This document shows positions 1-49,635 of a DNA stretch of 49,635 nt, piece by piece. Under the pieces are notes generated by a model that was given only the letters and a program-made list of their open reading frames with translations, ran no database searches and was not told the DNA's origin. Position numbers and translations under genes: made by a program. The DNA is from an uncultured Candidatus Saccharibacteria bacterium. GTDB taxonomy: Bacteria; Patescibacteriota; Minisyncoccia; Minisyncoccales; CAYVNG01. The stretch is taken from assembly GCA_964452875.1 (NCBI GenBank), contig CAYVNG010000003.1, positions 1 to 49,635 on the forward strand. The letters are read 5' to 3'. Positions within the stretch are counted from its first letter, which is position 1; the number at the start of each line of letters is the position of its first letter.

Positions 1-181
1 GCATTTTATATTTTCTGATATCATCCGAATAAAGATCTTTCCGTTTTTCCGGTTTCCAAGTATGAACAATTTTTCCTATTATTTTTTTAATATTTTTGCT
101 TTCCTTGTTTGAAGGAATACGCTTTCTTGGCTCCCTCGAGAGTTCGGCTGCGGTAATGATTTCAATATTTTTTATCTTCAT
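1..181 (-). CDS. hypothetical protein, N-terminal fragment running off the left edge
   Basis: The minus-strand ATG at 179-181 lies one nt after the TAA stop (183-185) of the upstream GT4 gene. The frame stays open to the window edge and reads MKIKNIEIITAAELSREPRKRIPSNKESKN... No family was recognised. Confidence 0.3.
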   Translation of the reverse strand, partial: MKIKNIEIITAAELSREPRKRIPSNKESKNIKKIIGKIVHTWKPEKRKDLYSDDIRKYKM

Positions 182-182
182 G

Positions 183-1424
183 TTATTTCTTTCCAAATAT
201 CTTTTCAAACAAATTCTTATTCTCCAGTAATGATTTATATAATGCGATTTGATTTTCCACGGCTGTGTTAAAACATTCTTCCTCGAAGATATCTTGATGT
301 CCTTGTTCTCCTACTTTTTGTGCTATTTCAGGGTTTTTGATAATTTCTCTCAGTTTTTTTTCAAGATCTTCTTTATTTTTCGGATTTACGACAAAAACAT
401 GCTTATTTTCTTCCATTTTTGGAAAAATTGCTTGATATTTTGAAAATATTTCATGGCTCATTAAGGTTGGAGTAGCTACTCCAAGAGCTTCGGCTGGCTG
501 TATCACCATATGGATCCTGATGGGAAAATCATTCTCCAAATGTAGAAGACACGTTGAAGCCCTGAGAAGAGACGGAACTTTCCAAGGTGGCAAAAATCTA
601 ACCAGGTGATATTTCCCTTTTAAGGAAGAAATATTGGCGATTTTTTCCTTGAATTGATCAAATTCTTTTCCGCCAGTGACAAGAAGAAGAAGAAAATCTT
701 CTTTAATATTTGACAGGGCCTCCATAAATTCCGGGATTCCTTTATTATCGCTGTATTTCCCCAGGTATGTTATGACCGGAAGGTCTGTGGAAGAAAACGA
801 CAAACCAAGTTCTTTAAAATCAATAGGAGGCACTTGCGGGTTGAAATATTTAGGATTAGCGCTTGTGAACGTCTTGAACCAAAGTGAATTTTCTAAAATA
901 TTGAGAAGTTTGAAGGTATTCTTCATCCCGGGTTTTGTCACTATAACATCTGCATTTTTAAGAATTTCTTTAAAGACATAATAAAGACTTTCTGCAGAAA
1001 AAAGACGGGAGATATCACTTCCAGCGTGCCTAACAATACAAGGTTTATTAGTAAGCAACTTTGTGAAAACGGCGGCCAAACCATACGGCTGGATATAAAA
1101 AGAATCAATCAAATCACATTTGTATTTTCCTATAACTTCTATTCCAGTATTTACCAGTCTTTCCAAATAAGCCTTGGAAAACGGGATATAAGAAGGAATG
1201 TGAGAGGGAGGTTCGTGAATAAAAACATTTGACGGTTCATACTGTTTTGCTTCTGAAGGATTACTAAAATCAATTTTTTGCCTAAAAGGTTTTTCTACCT
1301 CAGAAGCATTTGTAACAATATGCACCTCTATCCCTTTTTCGCCAAGCTCTCTTGATATCCAATAAGTGGAGCTAGAAACTCCTCCTTCTATCGGCGGATA
1401 TTTTGAAAAAAAACAAATTTTCAT
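183..1424 (-). CDS. GT-B fold glycosyltransferase, family 4-like
   Basis: 413 aa. The N-terminus MKICFFSKYPPIEGGVSSSTYWISRELGEKGIEVHIVTN is typical of GT4 enzymes. The C-terminal half has the Glycos_transf_1-like layout. Confidence 0.75.
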   Translation of the reverse strand: MKICFFSKYPPIEGGVSSSTYWISRELGEKGIEVHIVTNASEVEKPFRQKIDFSNPSEAKQYEPSNVFIHEPPSHIPSYIPFSKAYLERLVNTGIEVIGKYKCDLIDSFYIQPYGLAAVFTKLLTNKPCIVRHAGSDISRLFSAESLYYVFKEILKNADVIVTKPGMKNTFKLLNILENSLWFKTFTSANPKYFNPQVPPIDFKELGLSFSSTDLPVITYLGKYSDNKGIPEFMEALSNIKEDFLLLLVTGGKEFDQFKEKIANISSLKGKYHLVRFLPPWKVPSLLRASTCLLHLENDFPIRIHMVIQPAEALGVATPTLMSHEIFSKYQAIFPKMEENKHVFVVNPKNKEDLEKKLREIIKNPEIAQKVGEQGHQDIFEEECFNTAVENQIALYKSLLENKNLFEKIFGKK

Positions 1425-1494
1425 TATTTTAAAACAAAAATGTTTTTGATTTTAATAAAAATGTTTATTGATATTATCATTTTGAGGAAAATTA

Positions 1495-1523
1495 AACAAG
1501 CCAGTCAAAACGACTGGCTTGTT
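1495..1523 (-). terminator. intrinsic terminator after the 1529..2227 gene
   Basis: A 12-bp perfect stem (aacaagccagtc / gactggcttgtt) with a 5-nt loop. On the minus strand it is followed by a T-rich tract, directly after the TGA stop at 1529-1531. Confidence 0.65.
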
Positions 1524-1528
1524 GGAGC

Positions 1529-2227
1529 TCACCGGAGAAAGTGGACTTGCAGGATTATGTCTTCGAACAGCATTGTATATCCGTTTTGCTTCCGAAAACT
1601 TTCTCCAAGTTCCGCGGTCACGATGTCGTCATTCACTGGCGACACCAAGATGACCCCCTTATCCGTAGTCCGAAACGCATTGATGAAATCGTATCTGCAA
1701 CTCTCATAGCTGAGTACAACCAGCTGTGAGTAAATGTTCTCTTTTTCAGCATTGCGCTTCAGGTCTAAGGAAAAGTCAATCAGAGTATACGGTGGATAGC
1801 TCCTTGAATCGTATTCTTTCTCATCCGTCTTGTCAGCTTTCAAAAACTGCATAAGCTCATCAAAAGTAATATCTTTAAACCCTTCTTCGTGTTGAAGTTG
1901 GATTTCAAGAGATTCTTTCGAGGCTTGGCAGTCTTCGATTTGCTTTTCCAGCTCCTCCTGGATTTCATCCCGAACCTGCTTAGTTTTCTTCGAGGCGTTC
2001 AGCAATCCTTCGATATCTTTTTCCGCCTCTTCCGTCTTTGCCAACTGGTCAGCGAGATCTTGCTGGGTAGCAGCAAGCTCTCTTTCCAGCCTGATAATCT
2101 CAGCGTCCTTTTCTTGAAGAGCGATGAAAACATCAGGATTTTCCCGATATACATCCTGAAAATTCAGAAAGGCTATCAGGGCAACCAGAGCAAGGACAAT
2201 GATAAGAAAAACACCTACTATCTTCAT
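1529..2227 (-). CDS. membrane-anchored coiled-coil protein, unknown function
   Basis: 232 aa. It has an N-terminal TM helix (MKIVGVFLIIVLALVALIAFL), then a long E/K/Q-rich coiled-coil segment, then a globular C-terminal domain. Confidence 0.55.
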   Translation of the reverse strand: MKIVGVFLIIVLALVALIAFLNFQDVYRENPDVFIALQEKDAEIIRLERELAATQQDLADQLAKTEEAEKDIEGLLNASKKTKQVRDEIQEELEKQIEDCQASKESLEIQLQHEEGFKDITFDELMQFLKADKTDEKEYDSRSYPPYTLIDFSLDLKRNAEKENIYSQLVVLSYESCRYDFINAFRTTDKGVILVSPVNDDIVTAELGESFRKQNGYTMLFEDIILQVHFLR

Positions 2228-2333
2228 TTCTTAACCTCCCTTACATTTATTCGGATGTGAAAGAACGGATTTATACTGTTTAAAACATATCATAAAAAGA
2301 ACGCTTTGTCAATTTAAAATTAATGACACTCTA

Positions 2334-2362
2334 TTGTGGTAATTCTTAAGCTTGGGTATAAT
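2334..2362 (+). promoter_or_regulatory. sigma70-type promoter (TTGTGG-17-TATAAT)
   Basis: Hexamers at 2334-2339 and 2357-2362 with a 17-nt spacer. The promoter lies inside the ORF-track N-terminal extension (2336), so the true start is probably ATG 2390. Confidence 0.4.
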
Positions 2363-2389
2363 AAAATAACGATTTTCCAGCCAATAAAC

Positions 2390-3070
2390 ATGGAAGAAGA
2401 AAAAATCCTAACCCAAGCTGACATAGAGCACGAAATAAGGGCAGCTGAAATGGAAAACAGGCTGGCTGATTTCAGCAATAAAAGTTTCAGCAATTTTTTG
2501 CTGCTCGGAAAAGAAACGAACGTAGGGCTCAACTTGGAAGGAGCCAAGATAAAAGGTTCGGTCTCTTTGGGAGGAACAAAAATAGGAGGAGATTTGATTT
2601 TAAAAAACGCAACCCTTGGAGGCGCTTTTTATTTCGGAGACGGGGAGATCGGGGGGAATATCGACTTTTCCGGAGGAAAGATAAAAGGGGTGCTGAACAT
2701 GGTGGGAAGCAGAGTCAAGGGATCTTTGCTTTTTTCCGACCTTGAAGTGAACGGATTTTTAAGCCTGGCCAAAGCCAAAATCTCCCAGGACATAGATTTC
2801 AGGAGGATCAAGGTCAAGAACTCCACTTACGAAGGCCTCACCATATTAGGAGACCTTTATCTCAACCAGGCGATCATCCAGGGTAACATGGATATTACGG
2901 AAGGCGTGATCGACGGGAACCTCGACCTTTCTGTGATCTGCATCCAAAAGACAGTGGACCTCACTTCTGCCACGATCGGAAATCTTCTGTTTCTAAGGGA
3001 CGCGCTGATAAGGGGGAACCTGGTCATAGAGCACACAAAATACAAAAAGATAATAAGGCATTTCGTTTAA
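2390..3070 (+). CDS. beta-helix-type repeat protein (about 11-residue x-x-x-I-x-G-x-L-x-L/F units), unknown function
   Basis: Start trimmed to MEEEKILTQ. More than 14 tandem degenerate units are visible (GAKIKGSVSL, GGTKIGGDLIL, KNATLGGAFYF, GDGEIGGNIDF, SGGKIKGVLNM, VGSRVKGSLLF...). The stop lies 8 nt before dnaE. Confidence 0.55.
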   Translation: MEEEKILTQADIEHEIRAAEMENRLADFSNKSFSNFLLLGKETNVGLNLEGAKIKGSVSLGGTKIGGDLILKNATLGGAFYFGDGEIGGNIDFSGGKIKGVLNMVGSRVKGSLLFSDLEVNGFLSLAKAKISQDIDFRRIKVKNSTYEGLTILGDLYLNQAIIQGNMDITEGVIDGNLDLSVICIQKTVDLTSATIGNLLFLRDALIRGNLVIEHTKYKKIIRHFV

Positions 3071-3078
3071 GGAAGACC

Positions 3079-6000
3079 ATGAAGTTCACCCATCTGCACG
3101 TGCACAGCCATTACAGCCTGCTTGACGGCCTTCCCAAAATAGACCAGCTGATCGACAGCGCAAAGGAAAAGGGAATGGATTCCATAGCCCTCACCGACCA
3201 CGGCGTCCTGTACGGAGCCGTCGAATTCTACAAGAAAGCGAAAGAGAAAGGGATAAAGCCGATAATAGGCTGCGAAATATACCAGGCCGTTGAAAAAATG
3301 CAGCAAAAGCGGCCTAACATAGACAACCAGAGATTCCATCTGGTGCTTTTAGTTAAGGACAATAAAGGATACGAGAATCTGGTGAAGCTCATCACCCTGG
3401 CCCATCTTGAAGGGTTCTATTACAAGCCCAGGGTGGACGAAGACGCCTTGAGAGAGCACTCCGAAGGCCTTATCGCCCTTTCCGCCTGCCTGCAAGGCAA
3501 AATCCCCTATCTCATTTCGAAGAACAAAATCAAGGAAGCTGAAGAAGCGGCTTTGAACTACGAAAAGATTTTCGGAAAAGGAAACTTTTTCCTGGAAATC
3601 CAGGATCATCCGAAGATAAAAGAGCAGAAAAAGGTGAACCAGGCGATGATCCAGATGTCAAAAAAGCTGGACATCCCTTTGGTGGCCACCAACGATGTCC
3701 ACTATCTGAACGCCGATGACGCTGAAGCCCAGGACGTGCTCATGCTCATCAATACCGGATCTGATCCGAACGACCCTGAGAGGCTGACCATGAGAGAAGA
3801 CGATTTTTCCTTGAAATCCCCGGAGAAGATGGCGGAAGACTTCAAGGAAACGCCTGAAGCCCTTGAAAACACCCAGAAGATAGCTGAAGCTTGCGCCTTT
3901 GAGTTCGAGCTCGGAAAAACCAAGCTGCCTGAATTCGACGTTCCCGGCGATAAAACAGCGGACCAATATTTAAAGGAGCTCTGCTATGAAAGGATAGGAA
4001 AAAAGTTTCCGAAGCTGACGGAGGAAATAAAAACCAGGCTCGAGTACGAGCTTTCGATAATACAGCAGACAGGGTTCGCCTCCTATTTTTTGATCGTCCA
4101 AGACTTCGTCAACTGGGCCAAAAGCCAGAGGATAGTGGTGGGACCCGGAAGAGGGTCGGCTGCAGGCTCTTTGGTCTCTTACGTATTGAATATAACCAGC
4201 ATAGACCCTTTGAGATACAAGCTTCTGTTCGAAAGGTTCTTGAATCCGAACAGGGCGGCCGGGCTGCCGGATATAGACCTGGACTTCACTGACAGGAGGA
4301 GGGACGAGGTGATATCGTACGTTGCTGAAAAGTACGGGAAGGACAGGGTGGCTCAAATAATCACTTTCGGGACAATGGCGGCCAGGGCCGTGGTCAGGGA
4401 CGTGGGAAGAGCTTTGCAATACCCTTACAGCTATTGCGACCATCTGGCCAAGATGATCCCCTTCAGCTTCACTTTGGACCAGTCCTTGGAAAAAATAGAA
4501 GAGTTCTCCCAGATTTACGAAACAGACGAAAAGGCAAAAAAGCTGATCGACCTTGCCAAAAAACTGGAAGGGGTGGCCAGGCACGCTTCGACCCACGCCT
4601 GCGGCGTGGTGATCTCCAAAAACCCGCTCTCTGACATAGTGCCTCTGCAGCATCCGACCCAGGACGAAGACGGCATCGTCACCCAGTACGAGATGCACAC
4701 GATAGAGGATTTGGGGCTTTTGAAAATGGATTTTCTCGGCCTGAAAAACCTCACCACCATCGAAGACACCTTGAAAATGATCTACGCCATACACAAGGAA
4801 TCAATAGACATAGAAAAGATTCCCTTGGAGGACAAGAAAACTTTCAAACTCCTGAGGGACGGAAAGACGGTCGGCATATTCCAGCTTGAAAGCGCAGGCA
4901 TGCAAAGGTATTTAAGGCAGTTAAAGCCCACCGAGATGGAAGACGTCATCGCCATGGTCGCCCTTTACAGGCCTGGCCCCATACAGTTCATCCCTGAATA
5001 CATTGGAAGGAAATTCAAGAAAAAGAAGATAGAATACCTGCATCCGGATTTGGAGCCCATTTTGAAAAACACCCAGGGAATATGCATATATCAAGAGCAG
5101 CTCATGCAGATAGCCCAGAAAATGGCGGGCTTCACCTTGGGGGAAGCGGACGTGCTCAGAAAGGCGGTCGGAAAGAAGATACAGGCCCTTTTGGAATCCC
5201 AGAAGGAGAAGTTCATCTCCGGCATGGAAAAGAACAAGATAAGCAAAGGCACGGCCTCCGAGATATGGGAATGGATACTGCCTTTCGCCAAGTACGGGTT
5301 CAACAGAAGCCACAGCGCCTGTTATGCCATGATCGCCTACCAGACAGCGTACCTTAAAGCCCGCTATCCCTTGGAGTTCATGGCTTCCCTTCTGACTTCG
5401 GAAAAAGCTGACGTCGAAAGGATCGCCGTTTTGATAGAAGAATGCAAGAAAATGGGAATAGACGTGCTTCCTCCGGACATCAACGAAAGCTTCAGGAATT
5501 TTTCTGTCGTCCCGGGAGAAGGGAAAATAAGGTTCGGGCTTCTGGCCGTCAAGAACGTCGGCACGAACATAGTGGAATCGGTGGTCAAGGAAAGGAAGGA
5601 AAAAGGCAAGTTCTCCTCGATCGAGGATTTCATCTTGAGGATAAGCAGCAAGGACCTGAACAAAAAATCGATGGAAAGCCTCATTAAAGCCGGGGCCTTT
5701 GACAAGCTCGGTGAAAGGAACCAGCTGATAGAGAATATGGAAAAGCTCCTGGAATGGTCCAGAGAGGCCCAGAGAACGAAAAACAACGGCCAAAAAGGGC
5801 TCTTCGACAGCAAAACCTTCAATACCACCCTTATCCTGGCCAAAGCTCCGCTGGCCAAATCCTCAGACAAGCTGAAATGGGAAAAAGAGCTTTTGGGCCT
5901 GTACATCACCAGCCATCCTTTGGACCAGTACAAGGTCGTGCTGGAGAAGAACACCACCCCGATAGCCGACCTGGCGATAGCAGGATCCAGGAAATCGGTC

Positions 6001-6243
6001 AGGGTCGGAGGCATCATAGCTTCCATAAAGAAGATAATAACGAAAACGGGAAGGCCGATGCTTTTCGCAAAGCTGGAGGACCTGACAGGGAAAATAGAGG
6101 TGGTGGTCTTCCCTTCTGTAATCGAAAGGGACCCGACTTTGTTCCAGGAAAACAAGATCGTCTTCATCTCGGGGAGGACGGACATGAGAGACAACGTCCC
6201 AAAAGTGATATGCGAGGAAATCGAAGAGCTGATGGGAGAATAA
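3079..6243 (+). CDS. dnaE: DNA polymerase III alpha subunit
   Basis: 1054 aa. It has the PHP N-terminus MKFTHLHVHSHYSLLDG, the polymerase core (GPGRGSAAGSLVSYVLNIT, PDIDLDF) and a C-terminal OB-fold region. Confidence 0.95.
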   Translation: MKFTHLHVHSHYSLLDGLPKIDQLIDSAKEKGMDSIALTDHGVLYGAVEFYKKAKEKGIKPIIGCEIYQAVEKMQQKRPNIDNQRFHLVLLVKDNKGYENLVKLITLAHLEGFYYKPRVDEDALREHSEGLIALSACLQGKIPYLISKNKIKEAEEAALNYEKIFGKGNFFLEIQDHPKIKEQKKVNQAMIQMSKKLDIPLVATNDVHYLNADDAEAQDVLMLINTGSDPNDPERLTMREDDFSLKSPEKMAEDFKETPEALENTQKIAEACAFEFELGKTKLPEFDVPGDKTADQYLKELCYERIGKKFPKLTEEIKTRLEYELSIIQQTGFASYFLIVQDFVNWAKSQRIVVGPGRGSAAGSLVSYVLNITSIDPLRYKLLFERFLNPNRAAGLPDIDLDFTDRRRDEVISYVAEKYGKDRVAQIITFGTMAARAVVRDVGRALQYPYSYCDHLAKMIPFSFTLDQSLEKIEEFSQIYETDEKAKKLIDLAKKLEGVARHASTHACGVVISKNPLSDIVPLQHPTQDEDGIVTQYEMHTIEDLGLLKMDFLGLKNLTTIEDTLKMIYAIHKESIDIEKIPLEDKKTFKLLRDGKTVGIFQLESAGMQRYLRQLKPTEMEDVIAMVALYRPGPIQFIPEYIGRKFKKKKIEYLHPDLEPILKNTQGICIYQEQLMQIAQKMAGFTLGEADVLRKAVGKKIQALLESQKEKFISGMEKNKISKGTASEIWEWILPFAKYGFNRSHSACYAMIAYQTAYLKARYPLEFMASLLTSEKADVERIAVLIEECKKMGIDVLPPDINESFRNFSVVPGEGKIRFGLLAVKNVGTNIVESVVKERKEKGKFSSIEDFILRISSKDLNKKSMESLIKAGAFDKLGERNQLIENMEKLLEWSREAQRTKNNGQKGLFDSKTFNTTLILAKAPLAKSSDKLKWEKELLGLYITSHPLDQYKVVLEKNTTPIADLAIAGSRKSVRVGGIIASIKKIITKTGRPMLFAKLEDLTGKIEVVVFPSVIERDPTLFQENKIVFISGRTDMRDNVPKVICEEIEELMGE

Positions 6244-6250
6244 GGATCTT

Positions 6251-6276
6251 GCGCCTCCTAAAGGAGGCGCTTTTCA
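6251..6276 (+). terminator. intrinsic terminator after dnaE
   Basis: Hairpin gcgcctcc-taaa-ggaggcgc followed by tttt. Confidence 0.7.
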
Positions 6277-6281
6277 TCTCC

Positions 6282-6309
6282 TTGAAAAAAGATTCTTTCC
6301 TGGTATAAT
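6282..6309 (+). promoter_or_regulatory. promoter TTGAAA-16-TGgTATAAT for thrS
   Basis: -35 at 6282-6287 and an extended -10 at 6301-6309. Only 11 nt separate the -10 from ATG 6321, and there is no SD. Confidence 0.5.
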
Positions 6310-6320
6310 TAAAAAATATC

Positions 6321-8030
6321 ATGAAAACAGAAACAAGCCGCCATTCCTTGTCCCATATTTTAGCTTCTGCTGTCCAGGAGCTTTATCCCGGAGTGAAATT
6401 CGGGATAGGGCCGGCCATTGAGAACGGGTTTTACTACGACTTTGAATTTGCCAAGGGAAAAAGCATAACTCCGGAAGACCTGCCCCGAATAGAAAAAAAG
6501 ATGAGAGAGATGGCAAAGCAAGGGATTCCTTTCAAGAAAAAAATCGCTTCAAAAGCTGAAGCCAGAAAAATCTTCAAAGCCCAGCCTTACAAGCTCGAGA
6601 TAATAAAAGAGCTGCCGGGCAAAACGGTTTCCTTGTATCTGAGCGGAGAATTCACGGATCTTTGCAAAGGGCCTCATATAAAAAGCACCAAAGAGATAAG
6701 CCCTGATTCATTCAAGCTGGAAAAGATCGCCGGAGCCTACTGGAAGGGAGACGAGAAGAACAAGATGCTCACCCGCATATACGGGCTGGCTTTTGACACT
6801 AAAAAAGAGCTGGAAGAATATGTCAGCGCTGTCAGGGAGGCGGAAAAAAGGGACCACCGGGTTCTCGGCCAGAAGCTAGACCTTTTTATGATGGATGAAG
6901 AGATCGGAGCCGGCCTTCCTCTCTGGCTGCCCAAAGGAGCCCTCTTAAGGCACCTTATTGAAGAATACCTCCGAAAAGAGCTGGCTTCCCAAGGATACCA
7001 ATGGGTGGTGACTCCTCATATAGCCAACATCAATCTCTGGAAAACCTCAGGGCACTGGGAACATTACCGAGAGAATATATACTCCCCCATCAAGATAGAC
7101 GAGGAAGAGTACCTTTTAAAGCCCATGAACTGCCCTTTCCACTTGAAGATATTCGGGTCCAAGACCAGAAGCTACAAAGACCTGCCCTTCAAGATGGCTG
7201 AATTGGGCACGGTTTACAGGTACGAGAAGTCCGGAGTGCTGCACGGCCTGACCAGGGTCAGGGGCTTCACTCAGGATGACGCCCACATCATCTGCACCAA
7301 AGACCAGCTTACCGAAGAGCTGGAAAAGCTCTTGAAGTTCGGGCTGAAGATACTGAACGACTTCGGGTTCAAGAATTTCGACATCTATCTTTCCACCAGG
7401 CCAAAGAAGTTCGCCGGCACCATCAAAGGATGGGAGAAAGCGACTGATTCTTTGAAATACGTGTTAAAGAAACTCGGCCTCAAATACGAAATTGATGCCG
7501 CCGGCGGAGTGTTCTACGGACCGAAAATAGACATAAAGATCAAGGACTCTCTGAACAGGCCCTGGCAATGCACGACCATCCAGGTTGACTTCAATTTGCC
7601 CGAAAGATTCGACATGTCCTATATCGGCCCCAAAGGAAAAAAAGAAAGGCCTTTCATGATCCACCGGGCCTTGCTGGGCTCTCTGGAAAGATTCATCGGC
7701 GTCCTGATAGAAAATTACGCGGGCGCCTTCCCCTTCTGGCTTTCTCCCGTCCAGGTCTGCGTCATCCCGATCGGATCCAGCCATGAAGAATACGCCAGAG
7801 AAGTGGAAGAATCCCTTAAAGCCCATAACTTCAGATGCCAGCTTAAGAACGAGAACGAAACCGTTTCAAAGAAGATAAGGGAGGCTGAGATTGAGAAGAT
7901 CCCCTACAGCCTGGTCATCGGAGACAAGGAAACGAGCGCTAAAACAGTGAGAGTCAGGGAAAGGGGCAAAGGAGACGCAGGGGAAATGAAGCTGGCCGAA
8001 TTCATAAAAAAGGCGGAAGCAGAAAGATAA
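6321..8030 (+). CDS. thrS: threonine--tRNA ligase (no N-terminal TGS domain)
   Basis: 569 aa. It opens directly at the editing-domain HxxxH motif (RHSLSHILASAV). The class II core (FMIHRALLGSLERFIGVLIE) and an anticodon-binding C-terminus are present. Confidence 0.93.
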   Translation: MKTETSRHSLSHILASAVQELYPGVKFGIGPAIENGFYYDFEFAKGKSITPEDLPRIEKKMREMAKQGIPFKKKIASKAEARKIFKAQPYKLEIIKELPGKTVSLYLSGEFTDLCKGPHIKSTKEISPDSFKLEKIAGAYWKGDEKNKMLTRIYGLAFDTKKELEEYVSAVREAEKRDHRVLGQKLDLFMMDEEIGAGLPLWLPKGALLRHLIEEYLRKELASQGYQWVVTPHIANINLWKTSGHWEHYRENIYSPIKIDEEEYLLKPMNCPFHLKIFGSKTRSYKDLPFKMAELGTVYRYEKSGVLHGLTRVRGFTQDDAHIICTKDQLTEELEKLLKFGLKILNDFGFKNFDIYLSTRPKKFAGTIKGWEKATDSLKYVLKKLGLKYEIDAAGGVFYGPKIDIKIKDSLNRPWQCTTIQVDFNLPERFDMSYIGPKGKKERPFMIHRALLGSLERFIGVLIENYAGAFPFWLSPVQVCVIPIGSSHEEYAREVEESLKAHNFRCQLKNENETVSKKIREAEIEKIPYSLVIGDKETSAKTVRVRERGKGDAGEMKLAEFIKKAEAER

Positions 8031-8036
8031 GGACAT

Positions 8037-9611
8037 ATGGCAGAGCTTTCCCAGAGAACCCAACAGCTCATAGCGGAATATCAGAGGTGGAGGAAATCCC
8101 TTCAGCCGCCCCAGGAAGCTTCGAAAATACACGTGGACGAAGTCGCCAGCAAGGTGGCTTCTTTTTACGAAAGAATAAGAGGAGTGGTCGATTACAGGGA
8201 CGAGCATCTTTTGAGAAAAACCGCTGTCAGCCGCAGCCTCAAAAGAAGGATGCTTTTGAAAAAAAACGGGAAGGACGTGGCCGATCCCCTCGTCCAGGAG
8301 TTGATCCGAGGCGGACATTTCCAGAACGATTTCATCGAAGAGTCCAAGATAGGCCAGGTCAAGAGCGTCATAGACAAATATGTTTACATTCTGGACAACA
8401 ACCATCTTGGAAAACAGGCTGATTTTTACAGCTGGATCCTGAACACGGCCGCCTGCGAGATAGAAGAAACCCTTTCCCAGCCCATAAGGGAGAACGCATT
8501 GATACGGTTTATGAAAGAGGAGATGAAAGAGAGGATAAGGGTGAAGAACGGCCTGACCGAAAATGAAATAGATGAGCAGATATACATCGCCGTCCAGCAG
8601 TCCCTTTTCAAACTCGACCCGTTTTTGATAGGATATAATCTTCTGAAAAAATGGTTCCCTGACTGGAAAACCCTGCAAGGAGAAAGGCTCGACCTCACGG
8701 CAAAGAGCATGCATTTGATCCGCCAGAAGATCGAAAATGCCTTGAGCCATCCTATGGCTGAAAAATTCTACAAGGTCTGCGAAAGATATGACACCCCTTA
8801 CTTGATCCTGAACGACATCCTGTCTGAAAACACTGCCGAAGACCAAAAGCAGATAGAAAACCCGGAAGCCCTGGAAGGGCTGATAAAAAAAGCATACAGC
8901 GCGAAAGTGAGGACTCTCAAGTCGAGGACGACCAGGGCGGCTTTTTATTCAACCGTTTCCATATTCATCACCAACATTCTTGCCCTTCTCGCTTTCGAGA
9001 TTCCTTTCACCAGATACTCAACCGGGCACTTTGACTATCTGGCCATGGCTATAAACATCCTCGGGCCGACCCTGCTCATGTTCCTGCTGGTGGCCACCAT
9101 AAGGCCGCCTGAAAAAAGGAACTTGGCCAAGCTCATCCTTGAAACCATAAAAGTAGTTTATAAAACAGACAAAAAGGACGTCTATGAGATAAAGGCTGTC
9201 AGGAAGAGAGGGATAGCCCTAAAAATGATGGTCCTGATCCTCTATCTCATAAGCTTCCTTTTCTCCTTCGGGCTGATAATCTTCGGCCTTCATTGGCTCG
9301 GCCTCCCCTTCTGTTCCTGCATCATCTTCATCATATTCGTTTCCCTGGTCGCTTTCACCGGGACCAAGATAAGGGAAAAGGCAAAGGAGCTGAAGATAAC
9401 CGATGAAAAGGAAAGCTTTTTCAGCTTCCTGCTCGATTCCTTGTCCCTGCCGGTTTTGAAGCTCGGGAAATGGCTTTCTTTAAGGTGGAAAAAATACAAT
9501 CTGGTGGGCATATTCTTCAGCTCCTTGATCGACATGCCCTTCCAGATCTTCATGGAATTCCTGGAAAGCTGGAGAAGCTTCCTCAAAGAGAAAAAAGAAG
9601 AGATCTTCTGA
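8037..9611 (+). CDS. hypothetical multi-pass membrane protein
   Basis: 524 aa, with a soluble helical N-terminal half and at least 5 TM helices in the C-terminal half. It is tightly packed between thrS (6-nt gap) and miaB (8-nt gap). Confidence 0.55.
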   Translation: MAELSQRTQQLIAEYQRWRKSLQPPQEASKIHVDEVASKVASFYERIRGVVDYRDEHLLRKTAVSRSLKRRMLLKKNGKDVADPLVQELIRGGHFQNDFIEESKIGQVKSVIDKYVYILDNNHLGKQADFYSWILNTAACEIEETLSQPIRENALIRFMKEEMKERIRVKNGLTENEIDEQIYIAVQQSLFKLDPFLIGYNLLKKWFPDWKTLQGERLDLTAKSMHLIRQKIENALSHPMAEKFYKVCERYDTPYLILNDILSENTAEDQKQIENPEALEGLIKKAYSAKVRTLKSRTTRAAFYSTVSIFITNILALLAFEIPFTRYSTGHFDYLAMAINILGPTLLMFLLVATIRPPEKRNLAKLILETIKVVYKTDKKDVYEIKAVRKRGIALKMMVLILYLISFLFSFGLIIFGLHWLGLPFCSCIIFIIFVSLVAFTGTKIREKAKELKITDEKESFFSFLLDSLSLPVLKLGKWLSLRWKKYNLVGIFFSSLIDMPFQIFMEFLESWRSFLKEKKEEIF

Positions 9612-9619
9612 AATGAAAC

Positions 9620-10990
9620 ATGCCAAAATATTCCATCTTCACTTTCGGCTGCGCGATGAACGCGTCCGACTCAGAAAGGATAGAAAGGCATTTTGAAAGA
9701 AACGGCTGGAAAAAATCCCTTGATCCTGATGATTCCGACCTGGTCATCGTGAATATGTGCTCTGTCAGGCAGTCTGCCGTAAACAGGGTGTTCGGGAGGG
9801 CCGGCTATTTTTCAAAGCTGAAAAAGAATAACCCGAAATTGAAGACTCTGCTCACCGGATGCTTCTTGAAGCACGACTTTGAAAACCTAAAGCAAATCTT
9901 TGACATCATCCTGCCTGTAAGCAGGCTGGCTGAATTCAGCCAAGCGGTTAAAAAAGGAAAAAAGCGCCATGTCTTTCTCGGAAGGCCGGTAAAAGAAGGG
10001 ATCGGATACCTCAAAGAAGAAAAAGCGGAAAAAAAGACAACCTCCTTCATCCCCGTTTCTATCGGGTGCGACAGCTTCTGCACCTACTGCGTCGTCCCTT
10101 TTGTCAGGGGGAAAGAAACGTGCCGGCCGGCAAAAGACATAGTCAAAGAAGCCAGAAAATCAATAAGGCAAGGGTCAAAGGAAATCTGGCTTCTGGGAGA
10201 GAATATAAACAGCTACAGGTTTTTGGAGCCTTCAGGCAAAATGATCGATTTTGCTGACCTGCTGAAAATGATAGATGAAATCCCTGGGCGCTTCTGGATA
10301 AGATTCATCAGCTCTCATCCCAAGTACTTCTCAGAAAAGCTCATTGAAACGATAGCCAATTCAAAAAAGGCGACCAAATATCTTAGCCTGCCCGTGCAGT
10401 CAGGAGACGAAGAAATTCTCAAGAGGATGAACAGGGGCTATACTTTAAAAGAATATGAAAAGACGATTGAAAAAATATCAAAAAAGATCCCTGGATGCTT
10501 CCTTTCGACCGACGCCATAGTCGGATTCCCCGGAGAAACGAGAAAACAGTTCCTGAACACGGCAAAGCTCTTCAAAAAAACTAAGTTCGACATGGCTTAC
10601 ATTTCCCAGTATTCGCCCAGGAGAGGAACATTAGCTTTCAGAATGAAAGACACGGTCTCCGATAAAGAAAAGGAAAAAAGGGAGAAAGAGCTCAATGAAA
10701 TTCTTAAAAAAACGGCTTTTGAGAAAAACAAGGGATTTATAGGAAAAACAGTGGAAGTTCTGCCTCAAAACTTCAGAAATGGAATTCTGACCGGAAAAAC
10801 GAAAGAGTACAAAACGATAAAAATCGAAGGGCCAGCTTCTTTAATAGGAAAATTCGTAAAAGCGGAGGTTATAGGATGCCTGGCCTGGGGTTTGAAAGGG
10901 AAAATAAAAAAAGGGGCGCGAAGCCCCTATGGGAACATGGAAGAGGGAAAAGATTCTCCTTTCTCACTGCAAGGATCGGAGAATATCTGA
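9620..10990 (+). CDS. miaB: tRNA methylthiotransferase, MiaB family (radical SAM)
   Basis: It has the MTTase N-domain (FGCAMNASDSE), the radical-SAM CxxxCxxC motif (GCDSFCTYCVVP) and a TRAM-like end (...VKAEVIGCLAWGLKGKI). The last ~29 codons run through an antisense terminator, so the real C-terminus is uncertain. Confidence 0.85.
   Translation: MPKYSIFTFGCAMNASDSERIERHFERNGWKKSLDPDDSDLVIVNMCSVRQSAVNRVFGRAGYFSKLKKNNPKLKTLLTGCFLKHDFENLKQIFDIILPVSRLAEFSQAVKKGKKRHVFLGRPVKEGIGYLKEEKAEKKTTSFIPVSIGCDSFCTYCVVPFVRGKETCRPAKDIVKEARKSIRQGSKEIWLLGENINSYRFLEPSGKMIDFADLLKMIDEIPGRFWIRFISSHPKYFSEKLIETIANSKKATKYLSLPVQSGDEEILKRMNRGYTLKEYEKTIEKISKKIPGCFLSTDAIVGFPGETRKQFLNTAKLFKKTKFDMAYISQYSPRRGTLAFRMKDTVSDKEKEKREKELNEILKKTAFEKNKGFIGKTVEVLPQNFRNGILTGKTKEYKTIKIEGPASLIGKFVKAEVIGCLAWGLKGKIKKGARSPYGNMEEGKDSPFSLQGSENI
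10901..10928 (-). terminator. intrinsic terminator of the minus-strand orphan unit
   Basis: Minus strand reads TAG-overlapping AGGGGC-ttcgc-GCCCCT followed by TTTTTTTATTTT. Confidence 0.65.
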
Positions 10991-11304
10991 GTGGCATGGC
11001 TTTCGCCCATCAGCCTGGATACGTCCTGAGATATCTTGAAGAGCTGCTGAGGACTGAGACCTTTCACTCCTGCAACCGGGAGCCGATCCCTGGATATCCG
11101 GAGAAGACCGCACAATCCGAATTTGATGAGAACCACCTGGCAGGCGTTCTGATCGAATTCCGCTCTTTGCCCGTTGCTGGAAACGATGCACCATTCCCTT
11201 CTGGATCTGTCCCATGTCGCATAATGATCGACTATAGGACAATTCTTCTTCGCCCCTTCTTTGCACTGGCATGCATACTTCACTTTGAATTCCGGTCTGG
11301 CCAA
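10927..11304 (-). CDS. orphan Cys/Arg-rich hypothetical protein (TTG start), or a non-coding transcript
   Basis: 125 codons. GAGGAGG sits about 10 nt upstream of the TTG, a TTGACA-17-AATTAT promoter lies at 11345-11373, and a canonical terminator abuts the stop. Three of the six frames are open here and the composition is atypical, so coding status is unproven. Confidence 0.35.
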   Translation of the reverse strand: MARPEFKVKYACQCKEGAKKNCPIVDHYATWDRSRREWCIVSSNGQRAEFDQNACQVVLIKFGLCGLLRISRDRLPVAGVKGLSPQQLFKISQDVSRLMGESHATQIFSDPCSEKGESFPSSMFP

Positions 11305-11366
11305 TTTCTCTTTTCCTCCTCGTTATGATAATGTACCGATTAATATAATTACACGTTAATAAGAGA

Positions 11367-12263
11367 ATGTCAATGGGGAAAACAAAACTCATCACAATAA
11401 TCGGTCCCACTTCGGCTGGAAAAAGCTCGCTGGCGGTCTTTCTGGCCGGGAAGTTCAAAGGAGAAATAGTTTCGGCCGATTCCAGGCAGATCTACAAAGG
11501 GATGGATATAGGGACAGGGAAAATAAGAAAAAATGAAATGAGAGGTGTTCCCCATCACCTCTTGGACATAGCTTCGCCGAAAAAAAGATTCACCGTTTTC
11601 CAATACAAGCTGCTTGCGGAAAAAACGATAGAAAAGATAGCTAAAAAAGGAAAGATTCCCTTCCTGGCAGGGGGATCACCGTTTTACGTCTATTCAGTGG
11701 TTGAAGGGTGGAATTTTCCTGAACTCAAACCTGACTGGAAACTGAGGAAAGAGCTTGAAAAAAAAGAGGTTTCAGAGCTGTTTTCCATTTTAAAAAAGCT
11801 TAGCCCCAAAAGGGCAAAGGAAATAGACAGGAAGAACAAAAGAAGGCTGGCAAGGGCGATTGAAATAGCCAAGGCCAAAGGTAAGGTTCCTCCTTTAAAA
11901 TCAGATCCCAAGTTCGACTGCTTGGTTATAGGCATAAAAATTGAGCCAGAACAGCTCAAAAAAAGGATAAAGGCCAGGCTTTTAAAACGGCTGAAGCAGG
12001 GAATGGTTTCTGAGGTCAAAAGCTTGAAGAAAAGCGGACTTTCCTGGAAAAGACTTGAGGAATTCGGGCTTGAATACCGCTGGTTGGGTAGATACCTTCA
12101 AAAAAAGATCTCTTATGGCGAAATGGAAGAAAGGCTTCAAAAAGACATAGAAAAATTCGCCAAAAGGCAGATGACCTGGTTCAAGCGGGACAAAAAAATC
12201 CACTGGATAGAAAACAGAAAAGAAGCCGAAAAAGCGATAGCAGGTTTTTTAAACGGAAAATAA
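11367..12263 (+). CDS. miaA: tRNA dimethylallyltransferase
   Basis: 298 aa, with the P-loop GPTSAGKSSLA and the motif ADSRQIYKGMDIGTGK. Confidence 0.9.
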   Translation: MSMGKTKLITIIGPTSAGKSSLAVFLAGKFKGEIVSADSRQIYKGMDIGTGKIRKNEMRGVPHHLLDIASPKKRFTVFQYKLLAEKTIEKIAKKGKIPFLAGGSPFYVYSVVEGWNFPELKPDWKLRKELEKKEVSELFSILKKLSPKRAKEIDRKNKRRLARAIEIAKAKGKVPPLKSDPKFDCLVIGIKIEPEQLKKRIKARLLKRLKQGMVSEVKSLKKSGLSWKRLEEFGLEYRWLGRYLQKKISYGEMEERLQKDIEKFAKRQMTWFKRDKKIHWIENRKEAEKAIAGFLNGK

Positions 12264-12297
12264 AAAAGGGGCTCTGCAGAACAATCTGCAAAACCCC
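12262..12297 (-). terminator. intrinsic terminator of the small minus-strand gene; also closes miaA
   Basis: Hairpin ggggctctgcaga-acaa-tctgcaaaacccc. The T-run lies on the minus-strand side (A-run 12262-12267 on the plus strand). Confidence 0.55.
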
Positions 12298-12309
12298 CTG
12301 ATCCTCGCT

Positions 12310-12501
12310 CTACGGTCTTTGCAGAGCGAGGGAGAGATCTCTCGGAGATACTCCCCGAATGACTTCCCCGTCGTCACACCTCACTGTCGAGAGACCACCG
12401 CACACAGCGCGGATGACCCCTCTCTTCTGCTGGCCAGACTCAAGCCTGGTCAATACCGGAACACTGTTCTGAAATATTCTGTCTATCTCTGTATATTCCA
12501 T
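12310..12501 (-). CDS. small hypothetical protein (63 aa)
   Basis: Start trimmed to MEYTEIDRIFQ..., with GGAG 8 nt upstream. It has its own near-consensus promoter and a terminator. No family was recognised. Confidence 0.45.
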   Translation of the reverse strand: MEYTEIDRIFQNSVPVLTRLESGQQKRGVIRAVCGGLSTVRCDDGEVIRGVSPRDLSLALQRP

Positions 12502-12543
12502 CCTTTTTTCTCCTCTCGTCGAAATTCGCTGGGTACTGATATA

Positions 12544-12572
12544 ATAATACCACAATATTATTGTTTTGTCAA
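12544..12572 (-). promoter_or_regulatory. promoter TTGACA-17-TGgTATTAT
   Basis: Minus-strand -35 at 12567-12572 and extended -10 at 12544-12552. Confidence 0.5.
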
Positions 12573-12593
12573 ATAAAAAACGGCTCAAAGCCG
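12571..12593 (-). terminator. terminator after tRNA-Gly
   Basis: Minus strand reads CGGCT-ttg-AGCCG followed by TTTTTTATTT. Confidence 0.5.
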
Positions 12594-12603
12594 CGATATT
12601 TTG

Positions 12604-12675
12604 AGCGGGAGACGGGGATCGAACCCGCGGTCTTCTCCTTGGGAAGGAGACGTGTTACCACTGCACCACTCCCGC
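12604..12675 (-). tRNA. tRNA-Gly (anticodon CCC), no encoded CCA
   Basis: Cloverleaf folded by hand: acceptor GCGGGAG/CTCCCGC, anticodon arm TCTCC-TTCCCAA-GGAGA, T arm GCGGG-TTCGATC-CCCGT, discriminator U. Total length 72 nt. Confidence 0.9.
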
Positions 12676-12679
12676 AATA

Positions 12680-13072
12680 TCACCAGAACTTGAGCTTTTC
12701 CAGAATCCTGTCCATCAACCCCCTGCTTTCTTCCTGTTCATCAGCCTTGTTGACTTCCTGAGCGACGAAAGCGACCACCTCCTCCCCTTCGGCTTTCAAA
12801 TTGAGCCTTTCCCTGGCTATCTCTTCCAAATATTCCTCGCTTTCCTGAAAAGAGACTCCTGCTTCCAGATCCCTCTTTCTTTGTTCTAGATCCCGGACCT
12901 GCTCTTTGAGAGCCTGGAGCTGCTCTGTCAGTCTCGCTCTCTTTTGGCTGATCTTGATATTGGAATAAACCAGAAATCCTATCGCCCCAATGGTCAAAAC
13001 GCCTATAAGAGTCATAGAAAAGAGGGATTGGACTATGCTTTTCTTTTTTCTTTTTCCAAAATCTGCTACCAT
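12680..13072 (-). CDS. septum formation initiator (FtsB/DivIC-like)
   Basis: 130 aa, with a single N-terminal TM followed by a leucine-zipper-like coiled coil (LTEQLQALKEQVRDLEQRKRDLE). Confidence 0.65.
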   Translation of the reverse strand: MVADFGKRKKKSIVQSLFSMTLIGVLTIGAIGFLVYSNIKISQKRARLTEQLQALKEQVRDLEQRKRDLEAGVSFQESEEYLEEIARERLNLKAEGEEVVAFVAQEVNKADEQEESRGLMDRILEKLKFW

Positions 13073-13086
13073 AGAATTGATCGCTT

Positions 13087-13182
13087 ATGAAAAAACAAAA
13101 AGTCTTGAAATTAATATGGGTCGTCCTGATCTCCCTGGTCATCCTGAGCATGCTGGGATTCCTGCTGGCCCCCTTGTTCTAG
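13087..13182 (+). CDS. possible 31-aa hydrophobic peptide
   Basis: The ORF reads MKKQKVLKLIWVVLISLVILSMLGFLLAPLF: a basic N-terminus plus one TM helix. It lies on the opposite strand in the lepA-ftsB spacer. No SD or promoter was seen. Confidence 0.2.
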   Translation: MKKQKVLKLIWVVLISLVILSMLGFLLAPLF

Positions 13183-13235
13183 AAACAAAGCTTCTTTAAA
13201 GAAGATAGCATTTCCAGGGGCTTTTTTCAAGCCCG

Positions 13236-15044
13236 TCATCCCATTATTTTAATGTAAGTCTCAGGGGGAATGTTTATCTTCCCCTTTTCTTTCAGCTCTT
13301 TTTTCCCTTTCTTCTGCTTTTCCAGCAGTTTCCTCTTCCTCGTGTAATCCCCTCCGTAAAGCGGGGCGATGACGTCCTTTCTCCTGGCCCTTATGGTCTC
13401 CCTGGCGACTACTTTCCCGCCGACAACCGCCTGCAAAGGCACGGAGAAAAGCTGAGGAGGAAGAGCCTCTTTCAACTTCTCAACCATGTTCCTTCCTTCT
13501 TTCATGGATTCTCTGGCGGGAACAATCTTCGAAAAAGCCTCTTCTTTCTTTCCTAAAACCAGGACATCCAGCCTGACCAGCTCAACCTTCTGCCATTCGG
13601 ATTCGTCCCCCTCTATGGTTTCATAGTTCATGGAAGCAAAGCCCTTGGAGACGCTCTTTAACTTGTCGTAAAAGTTCTTGGTTATTATCTCCCTCAAAGG
13701 GGTCCTGCAGGAAAGCTCAGCTTTTTCAGTCCCGACATAGTCGGTCTTTAAATCATAAACTTCAATTCCCCCTATCGCCTCCATGACGCTTCCGAGAAAG
13801 GTTACTGGTGTCAGCACTTTCAGGATGGCAAACCTTTCTAAAGTCTCCTTTATCTGCCCTGGCTCCTCCGGCCAGTCAGCAGGAGTGTGGACCAGGAGCT
13901 CCTTTCCATTGTGAGTCATGACCTTATAGAGAACGGACGGGGAAGACAGGACCAAGGCGAGCCTGAATTCCCTTCTTATCCTTTCAGTGATGATTTCTGC
14001 GTGCAAAAGGCCCAGGAACCCGCACTGGAATCCCCTTCCCAGCCCCTCCCTCGTTTCAGGAGCGAAAGTCAGGGAAGCGTCGTTCAAGCTCAGCTGGTTC
14101 AAAGCGTCCTTCAACAAATCGAACTTGCTTGAATCCTGAGGATATATGCTTATGAAAACCATGGGCTGGGGCTCCTTGTATCCGGGCAAAGGGGTTATAT
14201 CCTCCGATTCTGAGGCAGTGACAGTGTCTCCCACCCTTACTGCTCCTCCTTTTTTAATGCCGGTGGCCACGTATCCTATCTCCCCTGCTTCCAAAAAATC
14301 GACCGGGGTGAAAAACGGCTTGAAAACCCCGACTTCCTTGGCCTCCCCTTTGATCTTCCCTTTCATCAGAAAAATGCTCTGGCCTTTGGTTATTTTTCCG
14401 TCGATCACCCTGATGAAAGCCACCACTCCTTTGTAAGAGTCGTACTTTGAATCGAAGATTAAAGCCCTCAAGGGCTTCTCAGCCCTGCCTTCCGTATCAG
14501 GAGGAGGGACGTTTTTAATGACCTTTTCCAAGATCTTTTCGACATTAGTCCCTTCCTTGCCGGAAATCCTGAGAATGTCGGTTGCAGGAATATTGAGAAG
14601 GTTTGATATCTCCTTTTCCGTCTCTTCTATCTTGGCCTGAGCCAGGTCGATTTTGTTGACCGCCGGTATTATCTGCAGATTGAGCGCTCTAGCCGATTCA
14701 AGGTTCTTGACCGTCTGAGCCTGTATTCCCTTGGTGGCGTCAACGAGCAGAATCGCGCCCTCGACCGCGGCCAAAGACCTGGAAACCTCGTAGCTGAAGT
14801 CCACGTGCCCGGGAGTGTCGATAAGATTCAGAACGTATTCTTTGCCGTCAAATCTGTAGTTCATCCTGCAAGGCTGCATCTTTATCGTAATCCCCCTCTC
14901 CCTTTCTAGCTCCATCATGTCTAAATACTGGGGCTGCATCTTATCTTTGGAAACGGTTCCGGTCAGCTCCAAAAAGCGGTCAGCCAGAGTTGATTTTCCG
15001 TGATCAATATGAGAGATTATGACGAAATTCCTTACGTTATTCAT
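13236..15044 (-). CDS. lepA: elongation factor 4
   Basis: 602 aa, with GTPase motifs (SHIDHGKSTLADR, DTPGHVDF, NKID) and a LepA-type C-terminus. Confidence 0.95.
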   Translation of the reverse strand: MNNVRNFVIISHIDHGKSTLADRFLELTGTVSKDKMQPQYLDMMELERERGITIKMQPCRMNYRFDGKEYVLNLIDTPGHVDFSYEVSRSLAAVEGAILLVDATKGIQAQTVKNLESARALNLQIIPAVNKIDLAQAKIEETEKEISNLLNIPATDILRISGKEGTNVEKILEKVIKNVPPPDTEGRAEKPLRALIFDSKYDSYKGVVAFIRVIDGKITKGQSIFLMKGKIKGEAKEVGVFKPFFTPVDFLEAGEIGYVATGIKKGGAVRVGDTVTASESEDITPLPGYKEPQPMVFISIYPQDSSKFDLLKDALNQLSLNDASLTFAPETREGLGRGFQCGFLGLLHAEIITERIRREFRLALVLSSPSVLYKVMTHNGKELLVHTPADWPEEPGQIKETLERFAILKVLTPVTFLGSVMEAIGGIEVYDLKTDYVGTEKAELSCRTPLREIITKNFYDKLKSVSKGFASMNYETIEGDESEWQKVELVRLDVLVLGKKEEAFSKIVPARESMKEGRNMVEKLKEALPPQLFSVPLQAVVGGKVVARETIRARRKDVIAPLYGGDYTRKRKLLEKQKKGKKELKEKGKINIPPETYIKIMG

Positions 15045-15045
15045 A

Positions 15046-16692
15046 TCAGTTCATGTCCCGCTTGAATTCCTTGACAACGGCTCCCTTTATCAGCTCCAGT
15101 TCAGGGAATTTCAAAATCCTGGCTGCCAAAAAATAGGCAAGCAGGCCGACCAGGGCCGCAAATGCAGTCTGGGCCAGCACCCCGAAAAAAGTCTGCATAT
15201 CAACGAAGCTGGCAGCGACCCTCAGGGAGAAATAAATTGAAACTGCCATTAAAAGAGAGGCGAAAAAAGCCCTGTTGAATGATTTTAGTATCCCCCTCAT
15301 ATGTACGTCCTTGAGCTTTCTTTTCAAAAAGGCAAGCAGAGCCAGGAACTGGAATATGCCGGAAATGGAAAGAGCCAAAGGCAGCCCGACAACGGCAACG
15401 TTATTAATGTCCTTGATCTTCAATATCGATCTTACGCTTTCCTGGAAAACTCCGGGCTCCTGCAACAAACTGACGAACAGAAAGCTCAAAGCTATGTTGA
15501 TGATCACGGTCGCAACCCCTATTAATACCGGCGTCCTGGTGTCCTGGAAGGAATAGAAAGTCCTGGCCAAAAGAGGGACCAGGGAGGCAGCCAGGATCCC
15601 CAGGCTGAACAATCCCAAGGAGGCGGCCGTGAGCCTGGTATCCTGCCATCCGAATTCACCTGTTCCCAAAACGAGACGCACAATCTGGGCCCTCAAAAGA
15701 AAAATAAGGAATGAAACAGGGACCACCAGGAAAATTAGCTGGGAAAAGCTCGAAAAAAAATTGTCCAAGAACACTTTTCCGTCCCCTTCGGCCCAGTTCC
15801 GCGAAAGAACCGGAAAGGAAGCCACGGCGAAAGAAATCCCGAACAGCCCGACCGGGAGATATTGAAGATTGTTGGAAAAGTTGAATATGGCTATGCTTCC
15901 CGCCACCAATGTCGAGGCTATGGCAGTGACCACTATGAGGTTCAGATGGTAGGCTGCCGTCCCCACGGTCCTAGGGAGCATGAGTTTGAAAATCTTGCGG
16001 CATCCTGGATGTTTGAATCCGAAAACGGCCGAGTGTTTGAAGCCGGAATTCCTGGCGACAGGAACCTGGATCAGCCAATGGAAAACGGCTCCGATGACCA
16101 CTCCGAAAGCCAGGCCTTTCAGACCGAAAAAAGGGACGAAAAAGACTATCCCCAGGATAATGCCCAGATTGTAAAAGACAGGGGCCAGAGAATAGGCGAA
16201 GAAGCGGTTGAAATAATGCAAAACGCCGGAGAAAACCGAAGAAAGCCCGAAAAATATCGGGCTCAAGAACATTATCCTGGTAAGATCGACGGTCGCTTCT
16301 TTCTGTGCTGCTGAAAACCCCGGGGCTATGATCCCGACTATGTCCGGCGCAAAAAATGCCAGAATGCCGCAGATCACGACCAGCAAAATAAGAAAGGAAT
16401 TCAAAACTCCGCTCGCCAGCTTCCATCCTTCGTTTTCATCTTTCCTGAAATATTCGGAAAAGACAGGCAGAAACACGGTGGCCACTCCTCCTAAAATAAG
16501 AATGCCGTAAACCAGGTCCGGAACCCTGAAAGCGGTGAAATACACGTCCAAGTCCTCCCCTGCCCCGAATTTTCCGGCCAGCAGCCTGTCCCGGACCAAA
16601 GCCAGAAGCTTGCTGGCTATTCCGGAAAAAAGCATCAAAGAAGCGCCAATCGTTATGGATTTCGTCTGGGAATTGAAGATTCTTTTTATCAT
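15046..16692 (-). CDS. murJ: lipid II flippase MurJ/MviN
   Basis: 548 aa polytopic membrane protein. The N-terminal signature is SKLLALVRDRLLAGKFGAG. Confidence 0.88.
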   Translation of the reverse strand: MIKRIFNSQTKSITIGASLMLFSGIASKLLALVRDRLLAGKFGAGEDLDVYFTAFRVPDLVYGILILGGVATVFLPVFSEYFRKDENEGWKLASGVLNSFLILLVVICGILAFFAPDIVGIIAPGFSAAQKEATVDLTRIMFLSPIFFGLSSVFSGVLHYFNRFFAYSLAPVFYNLGIILGIVFFVPFFGLKGLAFGVVIGAVFHWLIQVPVARNSGFKHSAVFGFKHPGCRKIFKLMLPRTVGTAAYHLNLIVVTAIASTLVAGSIAIFNFSNNLQYLPVGLFGISFAVASFPVLSRNWAEGDGKVFLDNFFSSFSQLIFLVVPVSFLIFLLRAQIVRLVLGTGEFGWQDTRLTAASLGLFSLGILAASLVPLLARTFYSFQDTRTPVLIGVATVIINIALSFLFVSLLQEPGVFQESVRSILKIKDINNVAVVGLPLALSISGIFQFLALLAFLKRKLKDVHMRGILKSFNRAFFASLLMAVSIYFSLRVAASFVDMQTFFGVLAQTAFAALVGLLAYFLAARILKFPELELIKGAVVKEFKRDMN

Positions 16693-16745
16693 ACGTGCCT
16701 TTATTCTATCTCAAATTGCGTTCTATTAAAAGACCTTGAAACGGC

Positions 16746-16774
16746 AAAAAACCGCGCCAAAGCGCGGTTTTTTG
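16746..16774 (-). terminator. terminator after RNase P RNA (symmetric A-run/T-run)
   Basis: Sequence aaaaaaccgcgc-caaa-gcgcggtttttt. Confidence 0.7.
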
Positions 16775-16775
16775 T

Positions 16776-17170
16776 TCATCCAGACAAGCTGTAAGCCGAA
16801 TTCTGTATCCGCCTTGAGGCGGACGGCAATCATCTATCTGGCTCTGACATTGCTGTCAGAATCGAGCGAACTACTTTACCCAAATGCTCCAGTCGAATTC
16901 CGGGGCTCCGGGTTTGTTCTTGCACCCAATAAGGATTTAGCCGTTTCATTCCGGCGTTCTCTCGCCCTTTATTTGCCGGACTGAGCCTGCATATCTGACG
17001 GGCGCAGGCTTCTTTTCTTTTTCAAGAAAAGCGTCACTGTTCGCACCTCTGCCGCCGTTACGGCGGCGATGGGGGTTACCCATTACTTTTTTACCGGGCA
17101 TTCGCCCGGAGGTGTTCGGACTTTCCTCTGGACCCTTCAAGGACCCAGCGATTGCCCGCTTGTCTGGACT
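16776..17170 (-). ncRNA. rnpB: RNase P RNA
   Basis: The minus strand carries the universally conserved P4 strands GAGGAAAGUCCGAAC (near 17113-17127) and ACAGAAUUCGGCUUACAG (near 16790-16807). P1 pairs CCAGACAAGC with GCUUGUCUGG. It has its own promoter and terminator. Confidence 0.87.
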
Positions 17171-17175
17171 TTTTA

Positions 17176-17204
17176 ATCATATCCTGAAGAAAGGCCTTTG
17201 TCAA
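17176..17204 (-). promoter_or_regulatory. promoter TTGACA-17-TATGAT for rnpB
   Basis: The -35 at 17199-17204 overlaps the rnhA stop codon. The -10 is at 17176-17181. The predicted TSS at about 17169 coincides with the 5' strand of P1. Confidence 0.55.
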
Positions 17205-17656
17205 ATCAAGCTTTGATTGCCTTCCTTTTCATCAAGGGCCTGGTTGGCCAGCAAGTCAGCTTCTTTGTTTTCCGCTCTGGGGACTGAAAGGAAAGATATG
17301 TCTGAAAACTCAATCTTCAAGTTCCACAGCTTCAGGAACAAGCCGGATATGTTCTCATTCTCTATTTTGTAAAGGCCGTTCATTTGCTTTACAAGGAGCT
17401 CGGAGTCAGAGTTTATTTCCACTTCTGAGTCCTTGAGGGCCCTCTTCCCGAAAAGCTGTTTTATTTTCTTCAAGGCGAAAATGGCCGCCTGGTATTCAGC
17501 TTCGTTGTTGGTGATATCGCTTCCCAGATATTCGGAATATTCTTTTTTTCCTCCTCCGCTTTTGATGACCACTCCTATGGCGGCCTCCCCTGGGTTCCCC
17601 CTGGATCCCCCGTCCGTAAAAGCAGATATTTTTAAAGATTTTTTTTCTTTTGTCAT
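17201..17656 (-). CDS. rnhA: ribonuclease HI family protein
   Basis: 151 aa. DEDD-type residues sit in FTDGGSRGNPG, NNEAEYQA, SDSELLV and KEADLLAN. Confidence 0.82.
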   Translation of the reverse strand: MTKEKKSLKISAFTDGGSRGNPGEAAIGVVIKSGGGKKEYSEYLGSDITNNEAEYQAAIFALKKIKQLFGKRALKDSEVEINSDSELLVKQMNGLYKIENENISGLFLKLWNLKIEFSDISFLSVPRAENKEADLLANQALDEKEGNQSLI

Positions 17657-17659
17657 AAT

Positions 17660-18799
17660 CTATTTTTCGAAATATTTTTCAAGGCAGGTCTTGAAACTGT
17701 CCAAATTCTCCTTTTTGACCCTGAAGCCGGAAGCCTGGGCATGCCCTCCGTAGCTTTCAAGAAGGTTCTGGCAGGTTTCCATGGCTTTCACTCCGTCCAT
17801 GGCTGAAGGATTCCTTACGGCTCCCTGGCAGTCGTTTTTCCCTTCTCTATAAAGGAAAACCGGCATATTGTATTTTCTGCAGATTTTGGAGGCGACCGGT
17901 CCCAGCAAAACAAGAGGCCAGGCTCCGTCTCCTTCGAATACTATATCTCCTGAAGACTGCTTCAGCCTGAATTCGACTTCTTCAGTGATTTTTTTCACCT
18001 CTTCCTTCTTTTTTTTGAGCTTTTTTATCAAGAATTCTGCGAACTCATGGGCGTCATTTTTGGAAGCTGTGAGCAGGTCGTAAATCTGATTGGAATCCTT
18101 TCCCGTCTCCCCGGCGTTGAGGCTGGCGATCATTTTCTGCTGGAGCTCGATGACGTCGATGTTCTTGAAGTCAGTCAACTCAGCTAAGGCGAGCAGCCCT
18201 TCCCTTTTGGTGTACTTTAAAGCCTTGACGCCTTCCTCGACCATCTTTTCATTTTCGTCCAGCAAGGGCATCTGGTCGGCCAAAGTGGAAAGGGCAGCCA
18301 GCTCCAAATACTTTTCCGGACTCTTCCATTTCCCTTGCTTTGCAAGCAAGGCTTTGGCGATTTTGTATGAAAGCGCGGCTGCTGCCAGATCCTTGAAAGG
18401 ATACGGGTCGTCTTCCCGGTGGGGATCCACCACCAGTGAGGCCTCAGGGATTTTTCCCAATATCTTATGGTGGTCCACTATCAGAACCTCGAAACCGAGG
18501 GCTTTGGCGTCCTTAACCTCTTTAAAGTTGCCTATCCCGCAGTCGAAAACCAAAAAAAGGCCTGGAGCGTATTTCTTCAGTTCTGAAAGAGCCTTTTGGG
18601 TGATTCCGTACCCTTCCTTCTCCCTGTTCGGAAAATACACGGCCGATACCATTCCTCCCGCCTCTTCTATCGCTTCTTTGGCGATGATGACCGAGCTGAC
18701 GCCGTCCAAATCCGCATCCCCGTAAACGATTATGTTCTTATTTTCCTTTACTGCCTTCAGGATGATGTCAACGGCTTTGCTCAAATTTTTTATTTCCAT
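17660..18799 (-). CDS. DHH/DHHA1 phosphoesterase, short RecJ-like
   Basis: 379 aa, with motifs YGDADLDGVSS, DCGIG, IVDHH and GGHAQASGF. Confidence 0.78.
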   Translation of the reverse strand: MEIKNLSKAVDIILKAVKENKNIIVYGDADLDGVSSVIIAKEAIEEAGGMVSAVYFPNREKEGYGITQKALSELKKYAPGLFLVFDCGIGNFKEVKDAKALGFEVLIVDHHKILGKIPEASLVVDPHREDDPYPFKDLAAAALSYKIAKALLAKQGKWKSPEKYLELAALSTLADQMPLLDENEKMVEEGVKALKYTKREGLLALAELTDFKNIDVIELQQKMIASLNAGETGKDSNQIYDLLTASKNDAHEFAEFLIKKLKKKKEEVKKITEEVEFRLKQSSGDIVFEGDGAWPLVLLGPVASKICRKYNMPVFLYREGKNDCQGAVRNPSAMDGVKAMETCQNLLESYGGHAQASGFRVKKENLDSFKTCLEKYFEK

Positions 18800-18819
18800 G
18801 ATGAAAGAGCTTCTTTCCT

Positions 18820-19986
18820 TTAAGACAAAGCCTCGATGCCGGGAAGTCTCCCTTCGGAAATGAATTCCAGCATCGCCCCTCCTCCGGTGGAAACATGGTC
18901 GAATCTTTCACGGAAGCCGTATTCGGTCAGAAAAGCGACGGTGTCTCCCCCTCCGGCGACCTTCAAGGCTTCCTTGTTCCTGACAATGGCTTCGGCGATC
19001 GCCCTGCTGCTGTTGGCAAAAGGTTTCTTTTCAAAATATCCCATCGGCCCGGACCAGATGACGGTCTTGGCCTCTTTGATGAGGTTGGAATAGAGTTCGG
19101 AAGTCTCCGGCCCTATGTCAAAAATATCCTCCTCGCTCCTGACAGAGCCGGAAGCGGTCTTCCTCATGTATTCGTCTTCGTCCCTGGAAAAAGAGACCAC
19201 GGCGTCCACCGGAAGATGGATTTTAGGATCAGTGATATCTATCTTCTCAACCGCTTCAACGATCTCTTCCAGCGGCCATGGTTTGCCGACCATGATTCCT
19301 TTGACCTGAAGTATGGGCTCGAATATCCTCCCGCCGAAAAGAACATGGTCGGCCGTTTCCAGCAGTTTTTCGATCGCCTTTATCTTAGTTGATATCTTCA
19401 CCCCTCCGATCAGAGCCACCAAGGGCCTCTTCGGATTCTGCATAACTTTGGAAAGGACTTCCATTTCCTTTTCAAGCAGCAATCCGGCTGCCGAAGGCAA
19501 ATATTTGGGAATTCCGACGATGGAAGCGTGATATCTGTGCGAAGCTCCGAAAGCGTCATTGACGTATATATCGGCCAATGAAGCCAGTTTTTTGGCGAAC
19601 TCCTCGTCATTGGTCACTTCTTCATTATGAAACCTCAGATTTTCCAAAAGAAGGACCTGGCCTGGCTTCAGTTCCTTTGCCATGTTCTCTGCGTCCTTGC
19701 CGAGACAATCCTTGGCCATGGCCACTTCTATTTTCAAAAGTTCTGAAAGCCTTTTTGCCACGGGCCCGAGCTTCATATCCTTTTTCCTGATTCCTTTGGG
19801 ATCTCCCAAATGGCTCATTAAAATAACGGCAGAACCGCCGGATAAAAGGTGATTTATGGTCGGGAGGGTCTGGCGGATCCTGTAATCGTCCTTGATTTCG
19901 AGATGTTCTGAAAGAGGGACGTTGAAATCGCACCTGACCAGGACTTTTTTCCCTTTTACGTCTATATCCTTAATGGTTTTCATCAA
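18820..19986 (-). CDS. pgk: phosphoglycerate kinase
   Basis: 388 aa, with motifs VRCDFNVPL, SHLGDPKG and a C-terminal GGGAMLEF. Confidence 0.95.
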   Translation of the reverse strand: MMKTIKDIDVKGKKVLVRCDFNVPLSEHLEIKDDYRIRQTLPTINHLLSGGSAVILMSHLGDPKGIRKKDMKLGPVAKRLSELLKIEVAMAKDCLGKDAENMAKELKPGQVLLLENLRFHNEEVTNDEEFAKKLASLADIYVNDAFGASHRYHASIVGIPKYLPSAAGLLLEKEMEVLSKVMQNPKRPLVALIGGVKISTKIKAIEKLLETADHVLFGGRIFEPILQVKGIMVGKPWPLEEIVEAVEKIDITDPKIHLPVDAVVSFSRDEDEYMRKTASGSVRSEEDIFDIGPETSELYSNLIKEAKTVIWSGPMGYFEKKPFANSSRAIAEAIVRNKEALKVAGGGDTVAFLTEYGFRERFDHVSTGGGAMLEFISEGRLPGIEALS

Positions 19987-20035
19987 TGAAGCGGCGCATC
20001 TCTGAAGAGAACGACTCTTCTGGAACGCGAAGATT

Positions 20036-21751
20036 TTAGAATTTTACGCTGTCTCCCGGTTTCAATATCCCTTTTTTTGCGTCGTCTGAGACATCCTTCC
20101 CTTGCAGATCCTGCTCTTTTGTTTTCCTGCCCAGGGATTCTGCTATTATCTCTTTCAGCCCTTTTCTGTCCACTTCCTTTCTCGCCCTTTTCTTTTCTTC
20201 CTCTTCTCTTTTGGCCGGGTTGAACGGGACATGCCCGTTTCTGATGGCTTCTTCCAAGGAAGATGCTTTCTGCTGGTCTGGCGCTTTTTCTTCTCTCTTT
20301 TCTTCTTCCCCGTTCTGCTTTTTCATCTTTTTCAGGCAGCTCTTGCAGTAAGTGGGCCTTTTCCCGTCAGGCGGAAAGATCACTTTCGTATCCTTCCCGC
20401 ATTTCACGCATTTGGCGTCATAAAGAACGGTACCGAAACCCTGATTAAAAGAAGGCTTTTCAGCGCCTGAATTGATGGCCTGGGCCCATTTGGATATTTT
20501 CTCTTCCACTATGGTCCTCGGCGTTCCGTATCTTTCCCTGGAAACTTTGATGATCTTTTCGGGATTGGAATCCTTATTCACCGGGAAAGGCGGCAGGGTT
20601 TCAGCTGAAAACGGGCGTCCGGCTATGCCGTCTATCATGAGCTTCACATAAACGTTGTATTTTCCAAGATTCACCAGATCCTGGGCGATGAAGTCCGGGA
20701 TGAACTCCCTTTCAAGGAATTCCGCATCCTCGGCCCCGACCCGGAAAGAGACCAGCGTGCCGATGTTGCCGAAAACGGCATCTCTTACCGTCTCGTCCAT
20801 CTGGGTTATATACTGGTGGCCAAGGATCAAGTCGAGCCTGTATTTCCTCGCTTCAGACAACACGTTGACGAAACTTTCGGTGGCGAAGTTTTGGAATTCG
20901 TCGACATAAAGGAAAAAGTCCTTCCTTTCTTCTTCAGGAGTGTCCACTCTCTGCATGGCGGCCAGCTGAAGCTTGGTTATAAGCAAGGCTCCCAAAAGCC
21001 TGGAACTGTCCTCCCCTATCCTTCCTTTGGAAAGGTTGGCGATCAGAATCTTCTCCTCGTCCATCACTTTCCTCATATCAATGGCTGTTTTCACCTGGCC
21101 GATAATGTTCCTTATCAGCGGGGCGGAAATGAACTGCCCTATCTTGTTCTGGATGGCCGCCGTGGCCTCGACCTCGTATCTCTGATTGTACCTGGCGAAC
21201 TCCTGGGTCCAGAACGCTTTCACTACCGGATCGGTCACCTTGTCCACTATCTTTTTCCTGTAATCGGCGTCTGCCATCATTCTGTTCACTCCGAGCAAGG
21301 TCGTGCCTTCGCACTCAAGCAGGGCCAGAATGCAGTTGTTCAAGATGTATTCCATCCTGGCAGACCAGACGTCAGGCCATATCTTCTTGAAAACGCCCAT
21401 AAGGCCGCCTGCCACCAAATGCCTGTGCTCTTCCCCCACTCTTTCCATGATGTTGAAAGCGATGGGATAATCCCTGTCCGCCGGATTGAAATAGACGACG
21501 TCGTTCACCCTGCTCTGGGGAACGTGCTCCAAAAGCTCCTCTGCCGCTTCCCCGTGGGGATCGACGAACCCTATTCCCTTGCCGTTCTGGATGTCCTGGA
21601 TGGCCATGTTCTTTAGGGCGACGGTCTTGCCCATGCCGGTTTTGCCGATCAGATACATATGGCGCCTCCTGTCGTCGGGCTTGATCCCGAACTTCTTGCG
21701 CTGGTTGCGGAAGGTCGTCACCCCGAAAAAATTAATGTCTTTGTTTTCCAT
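20036..21751 (-). CDS. type IV coupling protein (VirD4/TraD/TraG)-like ATPase with a C-terminal CxxC-x17-CxxC zinc ribbon
   Basis: 571 aa. It has Walker A GKTGMGKT, Walker B FFLYVDEFQNF and ARKYRLDLILGHQY. A K/E-rich tail contains CVKCGKDTKVIFPPDGKRPTYCKSC. Confidence 0.78.
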   Translation of the reverse strand: MENKDINFFGVTTFRNQRKKFGIKPDDRRRHMYLIGKTGMGKTVALKNMAIQDIQNGKGIGFVDPHGEAAEELLEHVPQSRVNDVVYFNPADRDYPIAFNIMERVGEEHRHLVAGGLMGVFKKIWPDVWSARMEYILNNCILALLECEGTTLLGVNRMMADADYRKKIVDKVTDPVVKAFWTQEFARYNQRYEVEATAAIQNKIGQFISAPLIRNIIGQVKTAIDMRKVMDEEKILIANLSKGRIGEDSSRLLGALLITKLQLAAMQRVDTPEEERKDFFLYVDEFQNFATESFVNVLSEARKYRLDLILGHQYITQMDETVRDAVFGNIGTLVSFRVGAEDAEFLEREFIPDFIAQDLVNLGKYNVYVKLMIDGIAGRPFSAETLPPFPVNKDSNPEKIIKVSRERYGTPRTIVEEKISKWAQAINSGAEKPSFNQGFGTVLYDAKCVKCGKDTKVIFPPDGKRPTYCKSCLKKMKKQNGEEEKREEKAPDQQKASSLEEAIRNGHVPFNPAKREEEEKKRARKEVDRKGLKEIIAESLGRKTKEQDLQGKDVSDDAKKGILKPGDSVKF

Positions 21752-21755
21752 ATCT

Positions 21756-23042
21756 TTATTCTATAGGAAGAGTGGACGGGGCGTCCCCTTTTTTGGCTTC
21801 CACCCTCTGAACCGAAGGGGCGGGGGCGGATATCTGGCCCGGGAAATGGAAAATCGTGGCCATCTCCTCGTTGCTTAGAATGAAAGGCCCTTTCAGTTTC
21901 GGCCAGAAAGGAGAAAATCTTTTGATATAATTCCTGAATAGGCGCCTTTTCCTCAGATACAGCCTTCTCTGTATAAAAAGGTTCATGGGCAGAAACCATT
22001 TCTTTTTTATTTTGGTGATGGTTTCCGGCCAGGGTTTGAATCCGTTGAGGTTGGCCGTGTCGAACTGGGCGAAAAACGCGAAAGCGGACTTGATCTGTGG
22101 TTTGAAGAAAACGTCTTTTTCGCCTAAATATATGAATCTCATCACTGTTTCAAAGACGTAGGCTCCTATCTTGTTCTCCACCGAGGAAACGATTTCCCTT
22201 TCTCCTGGAGAGAGTTGAAGCTCGGCCAAGCGAAAAGTAGTTTCTTCTTTCTTTTTTTCCTGGAGGCCGAATACCAGGTCCTCGGTCGCTTCTTGGACGA
22301 TCGACTTGGGTTTCTCTTCCTTCTCCCTGGAAAGCATTTTGCCGACAAGATCCTTGCCCCGGTCGACATAATTATTCTCCACGTTGGTGACGGGAAAAGC
22401 GATTATCTGTATCCACATCTGCTCCCCTGGTCCAAGCCTGCCCAGCCCCTCAAAAAGGGTGGCCATGGGATCTATTCTCTTTTCCTCTTTGGGTTCGGTC
22501 TTTTCTTCGAAAAATTTGGCGTAAGTCCTTATGGGATAGATGTCGTCCCTTAAAAGCTTTATGTTCGCCCCCCACATGTCCCATTCCTTGTTGGGCATGT
22601 CGCGGGGGACATTCTTTACATAATCGTCGACAATTGATATTTCGGCGTCCGGATATTCAGCGTATATGCATGATTCTATAGTATTTCTCAGCACATTCAC
22701 GGTCCTAAGGTATAAATGCACCTCTCCTCCCAAGCTCACGATTTCGAAAGAAACAGAAATTTGCGTCTTTCCTTCAATCCATTTTTCCCACCAGTCAGGC
22801 GGGTCGAACACGCCTCCCCAGATGCTGGCCATGACCTGTTCCATCGCCTTCAAGGGCTTTAATACGTCCCTGGGTATCTTGACTTCGAGTATTATTGCTT
22901 TCTGCTGGGCGTTCCACATCTCCTTCCTCCACCAGAGCCACAGAAACAAAAAAGGGCGCCAAAGAACAAAGGGCAGGATGACCCACCACCAGTTCCTGAT
23001 TGCGGCCCAGATTGTGTTAAGGATTATGTATGCCTCTTCCAT
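21756..23042 (-). CDS. membrane-anchored partner protein of the T4CP-like ATPase, unknown family
   Basis: Start trimmed to MEEAYIILN (ATG 23040-23042, 2 nt after the upstream TAA). It has a Trp-rich N-terminal TM hairpin (IRNWWWVILPFVLWRPFLFLWLWW). The stop lies 4 nt before the ATPase start. Confidence 0.55.
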   Translation of the reverse strand: MEEAYIILNTIWAAIRNWWWVILPFVLWRPFLFLWLWWRKEMWNAQQKAIILEVKIPRDVLKPLKAMEQVMASIWGGVFDPPDWWEKWIEGKTQISVSFEIVSLGGEVHLYLRTVNVLRNTIESCIYAEYPDAEISIVDDYVKNVPRDMPNKEWDMWGANIKLLRDDIYPIRTYAKFFEEKTEPKEEKRIDPMATLFEGLGRLGPGEQMWIQIIAFPVTNVENNYVDRGKDLVGKMLSREKEEKPKSIVQEATEDLVFGLQEKKKEETTFRLAELQLSPGEREIVSSVENKIGAYVFETVMRFIYLGEKDVFFKPQIKSAFAFFAQFDTANLNGFKPWPETITKIKKKWFLPMNLFIQRRLYLRKRRLFRNYIKRFSPFWPKLKGPFILSNEEMATIFHFPGQISAPAPSVQRVEAKKGDAPSTLPIE

Positions 23043-23044
23043 TA

Positions 23045-24073
23045 TTAAGCCTCTCTCAGTCTGTACCTCCCTTGAGAGTCCCTGAAAAAATGGCTCCTGT
23101 CGTTCAAGTTCAGGAGAATGGTGTTTTCCTTGACCATCCTCTGCTGAGAGACCCTCCTTATTATTTCGCCTTTGTTCAAAGGCTTGGCTGACGTCTTCAA
23201 AACTTCGCTTATAACTTCCTTGACCACTCCGGGTTTGTACCCCCATTCAGCCAAGGCATAAGTGCCCCTGCCTATAAGGACGAACTTGTCGTCTTTTATA
23301 AGCTCGTTGTGCACTGTCTGGATGTTCGGATAAATCACCTTTCCTTCAGTGAACCTCTCTCCGACCAGCCTCGCTATTTCGCTGAAATGGAGTGGATTAT
23401 GCTCCTGTTTTAAGACAATATAGGCTTTGTCCTTGACCCATTTGGGGATGATTTCCGGCCATTTCAGGAATCCGCATTTCCCCTCCCTGTTCTGCCCCAC
23501 CTTCTTGGATATCTCAATCCAGGAAGTCAGGGATATGCAAGACACCCCTTTGGCGCCGGATTTTTTTTCAGTCAGATATTCCTCGATGGACACCGGGATT
23601 TTTTTCTTCGTAAGGTAGTTTGAAAAGTCTGCTATCTCTTTTTTGGCCGACTGGGCTGATTTCTCATCCAACGCCCAAAAAGGATATAAAGAATTGGTTT
23701 CCTTGTATTTCTTGATCCCTGAGACTAGGTTCAACAGGAAAATAATGCGGTTCTTGTCTTCTTCCTCTCCCAGTTCCTTCACCAGGGTTTCTTCCTTTCT
23801 CGCCCCGCCGCTGCTTTTTATCGCTTCTTTGAAATATTCGGATAGAAGCGGGTATTTTAAAGAAAGCGCTTCCCTGAATCCTTTTAATGCGTCTTCTTCT
23901 ATCTGGCGCACCCTTTCTCGGGTGAGCCCATATTCTTCGCCTATCGCTTCTAAGGTGCTTTTCTTTCCGTTAAAAGAAATCAGCCCGAATCTTTTGCTGA
24001 TAATGTCCCTGGAACGGGACGAAGATTCTTTCAGAAGATTTTCAATGACGTTTTTGTATTCAAAATTGGCCAT
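23045..24073 (-). CDS. DNA-binding protein with a sigma-70 region-4-like HTH plus HARE-HTH-like C-terminal modules
   Basis: The N-terminus reads RDIISKRFGL...STLEAIGEEYGLTRERVRQIEEDALKGFR. The C-terminal modules read PLHFSEIARLV...FVLIGRGTYALAEWGY and PLNKGEIIRRV...DSQGRYRLR. Confidence 0.65.
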   Translation of the reverse strand: MANFEYKNVIENLLKESSSRSRDIISKRFGLISFNGKKSTLEAIGEEYGLTRERVRQIEEDALKGFREALSLKYPLLSEYFKEAIKSSGGARKEETLVKELGEEEDKNRIIFLLNLVSGIKKYKETNSLYPFWALDEKSAQSAKKEIADFSNYLTKKKIPVSIEEYLTEKKSGAKGVSCISLTSWIEISKKVGQNREGKCGFLKWPEIIPKWVKDKAYIVLKQEHNPLHFSEIARLVGERFTEGKVIYPNIQTVHNELIKDDKFVLIGRGTYALAEWGYKPGVVKEVISEVLKTSAKPLNKGEIIRRVSQQRMVKENTILLNLNDRSHFFRDSQGRYRLREA

Positions 24074-24093
24074 GTTTTTATTGCCGTTCTATT

Positions 24094-24122
24094 TTTATAT
24101 CATTTTAGACAAAATCTGTCAA
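24094..24122 (-). promoter_or_regulatory. promoter TTGACA-17-TATAAA for the HTH/T4CP operon
   Basis: -35 at 24117-24122 and -10 at 24094-24099, with 20 nt to the ATG and no SD. Confidence 0.5.
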
Positions 24123-24201
24123 TATTTCTTCCTCGACGAGTATCCCCTCAACACAAGTATAAAATCAATGCTTTATCTTAATACTTGTTGCAATGGAATA
24201 T

Positions 24202-25089
24202 TTATCTCTTCTTCATCCAGCTGACCAGCATCAAAGGGGCTAAAAGCAAGGAAGAATAAGTGCCAGCGATAAGGCCGACTATCATGGCCAGGGAAAAGTA
24301 CCTCAAGGTCTCCCCTCCGAAAAAGAATATGGCGAACAGCACCAAAAGAGTGGTCAAGGAAGTGTTCATTGACCTGCTGAAGCTCTGATTGATGGAATTG
24401 TTCACCACCTCCTCGAAAGAAGACCTCCTGTCTTTAATGAGGTTTTCTCGTATCCTGTCGAACACCACCACGGTGTTATTGATGGAATACCCCAGCACGG
24501 TCAAAAGGGCGGTGACGACCGGAATGGTTATCTGAGCCACGTTGAGGTGGCCTAAATATGCAAAAAATCCCAAAGGTATGAATATGTCGTGGCCGAGAGC
24601 GAGAATTGAAGCCAATCCGTATTCCCATGAAGGCAAAGGCTTTTTCGAAATTCCCTTGAAAGCCAAGGTTATGTATAAAAGTATTCCGAAAACGGCTAAA
24701 ACAGCCATCAGACTGGTTTTTTCCTTCAGTTCCTTACCGACCAGCGGACCTACCGATTCGAACCTCAATTCTTCAATATCGGACAAACTCTCGATTTTTT
24801 CCAATACCGATTGATGAAGCTCCTCTGAGATATTCTTCATCCTTATTATGTGCCTGTCTTCTTCTGCGGTCTGAACCGTAACCTGGCCGAGGTCGATTCC
24901 AGACAAGGCGTTTTTCACTTCCTCAATGGAAGGCCTCTCTCCTGAATACTGAACCTCCATTATGCTTCCCCCGACAAAATCGATGCCGGGTTCAAGCCCG
25001 AACATCACAAGGCAGACAAAAGCGGCCGAGATTATGATCCCTGAGATAACAAAATATATTTTTCTGTACTTGGCAAAAGGCAAAGACAT
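24202..25089 (-). CDS. secF: protein translocase subunit SecF
   Basis: 295 aa, six TM helices, SecD/SecF family C-terminal signature. Confidence 0.9.
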   Translation of the reverse strand: MSLPFAKYRKIYFVISGIIISAAFVCLVMFGLEPGIDFVGGSIMEVQYSGERPSIEEVKNALSGIDLGQVTVQTAEEDRHIIRMKNISEELHQSVLEKIESLSDIEELRFESVGPLVGKELKEKTSLMAVLAVFGILLYITLAFKGISKKPLPSWEYGLASILALGHDIFIPLGFFAYLGHLNVAQITIPVVTALLTVLGYSINNTVVVFDRIRENLIKDRRSSFEEVVNNSINQSFSRSMNTSLTTLLVLFAIFFFGGETLRYFSLAMIVGLIAGTYSSLLLAPLMLVSWMKKR

Positions 25090-25093
25090 ATTT

Positions 25094-26443
25094 TTATTTC
25101 CAAAGCCACTTTATTTTTTCAAGCTTCGTCCCTTCAAAGCACCTCAAAAAATTGTGGGTGACGAAAATGGCAGAGAACATGCTCACCAGTATCCCGATGA
25201 TCAAGGTCAGGGAAAACCCTTTAACAAAGCTCGTTCCGAAAAAGAAAAGCACGAAAGCGACCAAAAGAGTGGTCAGATTTCCGTCGCGGATGGAAGGCCA
25301 GGCCCTCTTGAACCCTTCCTGGATCGACAGAGGAAAGCTTTTTCCGCTTCCCAATTCCTCCCTCATCCTGGCGAATATGAGGACGTTGGCGTCAACGGCA
25401 ATTCCTATAGAAAGTATCATCCCTCCGATGCCGGCCAGCGTCATGGTTACCGGTATTATCTTGAACAAGCCCAGGATCAAGACTATGTACACGACAAGCG
25501 CCAGAGAAGCTAAAAGCCCGGCAAACCTGTAGAAAAAGACCATAAACAGGGCGACGGCGACCAAGCCAAGCAACCCGGCCTGAAGAGATTTTTCCAGGGA
25601 AATTTTCCCCAAAGTGGGGCCGACGGTCTGCTCGGAAACCAAGCTTATGGGGACAGGAAGGGCTCCGGCATTCAGGTTTCTGGCCAGCTCCTTGGCCTCT
25701 TCTATGGTGAAGCTTCCGGTTATCAAAGCGTTCCCTCCTGAAATCTTCCCCTCGACCACCGGGCTGGAAATCAATATGCCGTCGATGTAAATCGCAAGTA
25801 TCTTGCCTGTGTTTTTCTCTGTAATCTGCTCGAAAAGATCCGCTCCTGAGTCGGTGAATTTGAGGGAGACGGAAGGCTGATAAGTGGTGGAATCGAAATC
25901 TATCTCCGCCTTCTTGAGATACTGCCCGGTCAGGTCGGTGTCCTGAAAAGGATCGGTAATCTCCCCTTCCCCTCCTTCCAGGATTTCCTGGTTCTTTTCC
26001 AAAATATCTTCGAAATCTTCTTTCTGCTCCCTGAACTGCAAGAACGGGGTTTTCCCTATCTCCTCTATCGCCTGGCTTGGGTCAATTACTCCGGCCAGTT
26101 CGACGATAAGCCTGTAGCGGTCGCCGTTCTGTTCTGTCTGGACAACAGGCTCGTCAACCCCGAAAAAATTGACCCTTCTTTCAATAACGTCCCTCAGCCC
26201 TTCCATGGAAGAAGATTTGTCAGCTTCCTCCACGCCGGACAAGTCAGCTTCGTATACCAAATGGACTCCTCCCTGGAGGTCCAGACCGAGTTTGAAAGGA
26301 ACTTCCGAAAATTTCGGAAGCCACAAGCCTGTCTTCTCTTTAACAAAATCTGAAGCTTGATTGAAATACTGGGGAAAAGCGAAATTCCCGGCAAAAAAAG
26401 CCAGGACTAAAATCAGAAATGCGATGATGCGAGGTTTTTTCAT
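25094..26443 (-). CDS. secD: protein translocase subunit SecD
   Basis: 449 aa. It has a periplasmic P1-like domain followed by the SecD_SecF TM bundle (GLDLQGG motif). Confidence 0.9.
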   Translation of the reverse strand: MKKPRIIAFLILVLAFFAGNFAFPQYFNQASDFVKEKTGLWLPKFSEVPFKLGLDLQGGVHLVYEADLSGVEEADKSSSMEGLRDVIERRVNFFGVDEPVVQTEQNGDRYRLIVELAGVIDPSQAIEEIGKTPFLQFREQKEDFEDILEKNQEILEGGEGEITDPFQDTDLTGQYLKKAEIDFDSTTYQPSVSLKFTDSGADLFEQITEKNTGKILAIYIDGILISSPVVEGKISGGNALITGSFTIEEAKELARNLNAGALPVPISLVSEQTVGPTLGKISLEKSLQAGLLGLVAVALFMVFFYRFAGLLASLALVVYIVLILGLFKIIPVTMTLAGIGGMILSIGIAVDANVLIFARMREELGSGKSFPLSIQEGFKRAWPSIRDGNLTTLLVAFVLFFFGTSFVKGFSLTLIIGILVSMFSAIFVTHNFLRCFEGTKLEKIKWLWK

Positions 26444-26454
26444 AGACGTCTTTA

Positions 26455-26483
26455 AGTATAAGACTAAAGATTCCTTTTGTCAA
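26455..26483 (-). promoter_or_regulatory. promoter TTGACA-17-TATACT for secDF
   Basis: -35 at 26478-26483 and -10 at 26455-26460. Only 11 nt separate the -10 from ATG 26443, and there is no SD. Confidence 0.5.
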
Positions 26484-26555
26484 TAAAATACCGTCTTCTC
26501 AAATTAGAAATGACGGATTTGACTGAAAAAAATGGCTTGATATTATGAAAGCGGG

Positions 26556-26631
26556 ATGGGAGACTGATGCAGCCGTAAAGCGCCATGGAGGACACCCTCC
26601 AATCCGGCCAGGAAGACTGCTTCTCTCCCAT
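26556..26631 (-). ncRNA. candidate structured RNA, a 76-nt symmetric hairpin of unknown class (strand uncertain)
   Basis: Outer stem AUGGGAGA/UCUCCCAU, then GCAG/CUGC, then an apical GGAGG-GUGU-CCUCC. It sits between a terminator-like hairpin (26641-26665) and the secD promoter. Confidence 0.3.
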
Positions 26632-26684
26632 CTCGTTAAAGGGCCTCCTATTTCAAGGGAGGCCCAGTTTCTTTTAAAGGACAA

Positions 26685-26951
26685 TCATTCCAGAGAAATG
26701 ATCTGAATCCCCTTTTCCTTTATCTCTGCTTCCGGCCAGAAAAGATCTTCAATCTTGAACTTTTTGACATATGTCACTTTCTTCTCGATCTTCCTTCCGG
26801 TATATTCTTTTTTCCCAGGATCCCATTCTTCAAGCACCAATATATCGCCCTCTCCTATTTCAAAGTCGTTGAGCCTGAGCTCGCATTTTTTCCTCCCTGA
26901 AGCCACTGCTTCGAAGTATTCCGGCCAGATTTTTTTCTTTATTGTCGCCAT
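26685..26951 (-). CDS. ASCH-like DUF3850 domain protein
   Basis: Start trimmed to MATIKKKIWPEYFEAVASGRKKCELRLNDFEIGEGDILVLEEW (88 aa). The ATG lies 1 nt after the secA TGA. Confidence 0.65.
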   Translation of the reverse strand: MATIKKKIWPEYFEAVASGRKKCELRLNDFEIGEGDILVLEEWDPGKKEYTGRKIEKKVTYVKKFKIEDLFWPEAEIKEKGIQIISLE

Positions 26952-26952
26952 G

Positions 26953-29388
26953 TCATTTCCCGCAGCATTTTTTGTATTTTTTCCCTGAACCGCACGGGCA
27001 AGGGTCGTTCCTTCCCGTTTTGTTTTTCGCCGCAGAGGCGGAAACGAAATGCTTTTTCTCTTCAAGAGAGCTTCTTTCCGCAACCTGCATCTTCAAAATC
27101 GTGTTGGAAAGGACGGTCTCGAAATCAGACAAAAGCTGGCTGAAAAGCCTGTGACCTTCGTTCTTATACTCCACCAAAGGGTCCCTCTGGCCGTAAGCCC
27201 TCAGCCTGACAGAATCCCTCAGGGATTCCATATTCTCCAAATGCTCCAGCCAAAGGGAGTCCAGTATCCTCAGGCAGAGGAATTTTTCCGCTTTTCGCAT
27301 CCTTTCTTCCCCTATCTCCTTTTCCTTTTCCTCATAGCTTTCCTTGGCAAACCCTTTTTTCTGAAGTATTTCGATGATCTTCTCCCGCAGCAGGGATTTT
27401 TCGAAAGAAACCAGTATCTCCATCCTCCTTCCGTAAAAAACCTTCCTGTGCTTGTTCACCACGTCGTCATAGTCAAGGAGGTGTTTTCTGACGTCGAAAT
27501 GCATGCCCTCGATCTTGGTCTGAGCGGATTCTATGGCGTTGGAGACCAAGCGGGCTTCAATGGGCTCATCTTCCGGCAGATGGAACCTTTCCATCAGGTT
27601 TTTGATGCGGTCCCCTCCGAAAATCCTTAGAAGATCGTCCTCCAAAGAAACGAAAAACTGGCTCTTGCCCGGATCCCCCTGCCTGCCTGATCTTCCCCTG
27701 AGCTGGTTGTCGATCCTCCTGGCTTCGTGCCTTTCCGTCCCTATGACCATCAGCCCTCCCAAAGATTTCACCTCCTCGGCTTCTTTTTCGTCAGGAGGAT
27801 TCCCTCCCAGTATGATGTCGACTCCTCGGCCAGCCATGTTCGTGGCTATGGTCACCGCCCCTTTCTTCCCCGCCTGGGCGATTATCTCAGCTTCCTGTTC
27901 GTGGTTCTTGGCATTAAGCATCCGGTGAGATATTCCTTCCATCTCCAAAATCTTTCCCAAATATTCGTTCTTTTCTATGGAAACCGTTCCGACCAGGACC
28001 GGCTGGCCGGTTTGGTGGCGTTTTTTCACTTCTCTGGCCACGGCTTTGAACTTTCCTGAAAAATTTTTGTAAACCTGGTCGGAAATGTCTTCCCTGATCA
28101 TGGGCTTGTTGGTCGGGACCGAAACCACTTCCAAGGAGTAAACCTTGTCGAATTCCTCGGCCGAAGTCATGGCCGTCCCGGTCATACCCGCAAGTTTGGG
28201 ATACATTCTGAACAGGTTCTGGAAGGTGATGGAAGCTAGGGTGAGGGATTCCGGCCTCACTTCTATGCCTTCTTTGGCCTCGAGAGCCTGGTGCAGGCCG
28301 CCGGAAAACCTCCTTCCCGGCAGCAGCCTTCCGGTAAATTCATCCACGATCAAAAGCTCCCCGTTTTTGACAACGTAATCCCTGTCTTTTTTGAAAAGGA
28401 CCTGAGCCCTCAATCCCTGCTCCAAGTGATGGAGGTACCTTATCCCCTTTTCCTGGTAGATGTCCTTGCTCCCCAGGATCTTTTCAACTTTGTTTATCCC
28501 TTCTTCGGTCAGAGTGACAGCCTTCATCTTCTCGTCCAGCTCGTAATCGGTCTTTTCGTCGAGCTTGGGGATGATCCTTGAAAACTCCGCATACATTCTG
28601 GAAGACTCTGAATCCGGAGCGGAAATTATCAAAGGGGTCCTCGCCTCGTCTATCAAGATGGAATCCACTTCATCGATGATGGCGAAGTTCGGATCCCGCT
28701 GGACCTTGTCTTTCAAGTCGTAGACCATGTTGTCTTTCAGGTAATCGAACCCGAACTCGTTATTGGTCCCGTAAGTGATGTCGGCGGAATAGGCTTCTTT
28801 CCTCGAACAAGGCCGCAAAAAGGATTCAATTACTTTGAAACCACCGATTTTGTCTCTCAAATCATCGTTTTCCTTTTGGGAATAAAAGAAACCCGGATCA
28901 TACATGAAAGCATTCTCATGGACAATACAAGCAACCGACATCCCTAAGAAATCGTATATCTGCCCCATCCAAATGGTATCCCTTTTGGCCAAATAATCGT
29001 TAACGGTCACCACATGGACTCCCTTGCCGCTCAAAGCATTGAGGAAAGTAGCAAGGGTGGCAACTAAGGTCTTGCCTTCTCCTGTTTTCATTTCAGCCAC
29101 TTTTCCCTCGTGCAGAGCTATCCCGCCTATAAGTTGGACATCATAATGCCTTTGTTTAAGGGTTCTTTTTCCTCCTTCCCTAACCAGTGCGAAGGCCTCT
29201 GAAAGGATGTCCTCCATAGTTTCTCCGGATTTCAAGCGTTTTTTGAATTCGTAAGTTTTTTCCTTCAGCTTTTCAGAAGGAATCTTCTCAAATTCCGGTT
29301 CCAAAGCATTAATATTATCGACCAAAGGCCGAATGCTTTTTATATATTTGGCATTCGCATCGCCGAAAATTTTATCTAATATCGACAT
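26953..29388 (-). CDS. secA: preprotein translocase ATPase SecA
   Basis: It has the DEAD motor and the C-terminal zinc motif CPCGSGKKYKKCCG. ATG 29388 (MSILDKIFGDANAKY) is preferred because the ORF-track TTG at 29409 starts only 4 nt after the -10 box (29414-29419). Confidence 0.93.
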   Translation of the reverse strand: MSILDKIFGDANAKYIKSIRPLVDNINALEPEFEKIPSEKLKEKTYEFKKRLKSGETMEDILSEAFALVREGGKRTLKQRHYDVQLIGGIALHEGKVAEMKTGEGKTLVATLATFLNALSGKGVHVVTVNDYLAKRDTIWMGQIYDFLGMSVACIVHENAFMYDPGFFYSQKENDDLRDKIGGFKVIESFLRPCSRKEAYSADITYGTNNEFGFDYLKDNMVYDLKDKVQRDPNFAIIDEVDSILIDEARTPLIISAPDSESSRMYAEFSRIIPKLDEKTDYELDEKMKAVTLTEEGINKVEKILGSKDIYQEKGIRYLHHLEQGLRAQVLFKKDRDYVVKNGELLIVDEFTGRLLPGRRFSGGLHQALEAKEGIEVRPESLTLASITFQNLFRMYPKLAGMTGTAMTSAEEFDKVYSLEVVSVPTNKPMIREDISDQVYKNFSGKFKAVAREVKKRHQTGQPVLVGTVSIEKNEYLGKILEMEGISHRMLNAKNHEQEAEIIAQAGKKGAVTIATNMAGRGVDIILGGNPPDEKEAEEVKSLGGLMVIGTERHEARRIDNQLRGRSGRQGDPGKSQFFVSLEDDLLRIFGGDRIKNLMERFHLPEDEPIEARLVSNAIESAQTKIEGMHFDVRKHLLDYDDVVNKHRKVFYGRRMEILVSFEKSLLREKIIEILQKKGFAKESYEEKEKEIGEERMRKAEKFLCLRILDSLWLEHLENMESLRDSVRLRAYGQRDPLVEYKNEGHRLFSQLLSDFETVLSNTILKMQVAERSSLEEKKHFVSASAAKNKTGRNDPCPCGSGKKYKKCCGK

Positions 29389-29428
29389 CTTAAATGAATT
29401 TAATAACAAAGTAATTATATCATATTTT

Positions 29429-29457
29429 TTGACTAAAAAACCAATATGTTCTAAATT
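29429..29457 (+). promoter_or_regulatory. promoter TTGACT-17-TAAATT for epmA-efp (leaderless geometry)
   Basis: The -10 ends 6 nt before ATG 29464, so the predicted TSS falls on or next to the start codon. Confidence 0.45.
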
Positions 29458-29463
29458 AACAGT

Positions 29464-30498
29464 ATGGAAAAAAATTGGGAAAAAATGAGGTCAGACAAAA
29501 TCCTCAAAGAAAATTTCATTTCATGCGGCAAAATCATTGATTTAATTCGCGTTTTTTTCAAAGAACAGGGATTTTTTGAAGCACAAACGCCAATTCTGGT
29601 AAGATGCGCCGGACAGGAACCATATCTTTCACCGTTTAAAGTGAACTTTACTAATGAAAAGAACGAAGAATTTCAAGGATTTTTGATAACTTCTCCAGAA
29701 TATTCCCTAAAAAAATTATTAGCGGCCGGTTTCGATAAAATTTTCGAACTGGTTAAAGTTTTCAGATCCAATGAAAGCTTCGGAGGCATACACAACCCCG
29801 AATTCACTATGCTTGAGTGGTACAGGGCAAATTCCGATTATAACCAGATGATGGAGGATATAGAACAACTAATCGTCTTTTTAGCCGAAAAGATAAAGAA
29901 TTCAAGGACCATTTCTTATCAAGGGGGAAAAATAGACCTCACTCCCCCCTGGCCCAGATTGACCGTCAGAAATTTATTCTTAGAATATGCCCGTATCGAT
30001 CTTGATAAGGCTCAAACCGTGGAAGATTTCAAAAAGCAAGCGAAGAATGAAAAATATTCCAAGTTTGACGATTGGAACGATATTTTCTATCTGGTTTTCT
30101 TAAATGAAATAGAACCAAATCTTCCGAAAGACAAGCCTGTTTTCGTCTGCGATTATCCCCTTCCTCAGGCTTCTTTATCGAAAAGGAAAAACGACTTTTA
30201 TGCGGAACGATTTGAAATGTTCATATCTGGAATGGAATTGGCAAACGCATTTTCCGAACTAGTTGATCCCAAAGAGCAATATGTCCGTTTCGAAGAAGAG
30301 CGCGTTCTTAGAAAAAAACTCGGCAAAGATGAAATACCGATTGACAAAGATTTCATTCATGCCTTAGAATTAGGAATTGCGCCGTCGGGCGGCATCGCTC
30401 TAGGAGTAGAGCGTCTTCAAATGCTTTTACTGGACGCAAAGGACATGAACGATATACTGCCCTTTCCGGCGAGTCAATTGTTTTCAGAAAATAAATGA
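29464..30498 (+). CDS. epmA: EF-P lysine-34 lysyltransferase (EpmA/PoxA/GenX-like; LysRS catalytic-core paralog)
   Basis: 344 aa. Class II motifs are present (GFFEAQTPILV; FRSNE...HNPEFTMLEWY; GIALGVERL) and there is no anticodon-binding domain. The gene sits immediately upstream of efp. Confidence 0.78.
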   Translation: MEKNWEKMRSDKILKENFISCGKIIDLIRVFFKEQGFFEAQTPILVRCAGQEPYLSPFKVNFTNEKNEEFQGFLITSPEYSLKKLLAAGFDKIFELVKVFRSNESFGGIHNPEFTMLEWYRANSDYNQMMEDIEQLIVFLAEKIKNSRTISYQGGKIDLTPPWPRLTVRNLFLEYARIDLDKAQTVEDFKKQAKNEKYSKFDDWNDIFYLVFLNEIEPNLPKDKPVFVCDYPLPQASLSKRKNDFYAERFEMFISGMELANAFSELVDPKEQYVRFEEERVLRKKLGKDEIPIDKDFIHALELGIAPSGGIALGVERLQMLLLDAKDMNDILPFPASQLFSENK

Positions 30499-30511
30499 CC
30501 GGAATAATATT

Positions 30512-31075
30512 ATGATTTCAACATCTGATTTTGAAAAAGGGATAATATTGAATATCGACGGCCAACCGTGGTTAATCACCGATTTTTCATATATGAATCC
30601 AGGAAAAGGCGGAGCTGTATACAGGACTAAGCTCAAGAATATCAAATCTGGAAAATTCATAAAAATGACTTTCAAATCGGGAGAGGAATTCGAAACGATG
30701 GAAAAGGAATATAAAAAGGCTATTTATCTGTACAGCGACAGGAGAAATTCGGTTTTTATAACTAATGATACAAAAGAAAGAATTTCTTTTCCTCTTGAAA
30801 ACACGCAAAATAAAATAAAATTCATCACCGGCAACTCCGAAGTGAATTTACTTTATATCGACGGGGAATTACTTTCAGTAGAAATTCCCATAAAAGTCGA
30901 TCTTAAGGTGGTTGAAGTCGAACAATCTATAAAAGGAAGCACAGTGGCCAACTTCATGAAAAAAGCTAAACTGGAAACCGGATTAGAAATTAGCGTACCG
31001 ATGTTTATAGAACAAGGAGATATAGTGCGGTTAAACACCGATTCGGGTGAATATACTGAAAGAGTGAGCAAATGA
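30512..31075 (+). CDS. efp: elongation factor P
   Basis: 187 aa, with the conserved loop YMNPGKGGAVYRTKLKN (Lys at the modified position). Confidence 0.93.
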   Translation: MISTSDFEKGIILNIDGQPWLITDFSYMNPGKGGAVYRTKLKNIKSGKFIKMTFKSGEEFETMEKEYKKAIYLYSDRRNSVFITNDTKERISFPLENTQNKIKFITGNSEVNLLYIDGELLSVEIPIKVDLKVVEVEQSIKGSTVANFMKKAKLETGLEISVPMFIEQGDIVRLNTDSGEYTERVSK

Positions 31076-31100
31076 AAATCCCGGCCTTGGCCGGGATTTT
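31075..31100. terminator. bidirectional terminator between the convergent efp and polyamine operon
   Basis: Sequence aaaatcccggcc-tt-ggccgggatttt. Confidence 0.7.
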
Positions 31101-32179
31101 CATTTACCCCTTTTGAATTCTACTCCTTCATTTTTTAATATGCCGATAATTTTCCTAAAAAGATGCTTTTCTTTCCCAATTTCTTCCATGAGGATAATCC
31201 CTTTCTTTATTTTTATCTCTTCCTTGAGTAAAAAATCCAGAACTGTTGCTGGCATCAAAGAGGTAATTTTTTGCATCGAATTTAATTTATCATTTTTTTT
31301 GGAAAAAATGGAAGCCTGCCAAAAAAAATTCTTTTGGCTTTTCCCGCCAATTTTAACGTAAATCGCGGTTGTGTTGTCGCTTTTTTCCAATGTCAATAAT
31401 TTTTCCGCCTGAGTTATATTCTCTTTTTTGAAAAAAGAATGATTTTTAAGGAATTGAAAAAAGTTGAAGAAGCCCACCGGCCTTATCACCCGGAAGCTAA
31501 GATTTTTGAGGCCGAGACTGTAAGGCAATGTGCTCCATTCGTCGACAAAATAGCTTTCGAAATTTCCCAAACCATCCAGTCTCTGTATTCTATAGCCGGA
31601 GAAAGGAGCCAACCTCATTTTTTCCCCTCGGCTGATCACCGTTGCATGATAAAGATGCTCTTCAATCAAATCGCTGAAAGACCAAGTAAAAGGGAAAAAA
31701 TGATTTTTCTTGACGGAAAGGGTGCCAGCCCCTATTTCAACCTCATCGTCTTTTTTGAAATTCCTCATGCCGAAACCTGCAATGAGATTAGTCAACCCCG
31801 GGGAAACGCCGCAGCCGGGAACCACTTTTATCCCTTTTTCTTCAATCTTTTTTTTATGCTTTAGATAAAAAGAAATCGGAACCACCGAAACGTCTATCAA
31901 ATCTTTTCCGTATTCCAAAGCCAATTCCAAGCCCCGTTTGCCGGATTGTTCCGGCAAGGCTCCGATTAAAAAATCGTATTTTTCTATCACTTGGACCCGT
32001 TCTGAATCAAAGACATCTCCTTTTAAAATTTTCACCCTGCTGGATCCCTTTAAACTATTTGCATCAAGGGAGAACAAGGCAATTTCAGAGATTGCCTTGT
32101 TCTTTTTGAGGTAATGGACTAATGCTCGGCCAATTTTCCCTCCTCCCAAGATTAAGACCTTTTTCCTTATAATCTCCAT
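31100..32179 (-). CDS. saccharopine dehydrogenase-family NAD(P) oxidoreductase (carboxyspermidine-DH/homospermidine-synthase-like context)
   Basis: 359 aa, with the Rossmann motif VLILGGGKIGRAL and the motif GCGVSPGLTNLIAG. It overlaps the end of speE. Confidence 0.6.
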   Translation of the reverse strand: MEIIRKKVLILGGGKIGRALVHYLKKNKAISEIALFSLDANSLKGSSRVKILKGDVFDSERVQVIEKYDFLIGALPEQSGKRGLELALEYGKDLIDVSVVPISFYLKHKKKIEEKGIKVVPGCGVSPGLTNLIAGFGMRNFKKDDEVEIGAGTLSVKKNHFFPFTWSFSDLIEEHLYHATVISRGEKMRLAPFSGYRIQRLDGLGNFESYFVDEWSTLPYSLGLKNLSFRVIRPVGFFNFFQFLKNHSFFKKENITQAEKLLTLEKSDNTTAIYVKIGGKSQKNFFWQASIFSKKNDKLNSMQKITSLMPATVLDFLLKEEIKIKKGIILMEEIGKEKHLFRKIIGILKNEGVEFKRGK

Positions 32180-33042
32180 ATCTCCGGCAGAACTAAGCTG
32201 GCTTTGTGGATTTCGGGAGAATAATATTTGAAACCAAATTTTTTCTGGATTTTTTTGAATCTTTCGCTTATTTTTGAAAAATTTGCTTTCTTCAGATCTA
32301 TTTTTTTCGAACCTCCGACAAAGAAATACTCACCGCAATGGTAAGATGGCATGCAGAATCTGAAAAGAGCGACAAACGGGAAAAACTCTCTTATCTTTTT
32401 AATGATAGGTTTGGCGAGATTATCAAAATCTAAGAAAGAAAATCCGAGAGTGATCATAATCCCGTTTGATTTGATAATTTTTAAAAGCTGTCTGTAAAAT
32501 CCATCCGAATACAAAGAATTTGAAAAGCCGTCAGAATTGAAATTGGTGCAATCTACAATGGCGACGTCGTAGATGTTTTTTTTACCTTTTATGAAGTTCT
32601 GGCCAGAGCAATTAAAAACGTTTACTCTTTTGTCTGAAAACGCGTTTCGGCAGACAAATTTAAGATATTTTTTTGATATTTTTATCACTTCTTTATCCAT
32701 TTCGACCAAATCGACTTTATCCACCGGATGCTTCAAAACTTCCCTCAAGACTCCCCCATCACCTCCTCCAATAATTAAGATTTTCTTTGGATTGGGATGG
32801 GAGAACAAAACGGGATGGGAAATCATCTCATGGTAGATAAATTCGTCTTTTTCGGAAAGTTCCACAATGCCTTCTAGACAAAAAACCCTTCCGTAAATCG
32901 GATTGTCAAAAATCAAAACATCCTGATAGGCTGTCTTGCCGCGAAAAACCAGCTTATCCATCAGAAAACAATGTTTTATTTTCTCAAACCTTTTCCCGGG
33001 AACCTTGTTTTCTGCGAACCATCTTTCTTTAGAGGTAAGCAT
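32167..33042 (-). CDS. speE: polyamine aminopropyltransferase (spermidine synthase family)
   Basis: 291 aa, with motifs YQDVLIFDNPIYGRVFCLEG and ILIIGGGDGGVLREVLKH. Confidence 0.85.
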   Translation of the reverse strand: MLTSKERWFAENKVPGKRFEKIKHCFLMDKLVFRGKTAYQDVLIFDNPIYGRVFCLEGIVELSEKDEFIYHEMISHPVLFSHPNPKKILIIGGGDGGVLREVLKHPVDKVDLVEMDKEVIKISKKYLKFVCRNAFSDKRVNVFNCSGQNFIKGKKNIYDVAIVDCTNFNSDGFSNSLYSDGFYRQLLKIIKSNGIMITLGFSFLDFDNLAKPIIKKIREFFPFVALFRFCMPSYHCGEYFFVGGSKKIDLKKANFSKISERFKKIQKKFGFKYYSPEIHKASLVLPEIWRL

Positions 33043-34183
33043 AAAAAGGTTTTTTGAATTTCACCTCTTTTATTTTCGAAGGCAAATAACTGAAGATGTA
33101 CAGGGAAGCGGCAAGTTTGGGAGATTTTTTGATGACTTCTTCATCGATCATCGACGCCAGTCTTCGAAAAATCTCTTCATCTTCCTTGTAAAGCTTGATA
33201 TAGGGATAAAATATTTTTCCCCTGATCAATTCTTTCGCAATCAAACCGTTTTTTGCGAAAAACTCATGCAGGGACAGAAATCTGTTCCCGATAGATTCCT
33301 CGCCGACCTCCAAAAAAGCCAAACCACCGTCTTTACCGAGCTGATTTAAGCCGAATTTTACGAATCCTTTTACCCCGTCGGCGGTATAAACGGGATTAGC
33401 CAAAAACCCGATGAATTTTCCAACACGGACATCTTTCCTGATGTCGACTTTTTTAGTTTCAATTTTCAAATTAAATTTTTTGGCCAGAAAATCAATCGTC
33501 GCCAAAAGCTGATCGTCGGCATCGATTACGACGCTTTCAAATCCAGGACAGATCAGTCCCATCACTATCGAAATGAAATCATCGTCCCCTACGAACAAAA
33601 ATTTTTTCTTCAGGGGAATCCTTTCTAAAATTTTATGAACCAGAAAAATCGCCGAACCCTGAGAAATGGGCATTTGATCCCATTGGCCTTTTACTTCAAA
33701 ACTCTTGAACTTTTCGAACAGCTTAACCATTGATTCCGAAGAACGGATTTTCACTTTAAGTTTTTCCTCCAGCAGATTTTTGATTTCTTCTTCTGTCAGC
33801 GGTTTTGGTATTATTTCCAATATTTCTTTATTCATATGGGTCACTTTGCCAGTTCTTCCTACTTTTATTAATTTGTTTTTTTCAAGGAAATAAAGGTAAG
33901 GCCAGAGTTTCCAATCTTCAGAGGAGTCCTTGAATATGAAATCGAAAACGTCTTTTGAATATAGAATATATTTCAGATTTTCGAGAAAATTAACGTAAGT
34001 AATCTTATAATACTGATCGTAAAATCTCCCTATTGTCGAATCGGACAACTTCAATTTTTTGAGGCTCGTGGAATTATTCTTGGCATCAAAAATAAAATTA
34101 TTCTTGTAGAAGGTGATGAATTTTTCGTAAATTTCTTCAAGTTTTTTTTCAGTCATGGCCTTATTTTTTATTATGGACGACAC
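33029..34183 (-). CDS. DUF43/BpsA-like aminopropyltransferase (branched-chain polyamine synthase family)
   Basis: 384 aa, with motifs FVGDDDFISIVMGL, VIDADDQLL and FLANPVYTADGVKGFV that resemble the DUF43 signature. Confidence 0.55.
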   Translation of the reverse strand: MSSIIKNKAMTEKKLEEIYEKFITFYKNNFIFDAKNNSTSLKKLKLSDSTIGRFYDQYYKITYVNFLENLKYILYSKDVFDFIFKDSSEDWKLWPYLYFLEKNKLIKVGRTGKVTHMNKEILEIIPKPLTEEEIKNLLEEKLKVKIRSSESMVKLFEKFKSFEVKGQWDQMPISQGSAIFLVHKILERIPLKKKFLFVGDDDFISIVMGLICPGFESVVIDADDQLLATIDFLAKKFNLKIETKKVDIRKDVRVGKFIGFLANPVYTADGVKGFVKFGLNQLGKDGGLAFLEVGEESIGNRFLSLHEFFAKNGLIAKELIRGKIFYPYIKLYKEDEEIFRRLASMIDEEVIKKSPKLAASLYIFSYLPSKIKEVKFKKPFYAYL

Positions 34184-34562
34184 CTCGAATTATTTCTTTC
34201 AATTCGATTTTTTTAGGATTATATTGTTCTTTTAAGTATTCCAAAGCTTTCAAAGGCTTAGCTTTGTCTCCGCAGGTAAAAATATCTATAGCCAAATAAT
34301 TGTATTCCGGCCAAGAATGAATGGAAATATGTGATTCCGCCAACAAAACGACCCCAGTGATTCCCCGAGGATTAAATTTGAAAGTCGAAACTTTTAACGG
34401 ATAACTTCCCGAATTATTTGCGGCGCCAATCAAAATTTTCTTTGTTTCAGCCGTGCTTTCTATTTCTTTTGCACCCCAAAATTCGGCAATCAGATGTATC
34501 CCTGCGTATTTTTTTTTTCTAAGACGGACCCATCGAATGGATCTCTTTGTTTTTAAAATCAT
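34161..34562 (-). CDS. speD: S-adenosylmethionine decarboxylase proenzyme, class 1 (pyruvoyl)
   Basis: 133 aa, with the self-cleavage motif LLAESHISIHSWPE. Confidence 0.85.
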   Translation of the reverse strand: MILKTKRSIRWVRLRKKKYAGIHLIAEFWGAKEIESTAETKKILIGAANNSGSYPLKVSTFKFNPRGITGVVLLAESHISIHSWPEYNYLAIDIFTCGDKAKPLKALEYLKEQYNPKKIELKEIIRGVVHNKK

Positions 34563-34749
34563 CGTTTTAAATCAATCGCTTACCCATAAATCGCTTAAGA
34601 TACGCAAATTCGTTTTGCGAGCCAAGCGCAAGGGCTTCCAATAATTAGGTTCATCACCTAAAAACAAAGAGTAAAAACAAAAAGCGATTGACTATTTATT
34701 TTAAAAGCGCTTATATGGGCTATTATATCACTTTCTAAAATAAATGCAA
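34563..34749 (-). promoter_or_regulatory. speD promoter (TTGCAT-16-TGaTATAAT) plus a ~155-nt leader with alternative pairings
   Basis: -35 at 34744-34749 and -10 at 34722-34727. The leader carries CAATCGCTT (34573-34581), AATCGCTTA x2 and the inverted AAGCGATTG (34682-34690). It also carries a CGCAA/TTGCG/CGCAA triplet (34603-34631). Confidence 0.35.
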
Positions 34750-34765
34750 ATTACCGGTTTTGTTT

Positions 34766-35674
34766 TCATTTATTTTTTACCAAGCTAAAATTATACGCCT
34801 TGTAGATATGTTCCGGATGGAATCTCTTTTTGAAGATGAGAAGCTTTTTATCACTTCCTCCGAAATCCAGTTTTTCAAATCCCGCTTTTTTCGCTTCAAA
34901 AAACATCTCCAAAGACATATATTCCCCTAAGCCGTCGTAATCGTAATCCCTAATGCTGATGCTCGGGTAAAAAGTCCTGGAATTGGGTATTCCCCAGCCG
35001 GCGAACAAGGCCGCCGGTTTTCCATTTATCAAAAACGCCTTGGATAATTCGCATCCGGGAAATCCTGCCTTGATAAATCTCAAGTAAGGTTCGCATTCCA
35101 TTATTTCCTCCCCGTCCTTGTGCTTTTTCCATTTCCAGACAAGGTCTTCCAATCCTTTTTTGTCGGCTTTGACGGCTTCAATCTTTTCTATCTGGTAATG
35201 CTTTGTGAAATAGTTCTTTGACTTCCTCAGCTTCCTCCATTTTTTCCCTTCAAGCTTTTCGTCGAATTTGGCCAGATCATAGACCGGCCACCAGGAAACG
35301 AAGGAAGGGACCGAGGCCTTCCATCCCAAATCCGGCGCCATGCCGAGGATACTTTTTCTCGCTTCCTTCTTGCAATCAAGGAACATTATTTTCGTGATAT
35401 CTTTCCTTCCGGAGATATATTCCATCATCTCTCGCAGGCAGGAAAGCTCTTTGACTTTATCGATAATCGGAGGAAAAGGAATCTTCCAGATGTGATCTTT
35501 AAAAAAAGTCAAAGCTCCCCCTCTGTCTCCGAAATCCAAATACACGGGCTTGTACTCTTCCGGCTGTTCGTCAAAAAAGAGGTAATAGATATTGTGATCC
35601 GGGAAATCCCCGTAATTTTTTAAGTCCAATTCGGCTTTCCGCCGAATTTTATCCTGATCTTCGATAATTTGCAT
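34766..35674 (-). CDS. DUF2156 / MprF C-terminal-domain-like (aminoacyl-tRNA-dependent transferase fold) protein
   Basis: Start trimmed to MQIIEDQ (302 aa). The motifs GKKWRKLRKSKNYFTKHYQIEKIE and LDFGGSDKKLLIFKKRFHPE resemble the LPG_synthase_C family. The assignment is from memory only. Confidence 0.45.
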   Translation of the reverse strand: MQIIEDQDKIRRKAELDLKNYGDFPDHNIYYLFFDEQPEEYKPVYLDFGDRGGALTFFKDHIWKIPFPPIIDKVKELSCLREMMEYISGRKDITKIMFLDCKKEARKSILGMAPDLGWKASVPSFVSWWPVYDLAKFDEKLEGKKWRKLRKSKNYFTKHYQIEKIEAVKADKKGLEDLVWKWKKHKDGEEIMECEPYLRFIKAGFPGCELSKAFLINGKPAALFAGWGIPNSRTFYPSISIRDYDYDGLGEYMSLEMFFEAKKAGFEKLDFGGSDKKLLIFKKRFHPEHIYKAYNFSLVKNK

Positions 35675-35714
35675 ATGTTTCCCTTTCAGACAGAGTTTAC
35701 CAAAAAAAGCCTTT

Positions 35715-35750
35715 TTTCCCAAATACAAAGCCCCGCTTTCAAGCGGGGCG
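35715..35750 (-). terminator. terminator after the PurD-like gene
   Basis: Minus strand reads GCCCCGC-ttgaaa-GCGGGGC followed by TTTGTATTT. Confidence 0.55.
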
Positions 35751-35765
35751 ACATTGAGGTTTTTT

Positions 35766-37064
35766 TCACAAATATCCCCAGTCCCGCAACTTCGCTTCCT
35801 CTGTCTTCCAGTGGTCCCCTATATCCAGCCTGTAAACGGCGTTGGGGATGATTATCCCCTTCATCCTGTCATAAGCGCACTTCTTGGCGGCTTCCATGGT
35901 TTTTCCGCTTCCATTTATGGTCAGAACGTACCCTGAGCCTCCAGTATAGTATTTGCCGTTCTTCTCGTAAGCTTGGGCCATTTTGACGTAAGCCCTGTTT
36001 TTATCGGTTATCCCTAAAATGGGAAGATCTCTTCCATATTTATTGTAAGAGATCTCGTAGGGCATGCCGGCTCCTCCCATTATCACTCCGACGGCGAAAT
36101 TATCGTACGTGTCGAAATGTTTCAAGGTCCCGTCGGCCACCTTTTTCAATATTTCCCCCCAGCTGGTTTTGTGAAGCTCGCCCTGTATGTCAACCTGGGG
36201 ATATCCGAATCTGGCCGTAAAATCAATCGGATAAGCTGCCTCCTTGGTGACGATGCAATTCAGATCTATGAATCCCCGGTAATTGGTCTTTGCTAGATAG
36301 GATTTTATTTTGGAAAGGGTCTCTTTAAAAAGCCTTCCTCCTGTTTCAGAATAATACATTGACGTCCCCATTTCCCCTGTCAACGGACCAAGCCCTCCGG
36401 TCAGAAAATGCTTGTGTTCGAAGCTGACGTTAACAGGCGAAGCGAATTCTTTGCCGTTGAAAAAGGCTCCTGTCGCCATTTCTATGCCGTCTATCAATTC
36501 TTGCAGGATGAAGTCCGCTTTTTGGCTCTTAGGTTGCATGATAAAGTGCAATTTTTTGTCCTTCGACCAGGACTCTTGAAGACTTTCAATCATCTTTATC
36601 AAATCAAACCCATCATCGGATTTACCCAAATAGCAGGTATAGCGCTCGGGCTGTCCTGAAAGTTTTATTACATATTTCTTCGGTCTTTTTTTTATGAATT
36701 CGATCCCTGCCTGGAAATTATTGAAGTGCCATGAAGGAGGGAGCTTCATTCCTGCTTCCCTCATTATTTTCTGGGCAAAAATCCTGTCGTTTTCCAGCCT
36801 GTCACCGAATCTGTTTCCTCCCACGACCAAATATCCTTTTTTCCTAAGGCTTTCAATATCCTCGCCGCAGTTAACGTCGTCAAAAACTATGACGTCAGCC
36901 CAATCTTTGTGGCTCTTCCAGTTATTGACTCTGGGCACAAGATTCCTGGCCACGTCCCGCATTTTCTTGTCGCGAATATAGAACTTTACTTGATGCCCCT
37001 CCATTTGGAGGCTTTGAGCCACTGTGGCGCTTTCTCCGAATATGGTTACAAAAAGAAATTTCAT
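35766..37064 (-). CDS. PurD (glycinamide-ribonucleotide synthetase)-like ATP-grasp ligase, non-canonical N-domain
   Basis: Start trimmed to MKFLFVT. It aligns by eye with E. coli PurD along its length (LENDRIFAQKIM, FEHKHFLTGGLGPLTGEMG, GFIDLNCIV...DFTARFGYPQ, AYDRMKGI...YRLDIG). The N-terminal GNGGREHA motif is absent. Confidence 0.72.
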   Translation of the reverse strand: MKFLFVTIFGESATVAQSLQMEGHQVKFYIRDKKMRDVARNLVPRVNNWKSHKDWADVIVFDDVNCGEDIESLRKKGYLVVGGNRFGDRLENDRIFAQKIMREAGMKLPPSWHFNNFQAGIEFIKKRPKKYVIKLSGQPERYTCYLGKSDDGFDLIKMIESLQESWSKDKKLHFIMQPKSQKADFILQELIDGIEMATGAFFNGKEFASPVNVSFEHKHFLTGGLGPLTGEMGTSMYYSETGGRLFKETLSKIKSYLAKTNYRGFIDLNCIVTKEAAYPIDFTARFGYPQVDIQGELHKTSWGEILKKVADGTLKHFDTYDNFAVGVIMGGAGMPYEISYNKYGRDLPILGITDKNRAYVKMAQAYEKNGKYYTGGSGYVLTINGSGKTMEAAKKCAYDRMKGIIIPNAVYRLDIGDHWKTEEAKLRDWGYL

Positions 37065-37069
37065 TTTTT

Positions 37070-37612
37070 TTAAGGAATGAATACCACGGCGGCCACTACT
37101 GAAGTCCATAGTCCGCCTTTGTCTCCCCTGGCAGTCTGGGTGACGTTTCTGGTATACACAATTTTTTTGCTCATTTTAAAGGCCTGCTTCCTATAGTCCC
37201 AGGCCTGTTCGGGATCGAAGGTCATCCCTAAGGTTGAAGCCAACATTGAAGCAGCCAAATCCTCGGCATAAGGACCGGCCGTGTCAGCGTTTTCTCCGAA
37301 AGAGTGGTATTCGGCTATGTATCCGTAATGCTTTTCTTCGGATGGAATAGCCGCCCCGACCGAAGCTGATATGAGACGATTAGGCTCATCAGTTTCATTT
37401 CTGGATATGACGCAAAAAGTTATTTCTCCAGGGTTCAAAAAAGGGACTCCTTTTTCCATACTCACTTTTTTGCAACGCGGCGGCAGAATGCTTGAAACCT
37501 GAACGATATTAAGATGGGCTATCCTGGCATCCCTCAAAGCGAGCTCAAACGACCTGAGTTTGTCCTTGTGGACCCCCACTCCTTTGGTGAAGAAAAATTT
37601 TTTGGGAACCAT
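37070..37612 (-). CDS. pdaD: pyruvoyl-dependent arginine decarboxylase
   Basis: 180 aa, beginning FFFTKGVGVHKDKLRSFELALRDARIAHLNIVQVSSILPP. Confidence 0.85.
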   Translation of the reverse strand: MVPKKFFFTKGVGVHKDKLRSFELALRDARIAHLNIVQVSSILPPRCKKVSMEKGVPFLNPGEITFCVISRNETDEPNRLISASVGAAIPSEEKHYGYIAEYHSFGENADTAGPYAEDLAASMLASTLGMTFDPEQAWDYRKQAFKMSKKIVYTRNVTQTARGDKGGLWTSVVAAVVFIP

Positions 37613-37623
37613 ATGTTTTATTT

Positions 37624-38010
37624 CTAGGCAGCAGGGCTTGTGCGCATTCCTCTCTTCCGCCCCCCTCGCTCCCTCTTTTCTTTTATTTTATTTTTATATT
37701 CTTTTAATCCGTCTTTCATCTCTTTTTGAACTTCGATGACGGCTTTCCTCACATCTTCTGCTTTTGCTTCCGTTCTCAAAATCTGCCCGGGAAGAGCTAT
37801 CTGGCATTCCGCCCTGAAAAAAGGGCCCTTCTTGTGATGAAGAGTTGTTTTTTCTATTTCCACCGCAGCTTTCAAATGATTGTTTGAGAATCGCGGATCA
37901 GAAGAACGAGAAACTCTCAAATATTTTTCGAGACCGGCGATTTTCTTTTCGACGAAATCCTTCGTCGATCCATCCAATACGATTTTGGTGGCCTTGATTG
38001 AAATTTTCAT
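37624..38010 (-). CDS. hpf: ribosome hibernation factor (HPF/RaiA, short form)
   Basis: 128 aa with the S30AE fold signature (MKISIKATKIVLD...FVEKKIAGLEKYL) and a basic tail. Confidence 0.8.
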   Translation of the reverse strand: MKISIKATKIVLDGSTKDFVEKKIAGLEKYLRVSRSSDPRFSNNHLKAAVEIEKTTLHHKKGPFFRAECQIALPGQILRTEAKAEDVRKAVIEVQKEMKDGLKEYKNKIKEKRERGGRKRGMRTSPAA

Positions 38011-38028
38011 TCCGAAAAAACAGTAATA

Positions 38029-38976
38029 TTATTTTATCTTTTCATTTCCAGGGAAATTGTCAATACTTTTTTTGGTTTCAAAACCCAGAAGAACGATTTC
38101 TTCTTTCAATTCTGTCTTAAATTTGTTTTTTACTTTTCTTTTAACAAGATTGATGAGTTCCAAGACGTCGTTTGCTTTGGCGTTTTTTTTGTTCAGTATA
38201 AAATTGGCATGCTTTTCAGATATTTCAGCTCCTCCCTTACTTTTTCCTTTCAGTTGGCAAGATTCTATCAGCTCTCCGGCTGATTTTTCGCCCGGATTCT
38301 TGAAAACGCTTCCGGCTGAAGGAAAATTCAACGGCTGGCTTTCTTTTTTCATTCTCAAATATTCCTCGGTTCTTTCTTTTATCTTCTTTCTGTCCCCTTT
38401 TTCAAGGCTCAATCTGGCTGAAAGGATTATCAGGTTCCTGTTTTTTTTGAAAATGCTCTCTCTGTAGCTGAAGCGACATTCTTTTCTCTTGAGAACGATC
38501 GTTTTGTTTTTCAAAACGTCCAGAACTTCAATATCAATGACGACGTCCTTCATCGACTTTCCAAAAGAGCCGGCGTTCCCCCTCAAAGATCCTCCCAAGG
38601 TTCCGGGAATAGCTGCTGCCCATTCCAAACCGGTCAAACTCTTCTCTTGCGCCTTCCTTGCCAAATATGATAAAGAAGCTCCTGCTTCAGCAGAAACGAT
38701 TTTCCCGTTTATTTTAATTTTCCCAAAATCCTGTTTTATCACCAGTCCTTTGAACCCTCTGTCGGAAACGAGAATGTTGCTGCCCTTGCCGAGCATGAAA
38801 AAAGGCAGTTTCATCTTCCTGGAAATTGAAACTGCTTTCGCCACGTCTTCTTTCCTTTTGGCTGAAAAAAAATATGCAGCTTTTCCGCCGATCTTGAAGG
38901 AAGTGTATTCGGCTAGAGAAACGTTCTTAGCTAATATCAGAGGCATTTTACTGATGCTGTCTCCCAACTTTTCCAT
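38029..38976 (-). CDS. murB: UDP-N-acetylenolpyruvoylglucosamine reductase
   Basis: 315 aa, with the FAD-binding motifs YTSFKIGGKAAYF and LGKGSNILV and a C-terminal MurB domain. Confidence 0.9.
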   Translation of the reverse strand: MEKLGDSISKMPLILAKNVSLAEYTSFKIGGKAAYFFSAKRKEDVAKAVSISRKMKLPFFMLGKGSNILVSDRGFKGLVIKQDFGKIKINGKIVSAEAGASLSYLARKAQEKSLTGLEWAAAIPGTLGGSLRGNAGSFGKSMKDVVIDIEVLDVLKNKTIVLKRKECRFSYRESIFKKNRNLIILSARLSLEKGDRKKIKERTEEYLRMKKESQPLNFPSAGSVFKNPGEKSAGELIESCQLKGKSKGGAEISEKHANFILNKKNAKANDVLELINLVKRKVKNKFKTELKEEIVLLGFETKKSIDNFPGNEKIK

Positions 38977-39011
38977 GTTATTTAATAATATCCTATCCTG
39001 ACGCTTGTTTC

Positions 39012-39146
39012 AATTTAAAATCCGGCCCTTCTGCCGGGATCCGGATTCTAAAGCGAGCCGGGAGAGTATACTCCAATTCAAAGTCTTGAGTGAGTGCTTG
39101 CCTCCCGACTCAATTCCATATTAACAGAGTATCAAAATATGCACAA
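39012..39146 (-). promoter_or_regulatory. promoter (TTGTGC-17-TAATAT) driving a ~100-nt structured leader or small RNA that ends in a terminator, upstream of murB
   Basis: -10 at 39118-39123. The closing stem GAGUCGGGAG/CUCCCGGCUC spans 39055-39111. The hairpin AAUCCGGAUCCC-ggcagaa-GGGCCGGAUU followed by UUAAAUU spans 39012-39047. Confidence 0.35.
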
Positions 39147-39154
39147 CAACGTCT

Positions 39155-39190
39155 TTTAAAAAACCAACAAGCCCCACTCGAGAGGGGCTT
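39155..39190 (-). terminator. terminator after the O-antigen-ligase-TPR gene
   Basis: Minus strand reads AAGCCCC-tctcgagt-GGGGCTT, then gttgg, then TTTTTT. Confidence 0.6.
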
Positions 39191-39281
39191 ATCGGCGACT
39201 AAGAATCGAGTCTGACCGAAGTCAGATCGCACTCACTATGGTGATAGTATCATAATAATGAAAATTAGTCAAGGTCGATTT

Positions 39282-41351
39282 CTACAGCTGGCCTACGAGG
39301 GACTCGATGCTCGTCGCCCATTCGGGATTTATCTCCAAAGCATTCAAAACTGCTTTTTGAAGCTTTTCCTGGTTGCCGCTGAATTTCAAAACCTGCACCA
39401 GCACCAAGTGGGACCTTTCCGCTTTCTGGTCGAGTTGAAGCGCTTTCTCAGCCAAGGTTACCGCCTCTTCCATTTTCCCTTCGTAAAGCTTTGTCTGGGC
39501 CAAATACCAGTAGCCCTGCTGATTATTGGGGCTCAAGGTGATGGCATCCTTAAAGACTTTTTCCGCTTTAGAAATATAATAAGGGTCGAACCTGATATAG
39601 GTATTGTAAATCGTCCCAAGCTCCAACACCATCCTGTAATCCAAAGGATTTTTCTCGACGATCTTCTCCAATTCCGCCATAAGGAAGCCGAATTCGGCAG
39701 CCACCCTTTCTGCAGGGACGGATTCAATGTCCTGGTAATAGGAGAATTCAATGGTGGAGTTGGCAAAAGACTCGATTATCTGGTCCTGGCCGACGAAAGA
39801 AGTGCTGGCCGTCTTTTCGTACATTTCAAGCCTGCTCTCAGAAAAAGGCTCCTGCTGGCGGGGCAGAATTGCGTAATAGGCTTTTTGGGCCGGAGAAACC
39901 ACGAAATTGGCCAGAGAGAATGCGAGAACGATCAAGAGCAAAGGCAGCAGCCAGAATTTCAATTTTGCTTCACCAGCTTCCTCTTTATTCCCAGAATCAG
40001 AAGAAATGAAAGACAGTATCAAAAAGAACATCAGGTAAGAGCCGATCATGTCGAAAACGGTGAGATTCTGGACGAAGTAAGCGATTAAGGCGACAGAAAA
40101 TATCCCTGCTTTCCAGAAATCTTCCTTCTCTCTGAAGAACTTTTTCCAAAGCAAGTAGAAGGAAGCAGCATATATGCCAAAATACGATATCAATCCCAGA
40201 AGGCCGGTCGTAACCAAGGTGTCGAATACCACGTTATGGGATTTGTCATACCAGATGTCCCCTCCGAAATCTTCTGTAAAAAAGCTGGGGCTGAAATACT
40301 TGGTGAAAGCGATGGAGAAATTCTCGGGCCCCCAGCCCAGCAAAGGCCTTTCCAGAAATCCTTTCCAGGCCATCTCATAAACCGCGAATCTCGGCTTTAT
40401 GGTCGAGGTTCCGAACATTTTTTCCAGATTATCTTCAAGGAAAGCCGGCGAGAAAAAAATCAAGACGACTATCGCCAAAGCACAGACGCAAGACAAGCAG
40501 AGCAGGGATATCCCGGCCTTCCTGACATTCCCTTTGTTGGCGAAAGCCAGCCACAATATCCCCAGCAACGCCAACCCCCCGGCAGCAGAAAGAAAGGCCG
40601 CTCTGGCAGTGCTGAAATACAATACCAAGCCGATCACTCCGACGGAAAGCAAATACAAAAAATTAATTGCCTTGTGGAGCCTGGAACAGATCTTCTGCTT
40701 ATTAGTCTGGAAGAACAGATACAAAGCGATGAAAAAATTGAAAAGGAGATAAGTGCCCAAAAACGAGCTGTTTCCCAAAGTGGCTCCTCCTCTGCCTTTT
40801 TCTACGTTCAGCAGCCCGATCTTATCAAGGGAGCTGGCCAGGCTCTGCGCCGCTCCCGGGAGGGATTGCTGCCCTTCGATGATTTTTTCAAAAATAAACA
40901 GGAAAGAAACCGCCATGGCGGCTGCCACCGAAAAAGAGAAAATCTGGATCCAGTCTTTTTTCTCCCTGAAAGTGGAAGACAAAGTAAGAAAGAAACCGAA
41001 CAGGTGAAACCACATCAAAAGCCCGGTCATCCTTTCGAACCTCGACCAGAAGCTTTCTTCGAAATCAACCCCGAGCACGGAGCTCAAGATGAAAACCGTT
41101 AAAAAAGCCAGAAGAGCGATAACCAGGGAGTTCAAGCGGGGCCTGTATTTTCGGCAGCTCAAAGCCAGGAAAAGATAAGCAGCAAAGGCGATTTCGGCGA
41201 AAGCCATGAACCACAGGCTTTTCGGTCCGACGAAAGGAAAGAGAAATTTGTCGCTGACCACCAACGGGGTGAGCAAGGCTGCGAAGACAGCCAATTTGAT
41301 TATCCAGACGCAGATCTTTTCCGAAAGGTTTTTTTGGTTCATGTCATTCAT
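39282..41351 (-). CDS. O-antigen ligase (Wzy_C)-like polytopic membrane protein fused to C-terminal TPR repeats
   Basis: 689 aa, with at least 10 TM helices in the first ~470 aa and TPR-like repeats in the C-terminal ~200 aa (AEKVFKDAITLSPNNQQGYWYLAQTKLYEGKMEEAV). Confidence 0.72.
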   Translation of the reverse strand: MNDMNQKNLSEKICVWIIKLAVFAALLTPLVVSDKFLFPFVGPKSLWFMAFAEIAFAAYLFLALSCRKYRPRLNSLVIALLAFLTVFILSSVLGVDFEESFWSRFERMTGLLMWFHLFGFFLTLSSTFREKKDWIQIFSFSVAAAMAVSFLFIFEKIIEGQQSLPGAAQSLASSLDKIGLLNVEKGRGGATLGNSSFLGTYLLFNFFIALYLFFQTNKQKICSRLHKAINFLYLLSVGVIGLVLYFSTARAAFLSAAGGLALLGILWLAFANKGNVRKAGISLLCLSCVCALAIVVLIFFSPAFLEDNLEKMFGTSTIKPRFAVYEMAWKGFLERPLLGWGPENFSIAFTKYFSPSFFTEDFGGDIWYDKSHNVVFDTLVTTGLLGLISYFGIYAASFYLLWKKFFREKEDFWKAGIFSVALIAYFVQNLTVFDMIGSYLMFFLILSFISSDSGNKEEAGEAKLKFWLLPLLLIVLAFSLANFVVSPAQKAYYAILPRQQEPFSESRLEMYEKTASTSFVGQDQIIESFANSTIEFSYYQDIESVPAERVAAEFGFLMAELEKIVEKNPLDYRMVLELGTIYNTYIRFDPYYISKAEKVFKDAITLSPNNQQGYWYLAQTKLYEGKMEEAVTLAEKALQLDQKAERSHLVLVQVLKFSGNQEKLQKAVLNALEINPEWATSIESLVGQL

Positions 41352-43182
41352 ATTTTGGAATCAATTCCTTTAATATAGCAATTATTCTCTGGCCGTCCAA
41401 TCTTTTCGCTTCTTCGTTTAAGTTGGCCAGTGATTTTTCCAGCTTTTCCGGATCCACCTTTGAAAGCCTGGCTTTGAAGATCTTCTGGTTTTCAGTGACT
41501 TCCGTCCCCTCTTCCGCAGTCAATATCTCTTCGAACAGCTTTTCTCCAGGCCTCTTCCCGGTGAAGACGATGGGAATGTCTTTGTCCGGCTCTAGCCCGG
41601 AAAGCTTTATCATCTCCTTGGCCATGTCCAGAATATTGACCGGCTTTCCCATGTCCAGGACAAAAATCTCCCCTCCCTCTCCCATGGCTCCTGCCTGCAT
41701 CACCAGCAGACAGGCTTCTTTTGCGGTCATGAAATATCTTTTCATTTCAGGGTCGGTGACGGTAACCGGACCTCCTGTCCTAATCTGCTCTTTGAAAAGC
41801 GGTATCACGCTTCCCCTGCTGTCCAGCACATTCCCGAATCTGACGGAAACGAATTTCGTCTTCCCTTTTCCATCAAAGCCCTGGCATATCATTTCTCCGA
41901 CCCTTTTTGAGGCTCCCATGACCGAGCTCGGATTCACGGCTTTATCGGTTGAGATGAAAACGAATTTCCCGGCTCCTGCGACCAAAGAAGCTTCAGCTAA
42001 GATCTTCGTTCCGAAAATGTTGTTCTTCACCGCCTCTTCCGGATGCTTTTCCATTAAAGGAACGTGCTTGTAGGCTGCGGCGTGGAAAACCGTTTCCGGG
42101 GAAAAATCGCTGAATATTTTCTTGATCTTTTCTTCGTCCCTGATGTCGCATACTTCGGATACTGTTTTGACGCCAGGAAATTCTTTTTTCAGCCTGTTTT
42201 CAATATTGAAAATTCCTGTCTCGTCCTGATCCAATACCAACAGGGATCCGGGGGAGAACCTGGCGATCTGCATGCACAATTCAGAGCCTATGGAGCCTGC
42301 CGCCCCGGTGACCAGGATTCTTTTCTTCGAAACGAACCTCTCTACTTCGCTGAAGGAAGAGAACACCTGATCCCTTCCCAGAAGGTCTTCGGCCTGAAGA
42401 ATTTTCAAATTCTCTATGGATATCCTCCCTCCTATTATTTCTTCAATCGGCGGGACTATCTTTATCTCTTTCAGCCCTGCTTCCCTGCCCTTCCTCGCAG
42501 CTTCTTTTATCAAAGATGACCCTGCGGAAGATATGGCTATTATCATCGCTTCGATCTTTTCTTTCTCCACCACCTTTGGGATGTCTCTTATCCTTCCCAG
42601 CACTTTCAGGCCGTGTATCGAAATTCCCTTTCTGGAAGCTAAATCGTCAAGAAATCCCACCGGGAGATAGCTCGATTTTGACTGCATCATATTCCTCAAG
42701 ATCTGCTCCCCTGTGTTGCCGGCTCCGACTATCAAAGTCCTTTTTTTGCCTTTTGCTTCTTTATCTCCCCTGACTTGGAGATATATCCTTTTTAAAAACC
42801 TGCCTGCCCCGCAGAAAAGAAAGACAAAAATGAAGCTCATAATGACCGTGGACCTCGGAAACCCGAAAAAGACGTAATGATCCTTGAGCAGGAACAAAGA
42901 AGCTCCCAAGAACAGATAGCTCAGGAAAACGGCCTTGAAAAGCTTCACCATTTCGCTGGCCGAAACGAAAGACCAGGAAAAGGAGTAAAGGCCGAGCTTG
43001 TAGAAAATGGGAACGATAAAGATGACGGCCAGGGAGATCATTCCCGTCATATTCAAAAAATGATTAGGAGGTATATTCCCTTCGAACCTGAGCAGGAAGG
43101 CCAGCCAAAGGGAAAAGACGATCGAGAAAATGTCGAAAAGAATAAAAACGATCTTCTTGTAGTGGTAGAAAAGATTGATCAT
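41344..43182 (-). CDS. membrane-bound UDP-sugar 4,6-dehydratase (CapD/PglF/WbpM family)
   Basis: 612 aa, with four N-terminal TM helices, two Rossmann regions (LIVGAGNTGEQ; VTGAAGSIGSEL) and AAYKHVPLME. Confidence 0.85.
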   Translation of the reverse strand: MINLFYHYKKIVFILFDIFSIVFSLWLAFLLRFEGNIPPNHFLNMTGMISLAVIFIVPIFYKLGLYSFSWSFVSASEMVKLFKAVFLSYLFLGASLFLLKDHYVFFGFPRSTVIMSFIFVFLFCGAGRFLKRIYLQVRGDKEAKGKKRTLIVGAGNTGEQILRNMMQSKSSYLPVGFLDDLASRKGISIHGLKVLGRIRDIPKVVEKEKIEAMIIAISSAGSSLIKEAARKGREAGLKEIKIVPPIEEIIGGRISIENLKILQAEDLLGRDQVFSSFSEVERFVSKKRILVTGAAGSIGSELCMQIARFSPGSLLVLDQDETGIFNIENRLKKEFPGVKTVSEVCDIRDEEKIKKIFSDFSPETVFHAAAYKHVPLMEKHPEEAVKNNIFGTKILAEASLVAGAGKFVFISTDKAVNPSSVMGASKRVGEMICQGFDGKGKTKFVSVRFGNVLDSRGSVIPLFKEQIRTGGPVTVTDPEMKRYFMTAKEACLLVMQAGAMGEGGEIFVLDMGKPVNILDMAKEMIKLSGLEPDKDIPIVFTGKRPGEKLFEEILTAEEGTEVTENQKIFKARLSKVDPEKLEKSLANLNEEAKRLDGQRIIAILKELIPKYE

Positions 43183-44288
43183 CCGAGCCTGTAAAAATCT
43201 CTGATACAGTTAATGACGTAAGATACCTGTTGATTCGTAAGCTCAGGGTACATGGGAAGGGAAATCACTTCTTTGGCGAGCCTTTCTGACACAGGAAGTT
43301 TGAAGTTTGAAAGCCCTATCCCTTTTTGCCAATGATTGGGAATGGGGTCTTTGATAAGAGTTTCCACTCCCTTGTCCTTGAAAAAATTATATAGATCGTC
43401 CCTTCTTTCAGCTTTGATGACGTAATTCTGATAAACGTCGAAACGATCTTTGTCGCTTCCAGGGCTCGGCGGAGTTTTAATGTTAAGAATATTTTTCAGC
43501 CCTTTTTCATATATGTCAGCTATCTCCCTTCTCCTGCTTATCCAGTTTTTAATCTTTTTGAACCTAACGTTCAAGATGGCAGCCTGCAGATTATCCAGCC
43601 TGGAAGTGAACCCGTAGCAGGAAATTTCGGTCTTAGTCTTCCTTCCGTGGTCCCTGAGCATCTTTAGCTTTTCTGCGATGCTTTTGTCGCTGGTGACCGC
43701 CAATCCTCCGTCGCCTGCCGCCCCCAAAAGCTTGGCTGGATAAAAACTGTAGCTTCCTGTCAGCCCGAAAGAGCCCGCCTTCTTCCCTTTAAAAGAAGCT
43801 CCCAGAGCCTGGGCAGCATCCTCGATAACCACGAGCTTGTGCTTCCTGGCGATCCTCATTATCTTTTCCATGTTGCAGACTCGGCCGTTGAGATGGACGG
43901 GAATTATGGCTTTGGTTTTCTCGGTTATGGCCTTTTCAAGCTGGTCTTCGTCCATCAGAAAATCCTCTTTGACGTCTATCAAGACGGGCTTTGCCCCGAC
44001 ATGATGAATGACTTCAATGGTGGCAAAGAATGTATGGGAAACGGTTATCACCTCGTCCCCTTTGCCTATGCCGGCAGCCATCAAGGAAAGCATCATGGCG
44101 TCAGTACAGCTGTTGACGCCTATGCCGTATTTTGCTCCCAGAAACTTGGCCATGTCGTTTTCGAATTTTTCAACATCGCCCCTAAGTATCAAGTTCCCTG
44201 TTTCCAATACTCTGGTTATGGCCAGATCAGTCTCTTTTTTGAGAAGCTTATACTGCAAGGGATAATTCACAAAAGGGACTTTTTTCAT
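43179..44288 (-). CDS. DegT/DnrJ/EryC1/StrS-family sugar aminotransferase (PglE-like)
   Basis: 369 aa with the PLP-Lys region GSYSFYPAKLLGAAGDGG. It overlaps the CapD start in an ATGA arrangement. Confidence 0.85.
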   Translation of the reverse strand: MKKVPFVNYPLQYKLLKKETDLAITRVLETGNLILRGDVEKFENDMAKFLGAKYGIGVNSCTDAMMLSLMAAGIGKGDEVITVSHTFFATIEVIHHVGAKPVLIDVKEDFLMDEDQLEKAITEKTKAIIPVHLNGRVCNMEKIMRIARKHKLVVIEDAAQALGASFKGKKAGSFGLTGSYSFYPAKLLGAAGDGGLAVTSDKSIAEKLKMLRDHGRKTKTEISCYGFTSRLDNLQAAILNVRFKKIKNWISRRREIADIYEKGLKNILNIKTPPSPGSDKDRFDVYQNYVIKAERRDDLYNFFKDKGVETLIKDPIPNHWQKGIGLSNFKLPVSERLAKEVISLPMYPELTNQQVSYVINCIRDFYRLG

Positions 44289-44289
44289 G

Positions 44290-45213
44290 TTATTTTTTTG
44301 TTATTGTTTTCAGTATGGTTTTGACTATTTCGCCTGAAGTCATCCTGCACTTTTTCCTTATATACTCAGCCTTCCCCACTTTGGAAAAAAACTCGTCCGG
44401 CAGAGCTACCTTCTTTAAAACGCCTGGCCAGCCCCGCTCAGCCATAGTCTCAGATATCAAGGTGCCTAGTCCCCCGAGGATATTGTGCTCTTCCATGGAA
44501 AAAACAAACTTTTGATTTTTAAGCTCTTTATAAAGAGCGTTCCTGTTGACCGGCTTTAATGTGGGCAGGCTGATAAGCTTTAAATCGTGCCCCAGGGATT
44601 TGAGGCTGTCTGAGACCTCTTTGCCGATTCTCAAGAATATGCCGTTGACCACCATTGCCCCTTCCTTCCCTTTTTCAATGACGCACGGCTCTCCTATTTT
44701 GATCTTGTCTCTTCTTTTATGGACCATTTTGTCTCCTCCTCTGTTCAGCTGCATGAAAGAAGGGGCTGGACTGCGGTATGATTCCAGCATCAGCTTTTCT
44801 GCCTCAAGAGGGTCTCCGGGGCAGAGAACGCAGAAATTCGGCAGCAATCTTATAATCCCGGCATCTTCCATGGCGTGGTGAGTGGCTCCCAGTTCTCCGT
44901 AAGACACTCCTCCTCCGACCCCCACTATTTTCACGTCCAAATTCTGGTAAGCAATGTCGTTCCTTATCTGCTCTAAACACCTTATCGTCACGAAAGGTGC
45001 GATCGAATAGACATAGGGCTTTTTCCCTTCCAGAGCCAGTCCGGCGGCCACTCCCATCATGTTCTGCTCTGCCACCCCGCAGTTGACGAACCTTTCTGGA
45101 AATCTTTCGGCAAAAGTCTCGAAAACGGAAAAGCCGAGGTCTCCGGTCAAGAGATATATCCTTTTATCCTTTTCCGCCAGTTTTATCAGCGTGTTTATGA
45201 AAGCGGTCCTCAT
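44290..45213 (-). CDS. transketolase, C-terminal (pyrimidine-binding) subunit
   Basis: Start trimmed to MRTAFINTL (ATGA overlap with the upstream stop), with the motif GVAEQNMMGVAAGLA. Confidence 0.82.
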   Translation of the reverse strand: MRTAFINTLIKLAEKDKRIYLLTGDLGFSVFETFAERFPERFVNCGVAEQNMMGVAAGLALEGKKPYVYSIAPFVTIRCLEQIRNDIAYQNLDVKIVGVGGGVSYGELGATHHAMEDAGIIRLLPNFCVLCPGDPLEAEKLMLESYRSPAPSFMQLNRGGDKMVHKRRDKIKIGEPCVIEKGKEGAMVVNGIFLRIGKEVSDSLKSLGHDLKLISLPTLKPVNRNALYKELKNQKFVFSMEEHNILGGLGTLISETMAERGWPGVLKKVALPDEFFSKVGKAEYIRKKCRMTSGEIVKTILKTITKK

Positions 45214-46010
45214 GAAATTTCTTTTATCGCTTTTTCGAAAAGTTCGTCTGTTAAATTCTTGTAATGCCATTCCATCTTGTTCTCCATGAAAGAAACCCCC
45301 CTCCCTTTGACGGTATGGGATATCAACAAGCTGGGTTTTCCTTTTTTAAAAGGGATCTTTGACAAAACTTTTTCGAGCTCGTTGAGATTGTGCCCGTCAA
45401 CCTCTTTCACTTGCCAGCCGAAATCTTCCCATTTTTTTGCCAAGGGCTCGAGATTCAAGACCTTGTTCGTCCTGCCGAAAGCCTGAAGCTTGTTGTAGTC
45501 AATTATGCTTGTCAGATTATCCAGCTTGTGGTGGCCGGCAAAGAGGGCTGCTTCCCAATTGGACCCCTCGTCGCATTCTCCGTCCGACATCAAGACGAAA
45601 ACTCTCTGGCTTCTCTTGTCTTTCTTCAAAGCCAGGGCCATGCCGGTTGCCATGGGAAGGCCGTGCCCTAAGGCACCGGTGGTGACCTCCACTCCGGGCA
45701 TCGATCTCTTTGTCGAATGGCCCGGCATCTTCTCCCCGTCCTTGCAGTAGTGATCAAGCTCTTTTAAGGGGAAAAATCCTCTTAAAGCCAAGGTTGAGTA
45801 AAGGCTGGCCACGGCATGCCCTTTTGATAAAACGAATCTGTCCCTTTTCTCTGAAAATGGATTTTTGGAGTCTATTCTCAGAATTTTGAAATAAAGGATA
45901 GTAAGTATCTCAACGCAGCTCAAGCAGGACCCTATGTGCGAGGTCTGGGATTTAAGCATCATTCTGAGAATGTTTTTCCTTATTTCCTTTGCCCTTTCTT
46001 CCAAGCTCAT
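45210..46010 (-). CDS. transketolase, N-terminal (ThDP-binding) subunit
   Basis: 266 aa, with motifs SHIGSCLS, LSKGHA and GALGHGLPMATGMALA...MSDGECDEGSNWEA. Confidence 0.82.
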   Translation of the reverse strand: MSLEERAKEIRKNILRMMLKSQTSHIGSCLSCVEILTILYFKILRIDSKNPFSEKRDRFVLSKGHAVASLYSTLALRGFFPLKELDHYCKDGEKMPGHSTKRSMPGVEVTTGALGHGLPMATGMALALKKDKRSQRVFVLMSDGECDEGSNWEAALFAGHHKLDNLTSIIDYNKLQAFGRTNKVLNLEPLAKKWEDFGWQVKEVDGHNLNELEKVLSKIPFKKGKPSLLISHTVKGRGVSFMENKMEWHYKNLTDELFEKAIKEIS

Positions 46011-46125
46011 ATTCTAAAATTATATCCGAAAATGCCCTTAGAATCAAACCTTTTCTTTTATTGACAATTTTAATAAAAAATGGTAGCGTTTTCGATAGCT
46101 CATTCGGAGTAAAGGAGGAAGGAGT

Positions 46126-46989
46126 TTGAAAACCATAAGAGTTGAAAGCTTATTTGACCAGGGAACAACCAGAATCGTGGAGGATGCAATGATCGTCAGC
46201 TTCCCCTCGTACTTCGGCGTCTTTGACGGGGTAAGTGCCCCTCATGACGAAATCGAGAATCCGCCGCTCACATACCCAGGAGGGATCACTGGCGGCCAAA
46301 TGGCAGTGAAAGAGATGCAATCTGCTTTCGCTGCAGCTGACTCGACGACGCCGATGGACGACATCCTCATGTCGGCCAACCGAAGGATCATGGCAAATCA
46401 CTTTTTCTGCCACGGAATCCTTCCGAGAGAAACCGAGAAGATGGGAGGAACAGCCTTCGTGGCGGCCAAACTGGAGAAAGACAAGGTGTCTATAATCCAG
46501 GGAGGCGATTGTTTCGCTCTCTTGAAGACCGAACACGACGGCTTCAGGGTGACCCGAAACCAGGTTTACGGCCACGATGTCGTTCTGCGAGAGCGAATCA
46601 ATGATCTGCGGGAGAAGTACGGCGACGATAAGGTGGTATGGCACGGACTCAGACCGCTGATGATCGAACTGCGCAAAGCGCACGCCAACCAGTTGGTCGA
46701 AGACGGCTATGCCGTCCTGAATGGCCAGCCACAGGTAGCCGAGTGCTGGAACGCATTCGAGACGCCGGCCGATGGCCTTCAGTACCTGCTGCTCTTCTCA
46801 GACGGGTTTGTCCCATTCGAGAAGACCAGGGGAGAAGAAATACTTGGCAAATGGGTGATCGACATCTACGAGAAAGAAGGACTCCTGGGAGTTCTTCGCG
46901 AGACCAGGAAAGAGAAAAAATCGGCAAAGCAAGCAAATAACGCTTACTTCGCCGAGGCCACTGCCATGGCCGTCACTTTCTTCGCCTGA
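46126..46989 (+). CDS. PP2C-like protein phosphatase-fold protein (TTG start)
   Basis: 287 aa. PP2C-like motifs are FGVFDGVS, GGTAFVAAKL...GGDCFALL, LLLFSDGF and EATAMAV. AAGGAGGAAGGAG precedes the TTG. The gene is visibly GC-richer than its neighbours. Confidence 0.55.
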   Translation: MKTIRVESLFDQGTTRIVEDAMIVSFPSYFGVFDGVSAPHDEIENPPLTYPGGITGGQMAVKEMQSAFAAADSTTPMDDILMSANRRIMANHFFCHGILPRETEKMGGTAFVAAKLEKDKVSIIQGGDCFALLKTEHDGFRVTRNQVYGHDVVLRERINDLREKYGDDKVVWHGLRPLMIELRKAHANQLVEDGYAVLNGQPQVAECWNAFETPADGLQYLLLFSDGFVPFEKTRGEEILGKWVIDIYEKEGLLGVLRETRKEKKSAKQANNAYFAEATAMAVTFFA

Positions 46990-46998
46990 TCGTCCATT

Positions 46999-47031
46999 TC
47001 AGCCTCTTGGAAACAAGGGGCTGATTTTTTT
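46999..47031 (+). terminator. intrinsic terminator after the PP2C-like gene
   Basis: Hairpin tcagcctcttg-gaaa-caaggggctga followed by ttttttt. Confidence 0.75.
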
Positions 47032-47620
47032 AGAGAATAGCCGATCTTACAGTCCTGAGTATTATTTTGATATCAAGCCAAAAAGACCTCGTTTTTACGT
47101 ATTGTTTGGCCAGCCTTAGCTTTTTGGGCTTGATAAGCTCCCTATATGTCTGATGGGGATCCTTGCTCCCTTTGAGGATCTCTTCTTCGTGTATGTCCTC
47201 AAGAGTAGCCAGGTCCGTAATCCCCGGCCTCATGCTCAGAATTATCTCTCTTGTCTCTTTATCATAAGTTTCCACTTCCTGAGGCACTTCAGGCCTGGGA
47301 CCGACGAAGCTCATCTTCCCCCTTAAGACGTCTATGAACTGGGGAAGCTCGTCCAGATTATGGCTTCTCAGTTTCCTTCCTATCCTGGTCAGCCTTTCGT
47401 CGTCAGCTGAGGTAGAAGGGCCTCCCAGGCTTTCAGCGTCCCTCACCATGGTCCTGAACTTGAAGATCCTGAAAACCTTTCCTTCTTTCCCCACTCTTTT
47501 GCCCCGGAAGAATACCGGCCCTCCGTCCTCTATTTTTATCAATAAGGATATTATTAAAAAGATTGGAGAAGCGACAACGATTCCCAGCAAAGAAAAAAAT
47601 ATATCGAACAATCTTTTCAT
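47030..47620 (-). CDS. polyprenyl-phosphate sugar-phosphate transferase (PglC/WbaP C-terminal-like)
   Basis: 196 aa, with motifs MKRLFDIFFSLLGIVVASPIF, FKFRTM and DELPQFIDVLRGKMSFVGPRP. Confidence 0.85.
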   Translation of the reverse strand: MKRLFDIFFSLLGIVVASPIFLIISLLIKIEDGGPVFFRGKRVGKEGKVFRIFKFRTMVRDAESLGGPSTSADDERLTRIGRKLRSHNLDELPQFIDVLRGKMSFVGPRPEVPQEVETYDKETREIILSMRPGITDLATLEDIHEEEILKGSKDPHQTYRELIKPKKLRLAKQYVKTRSFWLDIKIILRTVRSAIL

Positions 47621-47853
47621 TTTTTTGGTTCGGAAAATATGAAAACGACTTTAAAGGCCCACTGCCTCAGCCCCGGGATCTTAGCTAAAACTGCGTCAAC
47701 TTTTTCCAGCATTTCCAGTATGATGTTCGATCCTGGCAAATTAAGGAAAGGAAAAACGACCCAGGAAATTATGTGAAAGTAATTCACTTCAATCTTTTCG
47801 AAGTGCTTCTTCGCCGTTTCCAGATCCTTTCTGCTGAATATATGCTCTACCGC
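47617..47853 (-). other. in-frame continuation (78 sense codons) of the methyltransferase frame after the internal TGA
   Basis: The same frame reads AVEHIFSRKDLETAKKHFEKIEVNYFHIISWVVFPF...WAFKVVFIFSEPKK. It ends in a TGA that overlaps the ATG of the sugar transferase (ATGA at 47617-47620). Confidence 0.6.
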
Positions 47854-48396
47854 TCAGCCGGTTCTTGATTTTCTTAACTTATTGATCTTTCTTTTAAGAT
47901 TGGCGAATGGATTGTGGCCGAAAGTCTCAATGCCTATAAGTTTTCCTTCAGGATTCAAGACCCTGGCTATTTCCGGCAAAGCTTTATTAATATCCAGGGA
48001 AGAAAACGTTCCTCCATCGAATACGACGTCAAAACGGTTGGCCTCGAATTCCAGATTCTCGCAATCCATTTTGACAAACTGAATTTTCCCTTCCATTCCT
48101 TCTTTTATCGCCCTTTGCCTTGCCAGGATCAAAGAGGGCTCTGACAAATCAATGCCAGTGACTTTGGCTCCTATTTTCGCTGGAAAAATGGAATGTATCC
48201 CGTTGCCGCATCCGTAATCCAGCAAGTTCTTATTTTTAGCGTTCTTTTCAATCCATTGGTAGCAAAATCGGAAGCTGGACAGCAAATCGGCCCTGAACCC
48301 CTCAAAGTCGCCTTTCCCGGCTTTTTTCGGATCCTCAAGGGATTCTTTCGCCCTTTTGTCGTAGTATTCGATTTCTTTTTCCTTTCTTTCTTCCAT
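47854..48396 (-). CDS. class I SAM-dependent methyltransferase, first 180 codons up to an in-frame TGA
   Basis: SAM motif LLDYGCGNGIHS. The ORF stops at TGA 47854-47856 in the middle of the expected domain. Confidence 0.75.
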   Translation of the reverse strand: MEERKEKEIEYYDKRAKESLEDPKKAGKGDFEGFRADLLSSFRFCYQWIEKNAKNKNLLDYGCGNGIHSIFPAKIGAKVTGIDLSEPSLILARQRAIKEGMEGKIQFVKMDCENLEFEANRFDVVFDGGTFSSLDINKALPEIARVLNPEGKLIGIETFGHNPFANLKRKINKLRKSRTG

Positions 48397-48400
48397 AGCT

Positions 48401-49390
48401 TTATTTTATTATAATTTTGACCAGCCCCCACAAAGATCCGAATCCGTAAGCCAAATGCCTTGTGGAGAAAACAACGGGCATTAAAAAAATATATCTGAAA
48501 CCGTTTTTTAATGCTATTTTAGCAGAAAAAAAGATGGTCAAAATGCCGTAAGCTCCGACGAGAAATGCCAGAAAAAATTTCCCCCACCAAAACAAGAAGG
48601 AAAGAAATATGCCCGATGCCAATCCTGCGACTAGAAACAAAGGAAAAAGATGCCTTAAGCTGAAAATTTTGACCTTGAACTTCAAAGGATAAGTAAGCCA
48701 GGTTCCGTCCAGGAAGTTATGTTTAAAGAAGCTGGAAAGACCAGACCTGAAATAGTAATAAGTGACGGCGTTCGGAATTAAAAAAATCTTTCCTCCTGCC
48801 TTTTTCAATCTTTTATTAAATTCAATATCTTGTGACCTTATTAATTTTTCATTGAAAAGGCCCGCCTTGTCAAAGACTTCTTTTTTATAGCATCCTCCGA
48901 AAAATGCATCCACTTCTCTTATTTTTTTTGAGCCGGTCCTGAAGAATGCATTTCCTGCCCCGAAAAAACTAGACAGACAAAATGCGATAGCTTTTGAGAA
49001 AAAAGTATTTTCTTGAGGAAGATTTCTGATTATCCCTCCGGCTCCGTCGGCAGCATTTTCCTGTAAAAACCCAATGCATTTTTCAATAAAATCATTCTCG
49101 TATCTGGCATGACCGCTGGCGATCATAATAATATCTCCTTTTGAATTTTTAATCCCTATATTCAAGGCAAATGGACTATATTTTTTGGGATTGTCAAAAA
49201 GCTTCACAAAAGGATATTTCTGCCTATATTTATTTATTATCTCCCTTGTCCTGTCTTCTGACATTCCGTTAACCGCAAGAATCTCCATCTGCTCTTTTGG
49301 ATAAGTTTGATCCAAAAGAGAATCTATACAGTTCTCGATGAATTTCTCCTCGTTCCTACAAAGGATGATTATAGAAACAAATCTTTTCAT
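48401..49390 (-). CDS. family 2 glycosyltransferase with C-terminal TM helices
   Basis: 329 aa, beginning VSIIILCRNEEKFIENCIDSLLDQTY, with a DxD-like region and a hydrophobic tail. Confidence 0.82.
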   Translation of the reverse strand: MKRFVSIIILCRNEEKFIENCIDSLLDQTYPKEQMEILAVNGMSEDRTREIINKYRQKYPFVKLFDNPKKYSPFALNIGIKNSKGDIIMIASGHARYENDFIEKCIGFLQENAADGAGGIIRNLPQENTFFSKAIAFCLSSFFGAGNAFFRTGSKKIREVDAFFGGCYKKEVFDKAGLFNEKLIRSQDIEFNKRLKKAGGKIFLIPNAVTYYYFRSGLSSFFKHNFLDGTWLTYPLKFKVKIFSLRHLFPLFLVAGLASGIFLSFLFWWGKFFLAFLVGAYGILTIFFSAKIALKNGFRYIFLMPVVFSTRHLAYGFGSLWGLVKIIIK

Positions 49391-49458
49391 GTCCTTTTAA
49401 AAAATTGTCAAAATCTTTAGAAAATTGAAAATCAAAGATCTCTTTTCTATCTATAAAC

Positions 49459-49635
49459 CTACTTTACTCCGACCCCTTCATAATGAAAACCCATTCTTTT
49501 CATTTTTTTTGGATCAAAAGCGTTCCTCCCATCAATGATATTTGAGCGTCTCATAGCTTCTTTTATTTTTTTCATATCGGTTTTTAGAAATTCAGACCAT
49601 TCCGTAACCAATACAAGAATGTCTGATCCTTTGGC
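49459..49635 (-). CDS. UDP-glucose/GDP-mannose 6-dehydrogenase family, C-terminal fragment (5' end beyond the window)
   Basis: The frame is open from the window edge and reads ...DILVLVTEWSEFLKTDMKKIKEAMRRSNIIDGRNAFDPKKMKRMGFHYEGVGVK, ending at TAG 49459-49461. Confidence 0.7.
   Translation of the reverse strand, partial: AKGSDILVLVTEWSEFLKTDMKKIKEAMRRSNIIDGRNAFDPKKMKRMGFHYEGVGVK

What the first reader, a model, noticed from the sequence alone, without database searches (positions are those of the whole stretch)
31100..37612. Polyamine cluster that adds a PurD-like ligase and an MprF-C/DUF2156-like transferase to two pyruvoyl decarboxylases and two aminopropyltransferases
Seen in sequence: seven genes lie on one strand, in the order pdaD, PurD-like ATP-grasp, terminator, DUF2156-like, then speD/H, DUF43/BpsA-like, speE and saccharopine-DH-like. 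Most junctions overlap or are separated by a few nt. No agmatinase or ureohydrolase, no carboxyspermidine decarboxylase and no other purine gene is visible. Established knowledge: PdaD makes agmatine, SpeD makes dcSAM, and SpeE and BpsA families transfer aminopropyl groups. Inference: without a ureohydrolase, the products would be aminopropylated agmatine-type or branched polyamines. The two amide-forming enzymes (ATP-grasp and an aminoacyl-transferase fold) could then make an amino-acid-conjugated polyamine. I know of no described pathway with this gene set.
Basis: partly seen in the sequence, partly recalled or inferred. Interest (0 to 1): 0.8.

Follow-up and report, generated by a model that had tools for sequence, protein, structure and literature searches.

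The report
Polyamine gene slot with PurD-like ligase
A tiny-genome (Patescibacteria) bacterium carries, in one variable chromosomal slot, a conserved polyamine operon next to a conserved arginine-decarboxylase / PurD-like ligase / tRNA-type transferase module that probably makes amino-acid-linked agmatine compounds by a pathway nobody has described.

Summary
An independent metagenome assembly shows the same order.

They are not one unit. They are two separately conserved modules in a variable slot between murB-hpf and secA.

- Module 1 is speD, a BpsA-like gene, speE and a lysine-6-dehydrogenase-like gene. It has its own promoter and recurs in at least 12 Patescibacteria genomes without the ligase.
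- Module 2 is pdaD plus the PurD-like ATP-grasp gene, usually followed by the soluble MprF-C/FemX-like DUF2156 gene. It recurs without module 1. In other relatives a divergent AdoMetDC-like decarboxylase replaces pdaD, followed by 2-3 tandem ligase copies.

The ligase is not PurD. It lacks GARS_N, the GGRE loop and the RxGDPE glycine/PRA motif. It belongs to a very large uncharacterised family that also occurs in archaea and phages.

Best reading, inferred only: agmatine is acylated by the ligase and then aminoacylated by DUF2156. No ureohydrolase lies in the window, but a relative has one in the same slot.

I also found a conserved, covarying pseudoknot-like leader RNA in front of speD that matches no Rfam family.

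The parts
37070..37612 (-). pdaD, pyruvoyl-dependent arginine decarboxylase (180 aa). It starts 11 nt after the hpf stop, so it is probably co-transcribed with murB-hpf.
   Evidence: PF01862 E 2e-60; TIGR00286 119.8 against cutoff 107. The self-processing 'VSSILPP' site is visible in the sequence. It is 63-79% identical to pdaD in L007, L009, L202, L204 and L205.
35766..37064 (-). PurD-paralogue ATP-grasp ligase ('GARS-like', 432 aa, C-terminus WGYL). It carries an 11-residue lineage-specific insertion at about residues 170-180.
   Evidence: GARS_A and GARS_C hits but no GARS_N; purD equivalog 110 against 288. AlphaFold model pLDDT 87.6; Foldseek top hits are all PurD, TM 0.71-0.80 at 17-22% identity. 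RFGYPQ replaces RxGDPE and the GGRE loop is absent. 1651 homologues found.
35730..35749 (-). Intrinsic-terminator-like hairpin, GCCCCGCTTGAAAGCGGGGC followed by a T-rich tail, directly after the ligase stop.
   Evidence: scan; sequence read.
34766..35674 (-). Soluble DUF2156 / LPG_synthase_C protein (302 aa). Tandem-GNAT fold of the aminoacyl-tRNA-transferase type, with no membrane domain.
   Evidence: PF09924 47.1 bits. AlphaFold pLDDT 91.2. Foldseek: MprF/aaPGS C-domains E about 1e-16 with TM 0.67, soluble 2HQY, then the aa-tRNA-dependent peptide synthases Sbb17/Sba18 and FemX at E about 1e-11. The subfamily holds only 15 clusters.
34722..34750 (-). Sigma-70-like promoter (TTTGCA, 17 nt, TG-TATAAT) in front of the speD operon.
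34527..34691 (-). Conserved structured leader of speD. Its parts are: stem a 34691-34682 paired with a' 34581-34572; a U-run; b 34671-34660 paired with b' 34554-34543 (codons 4-7 of speD); and a hairpin at 34543-34527. SD and AUG (34562) sit between a' and b'.
   Evidence: Alignments A7 and A8 of 21 Patescibacteria instances. 96.9% of cells are paired; 7 of 10 a:a' pairs show compensatory changes; 0 of 500 shuffles reach the observed values; slid controls give 46-56%. No Rfam match at E<=1.
34161..34562 (-). speD/speH, class 1b pyruvoyl S-adenosylmethionine decarboxylase (133 aa).
   Evidence: PF02675 E 2.6e-33; TIGR03330 124.8 against 75.7. Canonical 'AESHISIHSWPE' processing motif.
33029..34156 (-). 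BpsA_C (DUF43)-family aminopropyltransferase-like protein (375 aa) with a GDDD motif. It belongs to a distinct subfamily with a conserved N-terminal domain.
   Evidence: PF01861 73 bits. Characterised BpsA (5XNC) matches only at E 7.5e-6. 46 representatives at E<1e-30 among 1.84 billion proteins. GDDD is invariant in alignment A6.
32167..33042 (-). speE-type aminopropyltransferase (291 aa) with an atypical acceptor loop, DCTNFNSDG, in place of D-S/T-S/T-D-P.
   Evidence: NF002010 267 against 260. PDB spermidine synthases match at E about 1e-49. The loop variant is shared with L188-L191, L196-L198 and L211.
31100..32179 (-). Saccharopine-dehydrogenase-family NAD(P) enzyme (359 aa). Its closest solved relative is the L-lysine 6-dehydrogenase PH1688.
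   Evidence: PF03435 and PF16653. 3ABI matches at E 4.9e-28, while CASDH-type 4INA matches only at E 3e-3. 3ABI is identified as lysine 6-dehydrogenase in PMC10413350.

Best explanation
The stretch is a polyamine island in a Patescibacteria chromosome. It is built from two modules that relatives carry separately in the same murB-hpf ... secA slot.

Module 1 (speD, BpsA-like, speE, lysine-dehydrogenase-like) has its own promoter and a structured leader RNA. It makes decarboxylated SAM and transfers aminopropyl groups onto an amine acceptor. Here that acceptor is most simply the agmatine made by PdaD. The products would be N1-aminopropylagmatine-type and longer or branched polyamines. These enzyme activities are inferred from family membership only.

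Module 2 is pdaD translationally coupled to a PurD paralogue, followed by DUF2156.
- PdaD makes agmatine.
- The ATP-grasp ligase keeps the ATP/Mg machinery of PurD but has lost PurD's phosphoribosylamine and glycine contacts. It would activate a carboxylate, most likely an amino acid, as an acyl phosphate and join it to the primary amine of agmatine or a derivative.
- The soluble MprF-C/FemX-like protein would then add an aminoacyl group from an aminoacyl-tRNA.
- The result would be an aminoacyl- or peptidyl-agmatine conjugate.
- Relatives with 2-3 tandem ligase copies would add more residues.

Shown here: gene families, folds, motif loss, synteny and co-occurrence. Inferred: every substrate and product.
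For: 1. The families and folds are as stated.
2. In all 9 Patescibacteria-clade ligase lineages with upstream sequence available, the ligase directly follows a pyruvoyl decarboxylase.
   - PdaD precedes it in the window, L007, L009, L171 and L180.
   - A divergent AdoMetDC-like gene precedes it in L011, L177, L178 and L257, often with 4-nt overlaps.
3. One archaeal homologue (L002) sits beside speD and speE.
4. DUF2156 lies within 2.5 kb of a ligase gene in about 11 of 16 lineages, including Woesearchaeota.
5. The slot is a polyamine hot spot. Relatives place speD, bps, speE, sacDH, pdaD, a deoxyhypusine-synthase-like gene, an arginase-family gene and an FMN reductase there.
6. The PurD glycine and PRA ligands are changed. 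Human D295, E297, R13 and E14, and Aquifex E292, correspond to Tyr, Gln/Thr and a missing GGRE loop. The ATP/Mg residues and R285 are kept.
7. There are precedents. PylC-type ATP-grasp ligases acylate alkylamines, and PylC appears in the fold list. The aa-tRNA-dependent enzymes Sbb17/Sba18 acylate a small-molecule amine. The E-64 pathway uses an ATP-grasp enzyme on the route to an agmatine amide (PMC12568646).
8. N1-aminopropylagmatine is what SpeE makes when agmatinase is missing (PMC12749970).
Against: - There is no biochemical evidence for any step.
- The broad ligase family (about 40% identity; more than 583 hits in the species-representative genome collection) is mostly a lone gene. No neighbour is conserved across 80 cellular loci, and 222 phage contigs carry it with no polyamine genes nearby. 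The family's general substrate therefore need not be agmatine.
- L180 has pdaD and the ligase but no DUF2156. Five DUF2156 lineages have no ligase nearby.
- A terminator-like hairpin separates the ligase from DUF2156 in the window.
- In Woesearchaeota the ligase-DUF2156 pair sits next to a SET-domain gene, not a decarboxylase. That would fit a protein-lysine target equally well.
- Module 1 is conserved without module 2, so the two need not share intermediates.
Confidence: 0.4

Rival explanations
1. Macromolecule or envelope modification. The ligase and the Fem/MprF-like transferase decorate a polymer or lipid: a peptidoglycan stem peptide or cross-bridge, a membrane lipid head group, or a protein lysine or carboxylate. 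Agmatine would be the attached amine, or would be unrelated.
For: - ATP-grasp ligases and Fem-type aa-tRNA transferases are the two enzyme classes known, from established knowledge, to build peptidoglycan side chains.
- The best fold matches of DUF2156 are the lipid-aminoacylating MprF domains and FemX.
- In Woesearchaeota the ligase-DUF2156 pair sits beside a SET-domain (lysine methyltransferase-like) gene and a FemAB-like GNAT.
- In phages the ligase gene follows a roughly 1000-aa internal-virion-type protein with lytic transglycosylase or peptidase-like sequence.
- murB is nearby.
Against: - DUF2156 has no membrane or flippase domain.
- murB adjacency says little, because the plain polyamine operon occupies the same slot in relatives.
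- The tight coupling to a small-molecule decarboxylase in 9 of 9 lineages argues that the amine is a free metabolite.
- The archaea that carry the pair lack murein.
Confidence: 0.22
2. Coincidental neighbours. The PurD-like ligase has a general function unrelated to polyamines, as in the many genomes and phages where it is a lone gene. It and DUF2156 merely landed in a recombination-prone slot beside polyamine genes.
For: - The slot is highly variable.
- The broad family has no conserved neighbour.
- GC content differs between the two halves: 0.43-0.47 for pdaD, ligase and DUF2156, against 0.35-0.39 for speD through epmA.
Against: - The ligase overlaps or abuts a decarboxylase in every clade member.
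- Four of those lineages use a different decarboxylase family. In the two whose neighbours were annotated (L177, L178), the genes lie at a different genomic location, next to CTP_transf_like and FBPase genes rather than murB/secA.
- An archaeal copy sits beside speD/speE.
Repeated independent linkage of this kind is hard to get by chance.
Confidence: 0.2
3. The ligase is a genuine but divergent glycinamide ribonucleotide synthetase serving purine synthesis or salvage.
For: Its only family hits and fold matches are PurD, and sources annotate homologues as phosphoribosylamine-glycine ligase.
Against: - The purD equivalog model scores 110 against a cutoff of 288.
- There is no GARS_N hit and no GGRE loop.
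- The RxGDPE motif Asp and Glu, which bind glycine and PRA, are replaced.
- No other purine gene lies in the window.
- The family co-exists with canonical PurD-bearing phyla and occurs in about 40-kb phages.
- Brown et al. 2011 rejected similar 'extra PurD-like' proteins on the same criteria (PMC3261824).
Confidence: 0.02

Closest known systems
PurD / glycinamide ribonucleotide synthetase (EC 6.3.4.13)
   Same: Four-domain ATP-grasp fold (TM up to 0.80). Conserved ATP/Mg residues and the Arg of the RxG motif. The presumed acyl-phosphate chemistry joins a carboxylate to an amine.
   Different: 17-22% identity. No GARS_N profile hit. The GGRE loop is absent. RxGDPE is replaced by RFGYP(Q/T). The B-loop GLAAGK is replaced. 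There is an extra C-terminal helix ending in WGYL. There is no purine context, and the family is present in phages and in purine-auxotrophic lineages.
ATP-grasp ligases that acylate alkylamines or polyamines (PylC, glutathionylspermidine synthetase, the E-64 pathway ATP-grasp)
   Same: They are chemical precedents for ATP-dependent amide formation on a lysine-like, agmatine or polyamine amine. PylC appears among the fold matches.
   Different: They belong to different ATP-grasp subfamilies. There is no sequence-level relationship beyond the superfamily, and no evidence that substrates are shared.
MprF C-terminal domain / aminoacyl-phosphatidylglycerol synthases, with FemX, Sbb17/Sba18 and VlmA-type aa-tRNA-dependent transferases
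   Same: The Pfam LPG_synthase_C hit is above threshold. Tandem-GNAT fold, with Foldseek E about 1e-16 to MprF and about 1e-11 to FemX and Sbb17.
   Different: 12-16% identity. It is a stand-alone soluble 302-aa protein without a flippase domain. It belongs to a tiny subfamily restricted to Patescibacteria and DPANN archaea. Donor and acceptor are unknown.
Agmatine-based spermidine and long/branched polyamine pathway of Thermus thermophilus and Thermococcus kodakarensis (arginine decarboxylase, SAM decarboxylase, agmatine aminopropyltransferase, aminopropylagmatine ureohydrolase, BpsA)
   Same: The set PdaD, SpeD, SpeE-type and BpsA_C-type enzymes is shared. The GDDD motif is present.
   Different: - No ureohydrolase lies in the window.
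- The BpsA-like protein is only remotely similar to characterised BpsA.
- SpeE has an Asn where the loop Asp normally sits.
- There is an extra lysine-dehydrogenase-like gene.
- The organism is a Patescibacteria member with no evidence here of thermophily.
L-lysine 6-dehydrogenase (PH1688, 3ABI) and carboxyspermidine dehydrogenase
   Same: Saccharopine-dehydrogenase fold enzymes that act on terminal amines of lysine or polyamines.
   Different: The window protein is much closer to the lysine-dehydrogenase type (E 5e-28) than to the CASDH type (E 3e-3). No carboxyspermidine decarboxylase partner is present.
SAM-II / SAM-V pseudoknot riboswitches (for the speD leader only)
   Same: Crossing helices that bracket the ribosome-binding site. 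A U-rich first loop faces an A-rich strand. The leader is placed before a SAM-consuming gene.
   Different: There is no Rfam match. The stems are much longer (10-12 bp). One or two inserted hairpins are present. One strand lies inside the coding region. No ligand is known, so this is a resemblance only.

Membership tests
PurD (GAR synthetase) | Scores above the curated equivalog cutoff (TIGR00877) | tested here: not met
   110.5 bits against a cutoff of 288.
PurD (GAR synthetase) | R[LF]GDPE motif (PS00184), whose Asp and Glu bind glycine and the PRA amine | tested here: not met
   The window has RFGYPQ and the family consensus is RFGYPT. Residue roles are taken from PMC8880213 and PMC2978367.
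PurD (GAR synthetase) | GARS_N domain with the GGRE(H)A loop (Arg13/Glu14 in human GARS) | tested here: not met
   No GARS_N hit. The aligned segment reads IFGES or xxGLxxD.
PurD (GAR synthetase) | N-B-A-C ATP-grasp architecture | tested here: met
   Foldseek TM 0.71-0.80 to 15 PurD structures.
PurD (GAR synthetase) | Formation of GAR from PRA, glycine and ATP | not testable with these tools
   Needs an enzyme assay or purD complementation.
MprF-C / aminoacyl-PG synthase (LPG_synthase_C, DUF2156) | Pfam PF09924 above the gathering score, and a tandem-GNAT fold | tested here: met
   47.1 against 27.5 bits. Foldseek E 2.5e-16 and TM 0.67 to 9GOE, 4V35 and 5VRV.
MprF-C / aminoacyl-PG synthase (LPG_synthase_C, DUF2156) | Fusion to, or partnership with, a membrane flippase domain, and a lipid acceptor | tested here: not met
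   It is a 302-aa stand-alone protein. All 15 subfamily members are 295-321 aa.
MprF-C / aminoacyl-PG synthase (LPG_synthase_C, DUF2156) | Aminoacyl-tRNA as the acyl donor | not testable with these tools
   Needs an RNase-sensitive transfer assay.
PdaD (pyruvoyl arginine decarboxylase) | Equivalog score and the Ser-Ser self-processing site | tested here: met
   TIGR00286 119.8 against 107. NF009064 scores 195 against 207, just below its cutoff. 'VSSILPP' is present.
Class 1b SAM decarboxylase (SpeD/SpeH) | Equivalog score and the Glu-Ser processing motif followed by HxWPE | tested here: met
   TIGR03330 124.8 against 75.7. 'AESHISIHSWPE' is present.
SpeE aminopropyltransferase | Equivalog score and the GGGDGG dcSAM loop | tested here: met
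   NF002010 267 against 260. The GGGDGG loop is present.
SpeE aminopropyltransferase | Acceptor-loop motif D-(S/T)-(S/T)-D-P | tested here: not met
   The window reads DCTNF. The same Asn is found in 9 related operons. Other relatives (L180, L192, L194) keep D-x-T-D-P, and L184-L186 read DSNDP.
BpsA (branched-chain polyamine synthase) | BpsA_C domain with a GDDD motif | tested here: met
   73 bits against 27. GDDD is invariant in alignment A6. The motif's role is taken from PMC12979288.
BpsA (branched-chain polyamine synthase) | C-terminal acidic carrier cluster, and N4-aminopropylation of spermidine | tested here: inconclusive
   Acidic patches (EDEE, DEE) exist near the C-terminus, but similarity to Tk-BpsA is only E 7.5e-6. 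The product is not testable here.
Carboxy(nor)spermidine dehydrogenase | Closest similarity to CASDH, with a partner decarboxylase | tested here: not met
   The best PDB match is the lysine 6-dehydrogenase 3ABI (E 5e-28). 4INA matches at E 3e-3. No Orn/DAP/Arg-decarboxylase-type gene lies in the window.
SAM-II / SAM-V riboswitch (speD leader) | Match to the Rfam covariance model | tested here: not met
   No hit in 31000-39500 at E<=1.

The most novel reading that the evidence does not exclude
The PurD-like proteins would be a new, very widespread class of ATP-grasp amine-carboxylate (polyamine or agmatine - amino acid) ligases, present in bacteria, archaea and phages. In Patescibacteria and DPANN archaea they would work in series with a soluble aminoacyl-tRNA-dependent transferase. 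Together they would assemble peptidyl-agmatine metabolites without ribosomes or NRPS. The neighbouring speD operon would be governed by a previously unknown pseudoknot riboswitch class.
Probability: 0.25. Interest if true: 0.85.

Novelty: new variant of a known kind. Interest (0 to 1): 0.66.

Why it matters
Patescibacteria and DPANN archaea have minimal genomes and depend on hosts, so every conserved biosynthetic module they keep is likely to matter for that lifestyle.

This analysis gives the first functional lead for a large PurD-paralogue family. The family has more than 1,600 protein clusters and also occurs in over 200 phage contigs. It is currently mis-annotated as a purine enzyme.

If the module makes amino-acid-agmatine conjugates, it would be a new route to polyamine-derived metabolites. 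It would also be a new use of aminoacyl-tRNA outside translation.

The conserved speD-bps-speE-dehydrogenase operon shows that BpsA-type enzymes are not confined to thermophiles.

The covarying leader RNA is a testable candidate for a new regulatory RNA class controlling polyamine synthesis.

Tried and rejected
- PHROGs and PADLOC scans of the ligase, DUF2156, PdaD and a phage homologue gave no hit. I therefore found no support for a known phage function or defence system.
- An Rfam gathering scan of the whole window found only RNase P RNA and a tRNA. The permissive scan of 31000-39500 gave only sub-threshold chance hits.
- Sequence search of the PDB with DUF2156 found nothing. Only the fold search was informative.
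- I clustered the neighbours of 80 cellular and 80 viral ligase loci to look for a universal partner. No cellular partner emerged. A 14-locus cluster was an antisense-ORF artefact, a 15-locus cluster had no consistent position relative to the ligase gene, and a 302-aa protein directly downstream occurs in only 4 loci.
- Eight literature searches found no paper describing this family or gene set. The only mention was 'extra PurD-like' proteins in haloarchaea. The LUZ24-like phage 'ATP-grasp' genes are a different 291-aa family.
- My first reading was that the polyamine operon was inserted into a trio-bearing backbone, based on GC content and L007 synteny. I revised it after one search showed that the operon, and in L186 also efp-epmA, is the widespread occupant of the slot.
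- I considered the genuine-PurD hypothesis and rejected it on motif and score evidence.
- I considered a CASDH role for the dehydrogenase and set it aside, because it is closer to lysine 6-dehydrogenase and has no decarboxylase partner.

Full report
**1. What is there**

Seven minus-strand ORFs fill 31100-37612.
- PdaD.
- A protein with GARS_A and GARS_C hits.
- LPG_synthase_C (DUF2156).
- AdoMet_dc.
- BpsA_C (DUF43).
- Spermine_synth.
- Sacchrp_dh.

Homologue lengths and an independent gene call move three starts. The ligase starts at 37064, DUF2156 at 35674, and the BpsA-like gene at 34156.

The cluster falls into three transcription-like blocks.
- pdaD starts 11 nt after hpf and is followed 5 nt later by the ligase. 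The ligase ends at a strong terminator-like hairpin (35749-35730).
- DUF2156 stands alone.
- After a 203-nt gap with a good promoter-like site (34750-34722), speD, bps, speE and the dehydrogenase follow, with a 4-nt gap or 13-14-nt overlaps between them.

The rest of the window is typical Patescibacteria housekeeping. It includes DnaE, ThrRS, MiaB, MiaA, LepA, MurJ, RNase P RNA, PGK, SecDF, SecA, EpmA-like, EF-P, HPF, MurB, Wzy-TPR and sugar-modifying enzymes. It holds no arginase-family, carboxyspermidine-decarboxylase or purine gene.

An independently assembled 9.5-kb JGI contig shows the identical seven-gene order (L264).

**2. The cluster is a union of two modules in a variable slot**

The window is collinear with relative L007: transketolase ... 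Wzy, MurB, HPF, PdaD, ligase, DUF2156, SecA, SecDF, sigma-like, DUF8128, TrwB-like, PGK. L007 lacks the six genes from speD to epmA. Those six genes are also lower in GC, 0.35-0.39 against 0.43-0.48.

I searched with an alignment of the BpsA-like protein. The operon speD-bps-speE-dehydrogenase occupies the same MurB-HPF ... SecA slot in at least 12 Patescibacteria genomes. These include Paceibacterota, two complete Nealsonbacteria genomes, and MAGs labelled Saccharibacteria. None of them has pdaD, the ligase or DUF2156 there. L186 even shows MurB-speD-bps-speE-dehydrogenase-efp-epmA-SecA, which is the window minus the trio.

Other relatives fill the slot differently:
- speD-speE-bps.
- speD-bps only.
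- speD-bps-(FMN reductase)-pdaD (L202, L205).
- pdaD-(deoxyhypusine-synthase-like)-(arginase family)-speD-bps (L204).
- pdaD-ligase-unknown-speD-speE (L180).

The slot is therefore a polyamine hot spot, and the window carries the fullest combination seen among about 45 related loci.

**3. The ligase is a PurD paralogue, not PurD**

It scores 110 bits against the 288-bit purD cutoff and has no GARS_N hit. Its model (pLDDT 87.6) superposes on PurD structures with TM up to 0.80 at about 20% identity.

I aligned it to Aquifex PurD and to a genuine PurD found by chance in L218.
- The ATP/Mg residues and the motif Arg are conserved.
- RxGDPE has become RFGYP(Q/T).
- The N-terminal GGRE loop is gone, and the B-loop differs.

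In PurD those lost residues hold glycine and the PRA amine and ribose (PMC8880213, PMC2978367). Brown et al. rejected haloarchaeal 'extra PurD-like' proteins on the same grounds (PMC3261824).

The family is very large. It has 1651 hits in the protein collection and more than 583 hits in the species-representative genome collection, spanning Acidobacteriota, Gemmatimonadales, Proteobacteria, Omnitrophota, DPANN, Thaumarchaeota and Patescibacteria. It also has 222 hits in viral contigs. It is strongly conserved, with 70 invariant positions in 19 diverse members. In at least three lineages it carries an intein-like insertion next to the GPxTGEMGT loop (P0004, L180, L173/L258).

Outside the Patescibacteria clade it is essentially a lone gene. 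In phages it sits at the end of the structural module, after a roughly 1000-aa internal-virion-type protein.

**4. The ligase is linked to decarboxylases and to DUF2156**

Within the Patescibacteria clade (55-79% identity to the window), every locus with upstream sequence has a pyruvoyl decarboxylase immediately before the ligase.
- PdaD precedes it in the window, L007, L009, L171 and L180.
- A divergent AdoMetDC-like protein precedes it in L011, L177, L178 and L257. This protein has 'ESSLVSGHF' or 'FSHISVHTF' and lacks the canonical HxWPE.
- In those four lineages the ligase is duplicated 2-3 times in tandem, with 4-nt overlaps. In L177 and L257 the last copy runs straight into DUF2156.
- The AdoMetDC-type loci with annotated neighbours (L177, L178) lie elsewhere in the genome, so the link does not come only from the murB-secA slot.
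- An archaeal homologue (L002) is flanked by speD and speE.

The DUF2156 subfamily is tiny: 15 clusters, 6 species in the genome collection, and 10 metagenome loci. It lies within 2.5 kb of a ligase gene in about 11 of 16 lineages. These include Woesearchaeota, where the ligase is followed directly by DUF2156 (L173/L258). Five lineages lack the ligase nearby (L174, L181, L183, L262, L263).

The DUF2156 model (pLDDT 91) matches MprF/aaPGS C-domains best. The next matches are a soluble Bacteroides DUF2156 protein, the aa-tRNA-dependent peptide synthases Sbb17/Sba18 bound to the small-molecule amine streptothrisamine, and FemX. It has no membrane domain.

**5. Mechanism proposed**

PdaD supplies agmatine. 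The ligase forms an acyl phosphate from a carboxylate and couples it to the agmatine primary amine. The carboxylate is probably an amino acid: E216 and R285 remain, while the pocket residues that restrict PurD to glycine are gone. DUF2156 then aminoacylates the product from an aminoacyl-tRNA. Lineages with several ligase copies would add several residues.

The speD operon independently aminopropylates agmatine or imported amines. Without a ureohydrolase the expected products are N1-aminopropylagmatine-type compounds, as shown for SpeE in agmatinase mutants (PMC12749970).

All substrates are inferred. I put 0.4 on this reading. I put 0.22 on a macromolecular or envelope target, which gains weight from the SET-domain and FemAB-like neighbours in Woesearchaeota and from the phage context. 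I put 0.2 on unrelated co-location and 0.02 on a true PurD. The remainder is left unassigned.

**6. Module 1 details**

The BpsA-like protein keeps the GDDD motif but is only remotely similar to characterised BpsA (E 7.5e-6). It belongs to a compact subfamily of 46 representatives at E<1e-30, found in Patescibacteria and a few DPANN and Nitrososphaeria genomes. A 2026 review of branched polyamines does not mention such organisms (PMC12979288).

The window's SpeE and nine orthologues in the four-gene operon carry Asn in place of the last Asp of the D-S/T-S/T-D-P acceptor loop. SpeE in the speD-speE-type loci keeps the Asp. This suggests an unusual acceptor.

The dehydrogenase is closest to the lysine 6-dehydrogenase PH1688, not to CASDH. 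Its role is open; it may act as a terminal-amine dehydrogenase on a polyamine.

**7. Unexpected: a structured leader before speD**

The gap upstream of speD holds a conserved RNA in 21 distinct Patescibacteria loci. Its elements, in order, are:
- Stem strand a (UCAAUCGCUU).
- A U-run.
- Strand b (CUCUUUGUUUUU).
- One or two variable hairpins.
- Strand a' (AAGCGAUUGA).
- SD and AUG.
- Strand b' (AAAAACAAAGAG, the K-T-K-R codons).
- A small hairpin.

The a:a' and b:b' pairings cross. They therefore form an H-type pseudoknot, or else alternative helices, around the translation start.

On the trimmed alignment 96.9% of cells pair. Seven of ten a:a' pairs show compensatory changes. No shuffle out of 500 reaches the observed values, and slid controls drop to 46-56%. 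The b:b' helix is almost invariant, with one compensatory pair that accompanies an Arg-to-Gly codon change.

Two caveats apply. I derived the structure from these same sequences. One strand of b:b' is coding, so its conservation is partly protein-driven.

No Rfam family matches. The element occurs only before speD in all loci held.

**8. Novelty and verdict**

I found no description of the ligase family, the trio or the Patescibacteria operon in the searchable literature.

The parts belong to known enzyme kinds. The combination, and the repurposed PurD paralogue, are new variants. The finding is real and more interesting than a routine polyamine operon, but the seven-gene 'pathway' is a juxtaposition and its chemistry is unproven.

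Noticed in passing
window 34527-34691 (minus strand); also L180, L184-L190, L192-L197, L199, L200, L202, L204, L205, L211: A conserved leader RNA lies in front of speD. It has two crossing long-range helices (a:a' and b:b') that bracket SD and AUG, a U-rich loop, variable internal hairpins and a small hairpin in codons 7-12. The a:a' helix covaries strongly. There is no Rfam match. It is a candidate new riboswitch-like or polyamine/SAM-responsive translational element.
   Followed up: partly
window 32167-33042 (SpeE residues about 159-172); L188-L191, L196-L198, L211: SpeE in the four-gene operon has DCTN(F/P/L) where aminopropyltransferases normally have D-S/T-S/T-D-P. The loop Asp is replaced by Asn in ten loci. 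SpeE in L180, L192 and L194 keeps the canonical loop.
   Followed up: partly
L091-L170 (IMG/VR viral contigs): 222 viral contigs encode a 27-38% identical homologue of the PurD-like ligase. It usually lies directly after a roughly 1000-aa internal-virion-type protein (SLT or peptidase-like sequence) and faces the primase/polymerase module. There is no PHROG family for it.
   Followed up: partly
L180 7141-9375; L173 1387-3660; L258 4571-6889; protein P0004: Several ligase homologues carry an insertion of about 1 kb (300 aa), with a faint LAGLIDADG hit, next to the invariant GPxTGEMGT loop. It looks like an intein, which would mark that loop as functionally critical.
   Followed up: no
L258 4091-4513; L024 9309-9725 and 9864-10772; L185 10971-11507: SET-domain genes sit next to the ligase-DUF2156 pair in two Woesearchaeota loci, one of which also has a FemAB-like GNAT. 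Another SET-domain gene lies directly after the dehydrogenase of the polyamine operon in one Patescibacteria locus. This link is unexplained.
   Followed up: no
L204 5060-9128: A relative fills the same slot with pdaD, a deoxyhypusine-synthase-like gene, an arginase-family gene, speD and bps. This gene set resembles the agmatine-coupling/homospermidine route reported for Thermus (PMC10981699).
   Followed up: partly
L177 1373-6480; L178 2364-7376; L011 1793-7974; L257 4058-7903: A divergent AdoMetDC-like pyruvoyl enzyme, lacking the HxWPE motif, is followed by two or three tandem ligase paralogues (59-84% identical to each other), with DUF2156 adjacent or up to 2.3 kb downstream. The decarboxylase substrate is unknown.
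   Followed up: partly
window 29464-31075 (plus strand); L186 11033-12631: An EpmA-like lysyl-tRNA-synthetase paralogue and EF-P (loop PGKGGA) lie convergent to the polyamine operon, inside the low-GC block. The same pair follows the operon in L186.
   Followed up: no
L188 11107-11919; L189 11132-12271: Other occupants of the slot after the dehydrogenase are a SAM hydroxide adenosyltransferase (SAM_HAT) gene and a radical-SAM/SPASM gene.
   Followed up: no
window 36525-36557 (ligase residues about 170-180): The window's ligase has an 11-residue insertion (DKKLHFIMQPKSQ region) that is absent from all homologues aligned and is modelled with pLDDT below 50.
   Followed up: no
window 20036-23246 and 23045-24073: A TrwB/TraG-type coupling-protein-like gene with a zinc finger lies next to a 496-aa ORF (21756-23246) that had no Pfam hit here but is syntenic with the DUF8128 gene of L007, and next to a sigma70_r4/HARE-HTH protein. 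This block is conserved in synteny with L007.
   Followed up: no

Follow-up and report, generated by a model that had tools for sequence, protein, structure and literature searches.

A PurD-like ATP-grasp ligase in a patescibacterial polyamine gene cluster: a candidate agmatine- or polyamine-acylating enzyme

The gene at 35766..37064 on the minus strand of the window (the whole 49.6-kb stretch of DNA analysed here) encodes a 432-aa PurD-like ATP-grasp protein that has kept the catalytic core of its superfamily, has lost the residues with which PurD holds its substrates, and is encoded directly downstream of a gene for agmatine synthesis. It is almost certainly not a GAR synthetase. The reading that we favor, to which we assign a probability of roughly 45%, is instead that of an ATP-dependent carboxylate-amine ligase acylating agmatine or a polyamine, with the substrates inferred from genomic context; since copies from its close clade sit inside polyamine-synthesis operons, the enzyme would probably join a small acid to one of these amines.

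The coding sequence begins with an ATG at 37064-37062 and ends with a TGA stop codon at 35768-35766. As read directly from the sequence, the pdaD stop codon TAA (37072-37070) is followed by a 5-nt AAAAA spacer (37065..37069, minus strand) and then by the ligase ATG, exactly the spacing that had been given in the initial annotation of this DNA. A longer ORF is possible from 37109 and would overlap pdaD; we place the start at 37064 because 29 close homologues begin at MKFLFV. The public gene call (P0001) is 398 aa long and truncates the N-terminus. All of the peptide strings previously quoted for the protein were recovered, namely MKFLFVTIFGESATVAQSL at the N-terminus, FEHKHFLTGGLGPLTGEMG, TARFGYPQ, and YRLDIG, and the E. 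coli PurD strings against which these had been set were also correct (purD from NC_000913.3).

Homology to PurD through the ATP-grasp and C-domains, as initially proposed, lies far above chance in sequence, profile, and structure comparisons. The ligase matched PDB PurD 2yw2 with E = 8e-22, and a profile of its family aligned with PurDs over residues 1-419 (hhalign; probability 99.9%, E = 7.6e-31). For the AF2 model (pLDDT 92.8, pTM 0.90), the best 15 Foldseek PDB matches were all PurD (TM 0.74-0.80), followed next by biotin carboxylases; as modelled, the ligase is thus a complete four-domain N-B-A-C PurD fold. The PRA-binding N-terminal motif had been described as missing, a claim that holds for the substrate-binding sequence, which is gone, but not for the N domain itself, which is complete and of PurD type in the AlphaFold model. 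Pfam searches detected GARS_A (6e-11) and GARS_C (2e-8) in the ligase and no match to GARS_N. Against TIGR00877, for which the curated equivalog cutoff is 288 bits, the ligase scored 110.7 bits, in an alignment starting only at residue 71. A low-confidence B-domain insertion (residues 168-180, KDKKLHFIMQPKS; 36525..36563, minus strand) corresponds to an 11-column gap in homologues and is mostly missing from those of 421-424 aa, with pLDDT < 50 at residues 171-180 of the AlphaFold model.

Residues of E. coli PurD were mapped onto the ligase by profile-profile alignment (hhalign) and family columns were counted in 221 members, with the PRA and glycine roles of the PurD residues taken from the structural literature (PMC2978367, PMC8449271, PMC8880213). 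At the N-terminus, PurD GGREHA is replaced by FGESAT (residues 9-14; 37023..37040, minus strand), in which the PRA-binding Arg and Glu are lost (R11 to E11, E12 to S12), and the PGNxG (PGNAG) loop of PurD coincides with an 8-residue deletion. In the C-domain, PurD GGRVL reads SGYVL (residues 377-381; 35922..35936, minus strand), such that the PRA-site Arg R383 becomes Y379, in a column occupied by Y, V, A, or E across the family; Arg385 of human GARS and Arg427 of C. neoformans GARS have been assigned to the PRA site (PMC2978367, PMC8449271). For its part, PurD EFNCRFGDPE becomes DFTARFGYPQ (residues 281-290; 36195..36224, minus strand), giving the map E286 to D281, N288 to T283, R290 to R285, D293 to Y288, and E295 to Q290, and the resulting RFGYPQ does not match PROSITE PS00184 (R-[LF]-G-D-P-E). 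In the structural literature, the Asp of PurD RFGDPE serves as a base and contacts the amine, and the Glu binds the glycine ammonium. The glycine site is hence altered (D293 to Y, E295 to Q, D214 to E): of the three acidic residues that grip the glycine ammonium in PurD, two are replaced. These losses are family-wide: Y288 occurs in 183 of the 221 members, the residue at position 290 varies among Q, T, and A, and PurD R11, E12, D293, E295, and R383 fall outside the four commonest residues of their columns in every subgroup.

The ATP-grasp superfamily residues (lysines, Mg-binding acids, acyl-phosphate Arg) are present at their expected positions. FEHK (residues 215-218; 36411..36422, minus strand), for PurD QDHK, supplies the conserved acid and the ATP/Mg lysine, with E216 being E in 219 and K218 being K in 216 of 221 family members, and both being invariant in alignment A1. 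The GPLTGEMGT loop (residues 226-234; 36363..36389, minus strand), for PurD GPNTGGMG, carries the family-specific Glu231, again invariant in alignment A1 and retained as E in 192/221 members. Conservation in at least 210 of the 221 extends to K134, E216, K218, E/D281, R285, and the family-specific D267 and N269; residue 281 is D in the ligase and E in 218 members. The Mg-coordinating Asn of PurD is Thr (T283) throughout the family, in which the PurD B-loop GLAAGKG is also not conserved. With this core intact, acyl-phosphate ligase chemistry is plausibly kept, as the initial annotation had supposed and as far as sequence can tell; by analogy, the ligase probably shares the two-step acyl-phosphate chemistry of PurD.

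With respect to the substrate pocket, two PRA-site Arg are lost, D62, D63, E231, Y288, and Y379 are conserved in the family alignment, and the acidic E11 is conserved in the close clade. From the loss of Arg and the conservation of acidic and aromatic residues, a pocket suited to a cationic amine would be expected, by sequence reasoning only. At the specificity positions, members of the close clade carry E11, S12, and Q290 where distant members have L, I, and T, a difference that would fit an altered substrate.

By sequence, the ligase falls within an uncharacterised and very large family that is sister to PurD. Members are ~420-440 aa long, contain GARS_A and GARS_C without GARS_N, and share a signature (FEHK, GPxTGEMGT, [LI][ED]FTxRFGYP, and YRxDIGxxW...WGYL) of which every element is present in the ligase. 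The 120 homologues listed scored 349-929 bits against it, all with the same Pfam pattern. Motif retrieval placed the family in at least 592 species genomes, spanning DPANN archaea, Patescibacteria, and many soil phyla, and it is also found in phages and in large-genome Acidobacteriota. At E <= 1e-30, it comprises at most 1024 clusters at 50% identity, an upper estimate since canonical PurDs may also reach this threshold. NCBI names it [quoted passage not shown] and several public sources label its members "phosphoribosylamine--glycine ligase." The picture of the ligase as an isolated case thus has to be given up: other members, at ~40% identity, are many, and 80 such distant loci contained neither polyamine genes nor a constant neighbour within 10-kb flanks. 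Clustering of every ORF lying up to 6 kb from the gene across 89 loci likewise yielded no family-wide neighbour; specific sub-clades, of 4-6 loci each, are accompanied by a DUF1749 alpha/beta-hydrolase, a MiaB-like radical SAM protein, a HIT protein, a class-III aminotransferase, or an M20-like protein. Inteins occupy at least four catalytic motifs in the family, with the GPLTGEMGT loop of other members among their insertion sites. Such inteins at catalytic motifs are typical of strongly constrained proteins.

A tblastn search of GenBank phages returned one true ligase-family member (MW202796.1). The other phage matches were set aside as they resemble canonical PurD and mostly come from unverified metagenomic "phage" records; one PurD-type match is a Salmonella record annotated PurD, and the matches at loci L101-L103 carry the GGREHA motif. 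Neither the ligase nor its DUF2156 partner (below) matched PHROGs. Phage family members sit in a virion structural module, with one of them flanked, in a fusion protein, by a portal domain and a Mu-F domain. Our literature search found no paper on the PurD-like family, with "extra" PurD-like proteins mentioned only by Brown et al. 2011.

Within the window, the ligase gene belongs to a minus-strand polyamine cluster. Immediately upstream is pdaD (37070..37612), encoding the pyruvoyl-dependent arginine decarboxylase that makes agmatine (PvlArgDC 2e-60; 119.8 bits against TIGR00286, cutoff 106.95). Located 91 nt downstream of the ligase is a gene for a soluble DUF2156/MprF-synthase-type (tandem GNAT) protein (34766..35674; LPG_synthase_C 2.2e-12), the ATG of which, at 35674, is preceded by AAAGGGAAA. 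Between these two genes, 17 nt past the ligase stop, is a terminator-like hairpin, GCCCCGCTT-GAA-AGCGGGGC followed by TTTGTATTTG (35730..35749, minus strand), which has an 8-bp stem with 7 GC pairs and is the best terminator-like site in 34000-38400. The cluster continues with (i) the S-adenosylmethionine decarboxylase gene speD (34161..34562; TIGR03330 124.8 bits, cutoff 75.65), (ii) a BpsA_C-type aminopropyltransferase-like gene of the branched-chain polyamine synthase family (33029..34183; BpsA_C 2.5e-20), the product of which matches N4-bis(aminopropyl)spermidine synthase (PDB 5xnc, 7.5e-6), (iii) the polyamine aminopropyltransferase gene speE (32167..33042; NF002010 267.1 bits, cutoff 260), and (iv) at the cluster end, a saccharopine-dehydrogenase-like oxidoreductase gene (31100..32179; Sacchrp_dh_NADP, Sacchrp_dh_C), with a product matching PDB 3abi (PH1688, 4.9e-28). 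Annotation of the main ORFs with Pfam and NCBIfam found no purine gene, including purF, purN/T, purL, and purM, within the 49.6-kb window. The description of the gene as stand-alone is therefore accurate across this span, and together with the non-conservation of PRA-contacting residues it bears out the initial view that this is no ordinary purD.

The same arrangement recurs among the closest relatives of the ligase (55-79% identity), which occupy eight distinct loci: the window, L001, L002/L003, L108, L004, L092/L093, L105, and L106/L107. A pyruvoyl-dependent decarboxylase gene is directly upstream of the ligase in all eight, encoding PdaD in the window, L001, L002/L003, and L108, and an AdoMet_dc-like protein in L004, L092/L093, L105, and L106/L107; the AdoMet_dc-like proteins are divergent, with 27% identity to the window SpeD and scores of 30-47 bits against the cutoff of 75.65. 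Downstream, a DUF2156-like gene is likewise present in 8/8 loci and adjacent in six, with orthologues in L001-L004, L092, L105, L106, and L108. Ligase copies number one, two, or three, in tandem. Where pdaD precedes the ligase in relatives, the spacing ranges from a 4-nt overlap (L001) through a 4-nt gap (L002) to a 12-nt gap (L108). These modules are set among speD, speE, bpsA-like, and agmatinase-like genes; in L108, the order is PdaD, ligase, DUF2156-like, agmatinase-family, and a SpeD::SpeE fusion. The window has the features of this module, with its decarboxylase upstream, its DUF2156-like gene downstream, and residues E11, S12, and Q290. Given the variation in flanking genes from locus to locus, the module persists through rearrangement; the loci are nonetheless mutually related, which means that the synteny is in part inherited as opposed to independently selected. 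Cell-wall genes occur near the module: the window and L001-L003 have murB, and L092 has genes for a Mur ligase and FemAB. HPF and MurB were considered as functional partners and dropped, as present in only 4/8 close-clade loci.

The DUF2156/MprF-type partner, constant in the close-clade operons (8/8), had gone unmentioned in the initial annotation. Its AF2 model reached a moderate pLDDT of 76.5, and its Foldseek ranking is headed by MprF/aaPGS domains, with FemX next and then Sba18/Sbb17, which are tRNA-dependent peptide synthases; a homologue search returned at least four proteins. It is a probable aminoacyl-tRNA-dependent aminoacyl transferase.

The conserved module of this clade thus comprises a pyruvoyl-dependent decarboxylase, PurD-like ligases in one to three tandem copies, and a soluble DUF2156/MprF-type transferase, embedded among spermidine and branched-polyamine genes, and for it we propose the following pathway. 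The ligase would bind MgATP and, in the way that PurD handles glycine, phosphorylate a small carboxylate, giving an acyl phosphate. The primary amine of PdaD-made agmatine, or of an aminopropylated derivative, would then attack the acyl phosphate to yield an N-acyl agmatine or N-acyl polyamine. To this the DUF2156 partner would add an aminoacyl group from an aminoacyl-tRNA, such that the pathway product would be an acyl- or peptidyl-polyamine conjugate. Several observations weigh against this reading, namely the terminator-like hairpin between the ligase and DUF2156 genes of the window, the family-wide Thr at the Mg-coordinating Asn position together with the divergent B-loop, the lack of polyamine genes at the 80 distant loci, and the shared ancestry of the close-clade loci. 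The initial suggestion of a changed amine, possibly agmatine or a polyamine, gains from the context link in 8/8 close-clade operons; it falls short in that the acid has probably changed too, since with the glycine site altered, a model that keeps glycine and changes only the amine probably does not go far enough.

Rather unlikely, in our estimation, is a family-wide function unrelated to polyamines, wherein the operon position in this clade would reflect co-regulation or drift as opposed to a shared pathway. Family members occur in archaea, bacteria, and phages, their active-site residues are largely common to the close clade and distant members, and in view of the 80 distant loci without a polyamine gene or a conserved neighbour, the polyamine link may be a clade-specific recruitment or the family function may be non-polyamine. 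Such a reading does not readily explain why decarboxylase, ligase, and DUF2156 genes remain together in 8/8 operons despite changing flanks, why pdaD-linked spacing stays so tight, why the ligase has been duplicated in tandem inside the module, why in L108 it lies between pdaD and an agmatinase-family gene, or why the close clade has residues of its own at specificity positions.

Attachment of agmatine or a polyamine to the carboxylate of a macromolecule, whether a protein Glu or C-terminus (as by RimK) or a peptidoglycan precursor (e.g., the D-Glu alpha-carboxyl), is unlikely. Some bacteria are known to carry polyamines in covalent linkage to their peptidoglycan, cell-wall genes adjoin the module in the window, L001-L003, and L092, the fold of the partner is that of FemX/MprF, which act on cell-envelope precursors, and the virion-module setting and portal/Mu-F fusion of phage members hint at protein substrates there. 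However, the nearest fold relative, PurD, activates a very small acid, as do the further fold relatives PurT, PurK, and biotin carboxylase; moreover, DPANN archaea, organisms without peptidoglycan, are rich in family members, and the cell-wall neighbours are not constant across the eight operons.

Less probable still is a carboxylase-type enzyme that, like PurK or biotin carboxylase (bicarbonate to carboxyphosphate) or PurT (formate), would N-carboxylate or N-formylate an amine. In the structure comparison, biotin carboxylases rank directly behind PurD, and the loss of acidic residues that bind the glycine ammonium makes an acid lacking an amino group plausible; yet PurD is much closer (E ~1e-30 vs 1e-18, TM 0.8 vs 0.65), biotin carrier and folate genes are absent from the annotated window, and the family retains E216 at a position that in PurD contacts the amine of glycine. 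That the ligase is a genuine, divergent GAR synthetase acting on glycine and phosphoribosylamine is scarcely credible, for although its nearest match in both homology and structure is PurD and family members are publicly annotated as "phosphoribosylamine--glycine ligase," its score (110.7 bits) is far from the curated cutoff (288), the family as a whole has dispensed with the PGNxG loop and the PRA residues R11, E12, D293, and R383 as well as with the glycine-site D293 and E295, the ligase does not match PROSITE R-[LF]-G-D-P-E, no pur genes occur in the window, the family is found in phages and large-genome Acidobacteriota, and the same criteria led Brown et al. 2011 to reject comparable haloarchaeal proteins (PMC3261824).

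The ligase and its family matter beyond this locus. The close-clade polyamine operons provide the first concrete, testable substrate hypothesis for a large, conserved, and uncharacterised offshoot of a textbook enzyme. Little is known of polyamine metabolism in Patescibacteria. Metabolic reconstructions of DPANN and CPR organisms depend on such PurD calls, and the label "phosphoribosylamine--glycine ligase" falsely suggests a purine-synthesis remnant in these genomes. The DUF2156 partner and the ATP-grasp ligase would represent two ribosome-independent amide-forming routes on one amine scaffold; a conjugate dependent on both tRNA and an ATP-grasp enzyme would, if true, constitute new polyamine chemistry. 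More speculatively, and somewhat improbably as a whole, (i) the module may be a new ribosome-independent acyl- or oligopeptidyl-agmatine/polyamine pathway for a primary metabolite of small-genome Patescibacteria, and (ii) the entire PurD-like family, spanning hundreds of DPANN, CPR, and soil-bacterial species together with a phage branch in the virion/DNA-ejection module, may be a new PurD-derived class of amine-acylating ATP-grasp enzymes acting on cationic amines.

Compared to PurD (EC 6.3.4.13; TIGR00877; PDB 1gso, 2yw2, 2ys6, 2qk4), the ligase has the same N-B-A-C ATP-grasp architecture over its full length at 16-22% identity, shares the motifs xHK, GPxTGxMG, RFG, and YRxDIG, and keeps the Arg that stabilises the acyl phosphate; it differs in the Thr at the equivalent of N288, in the B-loop, in the new invariant residues E231, D267, and N269 of its family, and in a genomic setting of polyamine instead of purine genes. 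The haloarchaeal "extra" PurD-like proteins rrnAC0307 and Hlac_1553, compared here by description only, fail the same PurD criteria, being without a Pfam GARS_N match and without the R[LF]GDPE Asp, and having a divergent N-terminal loop; they co-exist with a real PurD and were judged not to be GAR synthetases (PMC3261824). These proteins are also said to be without Mg-binding sites (PMC3261824), whereas in the ligase family E/D281 is retained and D267 and N269 are present. The ligase is also related in fold to PurT, PurK, and biotin carboxylase, at 10-13% identity and TM ~0.6-0.65, with a different C-terminal domain and different substrates. In those enzymes, formate or bicarbonate is converted to an acyl or carboxy phosphate that is transferred to an amine nitrogen. 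Glutathionylspermidine/trypanothione synthetase and PuuA (gamma-glutamylpolyamine synthetase) form carboxylate-polyamine amides in an ATP-dependent manner via an acyl phosphate; the ligase, in which no GSP_synth or glutamine-synthetase Pfam match was detected at E <= 0.01, is not homologous to them at the family level but may work in a like manner. Finally, the DUF2156 partner has the same tandem-GNAT fold as the streptothricin-type peptide synthases Sba18/Sbb17 and as MprF/FemX, at 12-16% identity to solved structures and, unlike MprF, with no membrane domain; in contrast to Sba18/Sbb17-type pathways, its setting has no natural-product cluster features and is that of a reduced genome with primary polyamine genes.

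The PurD-like ATP-grasp ligase is encoded on the (-) strand of the window, from an ATG at 37064-37062 to a TGA stop at 35768-35766 (432 aa), with pdaD upstream on the same strand (37612-37070; PvlArgDC, 2e-60; TIGR00286, 119.8 bits vs a cutoff of 106.95). The 5-nt spacing between the two genes reported in the initial annotation is exact (pdaD TAA, then AAAAA, then ATG); the peptide strings quoted there are all found in the ligase translation, and those given for comparison agree with E. coli purD of NC_000913.3. An alternative, longer ORF from 37109 would overlap pdaD, and the MKFLFV start of 29 close homologues identifies 37064 as the true start. The publicly annotated protein of the locus (P0001, 398 aa) is N-terminally truncated; missing from it are the conserved strand and loop (MKFLFV...) of the region that separates the family from PurD.

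Every close-clade locus retrieved (55-79% identity) contains one common module, in which the ligase is tightly linked with polyamine genes, a decarboxylase that produces an amine, and a probable aminoacyl-tRNA-dependent transferase. The window, L001, and L002/L003 share HPF, PdaD, the ligase, and a DUF2156-like protein, followed in the window by SpeD, a BpsA_C-like gene, SpeE, and a saccharopine-dehydrogenase-like gene. Locus L108 carries PdaD, the ligase, a DUF2156-like protein (37% identity to that of the window), an agmatinase-family gene, and a SpeD::SpeE fusion; the agmatinase-family ureohydrolase (2714-3517) scores 161.5 bits on TIGR01230 (cutoff 174.3), and the fusion (3655-4911) is a single 418-aa protein (AdoMet_dc + Spermine_synth). 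An AdoMet_dc-like gene precedes two ligases and a DUF2156-like protein in L004, L092/L093, and L106/L107, and three ligases and a DUF2156-like protein in L105. These AdoMet_dc-family genes, each immediately preceding the tandem ligases (L004 1793-2194; L092 6323-6715; L105 1373-1765; L106 2364-2714), stand where PdaD stands in other close-clade loci; their products are only ~27% identical to the genuine SpeD of the window, score 30-47 bits vs a SAM-decarboxylase cutoff of 75.65, and still carry the E-S-S/H self-cleavage motif. In Crenarchaeota, AdoMetDC is known to have given rise to an arginine decarboxylase, and the upstream proteins may be decarboxylases of another specificity (e.g., for arginine) that have displaced PdaD. 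Positions 8-10, 142, 219, and 228 distinguish the two tandem paralogue types, which have E11, S12, Y288, Q290, and Y379 in common. Two distant-type copies also lie in tandem in an archaeal MAG (L065 4427-7085), and tandem duplication is thus not confined to the polyamine-operon clade.

The DUF2156-like partner (34766-35674; LPG_synthase_C, 2.2e-12) has AAAGGGAAA just before its ATG and is devoid of a membrane domain. The closest structural matches of its model (pLDDT 76.5) are MprF/aaPGS synthase domains, followed by FemX and then by Sba18 and Sbb17, which are aminoacyl-tRNA-dependent peptide synthases; all of these proteins move an aminoacyl group from tRNA onto an amine or hydroxyl. A strong terminator-like hairpin (35749-35730, (-); 8 bp, 7 GC pairs, T-rich tail) lies 17 nt past the ligase stop. 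It ranks first among such sites over the 4.4 kb scanned and splits pdaD and the ligase gene from the DUF2156-speD-bpsA-speE genes. In the window, pdaD and the ligase gene may therefore constitute a unit by themselves, with DUF2156-to-speE expressed via read-through or a separate start; in L001, pdaD, ligase, and DUF2156-like genes are tightly packed (4-nt overlap, 5-nt gap).

Two genes of the window polyamine cluster are less usual: the saccharopine-dehydrogenase-like gene (31100-32179), with P. horikoshii PH1688 as its nearest match (PDB 3abi, 4.9e-28), and that for a 384-aa protein (33029-34183) whose sole Pfam domain is BpsA_C-type catalytic (residues 163-334), its long N-terminal region having no Pfam match. 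Adjoining the cluster are EpmA/GenX (TIGR00462, 327.6 bits vs a cutoff of 286.9) and EF-P (29464-31075); no lysine 2,3-aminomutase (EpmB) was found among the window ORFs scanned, nor is there any agmatinase or agmatine deiminase in the window.

The ligase belongs to a PurD-like family that carries no name, and within it to a clade recruited to polyamine operons. We propose, with a probability of roughly 45%, that it acylates agmatine or a polyamine. The ligase would convert a small acid to an acyl phosphate and with this acylate agmatine, or an aminopropylated derivative of it, at the primary amine, after which the DUF2156-like partner would add an aminoacyl group; tandem paralogues could add further units or form hetero-oligomers.

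A function of the whole family unrelated to polyamines is appreciably less probable, though the strongest of the alternatives. In 80 distant loci (38-43% identity, flanks up to 10 kb), neither polyamine genes nor any conserved neighbour was found; the polyamine association of the close clade stands on the other side. Within distant sub-clades, a DUF1749/S33-type alpha/beta-hydrolase gene begins 18 nt before the ligase stop in five loci (L022, L036, L047, L054, L067), a MiaB-like radical-SAM gene is nearby in an overlapping set, an M20-like amidohydrolase gene adjoins the ligase in 2/4 Gemmatimonadales loci, and a class-III aminotransferase gene lies 77-91 nt upstream in 2/6 loci of another sub-clade. 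The ligase is not a singleton, given that a word-index search returned 1607 homologues, the best 120 of which all have GARS_A and GARS_C without GARS_N. At least 592 confirmed species genomes were retrieved with the family motifs FEHK, GPxTGEMGT, and EFTxRFGY; among the taxa represented are Micrarchaeota, Woesearchaeota, Pacearchaeota, Aenigmatarchaeota, Nanoarchaeia, Patescibacteria, Omnitrophota, Acidobacteriota, Gemmatimonadota, Steroidobacteraceae, Planctomycetota, and Bdellovibrionota. Searching 1.84 billion representatives with a profile yielded 1024 clusters at E <= 1e-30 (the best 150 at 285-684 bits), an upper estimate since canonical PurDs may reach this threshold.

Action on a macromolecular carboxylate, of the cell wall or a protein, is unlikely. 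MurB with O-antigen ligase, and Mur ligase with FemAB, occur beside close-clade modules, as do SecA and a cytidylyltransferase; these flanks vary from locus to locus, and it is the module that is retained despite rearrangement.

Carboxylase or formylase-type chemistry is more doubtful still. The AlphaFold2 model of the ligase, built on an alignment of 71 sequences, is confident (pLDDT 92.8, pTM 0.90); biotin carboxylases appear among its PDB matches only after the top 15, all of which are PurD (TM 0.74-0.80, 16-22% identity). The ligase has the PurD fold with an intact ATP-grasp core. The initial claim of a missing N-terminal motif for binding phosphoribosylamine (PRA) is right, with the N domain itself complete. 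In the B domain, residues 168-180 (36525-36563) read KDKKLHFIMQPKS, a stretch mostly missing in homologues of 421-424 aa (11 gap columns), with pLDDT < 50 for residues 171-180.

That the ligase is a true PurD is highly improbable: despite Pfam matches to GARS_A and GARS_C, the ligase has none to GARS_N, and it scores 110.7 bits on the NCBI PurD equivalog TIGR00877 (cutoff 288), aligning from residue 71 only. In human GARS, Arg13, Glu14, Asp295, and Arg385 form the PRA site (PMC2978367, PMC8449271, PMC8880213), with R48, E49, D338, and R427 as C. neoformans equivalents (PMC8449271); glycine is bound by human Asp217, Arg292, Asp295, and Glu297 and held by D212, R287, and E292 in A. aeolicus PurD (PMC2978367, PMC8449271, PMC8880213). 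Profile-profile alignment of the family with four canonical PurDs (probability 99.9%, residues 1-419) places E. coli PurD R11, E12, D214, K216, E286, N288, R290, D293, E295, and R383 at ligase E11, S12, E216, K218, D281, T283, R285, Y288, Q290, and Y379, respectively. The PurD PGNAG loop is gone through an 8-residue deletion, and conservation does not extend to the B-loop GLAAGKG. Across 221 family members, PurD R11, E12, D293, E295, and R383 fall outside the four commonest residues per column in every subgroup; K134, E216, K218, E281, and R285 are (near-)invariant, as are the family-specific E231, D267, and N269. PRA contacts and most glycine contacts are therefore lost, and by its sequence the ligase is a catalytically competent-looking ATP-grasp enzyme with the PRA site gone and the glycine site altered. 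No pur genes were annotated by Pfam and NCBIfam among the main ORFs of the 49.6 kb window. With the PRA contacts lost as well, the initial view that this is no ordinary purD is borne out within the window, and the ligase is very probably not a GAR synthetase. Judged by alignment, the exchange of two arginines assigned to the PRA site for acidic and aromatic residues would fit the cationic acceptor of our preferred reading, acylation of agmatine or a polyamine.

Fourteen family proteins (P0004, P0121-P0123, P0127, P0139, P0161, P0171, P0174, P0190, P0214, P0234, P0235, P0246) carry inserts of 240-354 aa, two of them in P0123, with LAGLIDADG_3 matches in P0004 and P0214. Mapped insertion points show inteins breaking at least four catalytic motifs (GP|xTGEMG, GEMG|T, IDLN|C, LEFT|xRFGYP); such hotspots are usual in strongly constrained proteins, often of nucleotide metabolism. 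A viral branch comprises 42 IMG/VR contigs (L109-L150; 24-39% identity) and GenBank MW202796.1, a complete 43.8 kb Caudoviricetes genome with an unannotated 443-aa gene (L104 6001-7332). In many viral contigs, the ligase gene is surrounded by genes for phrog_598 (a DNA-ejection protein), for unknown proteins of 468 and 580 aa, and for a 392-aa protein, the last of which it overlaps by 4 nt; head-closure, tail-fibre, and lysozyme genes are nearby. In P0166 (1236 aa), the ligase is fused between a phage portal domain and a Phage_Mu_F domain. These arrangements suggest that the viral ATP-grasp enzyme is virion-associated or injected.

Family members are named "phosphoribosylamine--glycine ligase" or [quoted passage not shown] in the sources; no curated family covers them, and a literature search for the family found no paper. 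The interest of the ligase lies in a large, conserved, and unstudied family, often annotated as PurD, in which one clade offers a testable substrate hypothesis. Brown et al. (2011) judged "extra" PurD-like proteins of two haloarchaea not to be PurD (PMC3261824); compared by description, these fail on the same grounds as the ligase. By the tests applied, the ligase belongs to neither the PurD nor the glutathionylspermidine synthetase family; by analogy, it would work as a PurD-type acyl-phosphate ligase, with an outcome possibly similar to that of glutathionylspermidine synthetase.

What the first reader, a model, noticed from the sequence alone, without database searches (positions are those of the whole stretch)
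47617..48396. In-frame TGA splits an otherwise intact, translationally coupled methyltransferase
Seen in sequence: the methyltransferase frame stops at TGA 47854-47856 (...KLRKSRTG*). The same frame then continues for 78 sense codons (AVEHIFSRKDLE...WAFKVVFIFSEPKK) and ends in a TGA that overlaps the ATG of the next gene (ATGA). That geometry is typical of a functional gene end. Elsewhere in the window TGA clearly terminates genes such as secA, lepA and the gene at 1529 that is followed by a terminator, so genome-wide UGA reassignment is unlikely. Possible explanations are a very recent nonsense mutation, a sequencing or assembly error, a population variant, programmed read-through, or a selenocysteine-type recoding. 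I saw no obvious SECIS-like hairpin immediately downstream.
Basis: seen in the sequence. Interest (0 to 1): 0.65.

Follow-up and report, generated by a model that had tools for sequence, protein, structure and literature searches.

The report
Recent nonsense mutation in glycan methyltransferase
A single G-to-A change has turned an invariant tryptophan codon (TGG) into a TGA stop inside a sugar-cluster methyltransferase gene of an uncultured Patescibacteria (Parcubacteria-type) bacterium, so this is most likely an ordinary, very young broken gene and not a recoding event.

Summary
On the minus strand a class I SAM-methyltransferase frame (48396 to 47617) is interrupted by TGA at 47854-47856. 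It then runs 78 more sense codons to a TGA that overlaps the ATG of the next gene (ATGA, 47620-47617).

All 122 homologous proteins aligned are about 260 aa long and have Trp at this position (motif RTxWAxxHI). All 18 related DNA loci with this motif have TGG there, including three relatives of 88-90% protein identity with the same gene order and the same ATGA overlap. The stop is therefore one TGG>TGA transition.

It is unlikely to be an assembly error. Contigs from four samples, which differ from the window at 0-4 other sites, all carry TGA.

It is not a code change. Eighteen other genes in the window end in TGA exactly where their families or orthologues end (SecA, LepA, EF-P, DegT and others). 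No other gene is split by a TGA.

A selenocysteine reading is not supported, and the stop is not conserved in any relative.

The downstream codons show no decay (dN/dS about 0.10 against 0.09 upstream), so the mutation is young.

The same lineage has also deleted a second methyltransferase about 1 kb away in the same operon.

Verdict: an ordinary young pseudogene, possibly leaky through tRNA-Trp. Low interest.

The parts
47857..48396 (-). N-terminal 180 codons of the class I SAM-dependent methyltransferase. They contain the SAM-binding motif LDYGCGNG and the Methyltransf_11/25 domain, residues 59-154.
   Evidence: This part is 92% identical to the closest full-length relatives.
47854..47856 (-). 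In-frame TGA at codon 181, the position of an invariant Trp. It is one G>A transition away from the TGG of all relatives.
   Evidence: window CCGGCTGAGCGG against relative CCGGCTGGGCGG; W in 122/122; TGG in 18/18 loci.
47620..47853 (-). 78 further sense codons in the same frame, encoding the C-terminal third of the methyltransferase. In the model of the intact relative this part holds strands beta-6 and beta-7 and three helices.
   Evidence: dN/dS is about 0.10, the same as upstream. There are no indels against the relatives.
47617..47620 (-). ATGA overlap: the ancestral stop (TGA 47619-47617) of the methyltransferase overlaps the ATG (47620-47618) of the next gene.
   Evidence: The same 4-nt overlap is present in the intact relatives L001, L004 and L005.
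47030..47620 (-). Downstream gene: a small Bac_transf-type sugar transferase (196 aa). No Shine-Dalgarno-like sequence is visible before its ATG.
   Evidence: PF02397, E 9e-61; upstream sequence CCGAACCAAAAAAATG.
48401..49390 (-). Upstream gene: a family 2 glycosyltransferase (329 aa). Its stop lies 4 nt before the methyltransferase ATG.
49392..49454 (-). About 62-nt relic of the 5' end of a second methyltransferase gene (Methyltransf_23 type, 224 aa in relatives). Its start codon is ATG>ATA and the remaining ~0.6 kb is deleted in this lineage.

Best explanation
A genuine and evolutionarily very recent nonsense mutation (TGG>TGA, W181*) has hit a ~259-aa class I SAM-dependent methyltransferase. 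The gene sits in a surface-glycan operon (UDP-glucose dehydrogenase, GT2, methyltransferase, Bac_transf sugar transferase, ..., DegT aminotransferase, Polysacc_synt_2 dehydratase, Wzy_C) of an uncultured freshwater Patescibacteria (Parcubacteria-type) bacterium that uses the standard bacterial code. Shown: the stop is a single transition at an invariant Trp codon, it is the consensus allele in several assemblies of one population, and TGA is a normal stop in this genome. Inferred: release factor 2 ends translation at codon 181. The 180-aa product would lack beta-6, beta-7 and the C-terminal helices of the Rossmann-like fold and is probably inactive, so the gene is a young pseudogene. Also inferred: the ancestral ATGA stop-start coupling to the downstream sugar transferase is lost for most ribosomes, because they now terminate 234 nt upstream, and this may lower its expression. 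Any natural low-level UGA misreading by the near-cognate tRNA-Trp(CCA) would insert the original residue, so a trace of wild-type enzyme may still be made. The deletion of a second methyltransferase in the same operon suggests this lineage is shedding methyl decorations of its glycan.
For: 1. Trp occupies the site in 122/122 homologous proteins, and none ends there.
2. TGG is present in all 18 related loci that carry the motif (two more-distant loci, L020 and L022, lack it). They include three relatives at 88-90% protein identity with identical gene order and the same ATGA overlap.
3. The TGA allele is present in contigs from four samples (JGI 3300022556, JGI 3300025136, ENA ERZ27245614, Logan SRR5214703). 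They are 99.95-100% identical to the window but differ from it at 0-4 other sites. The Logan contig has word depth about 8 and no variant.
4. The genome uses the standard code. Stops are 19 TAA, 19 TGA (including this one) and 3 TAG. TGA-ended SecA, LepA, EF-P, DegT and the saccharopine-dehydrogenase-like gene are covered to the last profile position. TGA stops coincide with the orthologues' stops in L005. No other coding frame is split by one TGA into two long halves.
5. The mutation is young. dN/dS is 0.099-0.10 downstream against 0.084-0.098 upstream. Window-branch changes are 11 synonymous / 5 non-synonymous downstream against 31 / 11 upstream (Fisher p = 0.75). A rough bound puts neutral evolution at under ~17% of the branch.
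6. The truncation removes core structure. In the AlphaFold model of P0001 (mean pLDDT 85), W193, which corresponds to W181 in the window, precedes strands 211-219 and 261-269. Full-length structural matches are class I small-molecule and sugar methyltransferases.
7. There is independent gene loss in the same operon: the relic of a deleted Methyltransf_23 gene.
Against: No raw reads could be inspected, so the allele frequency within the population is unknown; Logan contigs drop rare variants. The downstream 78 codons show no decay at all. That fits a very young mutation but equally fits continued use of the full-length frame. The four samples probably represent one population or site, so the allele is confirmed as real but not as independently recurrent. 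Loss of activity in the truncated protein and polarity on the downstream gene are inferred, not shown.
Confidence: 0.8

Rival explanations
1. Functional read-through: the TGA is decoded as Trp at a biologically useful rate. This could be near-cognate tRNA-Trp(CCA), perhaps a variant with a 4-bp anticodon stem, or a suppressor tRNA. The gene would then stay active at reduced or regulated dosage and remain under selection.
For: Trp is exactly what near-cognate UGA misreading inserts (established knowledge). [quoted passage not shown] The downstream frame is fully intact with dN/dS about 0.10, and the allele persists in several samples.
Against: None of the 18 related loci with this motif has a stop here, so nothing is conserved as a recoding site. 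There is no distinctive context (+4 G, as in other TGA stops of the window). There is no significant downstream structure (z = -1.3), and the flanking sequence is the same as in the TGG relatives. TGA serves as an efficient-looking stop for 18 other genes. An intact downstream frame is expected anyway for a young mutation. A second methyltransferase of the operon was lost outright.
Confidence: 0.09
2. Sequencing or assembly artefact, or a minority variant promoted to the consensus: the organism really has TGG.
For: The site differs from relatives by one base, and coverage is modest (Logan word depth about 8). Raw reads could not be examined.
Against: Four assemblies from four sample accessions, made by different pipelines (JGI, ENA k141, Logan), plus the window contig itself all carry TGA. 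They differ from one another at other positions, so they are not copies of one consensus. No near-identical full-length version exists in the protein collection: the best full-length hit is 90% identical.
Confidence: 0.04
3. A split but functional gene: the 180-aa N-terminal part and a separately initiated C-terminal peptide (for example from GTG at 47787, 56 aa) assemble into an active enzyme.
For: A GTG-initiated 56-aa ORF exists in frame. JGI gene calling listed a 31-aa ORF at the end.
Against: The first in-frame ATG/GTG/TTG lies 22 codons after the stop. A separate C-terminal piece would therefore lack invariant A182, H185 and I186. No Shine-Dalgarno-like sequence precedes it. No homologue is organised as two genes.
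Confidence: 0.02
4. Selenocysteine insertion, or a genome-wide UGA reassignment (code 4 UGA=Trp, or code 25 UGA=Gly as in Gracilibacteria/Absconditabacteria).
For: The organism belongs to Patescibacteria, a phylum in which one lineage recodes UGA (PMC13293708). The in-frame UGA sits in an otherwise intact gene.
Against: The conserved residue is Trp, not Cys/Sec or Gly. There is no SECIS-like hairpin, and the predicted stem includes the UGA itself with z = -1.3. No tRNA-Sec or tRNA(UCA) is in the window. About 46% of the window's genes end in TGA at family-consistent ends. The three other Trp codons of this gene are TGG. UGA-to-Gly recoding is reported as restricted to the Gracilibacteria/JAEDAM01 lineage.
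Confidence: 0.01

Closest known systems
Nonsense-mutation pseudogenes in bacterial surface-polysaccharide (O-antigen/capsule-type) gene clusters
   Same: A single point mutation truncates a decoration enzyme inside an otherwise intact operon. Orthologues in close relatives are intact, and a further accessory gene of the same cluster is deleted.
   Different: No phenotype is known, because the host is an uncultured Patescibacteria bacterium. The mutation is so young that no secondary decay is visible.
Leaky UGA termination by near-cognate tRNA-Trp(CCA), including 4-bp anticodon-stem variants (PMC13092985)
   Same: The stop is UGA and the ancestral residue is Trp, so any natural misreading would restore the wild-type protein.
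   Different: No evidence here of enhanced read-through. The site is not conserved as a stop in relatives, and there is no stimulatory context or structure. The tRNA-Trp gene is not in the window.
UGA-to-Gly recoding (genetic code 25) of Gracilibacteria/Absconditabacteria, the known code change within Patescibacteria
   Same: Same phylum-level group; an in-frame UGA inside a conserved gene.
   Different: Here UGA terminates 18 other genes. The site is a conserved Trp, not Gly. The family's homologues come from Parcubacteria/Paceibacterota-type genomes.
Class I SAM-dependent small-molecule and sugar methyltransferases with solved structures (e.g. RebM 3bus, AtmM 6uv6, TM1389 2avn)
   Same: The Rossmann-like methyltransferase fold and SAM motif are shared. 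Structure matches span about 240-277 columns at probability 1.0, and sequence-profile matches reach E 4e-16 to 1e-11.
   Different: Identity is only 13-21% and the substrate is unknown. The Patescibacteria family has its own invariant RTxWAxxHI motif. The window copy is truncated before beta-6.

Membership tests
Class I SAM-dependent methyltransferase (Pfam Methyltransf_11/25) | Domain match above the curated threshold | tested here: met
   PF08241 scores 76.3 bits (cut-off 21.2) and PF13649 scores 73.1 bits (cut-off 27), over residues 59-154.
Class I SAM-dependent methyltransferase (Pfam Methyltransf_11/25) | Glycine-rich SAM-binding motif I (D/E-x-G-x-G-x-G) | tested here: met
   LDYGCGNG at residues 59-66 is invariant in the family alignment.
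Class I SAM-dependent methyltransferase (Pfam Methyltransf_11/25) | Complete seven-stranded fold encoded in one uninterrupted reading frame | tested here: not met
   The stop at codon 181 precedes beta-6 and beta-7 of the model of the intact relative. The window copy is therefore a disrupted member.
Pseudogene by recent nonsense mutation | Intact orthologues carry a sense codon one substitution away at the same site | tested here: met
   TGG in 18/18 related loci and W in 122/122 proteins.
Pseudogene by recent nonsense mutation | The stop is real (reproducible in independent data) | tested here: met
   Contigs from four samples with 0-4 other differences all carry TGA. Raw reads are not available.
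Pseudogene by recent nonsense mutation | Relaxed selection or secondary lesions downstream of the stop | tested here: not met
   dN/dS is 0.10 downstream against 0.09 upstream, with no indels. This fits only a very young lesion, or a frame that is still in use.
Selenoprotein (bacterial Sec recoding) | UGA aligned with Cys/Sec in homologues | tested here: not met
   Trp in 122/122.
Selenoprotein (bacterial Sec recoding) | SECIS hairpin just downstream of the UGA | tested here: not met
   The best fold has z = -1.3, and its first stem includes the UGA itself. The same flanking sequence occurs in the TGG relatives.
Selenoprotein (bacterial Sec recoding) | selA, selB, selC, selD in the genome | not testable with these tools
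   Only the 49.6-kb contig is held. It has no tRNA-Sec. The source genome is not in the genome collection.
Genome-wide UGA reassignment (code 4 or 25) | UGA not used as a stop at gene ends | tested here: not met
   18 other genes end in TGA at positions matching Pfam profile ends or orthologue ends.
Genome-wide UGA reassignment (code 4 or 25) | Many in-frame UGAs at conserved Trp/Gly positions | tested here: not met
   The scan for frames split by one stop into two parts of 70 or more codons finds only this gene among the coding frames.
Genome-wide UGA reassignment (code 4 or 25) | Loss of RF2 and presence of tRNA(UCA) | not testable with these tools
Programmed stop-codon read-through | Stop codon conserved at the site across relatives | tested here: not met
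   0 of 18 related loci have a stop there.
Programmed stop-codon read-through | Measured read-through product | not testable with these tools
   No RNA or proteome data are available. Only DNA runs hold the sequence.

The most novel reading that the evidence does not exclude
The TGA is kept, not just tolerated. In this Parcubacteria-type population it would be read as Trp at a useful rate by tRNA-Trp(CCA), perhaps a 4-bp anticodon-stem form. That would turn a constitutive glycan methyltransferase, and through lost stop-start coupling the downstream sugar transferase too, into a low-dosage or condition-dependent gene. It would be a natural example of a 'self-correcting' nonsense allele used as an expression dial.
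Probability: 0.07. Interest if true: 0.45.

Novelty: already known. Interest (0 to 1): 0.12.

Why it matters
As found, it matters little. It is a textbook young pseudogene and should be annotated as such (W181*, disrupted class I methyltransferase) rather than as two ORFs or a recoding event. There are two modest points of value. First, together with the deleted second methyltransferase it records ongoing loss of methyl decorations in the surface-glycan operon of an uncultured Patescibacteria population. This is the kind of variation expected under host or phage pressure. Second, it is a clean negative control for code-change screens in this phylum: one in-frame UGA at a Trp site in a genome that clearly uses UGA as a stop.

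Tried and rejected
- **Read pile-up.** The four runs that hold the sequence are kept only as Logan contigs. Only X1 covers the site (one contig, depth about 8, no variant). X2, X3 and X4 have low-coverage gaps there.
- **Metagenome scan.** An exact-pattern scan with N at the variable base found only one contig, the TGG relative Ga0265297_10014203. That collection does not hold the TGA contigs, so it gave no allele counts.
- **Source genome.** The search for the source genome among GTDB species representatives failed (best hit 64% identity). prfB, tRNA-Trp and selABCD could therefore not be checked.
- **SECIS or stimulatory structure.** The fold of the 81 nt from the stop onward is not significant. 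Rfam finds only RNase P RNA and one tRNA in the whole window.
- **Natural end of the family at this point.** Rejected: 0 of 122 homologues end there.
- **Internal terminator after the stop.** A weak terminator-like hairpin lies at 47805-47785, but the region's count is at chance level (4 found against 2.8 expected).
- **Decay signal downstream of the stop.** None was found.

Full report
**What is there.**
The feature lies on the minus strand. The frame starting at ATG 48396 encodes 180 residues ending ...KLRKSRTG. It meets TGA at 47854-47856 and then continues for 78 sense codons (AVEHIFSRKDLE...FKVVFIFSEPKK). It ends at TGA 47619-47617, which overlaps the ATG (47620-47618) of the next gene as ATGA. 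A stop-free run of 78 codons has a chance probability of about 0.01 from composition alone. Chance is in any case excluded by homology, as shown below.

**What the gene is.**
The read-through product matches the class I SAM-methyltransferase Pfam families Methyltransf_11, _25 and _31 (E 3e-21 to 7e-19) over residues 59-154. It carries the SAM motif LDYGCGNG. A search of the large protein collection gave 757 hits. The best 120 are 250-284 aa long and nearly all cover 96-100% of the 259-aa query. Where named, they come from Parcubacteria, Nealsonbacteria, Paceibacterota or 'Patescibacteria group' genomes. Genome loci carrying the family come from the same kind of organisms.

An AlphaFold model of the closest full-length relative (P0001, mean pLDDT 85, pTM 0.84) is a complete Rossmann-like methyltransferase. 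Its best structural matches are small-molecule and sugar methyltransferases such as MitM, RebM, AtmM and TM1389, aligned over about 240-277 columns. Sequence-profile matches to solved structures cover only the SAM-binding core.

The neighbours are:
- a GT2 glycosyltransferase immediately upstream;
- a small Bac_transf-type sugar transferase immediately downstream;
- further along the same strand, a split transketolase, a DegT-type aminotransferase, a Polysacc_synt_2 dehydratase and a Wzy_C protein;
- the 3' end of a UDP-glucose dehydrogenase at the contig end.

This is a surface-glycan biosynthesis operon, so the methyltransferase most likely decorates a sugar. That last point is an inference.

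**Which residue belongs at the stop.**
In a 27-sequence alignment, and then in all 122 retrieved homologues, the column is Trp without exception. It sits inside an invariant motif R-T-x-W-A-x-x-H-I. No homologue ends within 69 columns of it. At the DNA level all 18 related loci that carry the motif have TGG.

The three closest relatives (88-90% protein identity) come from an ENA assembly, a biogas-fermenter metagenome and a JGI metagenome. They have the same flanking sequence (CCGGCTGGGCGGTAGAG against the window's CCGGCTGAGCGGTAGAG). They also share the gene order GT2, methyltransferase, Bac_transf and the same 4-nt ATGA overlap. The window allele is therefore one G>A transition in the third position of a Trp codon. 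The 'coupled' gene end is the ancestral end of the gene.

**Is the stop real?**
Raw reads are not available; the runs that hold the sequence are kept as contigs. However, the 180-aa truncated product is encoded on contigs from four sample accessions (JGI 3300022556, JGI 3300025136, ENA ERZ27245614, Logan SRR5214703), assembled by different pipelines. These contigs are 99.95-100% identical to the window over 4.5-11.4 kb but differ from it at 0-4 other positions. They are separate consensus sequences of one population, and all carry TGA. No near-identical full-length version exists in the protein collection. An error in a single assembly is therefore unlikely. The allele is at least the majority allele of that population.

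**Is UGA a sense codon in this organism?**
No. Of 41 plausible genes in the window, 19 end in TAA, 3 in TAG and 19 in TGA, counting this one. For the TGA-ended genes:
- the Pfam profile reaches its last position at or within a few residues of the protein's end in SecA (SEC-C motif 1-19/19 at residues 800-818 of 818), LepA (LepA_C to 106/107 at residue 601 of 602), EF-P, DegT and the saccharopine-dehydrogenase-like gene;
- three TGA stops coincide with the stop of the orthologue in relative L005;
- the gene at 1529 is followed by a terminator-like hairpin.

A scan for frames split by one stop into two long halves finds no other such case in a coding frame. The other three Trp codons of this gene are TGG. 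Within Patescibacteria, UGA recoding is reported only as UGA-to-Gly in the Gracilibacteria/JAEDAM01 lineage (PMC13293708). That fits neither the residue nor the stop usage seen here.

**Selenocysteine or programmed read-through?**
Sec sites align with Cys, not with an invariant Trp. The 81 nt starting just before the stop fold no better than shuffles (z = -1.3), and the first stem includes the UGA itself. The flanking sequence is identical in the relatives that have TGG. The window holds only tRNA-Gly(CCC) and RNase P RNA. A programmed read-through site should be conserved as a stop, and it is a stop in none of 18 relatives. The +4 base (G) is unremarkable among the window's TGA stops.

**Age of the mutation.**
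The downstream 78 codons have no indel and no second stop. Against the three close relatives, dN/dS is 0.099-0.10 downstream and 0.084-0.098 upstream. Changes assigned by parsimony to the window's own branch are 31 synonymous and 11 non-synonymous codons upstream, and 11 and 5 downstream (Fisher p = 0.75). A rough Poisson bound allows neutral evolution of the downstream part for less than about 17% of that branch. So either the mutation is very young or the frame is still read. This test cannot separate the two, and I say so in the rival explanations.

**Consequences (inferred).**
In the model of the intact relative, the Trp (W193 in P0001, corresponding to W181 in the window) lies in a short helix. 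It precedes helix 201-207, strand 211-219, two helices and strand 261-269. The 180-aa product would therefore lack two of the seven core strands and the C-terminal helices, so it is probably inactive.

Ribosomes now terminate 234 nt before the ATG of the Bac_transf gene. That gene has no visible Shine-Dalgarno sequence, and in relatives it is reached by ATGA stop-start overlap. Its translation may therefore be reduced.

UGA is the stop that near-cognate tRNA-Trp(CCA) misreads. [quoted passage not shown] Any leak would therefore rebuild exactly the wild-type enzyme. This is the only reading with some novelty that I cannot exclude. I give it under 10%.

**Supporting context: a second loss in the same operon.**
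In relatives L001 and L005 a 224-aa Methyltransf_23-type gene lies between the UDP-glucose dehydrogenase and GT2 genes. In the window only its first ~62 nt remain (49454-49392). The start codon is changed from ATG to ATA, and the relic is joined directly to the GT2 start; about 0.6 kb is deleted. This lineage has therefore already discarded one methyltransferase of the cluster. That makes simple loss of the second one the economical explanation.

**Verdict.**
This is an ordinary young pseudogene in a standard-code Patescibacteria (Parcubacteria-type) genome. It is a known kind of feature and of low interest.

Noticed in passing
window 49392-49454 (- strand): The intergenic stretch between the UDP-glucose dehydrogenase stop and the GT2 start is a ~62-nt relic of the 5' end of a second methyltransferase gene (Methyltransf_23 type, 224 aa in relatives L001 and L005). 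Its start codon is ATG>ATA, and about 0.6 kb is deleted in this lineage.
   Followed up: yes
L025 (JGI 3300025136) positions 2578 and 2589 = window 47043 and 47031: One population variant carries two 1-nt indels 11-12 nt apart near the 3' end of the Bac_transf gene. The called product is 215 aa instead of 196 aa. It could be real micro-heterogeneity or an assembly error in a homopolymer-rich stretch.
   Followed up: partly
window 42229, 42844, 44680, 38263: SNPs distinguish the window from otherwise identical contigs of other samples. This shows several closely related genotypes of one population.
   Followed up: partly
window 16776-17167 (- strand): Bacterial class A RNase P RNA (125 bits, full-length model match). 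It fills the 0.5-kb gap between the MurJ and RNase H genes.
   Followed up: no
window 12603-12675 (- strand): tRNA-Gly (anticodon CCC), the only tRNA in the window.
   Followed up: no
window 44290-46010 (- strand): A transketolase split into N-terminal (266 aa) and C-terminal (326 aa) genes that overlap by 61 nt. The same arrangement is present in relative L005. It is embedded in the glycan operon, so it may act in sugar modification rather than in the pentose phosphate pathway.
   Followed up: partly
window 31100-37612 (- strand): A polyamine-type gene cluster: pyruvoyl arginine decarboxylase, AdoMet decarboxylase, spermidine synthase, a BpsA_C (branched-chain polyamine synthase C-terminal) domain protein, a saccharopine-dehydrogenase-like protein, a GARS-like ATP-grasp protein and an LPG_synthase_C domain protein.
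   Followed up: no
window 29464-31075 (+ strand): A 344-aa protein consisting only of a class II aaRS core (tRNA-synt_2) lies directly upstream of EF-P. This arrangement resembles the EpmA/PoxA EF-P lysylation system.
   Followed up: no
window 20036-21751 (- strand): A 571-aa protein with a TrwB/VirD4-type coupling-protein domain and a treble-clef zinc finger. The next gene upstream encodes a 496-aa protein with no Pfam match and 19 Trp residues.
   Followed up: no
window 46126-46989 (+ strand): A 287-aa protein on the opposite strand inside the glycan operon with no Pfam match. It is conserved in the relatives (283 aa in L001 and L005) and is flanked by a terminator-like hairpin at 46999-47024.
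   Followed up: no
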